DNA of 46,029 nucleotides from Planctomycetota bacterium (GCA_026991575.1 JALXBF010000135.1:1-46029), one strand, 5' to 3'; positions 1-46,029 are shown, numbered from the stretch's first letter. Made by a program: numbers and translations. The notes: generated from the letters alone by a model not told the origin.

Positions 1-549
1 TGCGGCCCAGTGGGCCTCGGGCCGGGGGGTATGGATTCTAGACTGGGGGTCTTGCGCGTTGGGCGATGAGATTCCGATCACGTAATGGGTGGCCGTCCCG
101 AGCAGTCACGTGCGGTCGGCTGTGTGTTTATTCCGAACCTGACGGGATAGCGTGGCACCGTGCCGAAACTGTTTGGGTGAGACCAGACCTGTGTGGCGTG
201 TGTATCAGGTGCGTTGCTCCTGCTCGGAGGGCGGGGCCGAGCGAAGTGATGCTCCTGCAGGAGAACGTTGGTGGGTCCGGGTTCGTCAAGGCCGGGGGAT
301 TTTGACTGGCCGGGTGGTCGCGGGGTGGGCTGGGTGTGGTGAGCTGTTCTGCGGCTTAGCCCATCCGAACGTGTAGACCGGGAGAGAGCCGATGCGTCGA
401 GACGGGCTATGGGGACAACGTGCTGGTGCCAGCAGAGGTGGTCTGTGCGTGCGCAGGTTGCTGCTCTGGTGCTAGTGAGCATCTGCCACGTGGCAGGGGA
501 TCGAGTTGTTTGCGGTTTGTAGGAACGTGGCACTCGGAGGAGATGGCAC

Positions 550-2256
550 ATGGCAACGGGCTCGGGCGCTGCTGATAAACCCATAGGAAATGCAGTGAAG
601 ACACTCGGCGACCCGCGTCTTCGACACTGGGCCGAAGTTAACAGCGTAGCGTTCAGCCCCGACGGGCGTCTGATCGCATCGGGTAGCTGGGACCACACGA
701 TCAGGCTGTGGGACGCAGCCAGCGGTGAGGAGCTACGCACGCTCACTGGGCATGGGTATGGGGTCCATAGCGTCGCGTTCCGTCCCGACGGGCGTCTGAT
801 CGCCTCGGGTGGCGGCGATGGCATGATCAAGCTGTGGGACGCGGCCAGCGGTGAGGAGCGGTGTACGCTCAGGGGGCATGAGGTCGGGGTCAACAGCGTA
901 GCGTTCAGTCCCGACGGGTGTCTGATCGCATCGGGGAGCCTCGATGGCACGATCAAGCTGTGGGACGTGGCGAGCGGTGAGGAGCTGCGCACGCTCAGAG
1001 GACATGAGGCCGTCGTCAAGAGCGTAGCGTTCAGCCCCGACGGGCATGTGATCGCATCGGGTAGCTGGGACCGCACCATCAGGCTGTGGGACGCGGTGAG
1101 CGGTAAAGAGTTGCGCACGCTCACGGGGGACAAGTTGGGTGTCAACAGCGTAGCGTTCCGTCCCGACGGGCATGTGATCGCATCAGGTGGCTGGGACCAC
1201 ACGATCAAGCTGTGGGACGTAGAGAGCGGCAAAGAACTGCGCACGCTCACGGGGCATGAGGACGGGGTCCAGAGCGTAGCGTTCCGTCCCGACGGGCATG
1301 TGATCGCATCGGGTAGCTGGGATGACACGATCAGGCTGTGGGACGTGACGAGCGGTAAAGTGCTGCGTACACTCACGGGGCATGCGTGGAAGATCACCAG
1401 CCTAGCGTTCAGTCCCGACGGGCGCCTGATCGCATCGGGGGCGTGGGACCACACGATCAGGCTCTGGAACGCGGAGAGTGGCGAGGAACTACGCACGGTC
1501 GCGGGGCATGCGAGCATGGTTAAGAGAGTAGCGCTCAGTTCCGACGGGCGTCTGATCGCATCAACGAACCTTGATGGCACGATCAGGCTCTGGGACGCGG
1601 AGAGTGGTGAGGAACTACGCACGCTCACGGGGCATAACACGGGGTATGAGTGGCAGGTCAACAGCACAGCGCGCAGTCCCGACGGGCGTCTGATCGCCTC
1701 GGGGAACGACGATGGCACGATCAAGCTGTGGGACGTAGAGAGCGGCAAAGAGCTGCGCACGCTCACTCGGCATAAGTTCGGGGTCGCCAGCGTAGCGTTC
1801 AGTCCCGACGGGCATCTGATCGCATCAGGTGGCTGGGACCACACGATCAAGCTGTGGGACGTAGAGAGCGGCAAAGAGCTGCGCACGCTCACGGGGCATG
1901 AGGAGGTGATCTGGATCGTAGCATTCCGTCCCGACGGGCGCCTGATCGCATCGGGAAGCTGGGACCACACGATCAAGTTGTGGGACGTAGAGAGCGGTAA
2001 AGAACTGCGTACACTCACGGGGCATGCGTGGAAGGTCACCAGCCTAGCGTTCAGTCCCGACGGGCGCCTGATCGCATCGGGGGGCGGCGATGGCACGGTA
2101 AGGCTCTGGGATGCCGACTCCGGGACGCCTCTGCAGACGTGGGTGCTCGCACCGGGCGGAGGTGTGATTGGAGATGTTTGCTTTTCCGACGACGGTCGCT
2201 ACCTGGCAACGGCCAACGGCAACGGCACCATTTCCATCCTGCGTGTCGAGAGGTAG
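550..2256 (+). CDS. Stand-alone WD40-repeat beta-propeller protein (568 aa; 12 regular 42-aa repeats plus a divergent terminal blade)
   Basis: Repeated GH...V.SVAFSPDGRLIASGS.D.TIKLWD units. GGAGGAG RBS before ATG 550. No signal peptide, kinase or NTPase domain visible. Confidence 0.93.
   Translation: MATGSGAADKPIGNAVKTLGDPRLRHWAEVNSVAFSPDGRLIASGSWDHTIRLWDAASGEELRTLTGHGYGVHSVAFRPDGRLIASGGGDGMIKLWDAASGEERCTLRGHEVGVNSVAFSPDGCLIASGSLDGTIKLWDVASGEELRTLRGHEAVVKSVAFSPDGHVIASGSWDRTIRLWDAVSGKELRTLTGDKLGVNSVAFRPDGHVIASGGWDHTIKLWDVESGKELRTLTGHEDGVQSVAFRPDGHVIASGSWDDTIRLWDVTSGKVLRTLTGHAWKITSLAFSPDGRLIASGAWDHTIRLWNAESGEELRTVAGHASMVKRVALSSDGRLIASTNLDGTIRLWDAESGEELRTLTGHNTGYEWQVNSTARSPDGRLIASGNDDGTIKLWDVESGKELRTLTRHKFGVASVAFSPDGHLIASGGWDHTIKLWDVESGKELRTLTGHEEVIWIVAFRPDGRLIASGSWDHTIKLWDVESGKELRTLTGHAWKVTSLAFSPDGRLIASGGGDGTVRLWDADSGTPLQTWVLAPGGGVIGDVCFSDDGRYLATANGNGTISILRVER
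628..2140 (+). repeat. Tandem 126-bp coding repeat array of WD40 gene 1
   Basis: Near-identical DNA blocks such as agcgtagcgttcagtcccgacgggcg and acgatcaagctgtgggac recur every 126 bp; one unit is 138 bp. Confidence 0.95.
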
Positions 2257-2992
2257 ATGACGGCACGGAGGTCCTCTTGTTGGTGGGGAGCCCCTGCCTG
2301 GGCGAGGAACGCCAGATGAGGCGGCCAAAGCGTCGGGCTGTCGCACGCTAGCTCACACCGCGGAGCGGTCCCGTACGGCGCGCGCTGGCCTCAGCCCGGG
2401 GCATTCCTGCCTACTGAGCTGGTGGCTGCCTGTCCCCGAGCAAGGTAACCTGCACGCCTGCCTCCTGTGCACGCCGCGCGACGCCCCCGCGTGCCGCAGC
2501 AGTCTTGTCTGAGTCGAGGCACGGGGAGCGCAGCTGCGACGGGTCTGGCTCTGCGGTCCGGATGGCTGCCAACCGGACGAACGCATCCTAACCCGGGCGC
2601 TGCTGCGCGTCGCGCCGCCAGGTCCACCAGATCGATGGGCCGCCATCCCGGCCGTGAGTTGTAGGATTCGTTCTGCACGTGCCTTCCGGCAGCGGTCCAG
2701 CGGATGGCAGGTTGTACGGGCTGGCAGGCGGGTACGGAGGTCTGAACTCCGCGATGGTGGGTAGACGGCACGGCTGACGCACTCCAAATCGTGGAAATGG
2801 AGCCCGTGCGGAGCAGTTCTAGCCCATCGTTGGGGTTCGACGGGGGGCTGCACGCGGACCGGCAACTATTCACAGAGTCCTGTCATGCCAGCGCGCAGCG
2901 CCGACACGGCCTCGTGTGGGCGGAGGAGAAGGCCTGTATTGAGTCAGTGGGATCCTGGAAGACAAACCCCGTTGGCCGCCGCAACAGGCTCG

Positions 2993-4280
2993 CTTAAGTG
3001 GACAGCGCCCCTTTGAGAACGGCTTCCACGGTGAGTAAGGGGGAGAGAGGTGACTGTGGGCCCAGGGGACTACTCCTGAGGATACAGGACTTGATCTTGT
3101 CGACACCGATGCCCATCGCCTTCAACTTGGCAATGCCGGTCTTCGTGTGTGATTGTCGTGCCTGCCTGTTGCGACGCTGACAATACTGCTGCTTCTGGAT
3201 TTCGTCCTCACATCGCCCGCGCCGGACCTTTCGTGGCAGGGTGGCAGTGTCAAGCCACACGTTCATCGCGCTTCGGACTTGCCAGACGGTGATCCGATCC
3301 TTGTGTGCACCGTCGGATTCGTCGTACCTCTGCCGAATCCGAGCACAGAACAACCAGCTCAACTGGCTGACGTAGAAGTATCGGTGCAAGCAACGCCATC
3401 TGCAGAATCTTCGGCTTGCGCAGCCATCCGTGGAAGTTCCCCCGGAATCTCCCCGACAAACACCTGCCCACGCTCTTCCAGGCCTGTCAGAAACCCACCG
3501 TCGCGACCGTACAACGCGTCGAACGTCCACGCCGACACACGAATGCCGTTGCCCAAGATGTGGTCAATTTGACCCAACGCAATCTCCGGTTTGGTCCGGA
3601 ACTGGACGTCGTTCAGAATGTACGCCTGTTTTCGGCCACCGGGAGCGCTTGCCCACTCCTTGGGGAGATACACGGTGCTATCGAGGATGACCTGAAACCC
3701 GGGAGTCAAGTAGCCAATGTGCACTGCGACGACGCAGTTGTCCACCTTGCCCAGGTTCTCGTTGTACTGCCGCCCGACACCTGCCGTGTGCCGACCGCTC
3801 TTGGATGTGCCCGATTCGTCCACACACCCAATGGCATCCGAGCGCGCATATTGCGTGGCTACGCTCTCCTGGCATCGGCCGCGCAACTTTGGGCCATCCC
3901 ACTTGATCGACTCGAGGAACCGCTGCTGCGTCCGAGGCTCCTCCCTGAACCTCGTCGCGATCACCTCGGCATTCTTGCGCTCCAGATTCGACAACTGGCC
4001 TCGAACGCACACCCCGCGTAGCCTCCGTCCCTACCATCCTCGGAAACACTCATCGAACCAACTCAGAAATCGCCCCAACTCCCTGCCGAGACCAGCAATC
4101 TGCTTCAAGGTCATTCGTGACGATCCCCCTATTTCCCGGGACTCCTCCCCAGGGAGCGCACACCGAGAGATCGCATTTTTCCCCTCGCTGATCGCACCCA
4201 ACACGCGCCGCTCACGTAACCATCAGCACTAACGCTGGCTGCGCACCGCACGCCGCCAAAACTGGCGCAGCCAAACTAAG
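2993..4280 (-). mobile_element. Decayed IS701-family insertion sequence with putative imperfect terminal inverted repeats
   Basis: Transposase motifs RKNAE, QRFLES.KWD, VDESGTSKSGRHTAGVGRQY..NLGKVDNC and WTFDALYG. Ends cttaagtggacagcgccccttt (2993) and reverse-complement cttagtttggctgcgccagttt (4280) match at 15 of 22 positions. Confidence 0.8.
2994..4114 (-). pseudogene. IS701-family DDE transposase pseudogene
   Basis: ATG at 4114 (MTLKQIAGLGREL), in-frame TAG at 4031-4033, frameshift near 3440, apparent internal deletion near 3400, and C-terminal part (LHRYFY...QRRNRQARQSH) in another frame ending at 2994. Confidence 0.85.
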
Positions 4281-4439
4281 CATCGCCACGTGACGTTCGC
4301 CACCCGCCAGAGTCCAGCTTTTCCTAACGCGACAACTGTCTCCCGCTCTGCTCGCTAACCCCGCAGACCTCGTCCCTCACTCCCACCCAGCCGAACGGAT
4401 AGACTCGTCCCGCTTCGGAAAGAGCCTCCCCTATCTGTC

Positions 4440-5690
4440 TTACCGAATGGACCTCGACTCTATAATCAGCTGCATGCGTGCTACGTCGGGGCTGTCCTCG
4501 TCTGTATTCCAGACTTCCTCCGGCGGCCTCGACACCGTCTTATCAGGCTTCACCGTCACCGAGAAGCTATGGGTCCCATCAAGATCTCGTGTATCCTCTG
4601 ACGTCCCCTCGTAGAGAAGCATATCGAACTGCAGCGTGACCTCCCCGCTCGTTGAGCACTGGCCATAGAAATACACCTCCAACCTGCACTCCCCACCCCA
4701 TGTTACCTTCGCGAACAATGTCTTAGGTATCAACTCGCCTCTTCCAACGCGGAAGCTCTTCGTTACCGAGGTCCGAATCTCCTCGTTCTCCCCGATCCAC
4801 TCGTCGTCGACCCCATGGATGGCCGCCTTGATCTTAACCTGTTGTGCCACAACCGCTGGCTGTGCTGGGCGCGGCACATCGTGCTCAATCGCTACGGAGA
4901 ATTGTTCGCGGCCGTCCGAGATCAGAAGGCGTGACATCGCCCGTGTCATCGACAGCGACCTCAGGTTGATGCGGGCAACATACCGCGAGGGAAACGTTAT
5001 TGCCTCTCGCTCGATGCGCGCAATGCGTTGTCCCTTCCTGTCCAAGACCCACAGCGACAGGGCCGGCTCGGCTCGTGCACTCATTCCCCAACCATGTAAC
5101 TCCAAAGCTGGCGGGTCTAGGGCGTACCCGCCCGCCGGATCGGCGCTGTGCCATCGCACCCGCACGGCGTACGGAAACACTGCGACCACTGTTGGAGGAA
5201 GCGCCGAGCGCAGCTTTCCAAGGTCCTCTAGAACCCGCTCGTAGGTTTCTTGACGAACCTTCCCATAGCGCTCAAGGTCCTCGAGAATCAGCGCCCGGTC
5301 ACGGCGCAGCGTCTCTAGTAGGCTGACAATGTATCCTCGGATCTTTTCCTCTAGGTAGTCTACCATAACTTTGCCTTGATTCCCTGCGTCGAGCACAGCA
5401 AGCCGGACCACCGGCTCGAGAGCACCTCGGAGTGCCATCCGAAACCGGGAGGGCGCGGTAGAGAGGTGCCGATCGAGTGTGTCGTGCAGTCGCGCTACCT
5501 CGTCGCGCCACGCCCTCGACTCCTGCACAAGCTCGGTTCTTACGTTCTCAAGTACCCGGATCGCTGCATCTAAGTGGTCTACGTGCAGCGGTATAGAGGA
5601 CTGACAGCCGCCCACCGCAGTAATGGCTATGACTACCACACATAGGACTTGGATCCCACGTGGACACCTTATTGGTTGCGGCGTCTGCAT
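4440..5690 (-). CDS. Hypothetical protein, probable lipoprotein (416 aa)
   Basis: Long ORF with a hydrophobic N-terminus ending in lipobox-like AVGG-C, a helical region, then beta-rich domains. Visibly more AT at third codon positions than the core genes. Confidence 0.75.
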   Translation of the reverse strand: MQTPQPIRCPRGIQVLCVVVIAITAVGGCQSSIPLHVDHLDAAIRVLENVRTELVQESRAWRDEVARLHDTLDRHLSTAPSRFRMALRGALEPVVRLAVLDAGNQGKVMVDYLEEKIRGYIVSLLETLRRDRALILEDLERYGKVRQETYERVLEDLGKLRSALPPTVVAVFPYAVRVRWHSADPAGGYALDPPALELHGWGMSARAEPALSLWVLDRKGQRIARIEREAITFPSRYVARINLRSLSMTRAMSRLLISDGREQFSVAIEHDVPRPAQPAVVAQQVKIKAAIHGVDDEWIGENEEIRTSVTKSFRVGRGELIPKTLFAKVTWGGECRLEVYFYGQCSTSGEVTLQFDMLLYEGTSEDTRDLDGTHSFSVTVKPDKTVSRPPEEVWNTDEDSPDVARMQLIIESRSIR

Positions 5691-6958
5691 TTCGATTTCC
5701 TCACAATTGCCGGTTATACACTGCGCTTTGGTGCAGGATGCGATACACCCGCGCCGCCAAGACCGGACCGGCGCGCCGCGAGACCCGAGATAGCAGCATA
5801 GTCAACGACAAAGGGGCGGCCGGGGCATTTCTGAGTGCCGTACTGTCGCGGCACATGCACGATCTGAACCCAAGTATGGTTGAGCGCAGTGCTCAGCCCG
5901 CGCGCCGCTCCATACAGGGGCAGACCGCTTGACGAGCGCACAGACACCTCGTTCTATCCACGGGATCCCGGTGTGCCGGTCGCTCGCCAACATGGACGCA
6001 CGGGAGCTCAGAAGCCGTGCACACTCGGCTGTCCACAGGGATCGTTGCCGACAGCGTGCCCCACGTTGGCAGCGGCCAGACCACCTCTTCAGCGGGGGGT
6101 ACGCCGCCCTGTCGTCAACTGGCACCATGTCATCCCGCCCTAGCCATTTTTCGCGCCCTGGAATGGACCGTATCCGCGTCGGCGTCCTTTTGTCGGGCCG
6201 CGGGCTCCGAGTACGATGCGGGGGAGCCGCAGCCGAACCACTGGACCACCGCAGGCAGCTGCGAAGCGTCGTCACCGCCGAGTGAAACTCCGAGCAATTG
6301 TCCGCATGTCTGATAGGGTGCACGAACGTCCAACCGCTGCAATGGGTGTCGCGAATCCACCGGCCCAACGACGCGGTTCGCTTTACCAGAGCAGCCAGCT
6401 GTGCCGCCAACCGCTCCGACCATTCGGTCCCATGCGAACTATCCGACGACGCTGCCACATTTCTCCCGAGGAGCCAAGTCGTGCCCAAACCAGCAACTTT
6501 GTAGAAGGCTAGGCCATAAAGCTGTCAGCAACCTGCAGCTGTCAGCGCTTTCCCCTGGGGTGTACCCACGAAGACGGGTAGACGTGCCAAGGGGCTTCAG
6601 CGCACGCCGTGGCAGGCTCCCGATAACAACTCGTACGGGGACGCTTCGTGCATTCATCTCAACTCGAACGATGTCGTCCCAACTCGACGAAACTGGTCTC
6701 CCTTCATGCTAATCGCGAACGTCGCGCCAGCCGCGCAACCACCGTGGGGAATTGCTCAGACGGTCCGGTTCGAAGCTCCGTTGTCCTGTCCCAAGCGGCC
6801 TCATCAGGTCGCGGAGCTACGGTGGGCGAAGCTGCTTTACGTGACGAACTGGTCGGTTCGCCGGCTATTTTGCCCGGCAGCCAAACGGAATGGGGTGCAG
6901 CCGAGACGATCGTACGTGCTGCAGCCGCGCAATCGCTGAGCATCCCCCCTGCGAGCAG

Positions 6959-7717
6959 CTAGGTACGCTCATCCTCGAGTTCCCGCAATGCCCTGCGCGC
7001 GGCCTCGCGAACCCACTCGTCCTCATCCTCCAGCCTTGCCATCAACGGCTCAACCGCCCGCCTGTCACCTATCTTCCCCAACGCCTGGCAAGCGGCTTCG
7101 CGAACCCACTTCTGCCCGTCTTCCAGCCGCGCAATCAACGGCTCCACCGCACGCTTATCCCCCAACTCCCCTAACGCCTTGCACGCCGCCTCACGAACCC
7201 ACCGCTGTTCGTCTTCCAATCGCGCAATCAACGGCTCGACCGCGCGCTTGTCGCCCAACTCCCCTAACGCCTTGCACGCAGCTTCACGCACACTCCTCTG
7301 CCCGTCCTCCAATCGCGCCATCAACGGCTCCACCGCACGCTCGTCCCCCAGTTCGCGCAACGCGTTACAGGCGGCCCCACGAACCCACTCATCCTCATCC
7401 TGCAGCCGCGCAATCAACGGCTCGACCGCACGTTTGTCGCCCAACTTCCCTAACGCCTCACACGCAGCTTCGCGAACCCACTCGTCCTCATCCTTCAGCC
7501 TTGCCATCAACGGCTCAACCGCCCGCCTGTCACCTATCTTCCCCAACGCCTTGCAGGCGGCCTCGCGAACCCACTCGTCCTCATCCTCCAGCCGCGCAAT
7601 CAGCGGTTCGACCGCACGCCTATCGCCCACCGCTCCCAGTGCCTCGCAGGCCTCAACGCGCGCCATCGATCTGGGGTCTTCGAGTTGCCGAAGTACCGCG
7701 TCGAGATTCCGGGCCAT
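6959..7717 (-). CDS. HEAT/PBS-lyase (alphaRep-like) repeat protein, 252 aa, about eight 31-aa repeats
   Basis: Repeats of D...WVREAAC.ALG.LGD.RAVEPL.ARLE. Likely start ATG 7717 (MARNLDAV) with GGGAG RBS; the ORF-track extension to 8122 is not protein-like. Confidence 0.9.
   Translation of the reverse strand: MARNLDAVLRQLEDPRSMARVEACEALGAVGDRRAVEPLIARLEDEDEWVREAACKALGKIGDRRAVEPLMARLKDEDEWVREAACEALGKLGDKRAVEPLIARLQDEDEWVRGAACNALRELGDERAVEPLMARLEDGQRSVREAACKALGELGDKRAVEPLIARLEDEQRWVREAACKALGELGDKRAVEPLIARLEDGQKWVREAACQALGKIGDRRAVEPLMARLEDEDEWVREAARRALRELEDERT
6965..7650 (-). repeat. Tandem 93-bp coding repeat array in the HEAT gene
   Basis: Blocks atcaacggctc.accgc and cgaacccactcgtcctcatcc recur at 93-bp period. 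Confidence 0.9.
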
Positions 7718-8178
7718 TGCTGGCTCCCGCGTTCCCCCCGCGCACACCACTCGCCGCGTCGCCGGCCGAAGCAACCGCAGACACAAGTCCCCATCAATCC
7801 ACCCTGCGGAAACGCCCGAACCATCCGGCGAGTCCACTTCCACCGGTTCGGCCTCGCGCCGTTGTCGTAGTCGGCCAAGAGCCGAACGGCGGCACAAGCC
7901 CAGTATACCCAAGTACGGACGTATTCGGTGGCGCCGTAGCGATAGGAGGAAGCGGTTAGGGAGTCCGCAAGCTGTTGACTGACCGGGTTTGTGCGTCGGT
8001 GCCGAGGAGACTTTCCGCGCAGAAGGGCTGTCCCAGTGGCGTCCTGAGCCGTGTTCGCGGATCCGGAACGAAAAGCACGAATTTTCGACCAAGGATGGCC
8101 TGGCGCGGGGACATGTTGGCATGCAGGCTGCCTCAGAGGCGCCCCCTTCAGAAAGCCACTCACATCAGGAGAAGCACG

Positions 8179-8345
8179 ATGGCCCGAAACACGACGCGTC
8201 GGCTGGTTGCCTGGGAGACGCTGGAGGAGGGTCCCACACCATCCGAACGATCCGCAATCTTCTGGAAGTCATCCCCGACGAGCGGTTGCTCGCATCGTTG
8301 ACAAGAGCTCGTGGTCGTGGCCGAAATGATGTGCCCGTACGGTTG
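8179..8345 (+). pseudogene. 5' remnant of a transposase (IS5/IS1182-like, DUF772-type N-terminus)
   Basis: AGGAG RBS plus ATG 8179 MARNTTRRLVAWETLEEGP, frameshifting into TIRNLLEVIPDERLLASLTRARGRGRNDVPV. Resembles the LFAW..LEDSP...IPD.KLL..L...RGRGRDDYPV start of planctomycete transposases as I recall it; truncated afterwards. Confidence 0.6.
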
Positions 8346-8498
8346 AGCCCCACCTGGCAGCCAACCAGCCTGGCGTTCCGCGCAGGTCCCATCCGGCTGT
8401 TGCGCGCGCTGGGCAGCGGGACTGGCCGCGGGCAGACGGCCGGCAGGTCCCGGGCCGCTAGCAAGCCACCAGTGCCACCTGCAACATCGCCCCGAAGC

Positions 8499-10517
8499 TC
8501 AGTACTCGTGTCGGGCCTTCGTCTCGTCCAGGCCAGCATGCAGCAGCTTCACCGGCGGTAGCTTCCTCTCTGCCACCTCGCGCTTAAGCCGCTCGATGAG
8601 CGCGTCGAGTGTGACGGGACCTAGGTCTCCTTCCGTGCGCTCGCGAAGCGACACCGTGCCCTGCTCCGCCTCCCGCTTGCCGACGATCGCCATGTAGGGA
8701 ATCTTCTCCAGCTGCGCGTCGCGGATCTTGTGGCCAATCTTTTCGGCACCAAGATCGATCTCGGCCCGGAAACCAGCCGCCAGTAGTTTGGCGTGGACCT
8801 CGCGCGCATAGTGAGCCACCTTCTCGCTGATCGGTAGCACGCGGATCTGCACCGGGGCCAACCACAGCGGGAAGGCACCGCCGTAGTGTTCGATCAGAAT
8901 GCCCATCAACCGTTCCATCGATCCGAACGGAGCCCGGTGAATCATCACGGGACGGTGGGGGCGGTTGTCCGGCCCGATGTATTCCAGGTCGAATCGCTCC
9001 GGCAAGTTGTAATCCAGCTGGACCGTTCCCAACTGCCACTCGCGGCCCAGGCAGTCCTTGACGAGGAAGTCAACCTTGGGACCGTAGAATGCAGCCTCCC
9101 CCTCGGCACACGTGTAGTCCAGCCCCATCTCGGAGACGACGCGCTGAATGGCCTGCTCTGCTTCGTGCCAGCGCTGTGGATCGCCCACGTACTTGGCACT
9201 GGCTGGATCACGCAAGCCAACACGCACGCGGTAGTCGTGCAGACCCAGTGCGCGGCAGACCAGCAGCACCAACTCGATCGTAGAGCGGAATTCCTCTTCA
9301 ACTTGCTCCGGCGTGCAGAACAGATGGGCGTCGTCCTGGGTGAAACCGCGCACACGCAGCAGCCCGCTCAGCTCACCCGACTGCTCATAGCGATAAACCG
9401 TACCAAACTCTGCCAGTCGCACGGGCAGATCGCGATAGCTGTGCTGCTCGGCCTTGTAAATGTGGATGTGATGCGGGCAGTTCATGGGTTTCAAGTAGTA
9501 GATCTCTTCGTCGATCTGGATTGGCGCGTACATCTTGTCGGCGTAGGTTGCCAGATGGCCGCTTCGTTCGTACAGTTCCCGCTTTCCGATGTGCGGCGTG
9601 TAGACCGGCTGGTAGCCGCGTTTGACCAGTTCCTCCCTGATGAAGCTCTCCAGGATGCCGCGTACGGTTGCCCCCTTGGGCATCCAGAGCACCAGCCCAC
9701 TGCCTACCTCGGCACTGATCGTGAACAGCTTCAGCTGGCGTCCGAGCACGCGGTGATCCCGCTTGCGTGCTTCTTCCAGTCGCTGCAAGTACTGTTCGAG
9801 CTGTTCTCTGGTAAACCAGGCGGTGCCGTAGATCCGCTGGAGCATCTTCCGAGTGGCGTCGCCCTTCCAGTACGCCCCCGCGATGCTAAGCAGCTTGAAC
9901 GGCCCGATCTTCGTTGCGTCCGGCACGTGTGGTCCGCGGCACAGGTCGACGAACTCACCGTAGCGGTAGAAGCTCAGGGTCGGGTACTTGGACAGCTCCT
10001 CGTCGATGTGCTCCACCTTGTAGGGCTGATCCAGTTCGCTGCAGAGCTTGCGTGCCTCGGCCACGGACGTCTCGAACCGCTCGAACCGCTCGCCGGCAGC
10101 TGCCAGCCGGGCCATTTCTTCTTCGATCCGCGCCAGATCTTCCTGCTTCAGCGGCTGGGGGAGGTCAAAGTCGTAGTAGAAGCCGTTCTCGATGGTCGGG
10201 CCAAAGGCGAGCTTAGCGCCGGGAAACAGCCGCATGACCGCACGGGCCATCAGGTGGGCCGCCGAGTGCCGCATGACGTCCAAAGCCTCGACACTGTCGG
10301 GTCCGAGCAGCTCGATCTCAATGGTCTCGGCCGTCTCGGGCAGCCGGTACTCGACGTCGGTCACCTGCCCGTTAACCCTCACCGCGATCACGCGGTCCAT
10401 CTGCTCAGGCGCTAGCCGCTCGACGACTTCGCGCACGGTTGTGCCAACCGGGAACTCTCCTTCACCCCCGCCTGCTATCCTGCACCGGACCGTGTGCACA
10501 ACAGACGCTTCGCCCAC
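8499..10517 (-). CDS. thrS: Threonine--tRNA ligase
   Basis: TGS domain, RHSAAHL, DLCRGPH editing motif, KPMNCP, RVRGFTQDDAH, GEAAFYGPK, HRAPFGSMER and anticodon-binding domain. Start is GTG 10517 (GGAGG RBS) or TTG 10532. Confidence 0.98.
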   Translation of the reverse strand: MGEASVVHTVRCRIAGGGEGEFPVGTTVREVVERLAPEQMDRVIAVRVNGQVTDVEYRLPETAETIEIELLGPDSVEALDVMRHSAAHLMARAVMRLFPGAKLAFGPTIENGFYYDFDLPQPLKQEDLARIEEEMARLAAAGERFERFETSVAEARKLCSELDQPYKVEHIDEELSKYPTLSFYRYGEFVDLCRGPHVPDATKIGPFKLLSIAGAYWKGDATRKMLQRIYGTAWFTREQLEQYLQRLEEARKRDHRVLGRQLKLFTISAEVGSGLVLWMPKGATVRGILESFIREELVKRGYQPVYTPHIGKRELYERSGHLATYADKMYAPIQIDEEIYYLKPMNCPHHIHIYKAEQHSYRDLPVRLAEFGTVYRYEQSGELSGLLRVRGFTQDDAHLFCTPEQVEEEFRSTIELVLLVCRALGLHDYRVRVGLRDPASAKYVGDPQRWHEAEQAIQRVVSEMGLDYTCAEGEAAFYGPKVDFLVKDCLGREWQLGTVQLDYNLPERFDLEYIGPDNRPHRPVMIHRAPFGSMERLMGILIEHYGGAFPLWLAPVQIRVLPISEKVAHYAREVHAKLLAAGFRAEIDLGAEKIGHKIRDAQLEKIPYMAIVGKREAEQGTVSLRERTEGDLGPVTLDALIERLKREVAERKLPPVKLLHAGLDETKARHEY

Positions 10518-10735
10518 GGGTTCCGCCTCCAAGTCTCAATGACCTACCTGCCGGCCTCCGGTCGCTTGCGCACGCCCAATTGTACTGCCACAATGCCTGT
10601 ACACTGGTGACACTCCGCAACGCCCCCCGGGCCGGCAACGGGGTTCGGCACCCCGGCCGCTACATGAGCCCGCCCACGGGATCGACGAAGGTTGCTACCC
10701 GGTTAACCGCCTGGCTGGATCGCTGCCAGGATCGG

Positions 10736-10764
10736 TTGCCAGCGACGTGGGCGGCCGGTAGACT
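10736..10764 (+). promoter_or_regulatory. Sigma70-type promoter of tRNA-Val
   Basis: TTGCCA-N17-TAGACT, 15 nt upstream of the tRNA. Confidence 0.65.
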
Positions 10765-10779
10765 TGTAGTGGGTTGGAA

Positions 10780-10853
10780 GGGCGGTTAGCTCAGTTGGCT
10801 AGAGCGCGTGCCCGACACGCACGAGGTCGCAGGTTCAAGTCCTGCACCGCCCA
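10780..10853 (+). tRNA. tRNA-Val(GAC); CCA not encoded
   Basis: Acceptor stem GGGCGGT/ACCGCCC plus A discriminator, D arm GCTC/GAGC, anticodon stem CGTGC/GCACG with loop CC-GAC-AC, T arm GCAGG-TTCAAGT-CCTGC. Confidence 0.96.
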
Positions 10854-10864
10854 CTGGCGCCTGG

Positions 10865-10895
10865 AGCCCGCCGGTTGACTTGCCGGCGGGTTTCT
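10865..10895 (+). terminator. Probable intrinsic terminator after tRNA-Val
   Basis: CCCGCCGG-loop-CCGGCGGG followed by TTTCT. Confidence 0.6.
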
Positions 10896-10899
10896 GCTG

Positions 10900-12000
10900 C
10901 GCGCCCGCCGCCTCGACGTAACCACAACACGCACCGGATCAGATCCCACGCCTCGTCGTCCGACGTGTTCTCCAGGAGTCCCGCGGGCATGACCGAGGAC
11001 TGCGGGTATGCGGTGCGCACGAGGTCCTTCTCCAGGATCCGCTGGTCTGACCGTCCGGGCTGGCGAATCACCGCCGCATCATCCGTTTCCGACACGAGCA
11101 GCTCTAGAATCAAGCGACCGTCCGCCGTCAGCACACGACAGTTGCGGCACCTTGCTTCCACCGAAGCACTGGGCGTGAGCACGCCGCCCAACAATGAGTC
11201 GATGCCCTTCAGCCCGACACCGCTGAGCGGCGGCCCGATCTGTCCCCCCTTGCCTCCCACGGTGTGACACACCCGATAGTGCCGCTCGAACGGCTTCCGC
11301 CCGCGGGCAACGTCACCAGGCTGTGAGCCAGGCCGGCGGTGCGGGCGAACGACTCCGCCTGCGCCCGCGCCTCAGCCGGCGTTCTCAGCCCCGGGCCATC
11401 CAAGCGTCGGCACCACGGAAGCCTTGCCGCTGAGCTTCCCCCGGTCGTGGCCGGCTCGGCACAGCACTAAGCCCGCGGGATACGGTCCCGCGTCGAACGT
11501 CCAGTCGAATCGTTCTCGAATCTCCGCTGGGGACAGGGCCCGGTCCCAGATGCGGAACTCAGCAGTCTCACGCCGCGAGCCCACGCGTGGCGGGATCGCC
11601 CGGCCGATCCGCAGCCCCCGAAACGGTCTGCGTTCGGTCTTTGCGCTGACCGCGTCCAGCTCACCGTTCAGGTGGATCCTGAACCGGCCCAGTTTGTCCC
11701 CGGGTCATCGCGTCGTGCGTCCACAAATGCGGCGACACCTCTCGGGAGGCAACCATGGTGTCGTGGTGCCCTGCGCCCCAAACGCGGAACCTTCTAGGGC
11801 AGAAGTTCATGTCCAACTGACCCGATGTCCGCAAGATGTCGTCCGTGTTGCTGATCCTGTTGTGAAGTCGCACCCATGCTGCCGCCGCGAAGGGACCGTC
11901 CAGGTCGATCAGGTCACGCACATAGTCATCCGGCCCGCGTTCCAACCGGGGCACGCATTGCAGTCGATGGCCAATCGCCCGCCATAGTTCGCGCACAGTG
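10900..12000 (-). pseudogene. Decayed C-terminal part of a PVC-type heme-binding protein (LamG-like domain plus cytochrome c)
   Basis: Fragments in different frames: GPFAAAAWVRL...WTH, RFRIHLNGELDA, EFRIWDRALSPAEI and CHTVGGKGGQIGPPLSG...SVMPAGLL. The heme motif reads YRVCH (first Cys lost). Confidence 0.7.
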
Positions 12001-12299
12001 GCACTAGCGGCGGGTACGGTTTGAGCCGGTCCGGATACGGCCTCGGACGGCGTCCCCCGCCTCGATCAGGAATACTCGGAGAATCCGGTCGTTCGCCTCC
12101 TGAATCCAGATCTCCCTCGTCGTGCGCGATGTTCAGGCCCAGAGATGCTGCTCGGCCCGGCTGTGTGCAGCTCGGAATCGGAGTCGTCCGTGCGAAGGCC
12201 AGCCAGCCTGCAGTGGCGGAAGACGATCTCCGTGGGACCGCTGGCAAACGGCTTGCCATCAGAACGCCGTACAGCGGGACCCTGAACAGGCCCTGCTCC

Positions 12300-12490
12300 A
12301 TTCGGACCCAGCGGCCAGGCACGCGAGTGAATTGGTGAGGAAACAGGGTCGAGGAACTGGTCCAGATCCAGCTTCAGCAAGTAGTTGTCGATCGTTACGT
12401 CGCTGCGGCGACGGAGCTCGCCGCCAAGCCGGACCTGCCCGTAAGGTGCAGGTTCAAGCAGATAGCGGCGGACTTTGTCGCCTGTCGCGG
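12300..12490 (-). pseudogene. Short coding remnant, possibly the N-terminus of a GH127-like glycoside hydrolase
   Basis: DKVRRYLLEPAPYGQVRLGGELRRRSDVTIDNYLLKLDLDQFLDP is protein-like within otherwise non-coding sequence; the family assignment is a weak resemblance. Confidence 0.3.
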
Positions 12491-13853
12491 TAGCGGCCGG
12501 GAGGCTGACAATCAGGCAAGCAGGCAGGCGGCAGGTGGAGACGGGCCATGGCGGCAACCCTCCACCATTTCGCGCAGGACCTTCCGGCGGGCATCGCACG
12601 CTACCCCATCGTAGACCGTCGCCGACGGAACGGGTACGAGACGGAGAGGGTGCCTTTCAGGTTTTGCGTCGGGTACGTCCGCACACTGGGGCTTAGACCG
12701 TCCCCGGTGGAGCTCCCCACGCAGCGAGCGGATAGACCGGCCGAGACGACCGGCCAGATGGGATTGGGTGCGACAGGGACGATCGGACGTCGTGCCGCGC
12801 GGCAGGGGCGGAACCGGACATGGGTTAGCTCCCGTTCGGCGGGGTCACACGAGTGGGACGGGGTGCAAATCAGCATTCCTAGCACACAGGGTTAGCCGAG
12901 GCGGTGCCTAGCCGGCCCCGGAGACAGGCGAACCGGGAGGCGGGCTTGGTGTGCGGCGGGAGAAGTGTCGGGTGGTTACAACGCCTGGAGCAGCGAGGCT
13001 TCACGTTGGAGCCCGGTTCGGGGAAGTAGCCCGGGAGCTTGCGCCGTAGCCCGGAGGTTTGACTGAATGGGGGCGTGGTGCGGTGAGAAGTTTTCCTCGA
13101 CCTGCGGGCAGCTCGTGGTGCAGTCGTCACGGCAGGGAGAATCCGGAATGCGGCGCGGCCGCTCAGTCAACCGTTTGGTGTGGTGGGTGCTATCGCGTCA
13201 GCATGCGGCGGTCGCAAGCTTTCGGGAACAATCGGTTCCGCCACTGCAACCGCTCTATCTGAGCTGACGGACGGGGACGCTCCGCTGTGGACCGGTGCGC
13301 GGGTGCGGTCCAGGGGGGGCTGTGGGCCGGACGCACGGATTGTATCGTGGATGCTGTTGCGCGTCGGGCCACGAAAACTTAGTATCATTGGCCAGCGATT
13401 GCCAGCGGTTGTTTGTGTCGTTGACTCCGAGACCTGACGGGGCAGCGTGGCATCATGCCGTAACCAAGGAATTGGAGTGGGTGGAACGAGAACGGCGTAG
13501 CGTGTGTAGTTCGGGTGCGCTAGTCCTACTTGGGGGGCGGGGTCGTGCAAAGCGATGGCCCGGCATGAGAACGTGGGGACTCCGCTTCCCTCAGGGCCTG
13601 TAGATTCTGACAGGCCGGGTTGGCGCGGGATGGGCCGGGTGTCGTGACCTGTTCTGCGGCCCGAGCCGTCGAAACTTGTAGGTAGAACAGGGGAGAGCCG
13701 ATGCGCGCAGAGTGGCCATCCGGACCACGTGCTCGCGAAGGTAAGAGATCGTTTGTCAATGCACCGCTTGCTGTTTTCCGGCTCTTGAGCGGATGGTACG
13801 TGGCAGTGCGGCAGAGTTGTTTGCGGTTTGTCCGGAAGCTGCGTGCGGGGGGC

Positions 13854-15677
13854 ATGGCAACGGGCTCGGGCACTGCTGATCAACCCTCCGGGGACGTCGT
13901 GAAGACACTTGGCGCGCCGCGTCTGCGACACTGGGCCGGGGTCAACAGCGTAGCGTTCAGCCCCGACGGGCGTCTGATCGCGTCGGGGAGTGGGGACCAC
14001 ACGATCAAGCTGTGGGATGCGGCGAGTGGTAAAGAGCTACGCACGCTCACGGGGCACGAGAGCGGGGTTAACGCCGTAGCGTTCAACCCCGACGGGCGGC
14101 TGATCGTCTCGAGTAGCTGGGACGGCACGATCAAGCTGTGGGACACGGCGAGCGGTGAGGAGCTGCGCACCCTCACGGGCCATGAAGGGGAAGTCTACAG
14201 CGTAGCGTTCAGCCCCGACGGGCGTCTGATCGCGTCGGGGAGTGGGGACCACACGATCAAGCTGTGGGATGCGGCGAGCGGTAAAGAGCTACGGACGCTC
14301 ACGGGGCACGAGGACGTGGTCCGGAGTGTAGCGTTCAGTCCCGACGGGCGGCTGATCGCATCGGGGAGCTCCGACGAAACGATCAAGCTATGGGACGCGG
14401 CGAGCGGTAAAGAGCTGCGCACGCTCACGGGGCACGAGTTCGGGGTCAACAGCGTAGTGTTTAGTCCCGACGGACGGCTGATCGCATCCGGGAGCCTCGA
14501 CTACACGATCAGGCTGTGGGACGCGGCGAGCGGTGAGGAGCTGCGCACGCTCACGGGACATGAGGACTGGGTCCTGAGCGTCGCGTTCAGTCCCGACGGG
14601 CGGCTGATCGCAGCGGGGGACGAGGATGGCACGATCAAGCTATGGGACGCGGCAAGCGGCAAAGAGCTGCGCACGCTCACGGGACATGGGGGGAGAGTCT
14701 GGAGCGTCGCGTTCAGTCCCGACGGGCGTGTGATCGCATCGGGAAGCTCCGACGAAACGATCAAGCTGTGGGACGCGGCGAGCGGTGAGGAGCTGCCCAC
14801 CCCCACGCTCACGGGGCATGAGGACTGGGTCCAGAGCGTCGCGTTCAGTCCAGACGGGCGGCTGATCGCGTCGGGGAGCTCCGACGACACGATCAAGCTG
14901 TGGGACGTGGCGAGCGGTAAAGAGCTGCGCACGCTCAGGGGGCATGAGTTCGGGGTCACCAGCGTCGCGTTCAGTCCGGACGGGCGGCTGATCGCATCGG
15001 GGAGTCACGACCGGACGATCAAGCTGTGGGACGCGGCGAGCGGTGAGGAGCTACGCACGCTGACGGGACATGAGGATGGGGTGCTGAGCGTCGTGTTCAA
15101 TCCCGACGCGCGCCTGCTCGCATCGAGTAGCTGGGACCGCACGATCAAGCTGTGGGACCCGGCGAGCGGTGAGGAGTTGCGCACGCTCACGGGGCATGAG
15201 GACGGAGTCCATGCGGTAGCGTTCAGTCCCGACGGGCGGCTGATCGCGTCGGGGAGCAAGGATAGCACGATCAAGCTGTGGGACGCGACGAGCGGTAAAG
15301 AGCTACGCACGCTCGCGGGGCATAAGGACTTGGTCTGGAGCGTCGCGTTCAGTTCCGACGGGCGTTTGATCTGCTCGGGGAGCAAGGATGGCACGATCAA
15401 GCTCTGGCACGCGGCGAGTGGTAAAGAGCTGCGCACGCTCACGGAGCATGTCTGGGTCAACAGCGTAGCGTTCAGCCCGCACGGGCGGTTGATCGCATCG
15501 GGGGGCGGCCATGGCGCGGTGAGGCTCTGGGATGCCGATTCGGGGGCGCTGCTGCAGACGTGGATCATTGCTCCGGGCCCAGGCCAGATTCGGGAGGTTT
15601 GCTTTTCTCGCGACGGTCACTACCTGGCAACAGCCAACGGCAACGGCACGATCTCGATCCTGCGTCTCGCGAGCTAG
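13854..15677 (+). CDS. Stand-alone WD40-repeat protein (607 aa; 13 regular repeats plus terminal blade = 14 blades)
   Basis: Same N-cap (MATGSG.AD.P.G..VKTLG.PRLRHWA) and C-cap (YLATANGNGTISILR) as gene 1. Start set at ATG 13854 by homology rather than 13701. Confidence 0.93.
   Translation: MATGSGTADQPSGDVVKTLGAPRLRHWAGVNSVAFSPDGRLIASGSGDHTIKLWDAASGKELRTLTGHESGVNAVAFNPDGRLIVSSSWDGTIKLWDTASGEELRTLTGHEGEVYSVAFSPDGRLIASGSGDHTIKLWDAASGKELRTLTGHEDVVRSVAFSPDGRLIASGSSDETIKLWDAASGKELRTLTGHEFGVNSVVFSPDGRLIASGSLDYTIRLWDAASGEELRTLTGHEDWVLSVAFSPDGRLIAAGDEDGTIKLWDAASGKELRTLTGHGGRVWSVAFSPDGRVIASGSSDETIKLWDAASGEELPTPTLTGHEDWVQSVAFSPDGRLIASGSSDDTIKLWDVASGKELRTLRGHEFGVTSVAFSPDGRLIASGSHDRTIKLWDAASGEELRTLTGHEDGVLSVVFNPDARLLASSSWDRTIKLWDPASGEELRTLTGHEDGVHAVAFSPDGRLIASGSKDSTIKLWDATSGKELRTLAGHKDLVWSVAFSSDGRLICSGSKDGTIKLWHAASGKELRTLTEHVWVNSVAFSPHGRLIASGGGHGAVRLWDADSGALLQTWIIAPGPGQIREVCFSRDGHYLATANGNGTISILRLAS
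13932..15560 (+). repeat. Tandem 126-bp coding repeat array of WD40 gene 2
   Basis: acgatcaagctgtgggacgcggcgagcggt.a.gagct.cgcacgctcacggggca recurs at 126-bp period. Confidence 0.95.
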
Positions 15678-17282
15678 ACGACGGTGTGGAGGCTCCTTTG
15701 CTGGTGGGGAGGCCCCGCCTGGGCATGGAGCGTCAGAGGGGACGGCCCAAGAACCGGGACGTCGCACGTCTAGGCGGCACCGAAGAGCCGCTCCGTGCAG
15801 CGAGCGCGGCCCTCAGCCCGGGACGTTGCTCCTTACTGACGGTGGTGGTTGCCTGCGACAAACCAAGGCAACCGGCGCGTCACGTGACGCCCCGCTTGCC
15901 GGCGCTACCTTGTCTGAGTTGAGGAACGGGGGAGCGCAGCCGCGACGGGTGCGGGCGTGCGGTCCGGGGAGCCGCGGGCCAGACGTAGCGATTGCACCGC
16001 GGATGCTGTTGGGCGTTGGGCCGTAACACTTCGCTTTATCACCGGGTGGCCATTGCGAGCGGTCGGTTGCGTGATTGTTTCCGACGCCTGCCTTCCTGCG
16101 GCGGTGCAGCCGATGGCAAGTTGTCGGAGTTGGCAGTCGGCTACGGTGGTTTCCAGTTTGCAATGATGGGTGCTGGGGGGGGGGTGTTGTCGTAGTGGAT
16201 CGCGTTGCAGCGGTGGTATCCAGCGGGCAAGCGAGCAGAAGCAGCGTGAAGAAGCGTTGAGCCTACCGGGGCTTGGGCCGGAGTGTCCGGACAACATGGA
16301 GTTGGGTGCGTCTCAGCATTTGCACCACACAGGGTCAGGTGGGGCGGTGCTTCGGCGTCGTGTCATCGGGGGGGCGGTGCCCGGCGTGGTTCTGGAGGCA
16401 GGCGAACCGGGGGACGAACCGATCGGGAACCTTACTTCAAACGGGCCGCGAGGCTTTACGCCCTCCCGGCCGGTCGTTGATTCCGTAGCGCCCGCGGGAT
16501 CCTCTCAGAATTCTTGGTTGCCCTGCCGCCGCGGGCGGGGACCGCGGCGGCAGAGCAACATCCGACCGCCGTGCTCCGGGCGGACGGGCCCGCGGCACGG
16601 CTAAGAACGAAACTCCCCGAATCCGCCGCGCTACCCATCGACTTCGGGAGCGGGGGGCGTAAAGCCTCCTCACCCGCCCGTTCACGGAGGCGGCCCGATC
16701 TATCAGCTTCCCGCCGCGGGAAATGCTCCGCTGACACGGCGAGGGGCTGCACCACCGTCTCGCGAGCACATACAGCGAGCGACCTTTCCCCCAGCGTGGG
16801 CGCAACAGCTGAAACGCACCCGTGGCCATGCAGGCCCCCTAGTGGCTCCTCTGGACCACCCCTACGACGATGTCACCGACATGGCCGACGGGGACGTGGC
16901 CAGCTGTGGTACAGGCTTTGCATGCACGGGGCTCTCGGACGCCTCGGCGGCTGTCAGCCACTCGAGCAGCCGCGGCTTACGCCCGCCGGCACGCCTACGC
17001 GGCCATCCGGAGCCCGCTCGAGCCGAGAAGGTGCGTGTGTCGGATGCGACATCGCGCCTGTCCCAACACGCTGCGGCGTCAAACCCCGGTCCAGCCGACA
17101 ACGGGGACAACGACCGCTCCAGACAACCGGTCGATCGGGGCGACTGTACGTAGGGCGCCGGCAGAAAAGCTGACTCGCGTCGCGCCGCAACTCGGCTTGA
17201 TTACCGCGGGCGAACGGCAGAGACTATGATAGAGTTAGTAAATCGGCGGATGCATCCGAGCGTATCGCGCGAGCATACAGCC

Positions 17283-18221
17283 ATGGGTATCGGTAGGTCA
17301 GACGGCCGGGCACAGCGGACCGCACGACCAGGTCTGACGCTGCTAGAGCTGCTTGTCACGTTGGCAATAGTGACCGTTCTGGTCAGTCTCGTCCTGCCGG
17401 CAGTTCAGCGTGCCCGTGAGGCGGCTCGATCCGCCAGATGCCTGTCGAACCTGCGCCAGATCGGCGTCGCGTTGCATTCGTACTACAGTACCCACCAGAT
17501 CTGGCCCTGCGGCTGGATTCTGGAAAACCCGCTCCAGGCAACCGACAACGGTTGGGGCTGGCTGGCCATGCTGCTGCCTCAGATGGATGGCCGGCAGATC
17601 TACAACGGATTGAACTTCGACCGGCCCATGTGGGCCCCGGCGAACCGAACAGCGCGCGAACGAATGTTCGACAGCTTCATTTGCCCGTCGGACCGGTACG
17701 CCGGGCCTGTACCGTTCGTTGGCGTACGCTTTGGAGACAATCGTCCGAGGCTACCGTGGCGTGGGCACGAGGGAACGAACGGGACACTGTACACGATGTA
17801 CCTGACGGGTCCGAGTAGCTATGTGGGAGTGTTCGGGCCAAGGGATCCGGACGATATCGCCTATCAGCCGGTCTCCGAGGGCACTTTCTTCCTCAACAGC
17901 GCCGTCGGCGCCCACCACCTGCTGGACGGCACCTCGATGACGGTCATCGTCGGAGAACGGGCAAGCTTTCGTTTGCCAGGCGCATGGGCGGGCATGGACC
18001 CGCGCGATATTGAGGGCCCAGAGCGGGTCGTGGGTTTCGCCGTTCACTCGCCGGGAGACCCGAAGGCCGACGAGGCAGAGTTCTCCAGCCGACACCCTGG
18101 CACGGTGCACTTTCTGTTCGGCGATGGCGGCGCCCGAGCGGTCGGGATCTCCATCGACGCGGCGGTCATGCGCGCTCTGACGACACGCGCCGGCGGCGAA
18201 CCGCTCGACGAACAGTTCTAG
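17283..18221 (+). CDS. DUF1559 prepilin-type N-terminal cleavage / H-X9-DG domain protein
   Basis: GLTLLELLVTLAIV...LPAVQRAREAAR...C.SNLRQIGVALHSY, FICPSD, DGTSMT..VGE and FSSRHPGTVHFLFGDG. Start 17283 or 17226. Confidence 0.95.
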   Translation: MGIGRSDGRAQRTARPGLTLLELLVTLAIVTVLVSLVLPAVQRAREAARSARCLSNLRQIGVALHSYYSTHQIWPCGWILENPLQATDNGWGWLAMLLPQMDGRQIYNGLNFDRPMWAPANRTARERMFDSFICPSDRYAGPVPFVGVRFGDNRPRLPWRGHEGTNGTLYTMYLTGPSSYVGVFGPRDPDDIAYQPVSEGTFFLNSAVGAHHLLDGTSMTVIVGERASFRLPGAWAGMDPRDIEGPERVVGFAVHSPGDPKADEAEFSSRHPGTVHFLFGDGGARAVGISIDAAVMRALTTRAGGEPLDEQF

Positions 18222-18227
18222 CTGCTC

Positions 18228-18269
18228 TTGCCATCCAATGCGATGAATGCGATAATACTAACGTGTTAG
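18228..18269 (+). promoter_or_regulatory. Sigma70 promoter with adjacent palindromic operator (candidate BlaI/CopY-type box)
   Basis: TTGCCA(18228)-N17-GATAAT(18251) with a TG extension, followed by the inverted repeat CTAAC-GT-GTTAG (18258-18269) over the expected start site. Confidence 0.65.
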
Positions 18270-18293
18270 CAATACCAGAGGAACGAGGTATCC

Positions 18294-18716
18294 GTGAGCG
18301 ATCCAGAACGAAAGCAACTACAGCGATCCGCTTCGGATTTGCCCCCGCTGGGGCGGCGTGAGCTGTCGATCATGAACGTCGTCTGGGAGCTAGGGCAGGC
18401 GACGGTTCGCGACGTCGTGGAACGGCTCCCCGCCGACCTTGCCTACACGACCGTGCTCACCATGATGCGGCACCTCGAGAAGAAGGGCTACCTAACGCAC
18501 GAAGCCGTCGGTAAGCAGTACGTCTATCGTCCGACGGTAGCCCGAGAGGACGTGCAGCGGACGACGGTGGCGCAGTTGACCGAGCGGCTTTTCGGGGGGG
18601 CGGCCACGGAGTTGATCAGCACGGTGCTCCAGACCCAGGAGCTCACCGACGAAGAGGTCCGTGAGCTGAGGGCGGTATTGGATCGGCTTGCCAAGGGGTC
18701 GCCAAAACGGGAATGA
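18294..18716 (+). CDS. BlaI/MecI/CopY family transcriptional repressor
   Basis: RELSIMNVVWELGQATVRDV...LAYTTVLTMMRHLEKKGYL...YVYRP...LFGG. Confidence 0.95.
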   Translation: MSDPERKQLQRSASDLPPLGRRELSIMNVVWELGQATVRDVVERLPADLAYTTVLTMMRHLEKKGYLTHEAVGKQYVYRPTVAREDVQRTTVAQLTERLFGGAATELISTVLQTQELTDEEVRELRAVLDRLAKGSPKRE

Positions 18717-19900
18717 ATCCCTTCCTGCCCACAGCAGCCGAACAACTAACCGGGCTCCTCTGGATCGCCTCACTCCAGGCTGCCTTGCTCGTACCGCTGG
18801 CTGCGGTCATAGCCCGCCTGTTCTGTGTCACCGCCTGGCAGCGAGCCACCGTCTGGAAGCTGTCCCTCTACGGCCTGCTGATCGTGCCGCTGGCCAGTTT
18901 CCTGCTACCACACTGTTACCTCTTTTACCATGGCCCGTGGGAGCCGTTGTCGTTCCCCGCGATGCGGTTGCCCGGCACCCGTATCCTGCCGGCCCGACTG
19001 CTGGCCGCTGTGGGGCTATCCCCATCGCGGTTCTACCAACTGGCCCTGGGCACATGGGCCACGGTGGCTGCCGTCCGGTTCCTGCAACTTGTGTATGGTT
19101 GGCGCAGGACCGTGGAACTGGTCCGGTCCGGCCGGGTGGTTGACGGCCGTTTGATCGAGCGGTTGCTGCAGTCAGATCGGTGTCGCTGGGTTCTGCGCGA
19201 CGTGGCCCTGGTAATCACCCCCGCGGTACCGATTGCTGCCTGCTGGCGATTCCAGCGGCCGATGGTGCTGCTGTCGCCGGCTGTCTACCGGCTTCCGCGG
19301 AATGAATTGCGCATGATCCTGGTCCATGAGCTGGCCCACCTGTGCCAGAACCACTCGCTTGCGCTGTTCGCATCGGCGATGTGCCGGATTCTGTTCTGGT
19401 TCCACCCGCTGGTGCGCTGGGCCGTGACGCAGTTTCAGCGGTGGGCCGAGCACGCATGTGATGAGTATGTGGTTGAGGAACTTGGCGATGTTCGCGGTTA
19501 CGCGACCCTGCTGGCACGGCTGTCACTGGGCCGTCGCGCTAGCGAAGCGGTTCCGCAGCCGGTCAGCAGCTTCACGCACGGGAATGTCCGGCCGATCGAA
19601 CGGATCAACTGGCTGCTAGCTCTGGATGGGTCGGGGGGGCCCCGCCAGCAGCACCGCTTGCTGCCGCAGCTCGGGATGGTGCTTCTGATGACCGCACAGA
19701 TTGTTCTGGCGGTCGTGCGTGTGGATCTCTACAATCTGTCGCTGCGCGAGGGGCGCGTCGTCTGGACTGCCTGGCCGCCCTTTACGGCCCAGCTGGCCGA
19801 CCTGGTGGGCGTTACCTTGCGGGATTACCCGCTGGATGCGTTTCGCCACGACGTCCGCGAGCGCACGGAGCGGCAGCTTCAGTTGCGCACCATGCCGTGA
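18713..19900 (+). CDS. M56 family (BlaR1/MecR1-type) membrane metallopeptidase without penicillin-binding domain
   Basis: N-terminal TM helices, HELAH zinc motif, WFHPLV and EHACD. ATGA overlap with the repressor gene. Confidence 0.92.
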   Translation: MNPFLPTAAEQLTGLLWIASLQAALLVPLAAVIARLFCVTAWQRATVWKLSLYGLLIVPLASFLLPHCYLFYHGPWEPLSFPAMRLPGTRILPARLLAAVGLSPSRFYQLALGTWATVAAVRFLQLVYGWRRTVELVRSGRVVDGRLIERLLQSDRCRWVLRDVALVITPAVPIAACWRFQRPMVLLSPAVYRLPRNELRMILVHELAHLCQNHSLALFASAMCRILFWFHPLVRWAVTQFQRWAEHACDEYVVEELGDVRGYATLLARLSLGRRASEAVPQPVSSFTHGNVRPIERINWLLALDGSGGPRQQHRLLPQLGMVLLMTAQIVLAVVRVDLYNLSLREGRVVWTAWPPFTAQLADLVGVTLRDYPLDAFRHDVRERTERQLQLRTMP

Positions 19901-20583
19901 TCGTGGCACGTCGGGCACGGAGGCAACCGATGCGTCGTTTACCGACTCGAATCCGCCGCGCAGCCGCAGCTCTGCTCATGGCCGCGCTTGCGGGACTGGC
20001 CTACTGGGCATGGGACCATCGCCACTACTGGCTGCTTCATCACTTCCGTGAGGTGGTTCCGGGACGAGTCTACGCGGGCGGCTACCAGTATCCCGGACCG
20101 CTCCGCCGTATCGTGCAGCGCTACGGTATCCGCACGGTGCTCTGCCTGCGCGACGATCCCACCGACCCGAACGACCTCCTCGAACGCGCCGTACTCCGTG
20201 AATACGGCGTGCAGTTCGTGCGCGTCGTGATCCCGTTCAATCGACCGATCGCCGAGCAGCTGGCCGCGGTGCGCAAGGCGCTGGCGATCCTACGCAACCG
20301 CAAGAACGAGCCCGTGTTCGTTCACTGTTGGGGGGGACAGCATCGCACCGGTGTCATCGTCGGTGCCTACCGTGCCCGGTTCCAGCGCTGGCCCGAGGAG
20401 CGGATCTGGGCGGAATTCGAGCGTACCGGCGGCATGACCGCTGACCCACCGTACGCAGCCCGTCTGCTTGCAGCGTTTCTGAAGCGTGAGCGGCGCAGGC
20501 GTGCTCGTCTGGCCGCGCGCGAGCGCACCGTTCCGCCCGCCCATCACTCACCGCCTGCCTCAACCGGCCCATCCGTGCCGTAG
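19897..20583 (+). CDS. Membrane-anchored protein-tyrosine/dual-specificity phosphatase family protein
   Basis: VFVHCWGGQHRTG (CX5R loop), GIRTVLCLR and an N-terminal hydrophobic segment. GTGA overlap with the M56 gene (alternative start ATG 19930). Confidence 0.88.
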   Translation: MIVARRARRQPMRRLPTRIRRAAAALLMAALAGLAYWAWDHRHYWLLHHFREVVPGRVYAGGYQYPGPLRRIVQRYGIRTVLCLRDDPTDPNDLLERAVLREYGVQFVRVVIPFNRPIAEQLAAVRKALAILRNRKNEPVFVHCWGGQHRTGVIVGAYRARFQRWPEERIWAEFERTGGMTADPPYAARLLAAFLKRERRRRARLAARERTVPPAHHSPPASTGPSVP

Positions 20584-23500
20584 AGCACGTACGAGAGCAT
20601 ATCGAGGATCTCGTCGCGCGTAGCCGTATTCAACAGTCCCTGCGGCATCAGGCTGGTACGCGATTCCATCCGTTCCTCGATCTGCTTCTCGTCCAACACC
20701 ACCGGCTCGGTCTGGCCGGTATCCAGCGGGTTCACGCGCAGCACGAGCTTGCCATCCCTCTCCTCCTTGACGATCCCCGTGTACAGCTTCCCCTCGGTGG
20801 TCAGAATCACTGTCGTCCGGTACTCATCCGCAATGCTCTTCGACGGCTCTATCACTGACTGAAGCACGTACAGCTTGTCGATTTCCCCTTTGCGGAACCG
20901 AGCCCGGATGCGTGCCAGCGGTGGCGCGATCTGTTGCTGTTGCTGGCCTTGCAACTCGTGGCACTTGGCGCACGCAAGCTGCTCGAACAGCTGCCGACCG
21001 CGCGCCAAGTCTCGGTTTGGCCCGATCTTGTCCAATGACACCTTCAGGTCCTCTACCGTCCACTCGCGCACGAACTTCCGTGCCGAAGGCTGCGGTGCCA
21101 CCGCAGTCTCCGCACCGGCCAGCCGCTGCGGCGGAACCGCATCCAGGTCCTCCACGACGTGCATGATCCCGTTCATGCGGCGCCAGTGGCCGGGGAAGGT
21201 GCACACGTACGGGTAGTCGTCCGGCTTGGACGGTGCCGTGAAGGTGATCCGGTCCTCCTGGCCGGGCTGCAACAGCTTCGTGTGATACAGCACCTCCCGC
21301 AGCCGCGGCACGAAACCGCGTTCGAACCCACGAGGATCGACCGCCAGGTCGTCTGAGGCCTTGCCGATCGTCAGCAGCGAACCCGGACGACCGATGACCA
21401 GGTTGTGCGGCATCACGTCGGTGTTCTGGAACACGATCTCCACCGGCTTGCCCGCCTCCACGTAGATCTCCCGCTTGTCGTACAGCAACATGTGGGGTAC
21501 CGGTCGGATCACGATCACACGGACGCCTAGGTCCGAGAGCCTGTTCCGGTACTGGCGAGCCGTGTCGGTGGGCAGGACGGAGGTAAGCTGGTAGCCGAGT
21601 TCCAGCGCGGCGCGAGCATCAGGCTGCGTGCGCCGTTTTGGCGGCATCGCTGCCAGCATCGCGACGATCCGGTCCAACAACGGTTGCACCTCCTGAATCG
21701 GCCAGCCTGAAGGCGCGATCCGCGCCAGTGCGCGATATGCCGTCTCGCGCAGCGGCGGCTGGTCGGTGAGCGAAGCCAGGAAGCGAAACACCTCTGCCGG
21801 CTCCTGTCCAGTGCTGACCAGCGCATCGATCGCCGCGCGGCGAAGCATCACGGCAGGCGGCCCGCCGAGTGCCCGGCGGTAGTCTCGGGCGCGCCTGCGT
21901 CCCAGCAACTCAGCCACCGGCTTGGGAAACTGTCCACGTGCGATCCGGAAGATCCGCTCATGCAACGCCGCCCGCTGTGAGGCTTCCGGAAACTGAGGCA
22001 CGGCACGCAGCACGGCATACAGCACGACCGGATCGCGGGTCGCCAACGACCAGGCCGGTTCCACGTCGCCGTCGGCAAGCACCAGGGCAATTGCTGCGAT
22101 CTGACGCGTGAACGCTCGCCGGCCGGTCGTAAGCAGGCGCTCGATCCGCCCGCGCTCGGCACGGAACGCTTCCCGATCGAATTGGATGGCATGCCGTTGT
22201 GCTGCGGCCTCGGGCGAGCCGGCGCCGGCCAGTAGCAGGTGTGCCAGGTCGTGCAGCACTTCTTCGGCTCGCTCAGCCTCCGACCCGTCCAGCCGCGCGA
22301 TGGCGCGGATCAGCTCGGCCGTCTCGGTCGATCGGTTCAGCTTCGCCAGCGCGGCTACGGCCTCCAGCCGATACTTCGGCGGCACCCCGGCACGGGACAG
22401 CAACGCTTCATAGACCAACCGTGTCCGCGGCAGCTTGATGAGCGTTGCGGTGGGCACGTTCTGAAGCAGGTACTGGATGCCGGCAATGTTATCGGAGGCG
22501 AACGGTCTTCCGGCCTCCACCGCCTCACGCCACCAGGGCTCCAGCTGCGTCATCGTCTCTCGAAGCGTGTACTCCAGATACTCATCCATCGGCTTCTTCA
22601 ACACCAGCAGCGCCACCTCCGCTGCTTGCGCACTGCGGAAGAAGCTGCACGCACGCACTGCCTCCAGCCGCACCAGCGGATGCTCATCCTGCACCATCCG
22701 TGCCAACTTGCCGAGCGGATCGGAGACCCGATCACGCCAATAGCAGAGCACTCGTGTCGCTGCGGCGCGGGCACGGTGGTCCGGTGAGCGAAGCATCCGC
22801 TCCAGGAGCGCTTCGTTGACCACGTTGTGCTGCGAATACAGCCACAACGCCTCCAGCAAGTGATGCTCGTAGTCCGGATCGTTCTTGTCCAAACGCTCGA
22901 TCCAGCGATCAGCTGCCGCGAGGACCTCCTGCGTGTCTCGACTGCTTAGCTCGATCCGAGCCCGATAGCGCACCCGATCCTCCGGCTCCTTCAGCAGGTC
23001 GAGCAACTCATCGATCGGGCGCCCTGCAATCGGCTTTGGCTTCAGCAACGGTCGACCGCGATAGATGACACGGTAGATTCGACCGTGCTCTTTGTCTCGG
23101 TTCGGATCGCGAATGTGGTGTTGCATATGGCCGATGAGCGGGTTCTGCCAATCACAGAAGTAGAGGGCCCCATCCGGTCCGATCTCCAAGTCCACCGGCC
23201 GGAAATTGGGATCGGTCGAATACAGGATCGGCTCCTGCTCGATGCCTTCGAAGCTGGCACCTTTGGGCCGAATCTTGTAGCGGAGGATTCCCTGGAAGCC
23301 GATCACGTTGGCCACCAGCAGATCCCCCTGGTATTCCTCGGGGAAGTGTCGGCTGGAGAGGATTTCGATGCCGGGGCACGGCCGTGTGCGGCGGCGGTAG
23401 AGCACCGGGGCCTTGCGGTGGCGCTTCGGGTAGTCCAGGTGACCGCTGAACAGGGTCGCATGGTAGGGAATGGCCCCGGTACCGTCGACCACGATGTCCT

Positions 23501-25160
23501 GGCCCCACCGGTCGAAGACGTGGCCGTGTGGATTGGCGAAGCCGTACGGCACGTACCGCTCCACACGCCACGTCCGCGGTTCGAACCGCCACACGCAGGC
23601 ATCCAGGTTCCGCACCACTCCGTAGGGGGACTCGATCTGCGAACGGTGGAAGATACCCTCCTGAAAGTACAGCGCCCCCTCAGGCCCGATCACGAAGCTG
23701 TTGGCCGTGTGGTGCGTGTCAGCTGTGTCCACGTGGCTGAGCACACGGATCCGCACGTCAGCCCGGTCATCGCCATCCGTGTCCTTCAGGAACAGCAGGT
23801 AAGGCCCTTCAGCCACGTAGACGCCGCCGTTCCAGAATTCAAATCCGGTCGGATTGTTGAGGTTATCCGCAAAGGCGGTGCACTTGTCCGCACGGCCATC
23901 GCCGTCGGTATCCTCTAGAATCAGCAACTTGTCGTTCATCGGGTCCTTAGGCTTCCAGTGCGGGTAGGTGGGCCAGACGGCGACCCAGAGCCGCCCCTTG
24001 GTATCGAACGCCATCTGCACCGGATTGACCAACTCGGGGAACATCTCCTCCGAGGCGAAGAGTTGGACCTCCAGGTTCTTGCCGGTCTTCATGCGTGAGA
24101 TCGCCTCTTCGCCCCCGAGAAACAGGTGCGTACCGTTGGGCCCTGGCCCAGGCTTGTTCGTTTTCACCTCGATGAACGGCGGCGTGTTGCTGTCGTCCAC
24201 CTGCAGGTCACCCCCCTGCGCCACCGCCCAGATCCGGCGGTCACGATTGGCACACATCACATCCAGGATCTCCATCTCCCGTTGCAGCACCTCGCGGTTG
24301 CTGATGCCATCGGTGTACTTCAGGTAGGAACGGCCGCCGTAAACGTTGTATCCGTCGGTGGTCCGGTAGCGATGGAACCAGTGGAAGTTCTTGTCCAGGA
24401 CAGCCTGACGAAGCCGCTCGAGCCGCACCCAGTCGATCGGGCGGGCTCTCGGTCCGAACAGTGCCCGATCAATGATTTCGGCAACCATGCGATTGCCCAG
24501 CTCGTTGAGATGACAGCCGTTGTAGGTAAGCGGGCGATCAAGCTTGCGGTAAAGCTCTAGCGTCGGTTCGAACAGATCGACGAACAGCACGCCACGCCGG
24601 CGACAGACCTCACGCATCGCTTGCGTGTACATCCGGAGCAGATGGTTGTGCTCGGTGCCGTCCGGCAGGTTCGGATCACCGAGGTTTTCGAAGGCGATGG
24701 GCGAGAAGAGCACCAGCCGCGGCGCCGACTTGCCGTTGTATTTCTGGCCCAACGTGTGCGTGAGGAACTGGCTCAGTTGTTCGCGAAACCGGTCAAGTCC
24801 TTCCTTGCCATCGAACGATTCCAGGAACCCGTAAAAGGCAAAGATCACGTCAGCCTTATGAAACGCCAGGTGCTCGTCCTGCGTGCCGAAGCCCTGGACT
24901 CGGATTCTCTCAGCCACCTCGTCACCGGCATAGCCCAGATTTCGGATGTACAAGCGGTGCCGCGGGAAGCGGTCATGAAGCAGGGTTTCTAAGTAGCCGA
25001 AGTGTTGCATCCGTTCGGCCAGCGCGTTGCCGATGAAGACGATGTGATCACCGGGCTTCAGTTCGAGTCGAGGTGCGGATCGGTCATCGGCATGGGCAAT
25101 GGGTGGGGTCTGCAACAGGAGGAGAGCAAACAGGGCCAGTGGCAACAGACGGCTAGGCAT
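20544..25160 (-). CDS. PVC-type heme-binding multidomain protein: SGNH/GDSL-like, dehydrogenase-like propeller, HEAT, cupredoxin and cytochrome c domains
   Basis: Signal peptide; GNALAERMQ/NGCHLN; LFASEE..P..VNPVQMAFD.KGRLWV; PHN...CTFPGHWRRM copper site; CAKCH heme motif; SLMPQGL. Confidence 0.92.
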   Translation of the reverse strand: MPSRLLPLALFALLLLQTPPIAHADDRSAPRLELKPGDHIVFIGNALAERMQHFGYLETLLHDRFPRHRLYIRNLGYAGDEVAERIRVQGFGTQDEHLAFHKADVIFAFYGFLESFDGKEGLDRFREQLSQFLTHTLGQKYNGKSAPRLVLFSPIAFENLGDPNLPDGTEHNHLLRMYTQAMREVCRRRGVLFVDLFEPTLELYRKLDRPLTYNGCHLNELGNRMVAEIIDRALFGPRARPIDWVRLERLRQAVLDKNFHWFHRYRTTDGYNVYGGRSYLKYTDGISNREVLQREMEILDVMCANRDRRIWAVAQGGDLQVDDSNTPPFIEVKTNKPGPGPNGTHLFLGGEEAISRMKTGKNLEVQLFASEEMFPELVNPVQMAFDTKGRLWVAVWPTYPHWKPKDPMNDKLLILEDTDGDGRADKCTAFADNLNNPTGFEFWNGGVYVAEGPYLLFLKDTDGDDRADVRIRVLSHVDTADTHHTANSFVIGPEGALYFQEGIFHRSQIESPYGVVRNLDACVWRFEPRTWRVERYVPYGFANPHGHVFDRWGQDIVVDGTGAIPYHATLFSGHLDYPKRHRKAPVLYRRRTRPCPGIEILSSRHFPEEYQGDLLVANVIGFQGILRYKIRPKGASFEGIEQEPILYSTDPNFRPVDLEIGPDGALYFCDWQNPLIGHMQHHIRDPNRDKEHGRIYRVIYRGRPLLKPKPIAGRPIDELLDLLKEPEDRVRYRARIELSSRDTQEVLAAADRWIERLDKNDPDYEHHLLEALWLYSQHNVVNEALLERMLRSPDHRARAAATRVLCYWRDRVSDPLGKLARMVQDEHPLVRLEAVRACSFFRSAQAAEVALLVLKKPMDEYLEYTLRETMTQLEPWWREAVEAGRPFASDNIAGIQYLLQNVPTATLIKLPRTRLVYEALLSRAGVPPKYRLEAVAALAKLNRSTETAELIRAIARLDGSEAERAEEVLHDLAHLLLAGAGSPEAAAQRHAIQFDREAFRAERGRIERLLTTGRRAFTRQIAAIALVLADGDVEPAWSLATRDPVVLYAVLRAVPQFPEASQRAALHERIFRIARGQFPKPVAELLGRRRARDYRRALGGPPAVMLRRAAIDALVSTGQEPAEVFRFLASLTDQPPLRETAYRALARIAPSGWPIQEVQPLLDRIVAMLAAMPPKRRTQPDARAALELGYQLTSVLPTDTARQYRNRLSDLGVRVIVIRPVPHMLLYDKREIYVEAGKPVEIVFQNTDVMPHNLVIGRPGSLLTIGKASDDLAVDPRGFERGFVPRLREVLYHTKLLQPGQEDRITFTAPSKPDDYPYVCTFPGHWRRMNGIMHVVEDLDAVPPQRLAGAETAVAPQPSARKFVREWTVEDLKVSLDKIGPNRDLARGRQLFEQLACAKCHELQGQQQQQIAPPLARIRARFRKGEIDKLYVLQSVIEPSKSIADEYRTTVILTTEGKLYTGIVKEERDGKLVLRVNPLDTGQTEPVVLDEKQIEERMESRTSLMPQGLLNTATRDEILDMLSYVLYGTDGPVEAGGE

Positions 25161-25236
25161 GGGTCAAACCTCTCGTGTCGTTCGCGCTGTCAGCTCGCGC
25201 CCGGCTCCTTTGCGTCTCCCTGAGGCGGCGGGTGCG

Positions 25237-26364
25237 CTATGCGTGCGAAGCGCGCGCGGCAAGCTGTTCACGGTGCAACGCCACGACCTCCTGCCACGTG
25301 TTTCGCACTCGGCGGACATACTCCAAGAAGAACGGGAGCTGGTCCAGGGTCATGGCCTGGGGACCATCGCAGAGGGCTTTCTCGGGGCAGGGGTGGAAGT
25401 CCACCAGGACGTTGGTCGCTCCGGCGATCAGTCCCTGACCGGTCACATGGATGATATCCAGAATCCCTTCCGGCCCCGCATAGCGGCGGCCCACACTGTG
25501 CGACGGGTCGATGCACACGGGCAACTTCGTCTGCCGGCGCACGACGGGCACGTGGGCAAAGTCAACCAGGTTCCGGTGCGGATCGCCCAGATTCGACTTC
25601 ACGCCGCGTAAACAGAAGACAATGCGGGGGTTCCCTTCGGCAGCAATGTACTCGCACGCATTCAGCGACTCCTCCAGCGTGATCCCCATGCCGCGTTTGT
25701 ACAGCACAGGGAACTCCTGCTGCCGTCCGATTGCCTTGAGCAACTCGAAGTTCTGCGCGTTGCGGGTACCAACCTGAAGCATCACACCCGTCGGCCAACC
25801 GGTCTGGTCCAGCGCCTGGCGTATCTCATCAATGTGGCGCGCGTCGGTGACTTCCATGGCAATCACCCGGATGCCGTACTTACCGGCAAGCTCGAAGACC
25901 CACGGCAAACATTCGGCGCCGAGCCCCTGGAAGTCGTACGGGCTGGTCCGCGGCTTGTACGCTCCCATCCGTGTCGTCACCACCCCGTGCTCGGCCAGCG
26001 CCCGCATCATCAATTCGACATGTTGGGGCGTGTCTACGGCACAGAGCCCGGCAAACACGTTTACGTGCTCATCGTCGAACCGAACGCCGTTGTATTCGAA
26101 GCCGAACCGCTGCTGGCCGCGGTCGTGGCGGCCGATCAGCCGGTAGCGGGAGGAGACGCGTACGACACTGCGTACACCAGGCAGATCCTCGAACGGTTCC
26201 GTGGGCACACGGACCGTGTCGCCAACGAGATGGATCTCAATCAGTGTCTGCGTTGCCCCTTTGAAGACGTATTTCTTGGTCTGGACACGGGGGTATTTGG
26301 CAGCTTCGCGTAAGACCGCTTCGATCGTTTCCTCAGGGGCATCCGGGTCAAGCGTAATCACCAT
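25237..26364 (-). CDS. aroF: 3-deoxy-7-phosphoheptulonate (DAHP) synthase, class I-beta with N-terminal regulatory domain
   Basis: AGLCAVD, GAYKPRTSPYDFQGLG, QVGTRNAQNFELLK, KRG, DPSH and LCDGPQ. Confidence 0.92.
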   Translation of the reverse strand: MVITLDPDAPEETIEAVLREAAKYPRVQTKKYVFKGATQTLIEIHLVGDTVRVPTEPFEDLPGVRSVVRVSSRYRLIGRHDRGQQRFGFEYNGVRFDDEHVNVFAGLCAVDTPQHVELMMRALAEHGVVTTRMGAYKPRTSPYDFQGLGAECLPWVFELAGKYGIRVIAMEVTDARHIDEIRQALDQTGWPTGVMLQVGTRNAQNFELLKAIGRQQEFPVLYKRGMGITLEESLNACEYIAAEGNPRIVFCLRGVKSNLGDPHRNLVDFAHVPVVRRQTKLPVCIDPSHSVGRRYAGPEGILDIIHVTGQGLIAGATNVLVDFHPCPEKALCDGPQAMTLDQLPFFLEYVRRVRNTWQEVVALHREQLAARASHA

Positions 26365-26429
26365 GTTGCCATCAGACCTCCTGTGTGGCAGGCGTTGAAT
26401 GTACCGCAGGCAAGCATCAGAGGCAGGCG

Positions 26430-27020
26430 CTAGTTCAGGCTGGCATCAGGAGGAATCTGGTAGGGCTTCAGCACCGCGGAGAAGAACCGCTGCTGAAGCA
26501 GACGTCCGACGCGACGCCAAAGGTCCTCCTCACCGCAGAAGATAAGCTCTGGCGTCGCCGGCAACGTGATCCACGCTCCTTCGTCCAGCTCTGATTCGAG
26601 CTGGCCGCCGGCCCAGCCTGAGTAGAACGTGAACACACGCAGTTGCTCCGGTGGATCGTTCAGCAGTCGGTCGATGACGTCCGGGCTGGCCGCAAAGTAG
26701 ACGCCGTCGATCACCTCACCCTCAGCACACTCCGCATCGTTGTGCAGCGCGATCAGCGGCCCGGTGACGGGCCCTCCCAGGTACAGTGGCCCGTCAAAGG
26801 CACATTCGCCTCGGCCCGACTGCTGCCACACCTCCCGCACCGTCTTGGACATCGGTCGGTTCAACACCAGCCCGAACGCACCGTCCTCATTGTGCTGCAG
26901 CAGCAGCACAACGGTGCGGTAGAAATTCGGGTCCAGCAGGTGAGGGGCGGCCATCAGGAACCAACCGCGTAAGCTGGGCATCTTCTTGGCTTTGTACAGA
27001 TTCGACCAGGTCTCACTCAT
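26430..27020 (-). CDS. YqgE/AlgH family protein
   Basis: DPNFYRTVVLL..HNEDGAFGLVLNRP, GGPV and YSGWAGGQLESEL.EGAW. Confidence 0.95.
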   Translation of the reverse strand: MSETWSNLYKAKKMPSLRGWFLMAAPHLLDPNFYRTVVLLLQHNEDGAFGLVLNRPMSKTVREVWQQSGRGECAFDGPLYLGGPVTGPLIALHNDAECAEGEVIDGVYFAASPDVIDRLLNDPPEQLRVFTFYSGWAGGQLESELDEGAWITLPATPELIFCGEEDLWRRVGRLLQQRFFSAVLKPYQIPPDASLN

Positions 27021-27233
27021 CGGCTCGGTTGTCCCCCTTCTGGCATCTGCCCCAAGCGCCTTACCTCTCGAATTCTATGAGCACCGGGGCGCTACCCCAG
27101 CGACCACGCCAGGTCCGGCCCGATCGGAAAACCGACTCGGTCCGGTCTCTGGAAAAAACCGGGCGGCCGGTCCAATAAAGCCTTCTGGCCGGCGCCGGCC
27201 ACCGGCACCGGCCCGCGGCGCCGCCTACCGGCA

Positions 27234-29099
27234 TCACTCGCCAGCCGTTGCGACCATAGCCTTCTCGGTGCGGCCATTGCGCAGCGAGAACATCACCAGC
27301 CCCGTCTCTACCACGAGCCACACCGCCAGCAGCAGCACCGCTGCCGAGACCACGATGAGCGTGTAGTTGGGCTGTTCCGCTGCCAGAAAACCACGTAGCT
27401 GCAGGATCATCGCAGCGATGGTCACCGATAGCATCGCGACCATCGGAATCGCCGTGTACCAGACCGGTCGGCGACAACGCATCAGGTAGACCGTGACGGT
27501 CAAGAGCGTCAGGCCGGCAAGCAGTTGATTCGTTGTGCCGAACAGGGTCCAGAGGCTCTTACCCCCGCGAGAGAAGGCAAACCAGGCAATACCCGCCACC
27601 GCGACAACCGATCCGACGTACCGGTTGGCCAACTGAGGTAGCCCCACTGCACGCAGGATCTCTTCGACATTGAAGCGAAGCAGCCGCGTGGCCGAATCAA
27701 GCGTGGTCAGGGCGAAGGCCGTCACGGTGACGGCCAGGAACGAGGCGGCGTAGGTGTGCGGAATGCCCAGGTGGGCCACAAAATTTCCGGCGCCACGAAC
27801 GACGGCATCCAGCTGCACGGCCAGACCACCGCCTTTGATCGCCGCCCACGAAGCGTACTCGCCACCTTCCGTCCAGGCGGCAGCGCCCAGACCGGCCGCG
27901 CAGGCCAGGATGACCAGCACGGCCAACGCCCCTTCGGTCAGCATGCCACCGTAGCCGATGGCCACCGCATCGGTTTCTCGGTTCAGTTGCCGCACGGTGG
28001 TACCACTGGATACCAGGCTGTGGAAGCCGCTGACCGCGCCGCAGGCGATGGTGACAAACAGGAACGGCACGAACGGCGGCGCGTCACTGACTGCGCGAAT
28101 CGCGGGAGCGTCGATCCGAGCCGTGGGGGCCCCGATGACCGCCGCCACCAGGAGGCCGGCCAACATCAGGCCCAGGGCGGCGTAGAGCTGAAAACTGTTG
28201 AGATAATCGCGCGGTTGGAGCAGCAACCAGACAGGCAACACCGATGCGAGCAATCCGTAGCCCAGAAGCGCGTACATCCAGATTGTCTGGGCACGGTGCG
28301 CGGCCGCATCCACCGTTGCCACCGCCTCATCGGCGTCCACACCACCGGCCTCTTGCAGGGCAGCCATCTCGGCAGCCGCTCCATAGGGCGCCGCCAGCTT
28401 GCCCTGCTGCTCCAGCCGAGCCAACTGTTCCTGTACTCCCGCATCCTCGATGAACGCATGGTGCGTGGGCACCGGATACTCCACCCCGGCGACGATAAGC
28501 AGCACAAAGACGACCAGGCCAACGGCCGTTGCCCAGGCCAGTGGCACGCGGGCCTTGTAGGTAGCAAGACCAACCACCACGGCGACGATCATTAAGCCGA
28601 CCGAAGGCACAATGGCATCCGGGCGAAACCGCACGAACAGCGCGGCGATCGCGTTGACGAATGCGCCCATCGCCAGCGACATCAGGAAGAAGATCACCAC
28701 AAGGAATAGCAACCGGGCGCGGCGACCAACGATGTCGCGGCACGCGTCGCCAATCGATCGCGCCTCATGTCGAAGGCTAACCGTCAGGGCACCCAGGTCG
28801 TGAACGCCACCGATGAGAATCGACCCGAGGACAACCCATAAGATCGCAGGGACCCAGCCCCAGATGACCGCAATAGCTGGCCCCAGGATCGGGCCCAGTC
28901 CCGCGATCGAAGCAAAGTGGTGACCGAACAGCACCGGCACCGGTGTGGGCACAAAGTCGACGCCGTCACGGTATCGGTGGGCCGGCGTGGTGCGGTCGGC
29001 ATCCAGGCGGAAGACCCTCCGGCCCAGCAGCCTGCCGTAAGTGAGATGGGCCGCAATCAGAGCCACAAAGCAGATCACGGCAATCAGCGCTGCGTTCAT
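27234..29099 (-). CDS. cstA: Carbon starvation protein A family transporter
   Basis: DGVDFVPT, GHHFASIAGLGPILGP, LPVWLLLQPRDY, TIACGAVSGFHSL and FGTTNQLLAG. Likely start ATG 29099. Confidence 0.95.
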   Translation of the reverse strand: MNAALIAVICFVALIAAHLTYGRLLGRRVFRLDADRTTPAHRYRDGVDFVPTPVPVLFGHHFASIAGLGPILGPAIAVIWGWVPAILWVVLGSILIGGVHDLGALTVSLRHEARSIGDACRDIVGRRARLLFLVVIFFLMSLAMGAFVNAIAALFVRFRPDAIVPSVGLMIVAVVVGLATYKARVPLAWATAVGLVVFVLLIVAGVEYPVPTHHAFIEDAGVQEQLARLEQQGKLAAPYGAAAEMAALQEAGGVDADEAVATVDAAAHRAQTIWMYALLGYGLLASVLPVWLLLQPRDYLNSFQLYAALGLMLAGLLVAAVIGAPTARIDAPAIRAVSDAPPFVPFLFVTIACGAVSGFHSLVSSGTTVRQLNRETDAVAIGYGGMLTEGALAVLVILACAAGLGAAAWTEGGEYASWAAIKGGGLAVQLDAVVRGAGNFVAHLGIPHTYAASFLAVTVTAFALTTLDSATRLLRFNVEEILRAVGLPQLANRYVGSVVAVAGIAWFAFSRGGKSLWTLFGTTNQLLAGLTLLTVTVYLMRCRRPVWYTAIPMVAMLSVTIAAMILQLRGFLAAEQPNYTLIVVSAAVLLLAVWLVVETGLVMFSLRNGRTEKAMVATAGE

Positions 29100-29125
29100 G
29101 GCAGTCACCGAGCACTGCTGCGTAG

Positions 29126-30430
29126 TTACTGTGAAGCACCCGCGGGCTTTTCCCGTTGGGCTCGCGGTACCGCTGCCGGACGGTACCAGCGGCACAGCTG
29201 AATGCCCAATTCGTAGAGCGCCAGGGCCGGCAGCATCATCGCCAGCATGCTGCCCGGATCTGGTGGCGTCAGCATCATCGACAAGAACGCGATCACCAGG
29301 ATGGCATGCCGCCGCTTCGTACGATAGTCATCCACCGTGAAGATGCCGACGCGCTCTAGTGCTAGCATAACGAGCGGAAGCTCAAAACTCAGCCCGAACA
29401 TCACCGGCAGCATCGTGGCGAAGCCCATCCATTCCGACAGGCGAATCTGCGGCTTGATCCCGATCCACCGGTTAAACGACAGCAGGAAGTTCAGGATCAC
29501 CGGTAGCACGATAAAGAAGCAGAACAGGACGCCCGCCAGAAACAGCCCGGTGCTAAAAGGCAGGAACCGATACACGACCCGCCGCTCATACGAGTAGAGC
29601 CCTGCCGCCACAAACGACCAGATCTGATAGAAGATCCAGGGGGACGTCAGGACGATGCCCACGACGAAGCTGGCTTTCAGGTAGGCCATGATCGTCTCGT
29701 ACGGGCCCAGGCTGACGATGGCCGAATCCAGGTCGGGCAAGCTGCCGGCGGCTTCCAACGTGACCTTTGGCGTCCACATCGGAAGCTGCAGGTACTTCTC
29801 GTTCAGCTCGCTCAGCGGAACCTCCCGCTCAACGACCGGCGGCTGGATCGGCTCCTCCTGCCGCTGGGCGTCCGGTTGCAGACCGGCCCAGTCCAACAGC
29901 GGCTGATACCAGGGCCTGCTGGCCGCGTCCCGGCCGAAGCCATTGCTGCTCTGCGTTCCCGAACCCGCCGAAGTCGACGTGGCTGGATCCGGCGTGGGCT
30001 GCCGCTGTGCGTTGCCCGGCGTGGAATTCGTTCCCCCGGCGTCGGTGCTCTCGGCTGCCGCCGGATCAGGTTCGTCGGTGTCGGCGGTTGCCCGCTCGGC
30101 AAGCGCTTCGCGGAGCAGGGTGCGGAACTGCTCGCGATCGATGTACGCGGGGATCTGAACCAGCGGGACCGGTTCGCCCCGCCGCACCTGCTCCTGGTAC
30201 TGCCGTTGCCGGGCAAGCAGGTCCTCCTGGTAGTAGGCCAGCAGCGCTTCGCGCGCCGGCTCACTCATGTAGCGGACCACGGCGCCGCCAAGGAACAGGC
30301 CGACGATCACGCCGGGAACGAGGCCGACCAGAGCGCGGATGAGGTGGACGCGCAGGTCCTCCAGATGCTCCGCAAACGTCATGCGGACCATCTGGGCTTC
30401 TTCTTCAAAGAGATCAACGTCGTGGACCAC
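29126..30430 (-). CDS. tatC: Twin-arginine translocase subunit TatC with long insertion
   Basis: MTFAEHLEDLR, YQIWSFVAAGLYSYE, FGLSFELP, RRHAI, LTPPDP and LYELG. Likely GTG start 30430 with GGAGAG RBS. Confidence 0.93.
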   Translation of the reverse strand: MVHDVDLFEEEAQMVRMTFAEHLEDLRVHLIRALVGLVPGVIVGLFLGGAVVRYMSEPAREALLAYYQEDLLARQRQYQEQVRRGEPVPLVQIPAYIDREQFRTLLREALAERATADTDEPDPAAAESTDAGGTNSTPGNAQRQPTPDPATSTSAGSGTQSSNGFGRDAASRPWYQPLLDWAGLQPDAQRQEEPIQPPVVEREVPLSELNEKYLQLPMWTPKVTLEAAGSLPDLDSAIVSLGPYETIMAYLKASFVVGIVLTSPWIFYQIWSFVAAGLYSYERRVVYRFLPFSTGLFLAGVLFCFFIVLPVILNFLLSFNRWIGIKPQIRLSEWMGFATMLPVMFGLSFELPLVMLALERVGIFTVDDYRTKRRHAILVIAFLSMMLTPPDPGSMLAMMLPALALYELGIQLCRWYRPAAVPRAQREKPAGASQ

Positions 30431-30662
30431 TCGGCACTCTCCCCGCAGCCTGCCCGGGACACAGGTGGCGCGTTTCGTCAGCAATTGTATGAGTGCCTGC
30501 TGTGGCCACCGTTGGCGCAATAGGCCGGCACGGCCAGCGGAGCACAGCCGCCTACCCCCCGTGAGGCCGCGTACGGCTCCGTCCGCGGGTGCTCGACCGA
30601 AGTGATCCCAACGGCATCCGAACAAGCATGCCTGCAGTCCTGGTTCGACGACCCCTACGCAG

Positions 30663-30695
30663 TAAACCGGCCCAGTGCCGCGGCACTGGGCCGGT
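30663..30695 (-). terminator. Perfect 30-bp palindrome downstream of hppA, probable terminator
   Basis: ACCGGCCCAGTGCCG|CGGCACTGGGCCGGT (30666-30695); on the minus strand the stem's final T runs into TTACT. Confidence 0.65.
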
Positions 30696-30757
30696 CAGGA
30701 TTTGCTTGTCGACCGGCGCGGCCAAGCTACGCCGATCCGCAACGGTTCTACGGGCCG

Positions 30758-33313
30758 TCAGCGACCGGCGATACCGAGCATCTCGGCCAAGACCGGGGCG
30801 TACTTGACGATCACGCCGGCAAAAACGACCGCCACCATGCTCATCAGCTTGATCAGAATGTTCAGCGACGGCCCTGAGGTGTCCTTGAACGGATCGCCCA
30901 CCGTGTCTCCGACGACGGCCGCCTTGTGCGCTTCGGACCCTTTGCCGCCGTAGTTACCTTCCTCTATGTACTTCTTGGCATTGTCCCAGGAGCCGCCGGC
31001 ATTGGCCATGAAAATCGCGACGGCAAACCCGGCGGTCAGTGCGCCGGCCAACAGTCCCATGATGCCCCCAACACCGAGCACCATACCGACGGCCACCGGC
31101 GCGGCGACTGCCAGCAGTGACGGGAAGATCATTTCTCGCTGTGCTCCGGCGGTCGCAATGCTGACGCAGCGTGCGTAATCCGCTTTGGCGTTCGGGTCGG
31201 ACAGCAGGTTCAGCTCGCGGAACTGACGGCGTACTTCCTCGACCATCTGAGCGGCCGCTCGGCCGACGGCCTGCATGGTCAGTCCGCTGAAGACGAACAC
31301 CATGAGCACGCCGCAGAACGCGCCCACCAGCACCTTCGGATTCATGAGGTTGACGCGGTAGAAGTCCATGAAATCGGCCAACGTTGCCTGCTTCACATCC
31401 ACCAGGTGCACGATGATCGGAGCATCGTCCCCTCCGGCCACGCTGGCGGCCACGTCCTCCGCCGTGGCAGGCACCAGCCGATCCTCGGCGGTGAACTTGT
31501 ACGCGGTCCCGCGTGACACCTCGATGAACGCAACGTGCTGGAACTTACCGTGGCGTTCGTTCGGTCGTGCCTTGCGCACGTACTTGCCGTATCCGATCGG
31601 CGTGACCCAGTCGGTCCCGACCCGATCGGCGTGAGTGCTGACAAAGGTGGCCGCTTCCCGTTCGATTCCGACGCGAACCTCCTCGACAAAGGCAGCAAGC
31701 AGGGCCAGGGCAGTGAGTGCGGCCGAGCCGATGGCGAACCCCTTGCCCGTGGCTGCCGTCGTGTTACCGAGCGAATCGAGCGCGTCGGTCCGGCGGCGGA
31801 CGTACGGCGGCTGCTCGGTCATCTGAGCGTTACCGCCCGCGTTGTCGGCCACGGGACCGTATGCGTCCGTGGCAAGCGTGATACCAAGCGTCGAAAGCAT
31901 ACCGACGGCGGCGAAGCCCACACCGTAGAGCCCAAGCGCCGGGTTCCCGAACCCACCGGCCAGACCGTAAGCGGCCAGCGTGGCCACGCCGACCACCGCC
32001 AGCGCACCCCAGGTGCTGAGCATGCCGAGTGCGACGCCGCCAATGATGGTCGTAGCTGGCCCGGTGAGACACTGGCTGGCGAGCCAGCGCGTCGGCTTGT
32101 ACTCGGCCGACGTGTAATACTCGGTCAGCCACCCGATTAGCACGCCGGCGGCCAGCCCGGTGACAATCGCGCCGTACACCCTTGGCCACAACGCCACCCC
32201 GTTCAGCTCGACACCGGACAGGGCAAGGTACAAGACGAAAGCGGCGGCCACCGCGAATGCGGCACTGGCTCCCCAGACTCCCTTCCGCAGGGCCCACAGT
32301 AACTGCCGCTGCAGCGACTCGTCTTCTTCGTCCTGGCCCTCCTGCTCGTCCGTGCGCACGGCGTAGATGCCCACGATCGATAGCGCGATGCCAATGGCGG
32401 CCAGCAGCATCGGGGCACAGACCAGTTGCACCTGGGTGCCGATGTCGGTGATGCCGATGAAGACCGCAGCCGACGCTCCGAGTGCAGCCGTGGCCAGGAT
32501 CGAACCGCAGTAGCTCTCGTACAGGTCCGCCCCCATGCCCGCAACGTCGCCAACGTTGTCACCGACGTTGTCGGCGATCACGGCCGGGTTACGCGGGTCG
32601 TCTTCGGGAATGCCCGCCTCGGTCTTACCAACCAAGTCCGCGCCCACGTCCGCTGACTTCGTGTAGATACCGCCGCCAACGCGGGCGAACAGCGCCTGAG
32701 TGCTGGCCCCCATCCCGAAGCACAGCATCACAACGGTGATCTCTTCGAGGCTCATCGGCTCGATGAGTCCGGTTGCCGGCAAGATCCAGGCCAGCAGGAG
32801 GAACCAACCGGTAATGTCCAGGAGACCGAGGCCTACGACGACCAGCCCCATGACAGCCCCGGCACGAAACGCGACCTGGAGGCCCCGGTTCAGCGACTCT
32901 TTCGCCGCTTGTGCCGTGCGGTTCGACGCCTGGGTGGCCGTGTTCATGCCGAAGAAGCCAGCCAAACCGCTGAAGAACCCCCCCGTCAGGAAGGCGAACG
33001 GCACCAGTGTGTGCTGCTGCTTCAAGCCGAACGCCTGGAACGCAAGCAGGAGCACGAGTACGACGAATACGACCGCGACGACCGCGTACTGACGCTTCAG
33101 GTAAGCGAACGCACCCTCGCGGACATAGGCCGCGATCTGCTGCATCCGCTCGTCGCCCGGATCCTGCTCCAGGACCTCGCGATAGAACAGATAGGCGAAC
33201 ACCAGGGCAAGAATGGAGCCCAACGGGGCCAGCCACCACCACCACGGGATCGGAATCTGCGGTGCTTCGTTGGCCGCCTGCGCAAGAAGCGTCCAGAACG
33301 CCGTTTGGCTCAC
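30758..33313 (-). CDS. hppA: K+-dependent membrane-bound ion-translocating pyrophosphatase (Na+ or Na+,H+ type)
   Basis: [52 protein letters not shown] and [17 protein letters not shown]. Confidence 0.97.
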
Positions 33314-33519
33314 GTTTGACTACCTCCCAAACATCACCGGACCACGCCGGGCACCGAGGTCGTCGTTTTGGCTAGGATGGTGTTTTGACGGTCGTCGCAC
33401 AAGGGAACGTATTCTACGCCGCACTGCTAATGCAAAGGTAGTCGCCAGTAGGTCGTGTGCCGATATGGACCGATCGCCTTTCCGGGCGGAAGCAACCGGC
33501 AGTGGGGATGTTGACGGAT

Positions 33520-34896
33520 ATGAGTCACGAACCGGGCGAACTGGATCGGACCGTCCAAACCGCTGATAGCGAAGAACCCGAGATTGTGCCCCCCGGCTTG
33601 CACTGGAAGATCCTCGCCGGACTCGTTGTCGGAGCAGTCGGCGGCACGGTCGCCAACCTGCTGGCCGGACCGGCTGGATACGGGGCCGAAGTGGAATGGT
33701 TCTCCACCCGGGTCGTTGAGCCGCTGGGCCGGGTGTTCCTGCGGCTGATCTTCATGATCGTCCTGCCGCTGGTGGTCTCCGCACTGGTGGTCGCCGTGGC
33801 CACCATGGGCGACCTGCGGAAGGTCGGGCGTCTGGGCCTGCGCACGCTCGTGTACACCATCTTGCTCAGCTCGATCGCGGTCGCCCTGGGGTTGTGGGTG
33901 GCGAACGCGTTTCGTCCCGGCGCACGGATCAGCTCGGAGAAGCAACAGCAGCTCCGTGCTCAGTACCAGCAAGAAGCGGACGTGGCCGAACAAGCGGCCG
34001 CTCGAGCCAAACCGATCGACCAGTTACTGCTGGACCTGTTGCCGGAAAACCCGCTCCAGGAAATGGTCGGCGCGTTGGATGGGTCCTCAAAGGGCAACGG
34101 CATGCTGGCGGTCATGGTCTTCTCGATCGCCATCGGACTGGCCGCCAGCGCGGCAGGCAAACGGGCGGAGAATCTTGTCCGCTGGTTCGACGCATTGTTC
34201 TACGTCGCGATGCTGGTCGTCGGGTTTGCCATGCGGATCGCGCCGTTCGGCGTCGCCTGCCTGACGTTCGCGCTGACAGCGCGCGTCGGCTACGAAATCT
34301 TCCTCACCCTGGCCTGGTACGTCGCCACGGTACTCATCGGGCTGGGCATTCAGATGTTCGTCGTGTACCCGGTGGTCATCTTCCTCGCGGCGCGACGCTC
34401 GCCGCTGGAGTTCTTCCAGGGTGCGTCTGACGCGATCATCACCGCCTTCGCCACCTCTTCATCCAACGCCACCCTTCCGGTGGCACTGCGGGTCGCGGAA
34501 ACAGGCCTGCACCTGCCGCCCAGTATCGCGCGGTTCGTGTTGACGATCGGTGCGACAGGCAACCAGAACGGGACCGCCCTGTACGAGGGGGTCACGGTGC
34601 TGTTCCTGGCACAAGTCTTCGGCGTGGAGCTGACGCTGCTACAGCAGATCACCGTCGTGCTGATGTGCGTGCTCGCCGGCGTCGGAACCGCCGGTGTCCC
34701 CGGCGGCTCACTTCCGCTGGTTGCCGTCGTGTGCCGCAGCGTCGGCATTCCACCGGAAGGGATCGGCATCATCCTTGGTATCGACCGCGTGCTCGACATG
34801 TGCCGGACCACGCTCAACGTCACCGGCGACCTGGCCATTGCGACGGTGGTCGCCGCGGGCGCTGATCAACAACAGCCGGCGCCCTCATCGGCTTGA
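33520..34896 (+). CDS. Dicarboxylate/amino acid:cation symporter (GltP/DAACS family)
   Basis: FLRLIFMIVLPLV, AFATSSSNATLP, GATGNQNGTALY, GTAGVPGG and DRVLDMCRTTLNVTGD. Start uncertain (33457-33520). Confidence 0.95.
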   Translation: MSHEPGELDRTVQTADSEEPEIVPPGLHWKILAGLVVGAVGGTVANLLAGPAGYGAEVEWFSTRVVEPLGRVFLRLIFMIVLPLVVSALVVAVATMGDLRKVGRLGLRTLVYTILLSSIAVALGLWVANAFRPGARISSEKQQQLRAQYQQEADVAEQAAARAKPIDQLLLDLLPENPLQEMVGALDGSSKGNGMLAVMVFSIAIGLAASAAGKRAENLVRWFDALFYVAMLVVGFAMRIAPFGVACLTFALTARVGYEIFLTLAWYVATVLIGLGIQMFVVYPVVIFLAARRSPLEFFQGASDAIITAFATSSSNATLPVALRVAETGLHLPPSIARFVLTIGATGNQNGTALYEGVTVLFLAQVFGVELTLLQQITVVLMCVLAGVGTAGVPGGSLPLVAVVCRSVGIPPEGIGIILGIDRVLDMCRTTLNVTGDLAIATVVAAGADQQQPAPSSA

Positions 34897-34963
34897 CCCC
34901 CCCGCAAGAACTGTCGGCACACCGTACGTACTACACGAGCAACCGGGCGGCTGAAGAGCTGAA

Positions 34964-36001
34964 TCAGGATCGCGTCTTCAGTCTTGGCCGAACCGCGAAT
35001 GCCTCTGCCGGATTGGCCACCGTCAGCTGGTGCACGTCCTCATCCGTCCAACCACGCCGACGCAACTCCGGAAGCAACTTGCGATACAGAGTTGTATACG
35101 GCCGAAACCTCCCGCCGCCGGGCTCCCCCACGTGATACCAGCCTGCATCGTGGGAAACAAGCACCCGGTGCAGCAACCCTTTTGACCGCATGTGTTCTAA
35201 CAGCTTCACGTACCGGTCGACTGAACGATCGGATAGCCCGTCCAACTCCACCCATCCGCCGGCTCGGGCCACCTGCTCATGAATGGCCAGATCCGGTTCA
35301 TTCTGGGCGTGCACCCAGATCCACGCCGAAGCGGCGACGCCGTGGGAAGAGAGGATCTCCATCTGCTCCAGCGCGGCCGTGCCATTGCCCGTGTGCGCCG
35401 CGATCGTCAGTCCCGTGGCCCGGTGCGTGCGAACGGCCGCAACCACCAGCTTCCGGTCAATCGGCGACAGATGGCCCGGGTCGACACCGATTTTGATGAA
35501 CCCGGGACGTACCGAAGTGCCTTCGATCCCGTGCGTGAACTCTCGTATCCATCGCTCCGCCAGCTCTTCAGCCGACTCGTGTCTGGCGTATCCCGGCACG
35601 TACCGGTCGTTCGCGGCACCATAGAGGCCCGTGTTGGTTACCAGATGGATGCCCGAGGCCCGTGACAACTGGAGAAGTAGTTGCACGTCCCTGCCCAAGA
35701 ACGCGGGCGTGCATTCACACAGCGTGCGGCAACCGAGTGCCCGAACTTCTCGCAGATAAGGCAGGACGATCCGAAACACCTCGGCCCGGTCATACCTTCC
35801 CGGGCGGATCCGCTCGGCCCCGATGAAATCGACCAGGACATGTTCGTGCGGCAGCGTGGGCCCGAGCGAGTCTGCCTTCACCGGACCGCGGACGGTGACC
35901 ACAGTCAGGTCATCGGATGGACCGAAACGATGGCCGGCGGCCAGCGCCGCGGCGGCCTTCAGGAAGTCTCTGCGCGTCGGATCGCCTTCGCGCTGGGCCA
36001 T
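34964..36001 (-). CDS. Phosphotriesterase-family amidohydrolase with twin-arginine motif
   Basis: TRRDFLK, TLPHEHV, GFIKIG, HTG, VHAQ and VSHD metal-ligand motifs. GGAGG RBS before ATG 36001. Confidence 0.92.
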   Translation of the reverse strand: MAQREGDPTRRDFLKAAAALAAGHRFGPSDDLTVVTVRGPVKADSLGPTLPHEHVLVDFIGAERIRPGRYDRAEVFRIVLPYLREVRALGCRTLCECTPAFLGRDVQLLLQLSRASGIHLVTNTGLYGAANDRYVPGYARHESAEELAERWIREFTHGIEGTSVRPGFIKIGVDPGHLSPIDRKLVVAAVRTHRATGLTIAAHTGNGTAALEQMEILSSHGVAASAWIWVHAQNEPDLAIHEQVARAGGWVELDGLSDRSVDRYVKLLEHMRSKGLLHRVLVSHDAGWYHVGEPGGGRFRPYTTLYRKLLPELRRRGWTDEDVHQLTVANPAEAFAVRPRLKTRS

Positions 36002-36032
36002 CTGTGCTCGCCTCCTGGGAGACGCGGGTACC

Positions 36033-36995
36033 TCAAGCGATCGGCAGGCCGGAGCCAACGCGGCACAGTCGGTCGTGCAATTCCTGTACCTGGCGGCAGG
36101 TCGGGTCCACTCGTCCGCTGCCCAGTTCCGTCAGCAGCTTGCACGCCGCGTACCCCTGCGCGGCCTCTTCGTAGCGACGAATCCATTGCTCTCTTCGGTC
36201 AAGCACCTCCGGCGGCGGCGGCCACACGCCGGGTCGGGGCACAATCCGGTCCTTCAGACCGATGCGCCATGGTTTCGGGCTGACTCGAGCACGAAAGCAG
36301 CGTTGGATGCGGCACAGGTTCCGGTACCTGGGGTCCACGTCCATGTGCTCGAAGAACTGGTGGGTCTCTGGACCGGACGGGTCAAAGGTGCTGTGCATGG
36401 CAAGGAGGCGGAACCCGGCTGGAGTGCGATACACGCGGACGTGCCACGCTGGATGCTCTTGGAGGAACTGCTCGAGCTTCTGCAGCGTCTCCTGGTTTCG
36501 CCGGCGAAGGGCCGTCCGCCGCCATAGCAACTCCAGGACAACCGCGATCACGGAGAGTACAAGCCATGTGCCGACGGCGATCCAAAAGCTACGGGTCAGC
36601 CATCCCGCCACGATTGCTCCGATGACTGTCAGCGGAAAGAGGTCCGGGAAATAGCTTGGCACTTCGACGTCAACGTCGGCGAACAGAACGTTGGCCGTGT
36701 TCAGGCACAACGCCCCGTAACCGTTGCGTGTCAGTACGACGGAGCCGTGTCGTTCGACGATTTCCTCTCGGATTGGCAGTCCCTCACCGTTGCCGTACTC
36801 CCGGCACGGCTCGCGTCGCCGCACGCCGCGTTCTCCCCGGCGGATCCGCTCCAGCGCGTCCTCGGCCCGCTGACGGGCGTGCTCCGCCGCCTCCACCTCG
36901 CTTGTCTCCGACCAGCCCCAGCGCTGGACGCGCACCAGCTGCCCATTGATCTCGGCCTCCAGAACCGCCTCGGCCCAGTACTTCGGGATGAGCAT
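36033..36995 (-). CDS. Uncharacterised membrane protein (320 aa)
   Basis: Protein-like from MLIPKYWAEA (ATG 36995, GGAGG RBS) with a central TM hairpin; the upstream 214 aa of the track ORF are not protein-like. Confidence 0.85.
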   Translation of the reverse strand: MLIPKYWAEAVLEAEINGQLVRVQRWGWSETSEVEAAEHARQRAEDALERIRRGERGVRRREPCREYGNGEGLPIREEIVERHGSVVLTRNGYGALCLNTANVLFADVDVEVPSYFPDLFPLTVIGAIVAGWLTRSFWIAVGTWLVLSVIAVVLELLWRRTALRRRNQETLQKLEQFLQEHPAWHVRVYRTPAGFRLLAMHSTFDPSGPETHQFFEHMDVDPRYRNLCRIQRCFRARVSPKPWRIGLKDRIVPRPGVWPPPPEVLDRREQWIRRYEEAAQGYAACKLLTELGSGRVDPTCRQVQELHDRLCRVGSGLPIA

Positions 36996-37418
36996 CGCTG
37001 TGCATCCTCCCAGGGCATCCAACGAGCGGACGAGTTCCAACACACGGCTGTCGCGCGACGTACAGCCGTTTGGAGACGCAAGCGCTGGTAATACCGCGTT
37101 ACGAGGAACCCGGCTTACGGCAGCTTTCGCGTGCAGCGGTACGTGGGAATTCACCGGATTGTGTCGACCGGAATCGGTCGAGCTCTTGCGCAGGAGCGGG
37201 GACGGCCCGTCGAACCGTCCGGCCAACGGGATTGCGGCCGACCGAGACGGCCGAACGTACCGACTGCTGGCAAAAGCTGACCGGTCCCCAAGCACGAAAC
37301 CTCGCTTGGCGCCAACACTCACCCAAGGTACCATTCCGCGACCGTGTACGCCAGAGGCGTCACGCTCTCGACCGAATCGACCACCGGGCAAGGAGCTGCA
37401 GACAGAAAGGACTAGGTC

Positions 37419-38999
37419 ATGCTTCGCCACCTCTGGACACTCGTCCTCGCCTTCAGCGTCGTGCTGATCGGCCACCGGATCAGTTACGGAGCCTGGCAGC
37501 CCGCTCGTTCTGCAGCGCAGAGCTGGACGACAGTCGGGCCGATGCTCCTTGCCGCAGCAGACGAAGGCAGTTCGCATCAGGAAGGACACGGTGGGGAAGA
37601 GGCCGGTTCGGAGGAAGGCGGCCACGGCGGGGCGCACGGCGCGCTGTTGGAGTTGGGAGTCAAGTTACCCGAGTGGACCATCCTGCCTTTTCTGGGACTA
37701 CTGCTGGCCATCGCGATCCTGCCGCTGGTCGCAGAGCACTGGTGGGAAAACAACCTGAACCGGGCCATCGTGTCGGCCGCGTTCGGCGTTCCGGTGGCGA
37801 TCTACCTGCTGGCCGTTTGGGGACACGTCGGCTGGGAGGCACTGGTTGAGAAGGGAATCGAGTATGTCTCGTTCATCGCCCTGCTGGCGGTCTTGTTCGT
37901 TATCACCGGCGGCATCGTCGTGGAAGGCTCCCTGTCCGGAACGCCGCTGGTCAACACGATCATGCTGGCCATTGGCGGCGTGCTGGCGAACCTGATCGGA
38001 ACCACCGGAGCCGCCATGTTGATGATTCGGCCCATCTTGAAAGCCAACGTCGCTCGGACGCGCAAGGTGCATATCGTCATCTTCCTGATCTTCATCTGCG
38101 CGAACTGCGGTGGGTTACTGACGCCGCTGGCCGATCCGCCTCTGTTCCTGGGATTCATCAACGGCGTGCCGTTCGAGTGGACGTTGCGGTTGGTCCGCGA
38201 ATGGCTGTTTGTGAACGGGCTGCTGTTGTTGATCTTCAATATCTGGGACCAGTGGGCGCTGTCGAAAGAGGAAGCCGAACGTCCCGGCGCACAGCTTGAA
38301 CAGGTGCTCGAACACGCGCCGCTCCGGCTGCGCGGCTGGCACAACATCTTCTACTTGATCGGGGTGGTGGCCGCGATCCTGGCCTCCGGCAAAGGTGTTG
38401 GCACGGGTGGTGAGGTCTGGCCGTTCGGCTACCGCGAACTGGTCTTCCTGGTCCTCGGCCTGCTGGCCTGGTTCACGACGCCCGCACGCAACCGAGAAGC
38501 CAACGACTTCACGTTCCATCCGATCATCGAAGTGGCCGTGCTGTTCGCCGGCATCTTCGTCTGCATGGCACCAGCGCTTCTGATCCTCAACGCGTGGGGA
38601 CAGGGCTTGCGCACCGTGTTCGGGATTCCGTTTGGGCTGAGCGAGCCGTGGCACTTTTTCTGGGCAACCGGGATTCTGTCCGCGTTCCTGGACAACGCCC
38701 CCACCTACCTGACGTTTGCGGCGACGGCCTGCGGTCTGGAAAACATCAGTCTGCAAGGACAATACCTGGCGGTGCTCATCGAGCAGAGCAGCTACGGCGA
38801 AAAGCTGCTGGAGGCGATTTCGTGCGGGGCCGTCTTCATGGGCGCGCTGACCTACATTGGCAACGCACCGAACTTCATGGTCCGGTCGATTGCGGCCGAA
38901 GCCGGCGTGCCCATGCCCACCTTCTTCGGGTACATGGCCTATTCGGTCACGATCCTCGTGCCGATCTTCGCCTTGGTAACGTACCTGTTCCTGCTGTGA
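37419..38999 (+). CDS. Putative sodium:proton antiporter (ion transporter superfamily)
   Basis: Many TM helices; IGTTGAAM, NCGGLLTPLADPPLFLGF, LSAFLDNAPTY and GALTYIGNAPNFMV. Confidence 0.9.
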   Translation: MLRHLWTLVLAFSVVLIGHRISYGAWQPARSAAQSWTTVGPMLLAAADEGSSHQEGHGGEEAGSEEGGHGGAHGALLELGVKLPEWTILPFLGLLLAIAILPLVAEHWWENNLNRAIVSAAFGVPVAIYLLAVWGHVGWEALVEKGIEYVSFIALLAVLFVITGGIVVEGSLSGTPLVNTIMLAIGGVLANLIGTTGAAMLMIRPILKANVARTRKVHIVIFLIFICANCGGLLTPLADPPLFLGFINGVPFEWTLRLVREWLFVNGLLLLIFNIWDQWALSKEEAERPGAQLEQVLEHAPLRLRGWHNIFYLIGVVAAILASGKGVGTGGEVWPFGYRELVFLVLGLLAWFTTPARNREANDFTFHPIIEVAVLFAGIFVCMAPALLILNAWGQGLRTVFGIPFGLSEPWHFFWATGILSAFLDNAPTYLTFAATACGLENISLQGQYLAVLIEQSSYGEKLLEAISCGAVFMGALTYIGNAPNFMVRSIAAEAGVPMPTFFGYMAYSVTILVPIFALVTYLFLL

Positions 39000-39156
39000 T
39001 AGCGCAGCCGCACGTCGCAGCCAGTCACGCACGCCGGCTGTAAGCAACCTGGAGGAACGGATGGGGGCCGGTGCGGGCAGCCTCTGGCCGTAGAATGGCC
39101 TGGAACAGAAGGCGGTGCAATTCGACCGAGAGTGCAGACGGTTACGAGGGAACTCG

Positions 39157-39813
39157 ATGGCTAACGAACCGGTCGCTTCTTCGGAACCCGCCTGTGACTC
39201 GGCAGTTCAGCCGGCGCGCAAGAACGTGTTCCGGCGTCTGTATGACTGGGTGCTGCGGTGGGCTGATAGCCGCTACGGCACGGCAGCGCTGGCCGCGGTG
39301 GCATTTGCAGAGAGTAGCTTCTTCCCAATCCCGCCCGATCCGTTGCAGATTGCTCTGTCGGTGGGCCGACCGCGGCGATCGCTCTGGTTTGCGACCGTTG
39401 CGACGGTCTGCTCCGTGGCCGGCGGCATCGTCGGTTGGCTGATCGGCATGTGGTTCTGGCACGCAACCAGCAGCTTTTTCTTCCGGTATGTTCCCGGCTT
39501 CACACACGAGAACTTCGAGTTTGTTCAGCTGAAGTACCAGGAGAATGCGTTCCTGACCATTCTGGCTGCCGCGTTCACGCCGATTCCGTACAAGGTCTTC
39601 ACGATTGCATCGGGCGTCTTCGAGGTCGCACTGACGACGCTCGTGGTTGCTTCTGTTCTGGGCCGAGGAGCCCGTTTCTTCCTGGTGGGCAGCTTGCTGT
39701 ACTGGTTTGGGCCGCGAGTCCAGAAGCTGCTGGAGCAGTACCTCGAGCTGGCTGCGGTGACGCTGTTTGTGCTGCTGGTCGCCGCGTTCTTCGCGATCAA
39801 ATGGCTGCTGTAA
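39157..39813 (+). CDS. DedA/YqaA (VTT domain) membrane protein
   Basis: AFAESSFFPIPPD, FTPIPYKVFTIASG and GRGARFF. Confidence 0.93.
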   Translation: MANEPVASSEPACDSAVQPARKNVFRRLYDWVLRWADSRYGTAALAAVAFAESSFFPIPPDPLQIALSVGRPRRSLWFATVATVCSVAGGIVGWLIGMWFWHATSSFFFRYVPGFTHENFEFVQLKYQENAFLTILAAAFTPIPYKVFTIASGVFEVALTTLVVASVLGRGARFFLVGSLLYWFGPRVQKLLEQYLELAAVTLFVLLVAAFFAIKWLL

Positions 39814-40037
39814 CCGCGGGCATCTCGGCGGACGTACCGGCCGCCGCGTAGCCTCTTCTGCCCCTGCCCCCTTTCTAACTTCGGACCGTTGAGTTTCCGC
39901 CTGTTCGAGGACGATCGGCCGCACCGAGTTTCTCTGCGACCAGGACGGTCTGGCATACATACCAGCTGATCGGGTGGCGGCTGCCGGGCACGGGCGTGCG
40001 GTGGATCGGGGAGATAGCACCGGCGAGGCGTTCTCCC

Positions 40038-40067
40038 TTCACGGACCGGGCGGTCAACCGGTATCAT
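40038..40067 (+). promoter_or_regulatory. Candidate sigma70 promoter
   Basis: TTCACG-N18-TATCAT upstream of a hairpin-rich tract. Confidence 0.4.
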
Positions 40068-40073
40068 GGATAA

Positions 40074-40245
40074 GGAATGACGGTGGTAGCTCTCGGGGAG
40101 CTGCCACAACGAACCGTGGTGGACAACAGCTTGCGGCTTAGGGGCAGGCTGTTCGTCCAGCGGGTCATGCCAAGCAATCCGCTCGCGGAATCCTGGTTTA
40201 ACGGGTTCCCGAAATGGTTTCCGTGCTGGCAGCTTTTTGCCTTTT
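40074..40245 (+). ncRNA. Candidate structured RNA (unassigned)
   Basis: Hairpins at 40083-40107, 40121-40158 and 40187-40209; ATGAC/GTCAT closing helix; GGCA..TGCC-TTTT end. Confidence 0.3.
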
Positions 40246-40484
40246 GTGCCTGGTGGCCATGGGCCTGGTGACGGAATTTGGTGGTCCCGTGCTGCTGCGG
40301 GAAGGCGGCGACCGCCTGCCGCCTGGCACGACGGCAGCAGTCGGGTGGTTCGTCGTCAGGCCGGTGGATCCGCTCACGTTTCGGACAGTGGGACAGTTGC
40401 CTGACGCGGCAGTCCCTCGCGCGAGGGACTTCTGCACAGGTCGGCGGTTGACAGAGGGCCGCGGTTGCGGTCTATTCCGCGCGC

Positions 40485-40630
40485 AGGCGTGTGCGCGCAG
40501 TCCAGGCAATTCCTGACCCGTTGAACGAACAGCTCTGCTGATGCCTGTCCGACCGAGCTTTGAGGCTCGGACCGGTTAGGGTTCCTGCCCCGAGCCGCAC
40601 GGGAATGGTCGTGCTAACCGCCGAAAGGCG
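40485..40630 (+). ncRNA. Possible 6S RNA-like rod or structured rny leader
   Basis: TTGACA at 40448; CAGGCAATTCCTGACCCG pairs with CGGTTAGGGTTCCTG; apical CCGAGC/GCTCGG stem; lies directly upstream of rny. Confidence 0.35.
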
Positions 40631-40642
40631 AGGGGTGGAACC

Positions 40643-42193
40643 GTGGATCCGGTTACGGGAGCAATCGGTGTTCTGTTAGGAACCGGTGTCGGGTTCGGCA
40701 CCGCACGCCTGCTTGAGTACCTGCGCATCACAGCTGCCCGCCGTCGCGCTGAGGAAATCCTGGCCGATGCGCGGAAGGAAGCGGACAACGTGTTGAAGGA
40801 GGCTGAATTTGCCCGTCGCGAGCAGGAGTATCGGCTGAGGGAGGAGCTGCAGCGGCGACGGGAGGAGCTGGAGCGTGAGTTCCGGCAGCGCGAAGCAACG
40901 CTAGCCAAACGGGAACGCGCCTTGCAAGAGCAGCGGACCGTGGTGGCCAAGAAGGAGGCCACGGTCGAAGCCACTCAGCGACAACTCAACGAGCAGATTC
41001 GCCGCTACGAGCAGCAGAACAAGGCACTGCAGGAGACGCTCGACGCGCAGCGTGAGGCGCTGGAACGGATCACCGGCCTGAAGGCCGAAGAGGCGAAGAA
41101 GTTGCTGTTCGAGCGGCTTGAGGCCGATCTGGCTCAGGAGATCGGCGAGAAGATCCGCAAGTTCGAGCTAGAACTGCGCGACCGCTGCGATGCCAAAGCA
41201 CGCGAGATCCTGGCGACCACCATCCAACGCTACGCCGCCCAGTATACCAACGAGGTAACCACCTGCGTGGTCGATCTGCCCAATGACGAAATGAAAGGGC
41301 GGATCATCGGACGTGAGGGCCGCAACATCCGCACCTTCGAACGGATCACGGGGGTGGATGTGATCGTGGACGACACGCCGGGCATCGTGGTACTCAGTAG
41401 TTTCGATCCAGTTCGCCGCGAGATTGCCCGTCTGGCCATGGAGCGGTTGGTTCAGGACGGTCGGATCCATCCGGCCCGAATTGAGGAGGTCGTTAGTGAG
41501 ACGGAGGCGGAATTCGATCGCTATGTGCGACGGATCGGCCGCGAAGCAGCCGACGAGGCCGGTGTGGTCGGGCTGCACGAGAAGCTGATTGAGCTTTTGG
41601 GCAAGCTGAAATTCCGCACCAGCTACAGCCAGAACGTGCTGCGGCACAGCGTGGAAGTGGCGCATCTGGCGGGACTAATGGCCGAGGAACTCGGCTTGGA
41701 CGCCGCCCTGGCTCGTCGCTGTGGCCTGCTGCATGACATCGGCAAGGCAGCGGACCACGAGATGGAGGGTGGCCATCCGCAGATCGGTGCCGAAATCGTG
41801 CGCCGCTACAAGGAACCGCCCGAGGTGATCCATGCCTGTGCCGGCCACCATGATGACGTCCGTGCGGACAGGATCTACACCGTGTTGGTGGCTGCCGCCG
41901 ATGCGATCAGCGCATCACGCCCCGGCGCGCGGCGCGAAACGCTCGAAAAGTACCTCCGCCGACTGGAGGAACTCGAGGAGCTGGCACGTAGCTTCCCGGG
42001 CGTTGAACAGGCGTACGCGATCCAGGCCGGTCGCGAAGTACGGATCATCGTCGATCCAGGCAAGATCAACGACCGCTTGGCCGCCAAGCTCAGCCGGGAT
42101 GTAGCCAGGGCAATTGAGCGAAACATGACGTTCCCCGGCGAGATCAAGGTGACGGTCATCCGAGAGACCCGTGCCGTGGAGTACGCCCGCTGA
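40643..42193 (+). CDS. rny: Ribonuclease Y
   Basis: N-terminal TM anchor, coiled coil, KH domain ([14 protein letters not shown]), HD domain (LLHDIGK), [12 protein letters not shown] and AIQAGRE. Confidence 0.98.
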
Positions 42194-42358
42194 GCCGGAT
42201 GGGCCCGGGGAACAGTCGACGGGCTCCCGCCTGTTGTGCGGGCGGCTTGCTCCCGCAGGCGGGTCGGGGCCATGGCATGCCGAAACCCGCCCAGTGCGGC
42301 GGCCGTGCCGCGATATACTTTGGTGTTCTTCGACTCTGGTGCCTGGATCCAGCTGACG

Positions 42359-43180
42359 ATGGTCGTACGTATCCTCTTTATCGGCGATGTGGTCGGTAAA
42401 CCGGGGCGGCGCATGGTCGCGCGCACGGTTCCGCGCCTGGTCGCTCACCGCGGCATCGACCTGGTGATCGCCAACGCGGAGAACGCGGCAGGGGGCAGTG
42501 GCATCACGGCCTCGTGTTATGAGGAGATGGTCGGCGCCGGCGTCCACCTCTTCACCATGGGCGACCACGTCTACCGCAAGCGGGACATTTACCAGCTGTT
42601 CAAGGAAACGGACCGGATTGTGCGTCCGGCGAACTACCCCGACGAGGCCCCCGGGCCGGTCTTCGCCACGGCAACGACCAAGTCCGGGGCCACGGTCGGA
42701 GTCTTCACCGTACTCGGCCGGCTGTTCATGCGACCGGTCGACTGCCCCTTCCGGGCAATCGACCGAATGCTGGAGCGCTACGGCGACCGGGCACAGCTCA
42801 TCGTGGTGGACATCCACGCGGAAGCCACCAGTGACAAGCAGCTTATCGGCCACTACCTCGACGGCCGCGTCGCCGCAGCACTCGGTACGCACACTCACGT
42901 CCCCACGGCCGATGCCCAGCTCTTGCCCGGCGGTACCGCGTACATGACGGACGTGGGCATGACCGGTCCGTACAACTCGATCATCGGCCGCCGTATTGAT
43001 GCTGTCCTGCATACTGCCATCACGTTCGAACCCCGCTACTTCGAAGTCGCCACCGGTGATCCTCGGCTCTGCGGCGCTATCGTCGAAGCGGATACGAGCA
43101 CCGGGCTGGCGAAACGAATCGAGCCGATCGTCGTGCGCGAGCGTGACCTGGCCGTGCTGCCCCCCCCTGGCCAGTCGTAA
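42359..43180 (+). CDS. ymdB: YmdB/TIGR00282 metallophosphoesterase
   Basis: ILFIGDVVGKPGR, NAENAAGG.GIT, DIHAEATSDK, GTHTHVPTAD and TDVGMTGPY. Typical rny-ymdB synteny. Confidence 0.95.
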   Translation: MVVRILFIGDVVGKPGRRMVARTVPRLVAHRGIDLVIANAENAAGGSGITASCYEEMVGAGVHLFTMGDHVYRKRDIYQLFKETDRIVRPANYPDEAPGPVFATATTKSGATVGVFTVLGRLFMRPVDCPFRAIDRMLERYGDRAQLIVVDIHAEATSDKQLIGHYLDGRVAAALGTHTHVPTADAQLLPGGTAYMTDVGMTGPYNSIIGRRIDAVLHTAITFEPRYFEVATGDPRLCGAIVEADTSTGLAKRIEPIVVRERDLAVLPPPGQS

Positions 43181-43225
43181 CAATCAACCGCACCGCACCC
43201 CCTCCTGCTGCCGTCGAAGCCACGG

Positions 43226-43264
43226 GCGCAGGAGCAGCGGCAGCCTTCGCTGCTTCTCTTGCGC
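43226..43264. terminator. Imperfect hairpin between convergent ymdB and metE
   Basis: GCGCAGGAG-CAGCG...CGCTG-CTTCTCTTGCGC; no clear U tract. Confidence 0.3.
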
Positions 43265-43378
43265 GTCGTTGCTTGCTCCGCACAAGAGAGCCCCGGCAGC
43301 ACCATGCGAGCGCGCAGGAAAAACCGGACGGCGGCCGCCGCCCGGTGCCACGGCCATCGGAAACAGCGCCGGGTGGCA

Positions 43379-45694
43379 CTAACGTGTCACGGTCAGTCCT
43401 TCGCGCACGCGGCGTGCTGCCTGAACCATGTTCCGCAGCGACGGCTTCACCTCCTCCCAGCGCCGCGTCTTCAAGCCGCAATCGGGGTTGACCCAGAGCT
43501 GCTCGGCTGCCAGCACCTCCAGCGCCTTGCGAATTAGCTCCTCCATCTCCTCCACACTGGGCACCCGGGGCGAGTGGATGTCGTAAACACCCGGCCCGAT
43601 CTCGTTCGGGTACTTGAAGTCCTTGAACGCTTGCAGCAGCTCCATCTGCGACCGCGACGCTTCGATGGAGACAACGTCCGCATCCATAGCCGCAATGGCA
43701 TCGATGATGTCGTTGAATTCCGAGTAACACATGTGCGTGTGGATCTGCGTCTCGTCGCGCACTGGCGAGCTGGCCAGACGGAAGCAGAACACCGCCCAGT
43801 CCAGGTAACTCTGCCATTCGCTACGACGCAGCGGCAGGCCCTCACGCAGCGCCGGCTCGTCGATCTGGATCACCCGAATCCCCTCTCGCTCCAACTCCGC
43901 CACCTCATCGCGAATCGCCAGCGCGATCTGCTTGCACGTCTCCGACCTGGGCTGGTCGTCACGTACGAAGGACCACTGCAGGATCGTCACCGGGCCCGTG
44001 AGCATGCCCTTTACGGGCCGCTCGGTTAGCGACTGCGCATAGGTGATCCATTCGACGGTCATCGCCTGAGGACGACTAACGTCGCCGTAGATGATCGGGG
44101 GCTTGACACAGCGGGATCCGTAGCTCTGGACCCAACCGTTTCGCGTGATAGCAAACCCGGCAAGCTGTTCGCCGAAATACTCGACCATATCATTGCGTTC
44201 GAACTCGCCATGCACGAGCACGTCCAGTCCGATCTCTTCCTGGAACCGGACACACTCGGCGATCTGTTGCCGCATGAACTGCTTGTACGATGTCTCGTCC
44301 CGCTTGCCCGACCGGTACTCGGCCCGAACCTTGCGGACCTCAGGAGTCTGAGGGAAGGAGCCGATGGTGGTCGTCGGAAGAAGCGGCAGGTGAAGGTGCT
44401 GCTGTTGCTTGGGTCGCCGCTCGGCATACGGGCTGTTTCGGCGGGCCATGTCGTCAGTGATCGACGCAACGCGCCGCTTCACCTCCGGGTTGTGGATCCT
44501 CGGCGACACGCGCCGCTGCTGGGCCGCTGCCTGGCTGGCCGCCAGCTCTTCGGCCACCGCGCTTCGTCCATCGTTGAGCGCCTTCGTCAACACAACAATC
44601 TCGTGCAGCTTCTGTTTGGCAAACGCCAGCCACTGGCGCAGCTCTGCGTCCAACTCCGTTTCATTGTCCAGATCCACAGGCACGTGAAGTAGCGAGCAGC
44701 TGGGCGCGATCATCAGGCGGTCATTGCCCAACCTGTCGGCCGCTCGCTCGGCCAGTTCCAGCAACTGCTCCAGGTCCGAGCGCCACACGTTGCGGCCATC
44801 CACCAGGCCGAGCGAAAGCGTCATGTGGCCTGGCAGCCGATGGAGCACATCCTCAAACTGCCCGCGTCCCCGCACCAAATCGACGTGCAGCCCTGCCACC
44901 GGCAGACGCACCACCGTGTCCAGGTTGTCGCGGAGTTCCCCGAAGTAGGTGGTGAGCAGGATCTTCAGATTGGCGGCCCGGACCAATCGCTCGTAGGTCG
45001 GTGCGTACAGAGCCCGGACGTCCTCGTCGAGGTCCAGCACGAGGCACGGCTCATCGAGCTGGACCCACTCAGCTCCGGCCTGAGCCAACGCGACAAGCAC
45101 TTCCTCATAGACGGCGGTCACCGCCTGCAGCGCCTGGATCGGTCGGTACCCCTCCGTGCGGCTCTTGCCCAGCAGCAACAGCGACACGGGGCCGAGCAGC
45201 ACGGGGCGAGCGGTGAGCCCGGCGGCACGGGCCGCTTGGAACTCATCGAGCACTTTCCGGTTCGCCCATCGGAACGAACTCTCCGGCTCGAACTCCGGCA
45301 CAATGTAGTGGTAGTTCGTGTCGAACCACTTCGTCATCTCCATGGCCGCCAGCGCGGGGATCGATCCGTCGGGCGAGCCGGCCGTGCCCCGTGCCATGGC
45401 AAAATACGTATCCAGGCTATCCGCCTCGCCCACCACTCGGTAACGCTGCGGGACAGCATCGATCATGCAGGCCGCGTCCAGCACGTGGTCATAGAGGCAG
45501 AAGTCGTTGCATGGGATCTGGTCCAGGCCGGCGTCGCGCTGCAACTGCCAGTTCTGGGCCCGCACCTCACGGGCAACGCTCAGCAGCTCCTCGGCTGTCC
45601 GTTTCCCTGCCCAGTAACCTTCCAGCGCACGCTTCAGCTCGCGTCGCGGCCCGATACGCGGAAACCCCAGGTTCGTTGCTAGTGCCATCGTCAT
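43379..45694 (-). CDS. metE: Cobalamin-independent methionine synthase
   Basis: [58 protein letters not shown] and [11 protein letters not shown]. Start 45694 or 45688. Confidence 0.98.
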
Positions 45695-45835
45695 CTCACT
45701 CCTGGTACCGTCGCGCTCTGTCAGCCTTGCCCCGTGGGTAGCCCATTGTAGTGGGCTGCGCGCGCAGCATCGGGACAGCTACCCACCCCCAGGCACGTAG
45801 CTCCCGGTGCCTCGGCCAGTCCCGCTGTGGCCAGA

Positions 45836-46027
45836 TTAGCGAGAGGCCTCTTCGTCGGACCGGTCGTTCCGTTGTTGCGGTGGGGGGCCTTCTACCACGG
45901 CGGCCTTCAGTGTTTCGACCGGCACCTGAGACCAGGCGTACGGAAGCGGCCCCCAGACATTGCTGTAGTAGCCGGCACCGGCCTGTTTGCTCATCATCCT
46001 CAGCGGGGCATTGCCCCATTGGTACTC
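45836..46027 (-). CDS. 3' end of an upstream gene running off the window (function unknown)
   Basis: Open frame EYQWGNAPLRMMSKQAGAGYYSNVWGPLPYAWSQVPVETLKAAVVEG...EEASR-TAA with GC-rich third positions. Confidence 0.6.
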   Translation of the reverse strand, partial: EYQWGNAPLRMMSKQAGAGYYSNVWGPLPYAWSQVPVETLKAAVVEGPPPQQRNDRSDEEASR

Positions 46028-46029
46028 CT

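What the first reader, a model, noticed from the sequence alone, without database searches (positions are those of the whole stretch)
550..15677. Pair of stand-alone WD40 genes with homogenised 126-bp repeats but hypervariable binding-face codons: candidate diversifying binder system
Seen: synonymous sites of the framework are almost invariant within and between the two genes (e.g. acgatcaagctgtgggac). About six codons per repeat change by multiple bases: the residues after GH, the residue after V, and those flanking the Asp of SG-x-x-D-x. In gene 2 the V+1 position reads N,N,Y,R,N,L,W,Q,T,L,H,W,N and the D-1 position reads G,W,G,S,L,E,S,S,H,W,K,K. Known: these positions form the top-face binding surface of WD40 propellers, and the same pattern of concerted evolution plus diversification is described for fungal HET-D/HET-E/HET-R allorecognition WD40 domains. 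Inference: with no NTPase, kinase or export signal, these may be free cytoplasmic variable binders, decoys, or repeat donors for sensors elsewhere in the genome.
Basis: partly seen in the sequence, partly recalled or inferred. Interest (0 to 1): 0.78.

Follow-up and report, generated by a model that had tools for sequence, protein, structure and literature searches.

The report
Two repetitive WD40 propeller paralogues
Two duplicated genes of an uncultured planctomycete each encode a double beta-propeller made of 13 or 14 recently amplified WD40 blades whose scaffold is conserved while the ligand-facing residues differ from blade to blade, a pattern already described for 'highly repetitive' WD40 proteins.

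Summary
Gene 1 (550-2256) and gene 2 (probable start 13854, end 15677) are WD40-only paralogues with 13 and 14 units of 126 bp. The four codons flanking the conserved Val and Asp are the variable ones. They are the same four found under positive selection in fungal HET-D/E, and they lie in the d-a and b-c loops, which share one face.

The wording "synonymous sites almost invariant / homogenised" is overstated. Units are 79% identical in DNA on average, and framework dS is 0.41-0.48. That matches dS of the paralogues' unique ends (0.37) and the distance of their duplicated non-coding flanks (0.38-0.42). Amplification at about the time of a segmental duplication of at least 2.8 kb explains the similarity without concerted evolution, and a recombination test outside the variable codons was negative.

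At the four a-priori codons dN is about twice the neutral rate (p=0.008 in 10 independent unit pairs). This fits diversification of the binding face.

No other locus in the genome shares the unit. No kinase, NTPase or reverse transcriptase lies in the window, and I found no orthologue and no population or RNA data.

Verdict: a new member of the known highly repetitive WD40 class, with partner unknown. This scan has seen the same pattern on other DNA.

The parts
1..549 (+). Duplicated non-coding 5' flank of gene 1. It is homologous to about 13306-13853 and the homology runs to the contig end. It contains an 18-nt block (503-520) identical in both copies and a GGAGGAG Shine-Dalgarno-like run 8 nt before the ATG.
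   Evidence: Alignments: 68-70% identity, JC distance 0.38-0.42, indels of 1, 12, 2, 9, 2, 1, 4, 1, 1 and 7 nt. No reading frame is preferentially conserved. The 18-mer occurs only at these two places in the genome. The Shine-Dalgarno-like run was read.
550..2256 (+). WD40 gene 1, 568 aa: a 28-residue leader, 13 units (634-2253), then the stop. The last two units are a distinct 'cap'. It is the more degenerate copy (internal protein identity 0.70; [ST]-x-D turn motif intact in 5 units).
2257..2770 (+). Duplicated non-coding 3' flank of gene 1, homologous to 15678 to about 16185.
   Evidence: alignment: 70% identity over 498 aligned bases, JC distance 0.38, with indels of 1, 1, 17, 1, 1, 1, 1 and 1 nt. 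Homology is lost beyond that point (44% identity). blastn block 637-2762 against 14067-16171.
13306..13853 (+). Duplicated non-coding 5' flank of gene 2. It includes the 18-nt block at 13814-13831. The longest ORF (from 13701) runs through it, but that extension is not conserved in gene 1.
13854..15677 (+). WD40 gene 2, 607 aa from the probable start: a 28-residue leader, 14 units (13938-15674), then the stop. Internal protein identity 0.79; [ST]-x-D turn motif intact in 11 units.
   Evidence: AlphaFold2 single-sequence model: pLDDT 73.2, four strands per unit. Best solved relative 2ymu_A: E 2.1e-167; Foldseek E 4e-49 at 50% identity.
15678..16185 (+). Duplicated non-coding 3' flank of gene 2.

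Best explanation
SHOWN. These are two paralogous, stand-alone members of the 'highly repetitive WD40' class in a planctomycete genome. A segment of at least 2.8 kb (5' flank, gene, 3' flank) was duplicated. At roughly the same time a 42-codon blade unit was amplified to 13-14 copies in each gene, between a non-repetitive leader and a two-unit C-terminal cap that are orthologous between the copies. Later block duplications added units: gene 1 r5-r6 resemble r10-r11; gene 2 r1 resembles r3 and r4 resembles r8. The framework has since been under purifying selection (omega 0.15-0.26). The four codons flanking the conserved Val (d-a loop and start of strand a) and the conserved Asp (b-c turn) have accumulated replacements about twice as fast as synonymous or flanking non-coding sites, and all 20 regular units carry a different four-residue combination.

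INFERRED. Each protein folds into two propellers like the 14-blade protein 2YMU. It has no export signal, so I take it to stay in the cytoplasm. It binds one or more partner proteins or peptides through an asymmetric top face built from the diversified residues. The two paralogues have diverged in specificity. The nearest WD40 arrays in related genomes are fused to Hanks-type Ser/Thr kinases or a SpoIIE phosphatase, and this genome has about 29 kinase frames. The likeliest role is therefore a scaffold or adaptor in Ser/Thr phospho-signalling, with the partner unknown.
For: - Architecture and class: only WD40 families match. Internal protein identity is 0.70 and 0.79, against the threshold of at least 0.7 in Hu 2017 (paper passages). 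The best solved relative is 2ymu_A, 'highly repetitive propeller'.
- Duplication: blastn blocks and alignments; the flanks are non-coding.
- Timing: flank distance 0.38-0.42; dS of unique ends 0.37; unit dS 0.42 and 0.41 within genes and 0.48 between them. The caps are 82-83% identical between genes, while internal units show no clear collinearity.
- Purifying selection on the framework: dN/dS 0.21 overall, 0.26 in gene 1 and 0.15 in gene 2.
- Fast top-face codons, using the a-priori set from Paoletti 2007: dN 0.95 against dS 0.46 over all 190 pairs. In 10 disjoint nearest pairs, 36.9 of 96.3 non-synonymous sites changed against 70.2 of 282.5 synonymous sites (one-sided Fisher p=0.008). In the 4 youngest pairs, 10 of 38 against 14.5 of 112 (p=0.046).
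- Residue-different cells: 25 of 40 at these codons against 61 of 380 elsewhere (p=9e-10).
- One face: model strands fall at columns 2-7, 13-18, 22-27 and 33-38. The variable columns therefore lie in the d-a and b-c connections, which are on the same side of an antiparallel meander. In the bottom loops 17 of 100 cells differ, against 38 of 90 in the top loops.
- Signalling context: Pkinase is fused in 3 of the 5 relatives' loci examined and SpoIIE in 1. The own genome gives 35 Pkinase matches, including a kinase-WD40 frame on contig C105.
Against: - No partner, expression or population data exist, so the function is inference from fold and relatives.
- The dN excess is modest (ratio 1.8-2.1). 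It rests on 20 short units related by an unknown history, and I ran no tree-based site test.
- The order and number of units are not independently verified.
- Gene 1 has 13 blades, several broken motifs (GD for GH; TAR for VAF) and higher framework dN/dS. It may be decaying rather than specialising.
- Neither gene has a kinase or phosphatase neighbour.
- The AlphaFold2 model is of moderate confidence, its termini are unmodelled, and I could not inspect coordinates.
Confidence: 0.72

Rival explanations
1. Immune-like or conflict sensors or decoys. The two proteins would be trans-acting, continually diversifying recognition modules, like the WD40 ends of HET-D/E or of bacterial STAND/NLR-like ATPases. 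They would be kept variable by ongoing diversifying selection and repeat shuffling in the population.
For: - The same four codons as in HET-D/E are the fast ones, and all 20 of 20 units carry distinct combinations.
- The youngest unit pairs already differ mostly at these codons: for g2 r1/r3, 4 non-synonymous changes in the five variable codons against 0 in the 35 framework codons.
- The closest solved relative, 2YMU, is the C-terminus of a STAND ATPase implicated in bacterial innate immunity (passages of Pereira and Lupas 2022).
- A highly repetitive HEAT-like gene and an IS701 fragment lie between the copies.
Against: - No NTPase, effector or defence gene lies in the duplicated segment or beside it. 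PADLOC gives only a repeat-level hit to one long repeat-protein profile.
- In the genome NB-ARC gives 0 matches, NACHT gives one 31-bit match on another contig, and AAA_16 gives only weak generic hits.
- There is no evidence of unit exchange (PHI p 0.44-0.88 outside the variable codons) or of homogenisation.
- No allelic or strain variants could be found.
- Differences between blades within one protein are what any asymmetric binding face needs. They are not the same thing as polymorphism.
Confidence: 0.12
2. No positive selection. The variable codons would simply be unconstrained surface positions drifting at the neutral rate. The apparent excess over dS would come from constrained synonymous sites in a GC-rich genome and from small-sample noise.
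For: - The ratio is only 1.8-2.1 and p=0.008 to 0.046.
- GC3 is 0.75-0.80, so synonymous sites may be under codon-usage constraint.
- A default state (G, N, W, H) is still the commonest residue at each of the four columns: 9, 7, 9 and 7 of 20 units.
Against: - Synonymous divergence (0.37-0.48) equals the divergence of the duplicated non-coding flanks (0.38-0.42), so synonymous sites are not visibly slowed.
- The codon set was taken a priori from the literature, not from these data.
- Saturation at the variable codons (pN 0.54) and the Nei-Gojobori treatment of transitions bias the ratio downward. That statement is from established method knowledge, not tested here.
Confidence: 0.13
3. Assembly artefact. 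The internal arrays, or the second copy, would be chimeras produced by short-read assembly of a repeat, so unit order, unit number and some 'paralogue' differences would not be real.
For: - No listed Logan contig piece of the one DNA run holding the locus spans either array (16 pieces listed, 263 not shown).
- One contig joins 1698 to 14208, but with only 21 letters on its shorter side.
- Gene 1 has an odd 13 blades.
Against: - Independent contigs anchor the ends of both genes in different unique flanks: 2054-3167, 10780-13973, and from 15219 onward.
- The two copies differ throughout, flanks included, by about 30%.
- Units differ by about 20% from each other, which short reads can resolve.
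- Both frames are open over 568 and 607 codons.
Confidence: 0.05

Closest known systems
Highly-Repetitive (HR) WD40 proteins of prokaryotes (Hu et al. 2017, Sci Rep, PMC5587647; sections and passages read)
   Same: Internal repeat identity is at least 0.7. Most sites are conserved but the predicted interaction hotspot sites are highly diverse. Many repeats form more than one propeller. dS between repeats is mostly below 0.4-0.5. The class is enriched in Planctomycetes and Cyanobacteria.
   Different: There is nothing essential. Gene 1 sits at the lower edge of the class (0.70). Here a duplicated pair with non-coding flanks gives an internal neutral yardstick, which that survey did not use.
WRAP propeller of Nostoc punctiforme Npun_R6612 (PDB 2YMU) and recently amplified propellers (Pereira and Lupas 2022, PMC9218822; passages read)
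   Same: It is the best sequence and fold match, with 14 blades folding as two 7-bladed propellers. A non-repetitive first strand and an amplified core are described there and are seen here as the leader plus units. That paper reports blade-number peaks at 7 and 14 with intermediates.
   Different: WRAP is the C-terminus of a STAND ATPase in an operon with a TIR-STAND protein, and its blades are nearly identical with no synonymous changes. Here there is no NTPase, the units are 79% identical in DNA, and the genes stand alone.
HNWD family, HET-D/HET-E/HET-R of Podospora anserina (Paoletti et al. 2007, PMC1805685, passages read; Chevanne et al. 2010, PMC2873952, search listing only)
   Same: The same four codon positions, two pairs each flanking a conserved residue in the d-a loop and the b-c turn, evolve fastest and lie on the interaction face. 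Nearly every unit has its own combination.
   Different: The fungal proteins carry HET and NACHT domains. Their units are exchanged within and between loci (concerted evolution) and repeat number is polymorphic among isolates. None of these could be shown here, and the NACHT domain is absent.
PkwA-type Ser/Thr kinase-WD40 proteins (Thermomonospora curvata PkwA, PDB 5YZV; PMC6113231, passages read)
   Same: A bacterial WD40 propeller of the same sequence family (5yzv_A E 2.8e-85). The nearest homologues in related planctomycete genomes have this kinase-WD40 architecture.
   Different: No kinase domain lies in or next to either gene.

Membership tests
Highly-Repetitive WD40 (Hu 2017) | WD40 repeats forming beta-propeller(s) | tested here: met
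   PF00400 at 542.6 and 638.9 bits with 12 and 13 matched stretches. 2ymu_A E 2.1e-167. Four strands per unit in the model.
Highly-Repetitive WD40 (Hu 2017) | Internal sequence identity between repeats of at least 0.7 | tested here: met
   Mean protein identity among the 10 regular units of each gene is 0.70 (gene 1, borderline) and 0.79 (gene 2). The threshold was read. The 7 irregular and terminal units were left out of this mean.
Highly-Repetitive WD40 (Hu 2017) | Conserved framework with diverse hotspot sites | tested here: met
WRAP / STAND-linked recently amplified propellers | Propeller is the C-terminal sensor of a STAND ATPase | tested here: not met
   Pfam finds only WD40 families. 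The upstream flanks are non-coding. No NB-ARC and no NACHT of note in the genome, and none in the window.
WRAP / STAND-linked recently amplified propellers | Near-identical blades with few or no synonymous differences | tested here: not met
   Framework pS 0.34; mean unit identity 79.5%.
HNWD (HET-D/E-like) allorecognition NLRs | NACHT NTPase (and HET) domain N-terminal to the WD repeats | tested here: not met
HNWD (HET-D/E-like) allorecognition NLRs | Four top-face codons under positive diversifying selection | tested here: met
   dN/dS about 1.8-2.1 at the homologous codons, p=0.008 in 10 disjoint pairs. 25 of 40 against 61 of 380 differing cells. Counting methods only; no FEL or SLAC test was run.
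HNWD (HET-D/E-like) allorecognition NLRs | Concerted evolution: unit exchange within and between loci | tested here: inconclusive
   PHI p 0.44-0.88 outside the variable codons. Unit dS equals flank divergence. Within-gene and between-gene identity are about equal. Exchange of whole units cannot be excluded with 126-bp units.
HNWD (HET-D/E-like) allorecognition NLRs | Allelic polymorphism in repeat number and sequence | not testable with these tools
   Only one DNA run holds the locus, and only as short contigs. No close relatives in 300 class genomes, in the metagenome scan or in the 5.8-billion protein set.
PkwA-type kinase-WD40 | Hanks-type kinase domain in the same polypeptide | tested here: not met
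   None of the 35 Pkinase matches in the genome is on this contig.
Diversity-generating retroelement target | Nearby reverse transcriptase and template repeat | tested here: not met
   The only two RVT_1 matches lie on contigs C19 and C96. No extra copy of the unit exists in the genome.

The most novel reading that the evidence does not exclude
The pair would be a split form of an NLR- or kinase-type sensor. Free, duplicated, fast-diversifying WD40 double propellers would act in trans as interchangeable recognition modules or decoys. They would deliver ligands to one of the genome's many Ser/Thr kinases or to a P-loop NTPase that lacks its own sensor. The neighbouring highly repetitive HEAT-like protein would be a second such module.
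Probability: 0.07. Interest if true: 0.6.

Novelty: new member of a known kind. Interest (0 to 1): 0.24.

Why it matters
The finding adds little that is new in kind. Highly repetitive WD40 proteins with variable hotspot residues are catalogued in bacteria, and Planctomycetes are named as enriched in them. The four fast codons are the textbook HET-D/E ones.

Its modest value is as a clean natural example of 'amplify, then differentiate'. The whole gene was duplicated together with about 0.5 kb of non-coding DNA on each side, so the locus carries its own neutral clock. Against that clock the framework is constrained (omega about 0.2) and the binding face is accelerated (about 2-fold).

If long reads or sister strains became available, the pair could show whether blade diversification in a stand-alone bacterial propeller is a one-off specialisation or an ongoing arms-race process.

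Tried and rejected
- Expression: no RNA holder is listed for 12500-17000.
- Population and array check: laying contigs of runs X1 and X3 gave no listed piece spanning either array. X3 matched only the conserved ThrRS/tRNA stretch. One joint, 1698 to 14208, has a 21-letter side and I set it aside as a shared-word link.
- Tree-based site-wise dN/dS: the step needing ancestral states was not available. I used pairwise and disjoint-pair counts instead.
- Recombination: the PHI signal over all informative sites (p 0.006-0.03) disappears once the variable codons are removed (p 0.44-0.88). I read it as within-codon linkage, not exchange.
- Orthologue searches found nothing above 62% identity (59% in the first of them) in four places:
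  - 30 relatives' genomes;
  - 300 genomes of the class, searched with the unique 74-aa cap: 214 of 301 match at E<=1e-8, but the best outside the own genome are 49-62% identical;
  - the metagenome contigs: 68 loci, best full-length match 53%;
  - the 5.8-billion protein set: the 120 listed hits are 32-62% identical.
- Regulatory elements: no sigma-70-like promoter or intrinsic terminator around either gene. No Rfam match in 1-16500 except tRNA-Val.
- Defence context: PADLOC gives only a repeat-level hit to PDLC02919. NCBIfam gives nothing above its cut-offs for gene 1.
- Coding potential of the duplicated flanks: all frames are equally poorly conserved.
- Structure: coordinates of the model were not available to scripts, so I argued the face assignment from strand topology rather than measuring it.
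- Not used: the second structure job, the complex prediction, the protein atlas and the representative-protein search. The family was already clear.
- Supplements of Hu 2017, which hold the list of HR proteins, were not opened. They might show whether stand-alone planctomycete HR proteins were already listed.

Full report
WHAT IS THERE

The window is one whole contig (C135) of a 4.96-Mb, 191-contig genome that is 97.8% complete. Hallmark families place it among the planctomycetes. A DUF1559/prepilin-type gene lies at 17226-18221, and PSCyt1 domains sit on the genome's other WD40 proteins. An earlier scan note on another piece of the genome says the same. The single public DNA run that holds the locus is labelled a hydrothermal vent metagenome.

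Two + strand ORFs, 550-2256 and 13701-15677, translate to proteins that match only WD40/beta-propeller families. Tandem Repeats Finder reports 126-bp periodicity in both, with 78% and 80% matches.

Phasing on the SPDG motif gives 13 units in gene 1 and 14 in gene 2. In both genes a 28-residue leader comes first. The last two units form a distinct cap: a 44-codon unit followed by a 30-codon unit that lacks the fourth strand.

Gene 2's real start is almost certainly the ATG at 13854. From there the two N-termini align residue for residue, whereas the upstream DNA aligns only with indels of 4, 1, 1 and 7 nt.

THE DUPLICATION IS LARGER THAN THE GENES

Homology runs from the contig's first bases to about 2770 on one side, and from about 13306 to about 16185 on the other. 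The flanks are non-coding. Their indels are mostly not multiples of three, and no reading frame is conserved better than the others.

These flanks give a neutral yardstick:
- JC distance of 0.42 and 0.38 upstream, and 0.38 downstream.
- Synonymous divergence of the paralogues' unique coding ends (102 codons) is 0.37, with dN 0.15.

CHECKING THE OBSERVATION

The unit similarity is far beyond what protein constraint explains. Where two units share a framework residue they share the codon in 75% of 5314 cases, against 41% expected from the genome's codon usage.

The framework is not 'almost invariant' at synonymous sites, however:
- pS is 0.34 and dS 0.45.
- Mean unit identity is 79.5%, and the closest pairs reach 94.4%.
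- The quoted 18-mer is exact in only 10 units.

HOMOGENISED OR SIMPLY YOUNG?

Framework dS among units is 0.42 within gene 1, 0.41 within gene 2 and 0.48 between the genes. That is the same as the neutral divergence of the duplicated flanks. The two caps are 82-83% identical between the genes. Internal units show no clear positional orthology.

A few multi-unit block duplications are visible:
- gene 1 r5-r6 against r10-r11: 95% and 83% identity;
- gene 2 r1 against r3: 96%;
- gene 2 r4 against r8: 90%.

A PHI test for recombination is significant only when the variable codons are included (p 0.006-0.03). It is null on the 39 informative sites outside them (p 0.44-0.88).

The simplest history is therefore amplification of one blade at about the time of the segmental duplication, followed by ordinary divergence and occasional unit duplication. 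This is the 'young repeat duplication' reading of Hu et al. 2017 and the 'amplify and differentiate' reading of Pereira and Lupas 2022. Concerted evolution is not needed. Exchange of whole units cannot be excluded, though.

SELECTION

The framework is constrained: dN/dS is 0.21 overall, 0.26 in gene 1 and 0.15 in gene 2.

For the variable sites I avoided choosing them from my own data. I took the four codons that Paoletti et al. 2007 found under positive selection in the Podospora NWD family. These are codons 7 and 9 around a conserved position in the d-a loop, and 25 and 27 around a conserved position in the b-c turn. They map onto columns 1 and 3 (around Val) and 19 and 21 (around Asp) here.

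Results at these four codons:
- Over all 190 unit pairs, dN is 0.95 against dS 0.46 for the other 38 codons.
- In ten disjoint nearest-neighbour pairs, 36.9 of 96.3 non-synonymous sites changed against 70.2 of 282.5 synonymous sites (ratio 1.8 after correction, one-sided Fisher p=0.008).
- In the four youngest pairs, 10 of 38 changed against 14.5 of 112 (p=0.046).
- Counting cells, 25 of 40 differ in residue at the four codons against 61 of 380 elsewhere (p=9e-10).
- All 20 regular units carry a different four-residue combination.

Synonymous and non-coding divergence agree, so codon bias is unlikely to have created the excess.

A tree-based site-wise test was not possible, because the ancestral-state step was unavailable. 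The case for omega above 1 is therefore moderate, not strong.

ONE FACE

A single-sequence AlphaFold2 model of gene 2 has pLDDT 73.2 and poorly modelled termini. It places four strands per unit at columns 2-7, 13-18, 22-27 and 33-38.

The fast columns (42, 1, 3 and 19, 21) lie in the d-a connection, at the start of strand a, and in the b-c turn. In an antiparallel meander those two connections are on the same side. The a-b and c-d loops on the other side are only mildly variable: 17 of 100 differing cells against 38 of 90. Paoletti et al. place the homologous residues on the top interaction platform. I could not measure this on coordinates.

CONTEXT AND RELATIVES

Nothing in the duplicated segment except the WD40 gene is coding. 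The DNA between the copies holds:
- an IS701-family transposase fragment;
- a lipoprotein-like ORF;
- a highly repetitive HEAT-like gene;
- threonyl-tRNA synthetase;
- tRNA-Val.

None of the Pkinase, RVT_1, NACHT, AAA_16 or NB-ARC matches in the genome lies on this contig. PADLOC gives only a repeat-level match.

No other locus of the genome shares the unit in DNA. The other WD40 genes are at most 55% identical in protein. They are PSCyt1-WD40 proteins, one long WD40 protein with an unassigned N-terminus, and a kinase-WD40 frame.

WD40 matches occur in 31 of 31 genomes of the first search. The best outside the own genome are 43-59% identical and usually lie in longer frames. Of the five such loci I examined, three carry a protein kinase and one a SpoIIE phosphatase.

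No orthologue of the unique C-terminal cap turned up in 300 genomes of the class, in the metagenome contigs, or in the 5.8-billion protein set. The pair is therefore lineage-specific.

The best solved relative is 2YMU, the 14-blade 'highly repetitive propeller' of Nostoc. In its native protein 2YMU is the sensor end of a STAND ATPase.

WHAT IT MOST LIKELY IS AND DOES

These are two stand-alone, cytoplasmic double-propeller proteins of the known highly repetitive WD40 class. Their scaffold is held by purifying selection, and their top-face residues have diversified quickly since the blades were amplified. I infer that they bind partner proteins or peptides through those faces, and that the paralogues differ in specificity. 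Given the architecture of their nearest relatives, they probably serve as adaptors in Ser/Thr phospho-signalling. The fold, the duplication history and the rate contrast are shown. The binding role and the signalling link are inferred.

The rivals are:
- an immune-like, continually diversifying sensor or decoy;
- neutral drift at unconstrained surface sites;
- an assembly artefact.

The first cannot be excluded without population data. It lacks every contextual hallmark.

NOVELTY

The pattern is in print for bacterial HR WD40 proteins: 'most sites conserved, hotspot sites of high diversity', with Planctomycetes named as enriched. It is also in print for fungal NWD genes. This scan has met it before, in a cyanobacterial STAND protein and in a giant-virus fibre gene.

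The stand-alone duplicated form with its built-in neutral flanks is a tidy example rather than a new kind of system.

Noticed in passing
window 6959-8122 (-), repeats 6981-7629: A second highly repetitive repeat protein lies between the two WD40 genes. It has HEAT/PBS-lyase-like 31-residue units (93-bp period, 7 copies, 76% matches) that are nearly identical in protein except at a few positions. The real start is probably the internal Met about 137 codons into the longest ORF.
   Followed up: partly
window 3359-4012 (-); low-GC stretch about 3000-6000: A truncated IS701-family / DDE_5 transposase (profile positions 25-220 of 363) lies about 600 nt beyond the end of the first duplicated segment, in a stretch of lower G+C (0.59-0.60 against 0.63-0.66). 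It may be linked to the segmental duplication.
   Followed up: no
window 503-520 and 13814-13831 (+): An 18-nt block is perfectly conserved in both duplicated 5' flanks, 30 and 22 nt before the two start codons. It is found nowhere else in the genome at up to 2 mismatches, whereas the surrounding flank is only about 70% identical. It could be a shared regulatory site.
   Followed up: partly
window 4440-5690 (-): A 416-aa ORF with a lipoprotein-like N-terminus (a hydrophobic stretch followed by Gly-Gly-Cys). It has no hit in Pfam, NCBIfam or PADLOC.
   Followed up: no
window 78-2096 (-): A 672-aa open frame runs antisense to WD40 gene 1. It is most likely a by-product of the stop-free repeat, not a gene.
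   Followed up: no
window 8499-10532 (-) and 10780-10854 (+): Threonyl-tRNA synthetase and tRNA-Val(GAC). This is the only stretch of 1-16500 that a second sample's run (X3) also covers more than marginally, at 90-95% likeness, so a relative is present there.
   Followed up: no
window 18294-19900 (+): A BlaI-type repressor followed by a BlaR1/M56 peptidase-like gene, then a tyrosine-phosphatase-like gene at 19897-20583. All lie downstream of a DUF1559 prepilin-type gene.
   Followed up: no
window 550-2256 (+), units r4, r8, r9: Gene 1 has 13 rather than 14 blades and several broken consensus motifs (GD for GH, TAR for VAF, a 4-codon insertion). The [ST]-x-D turn motif is intact in only 5 units, against 11 in gene 2. 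It may be under relaxed constraint.
   Followed up: partly
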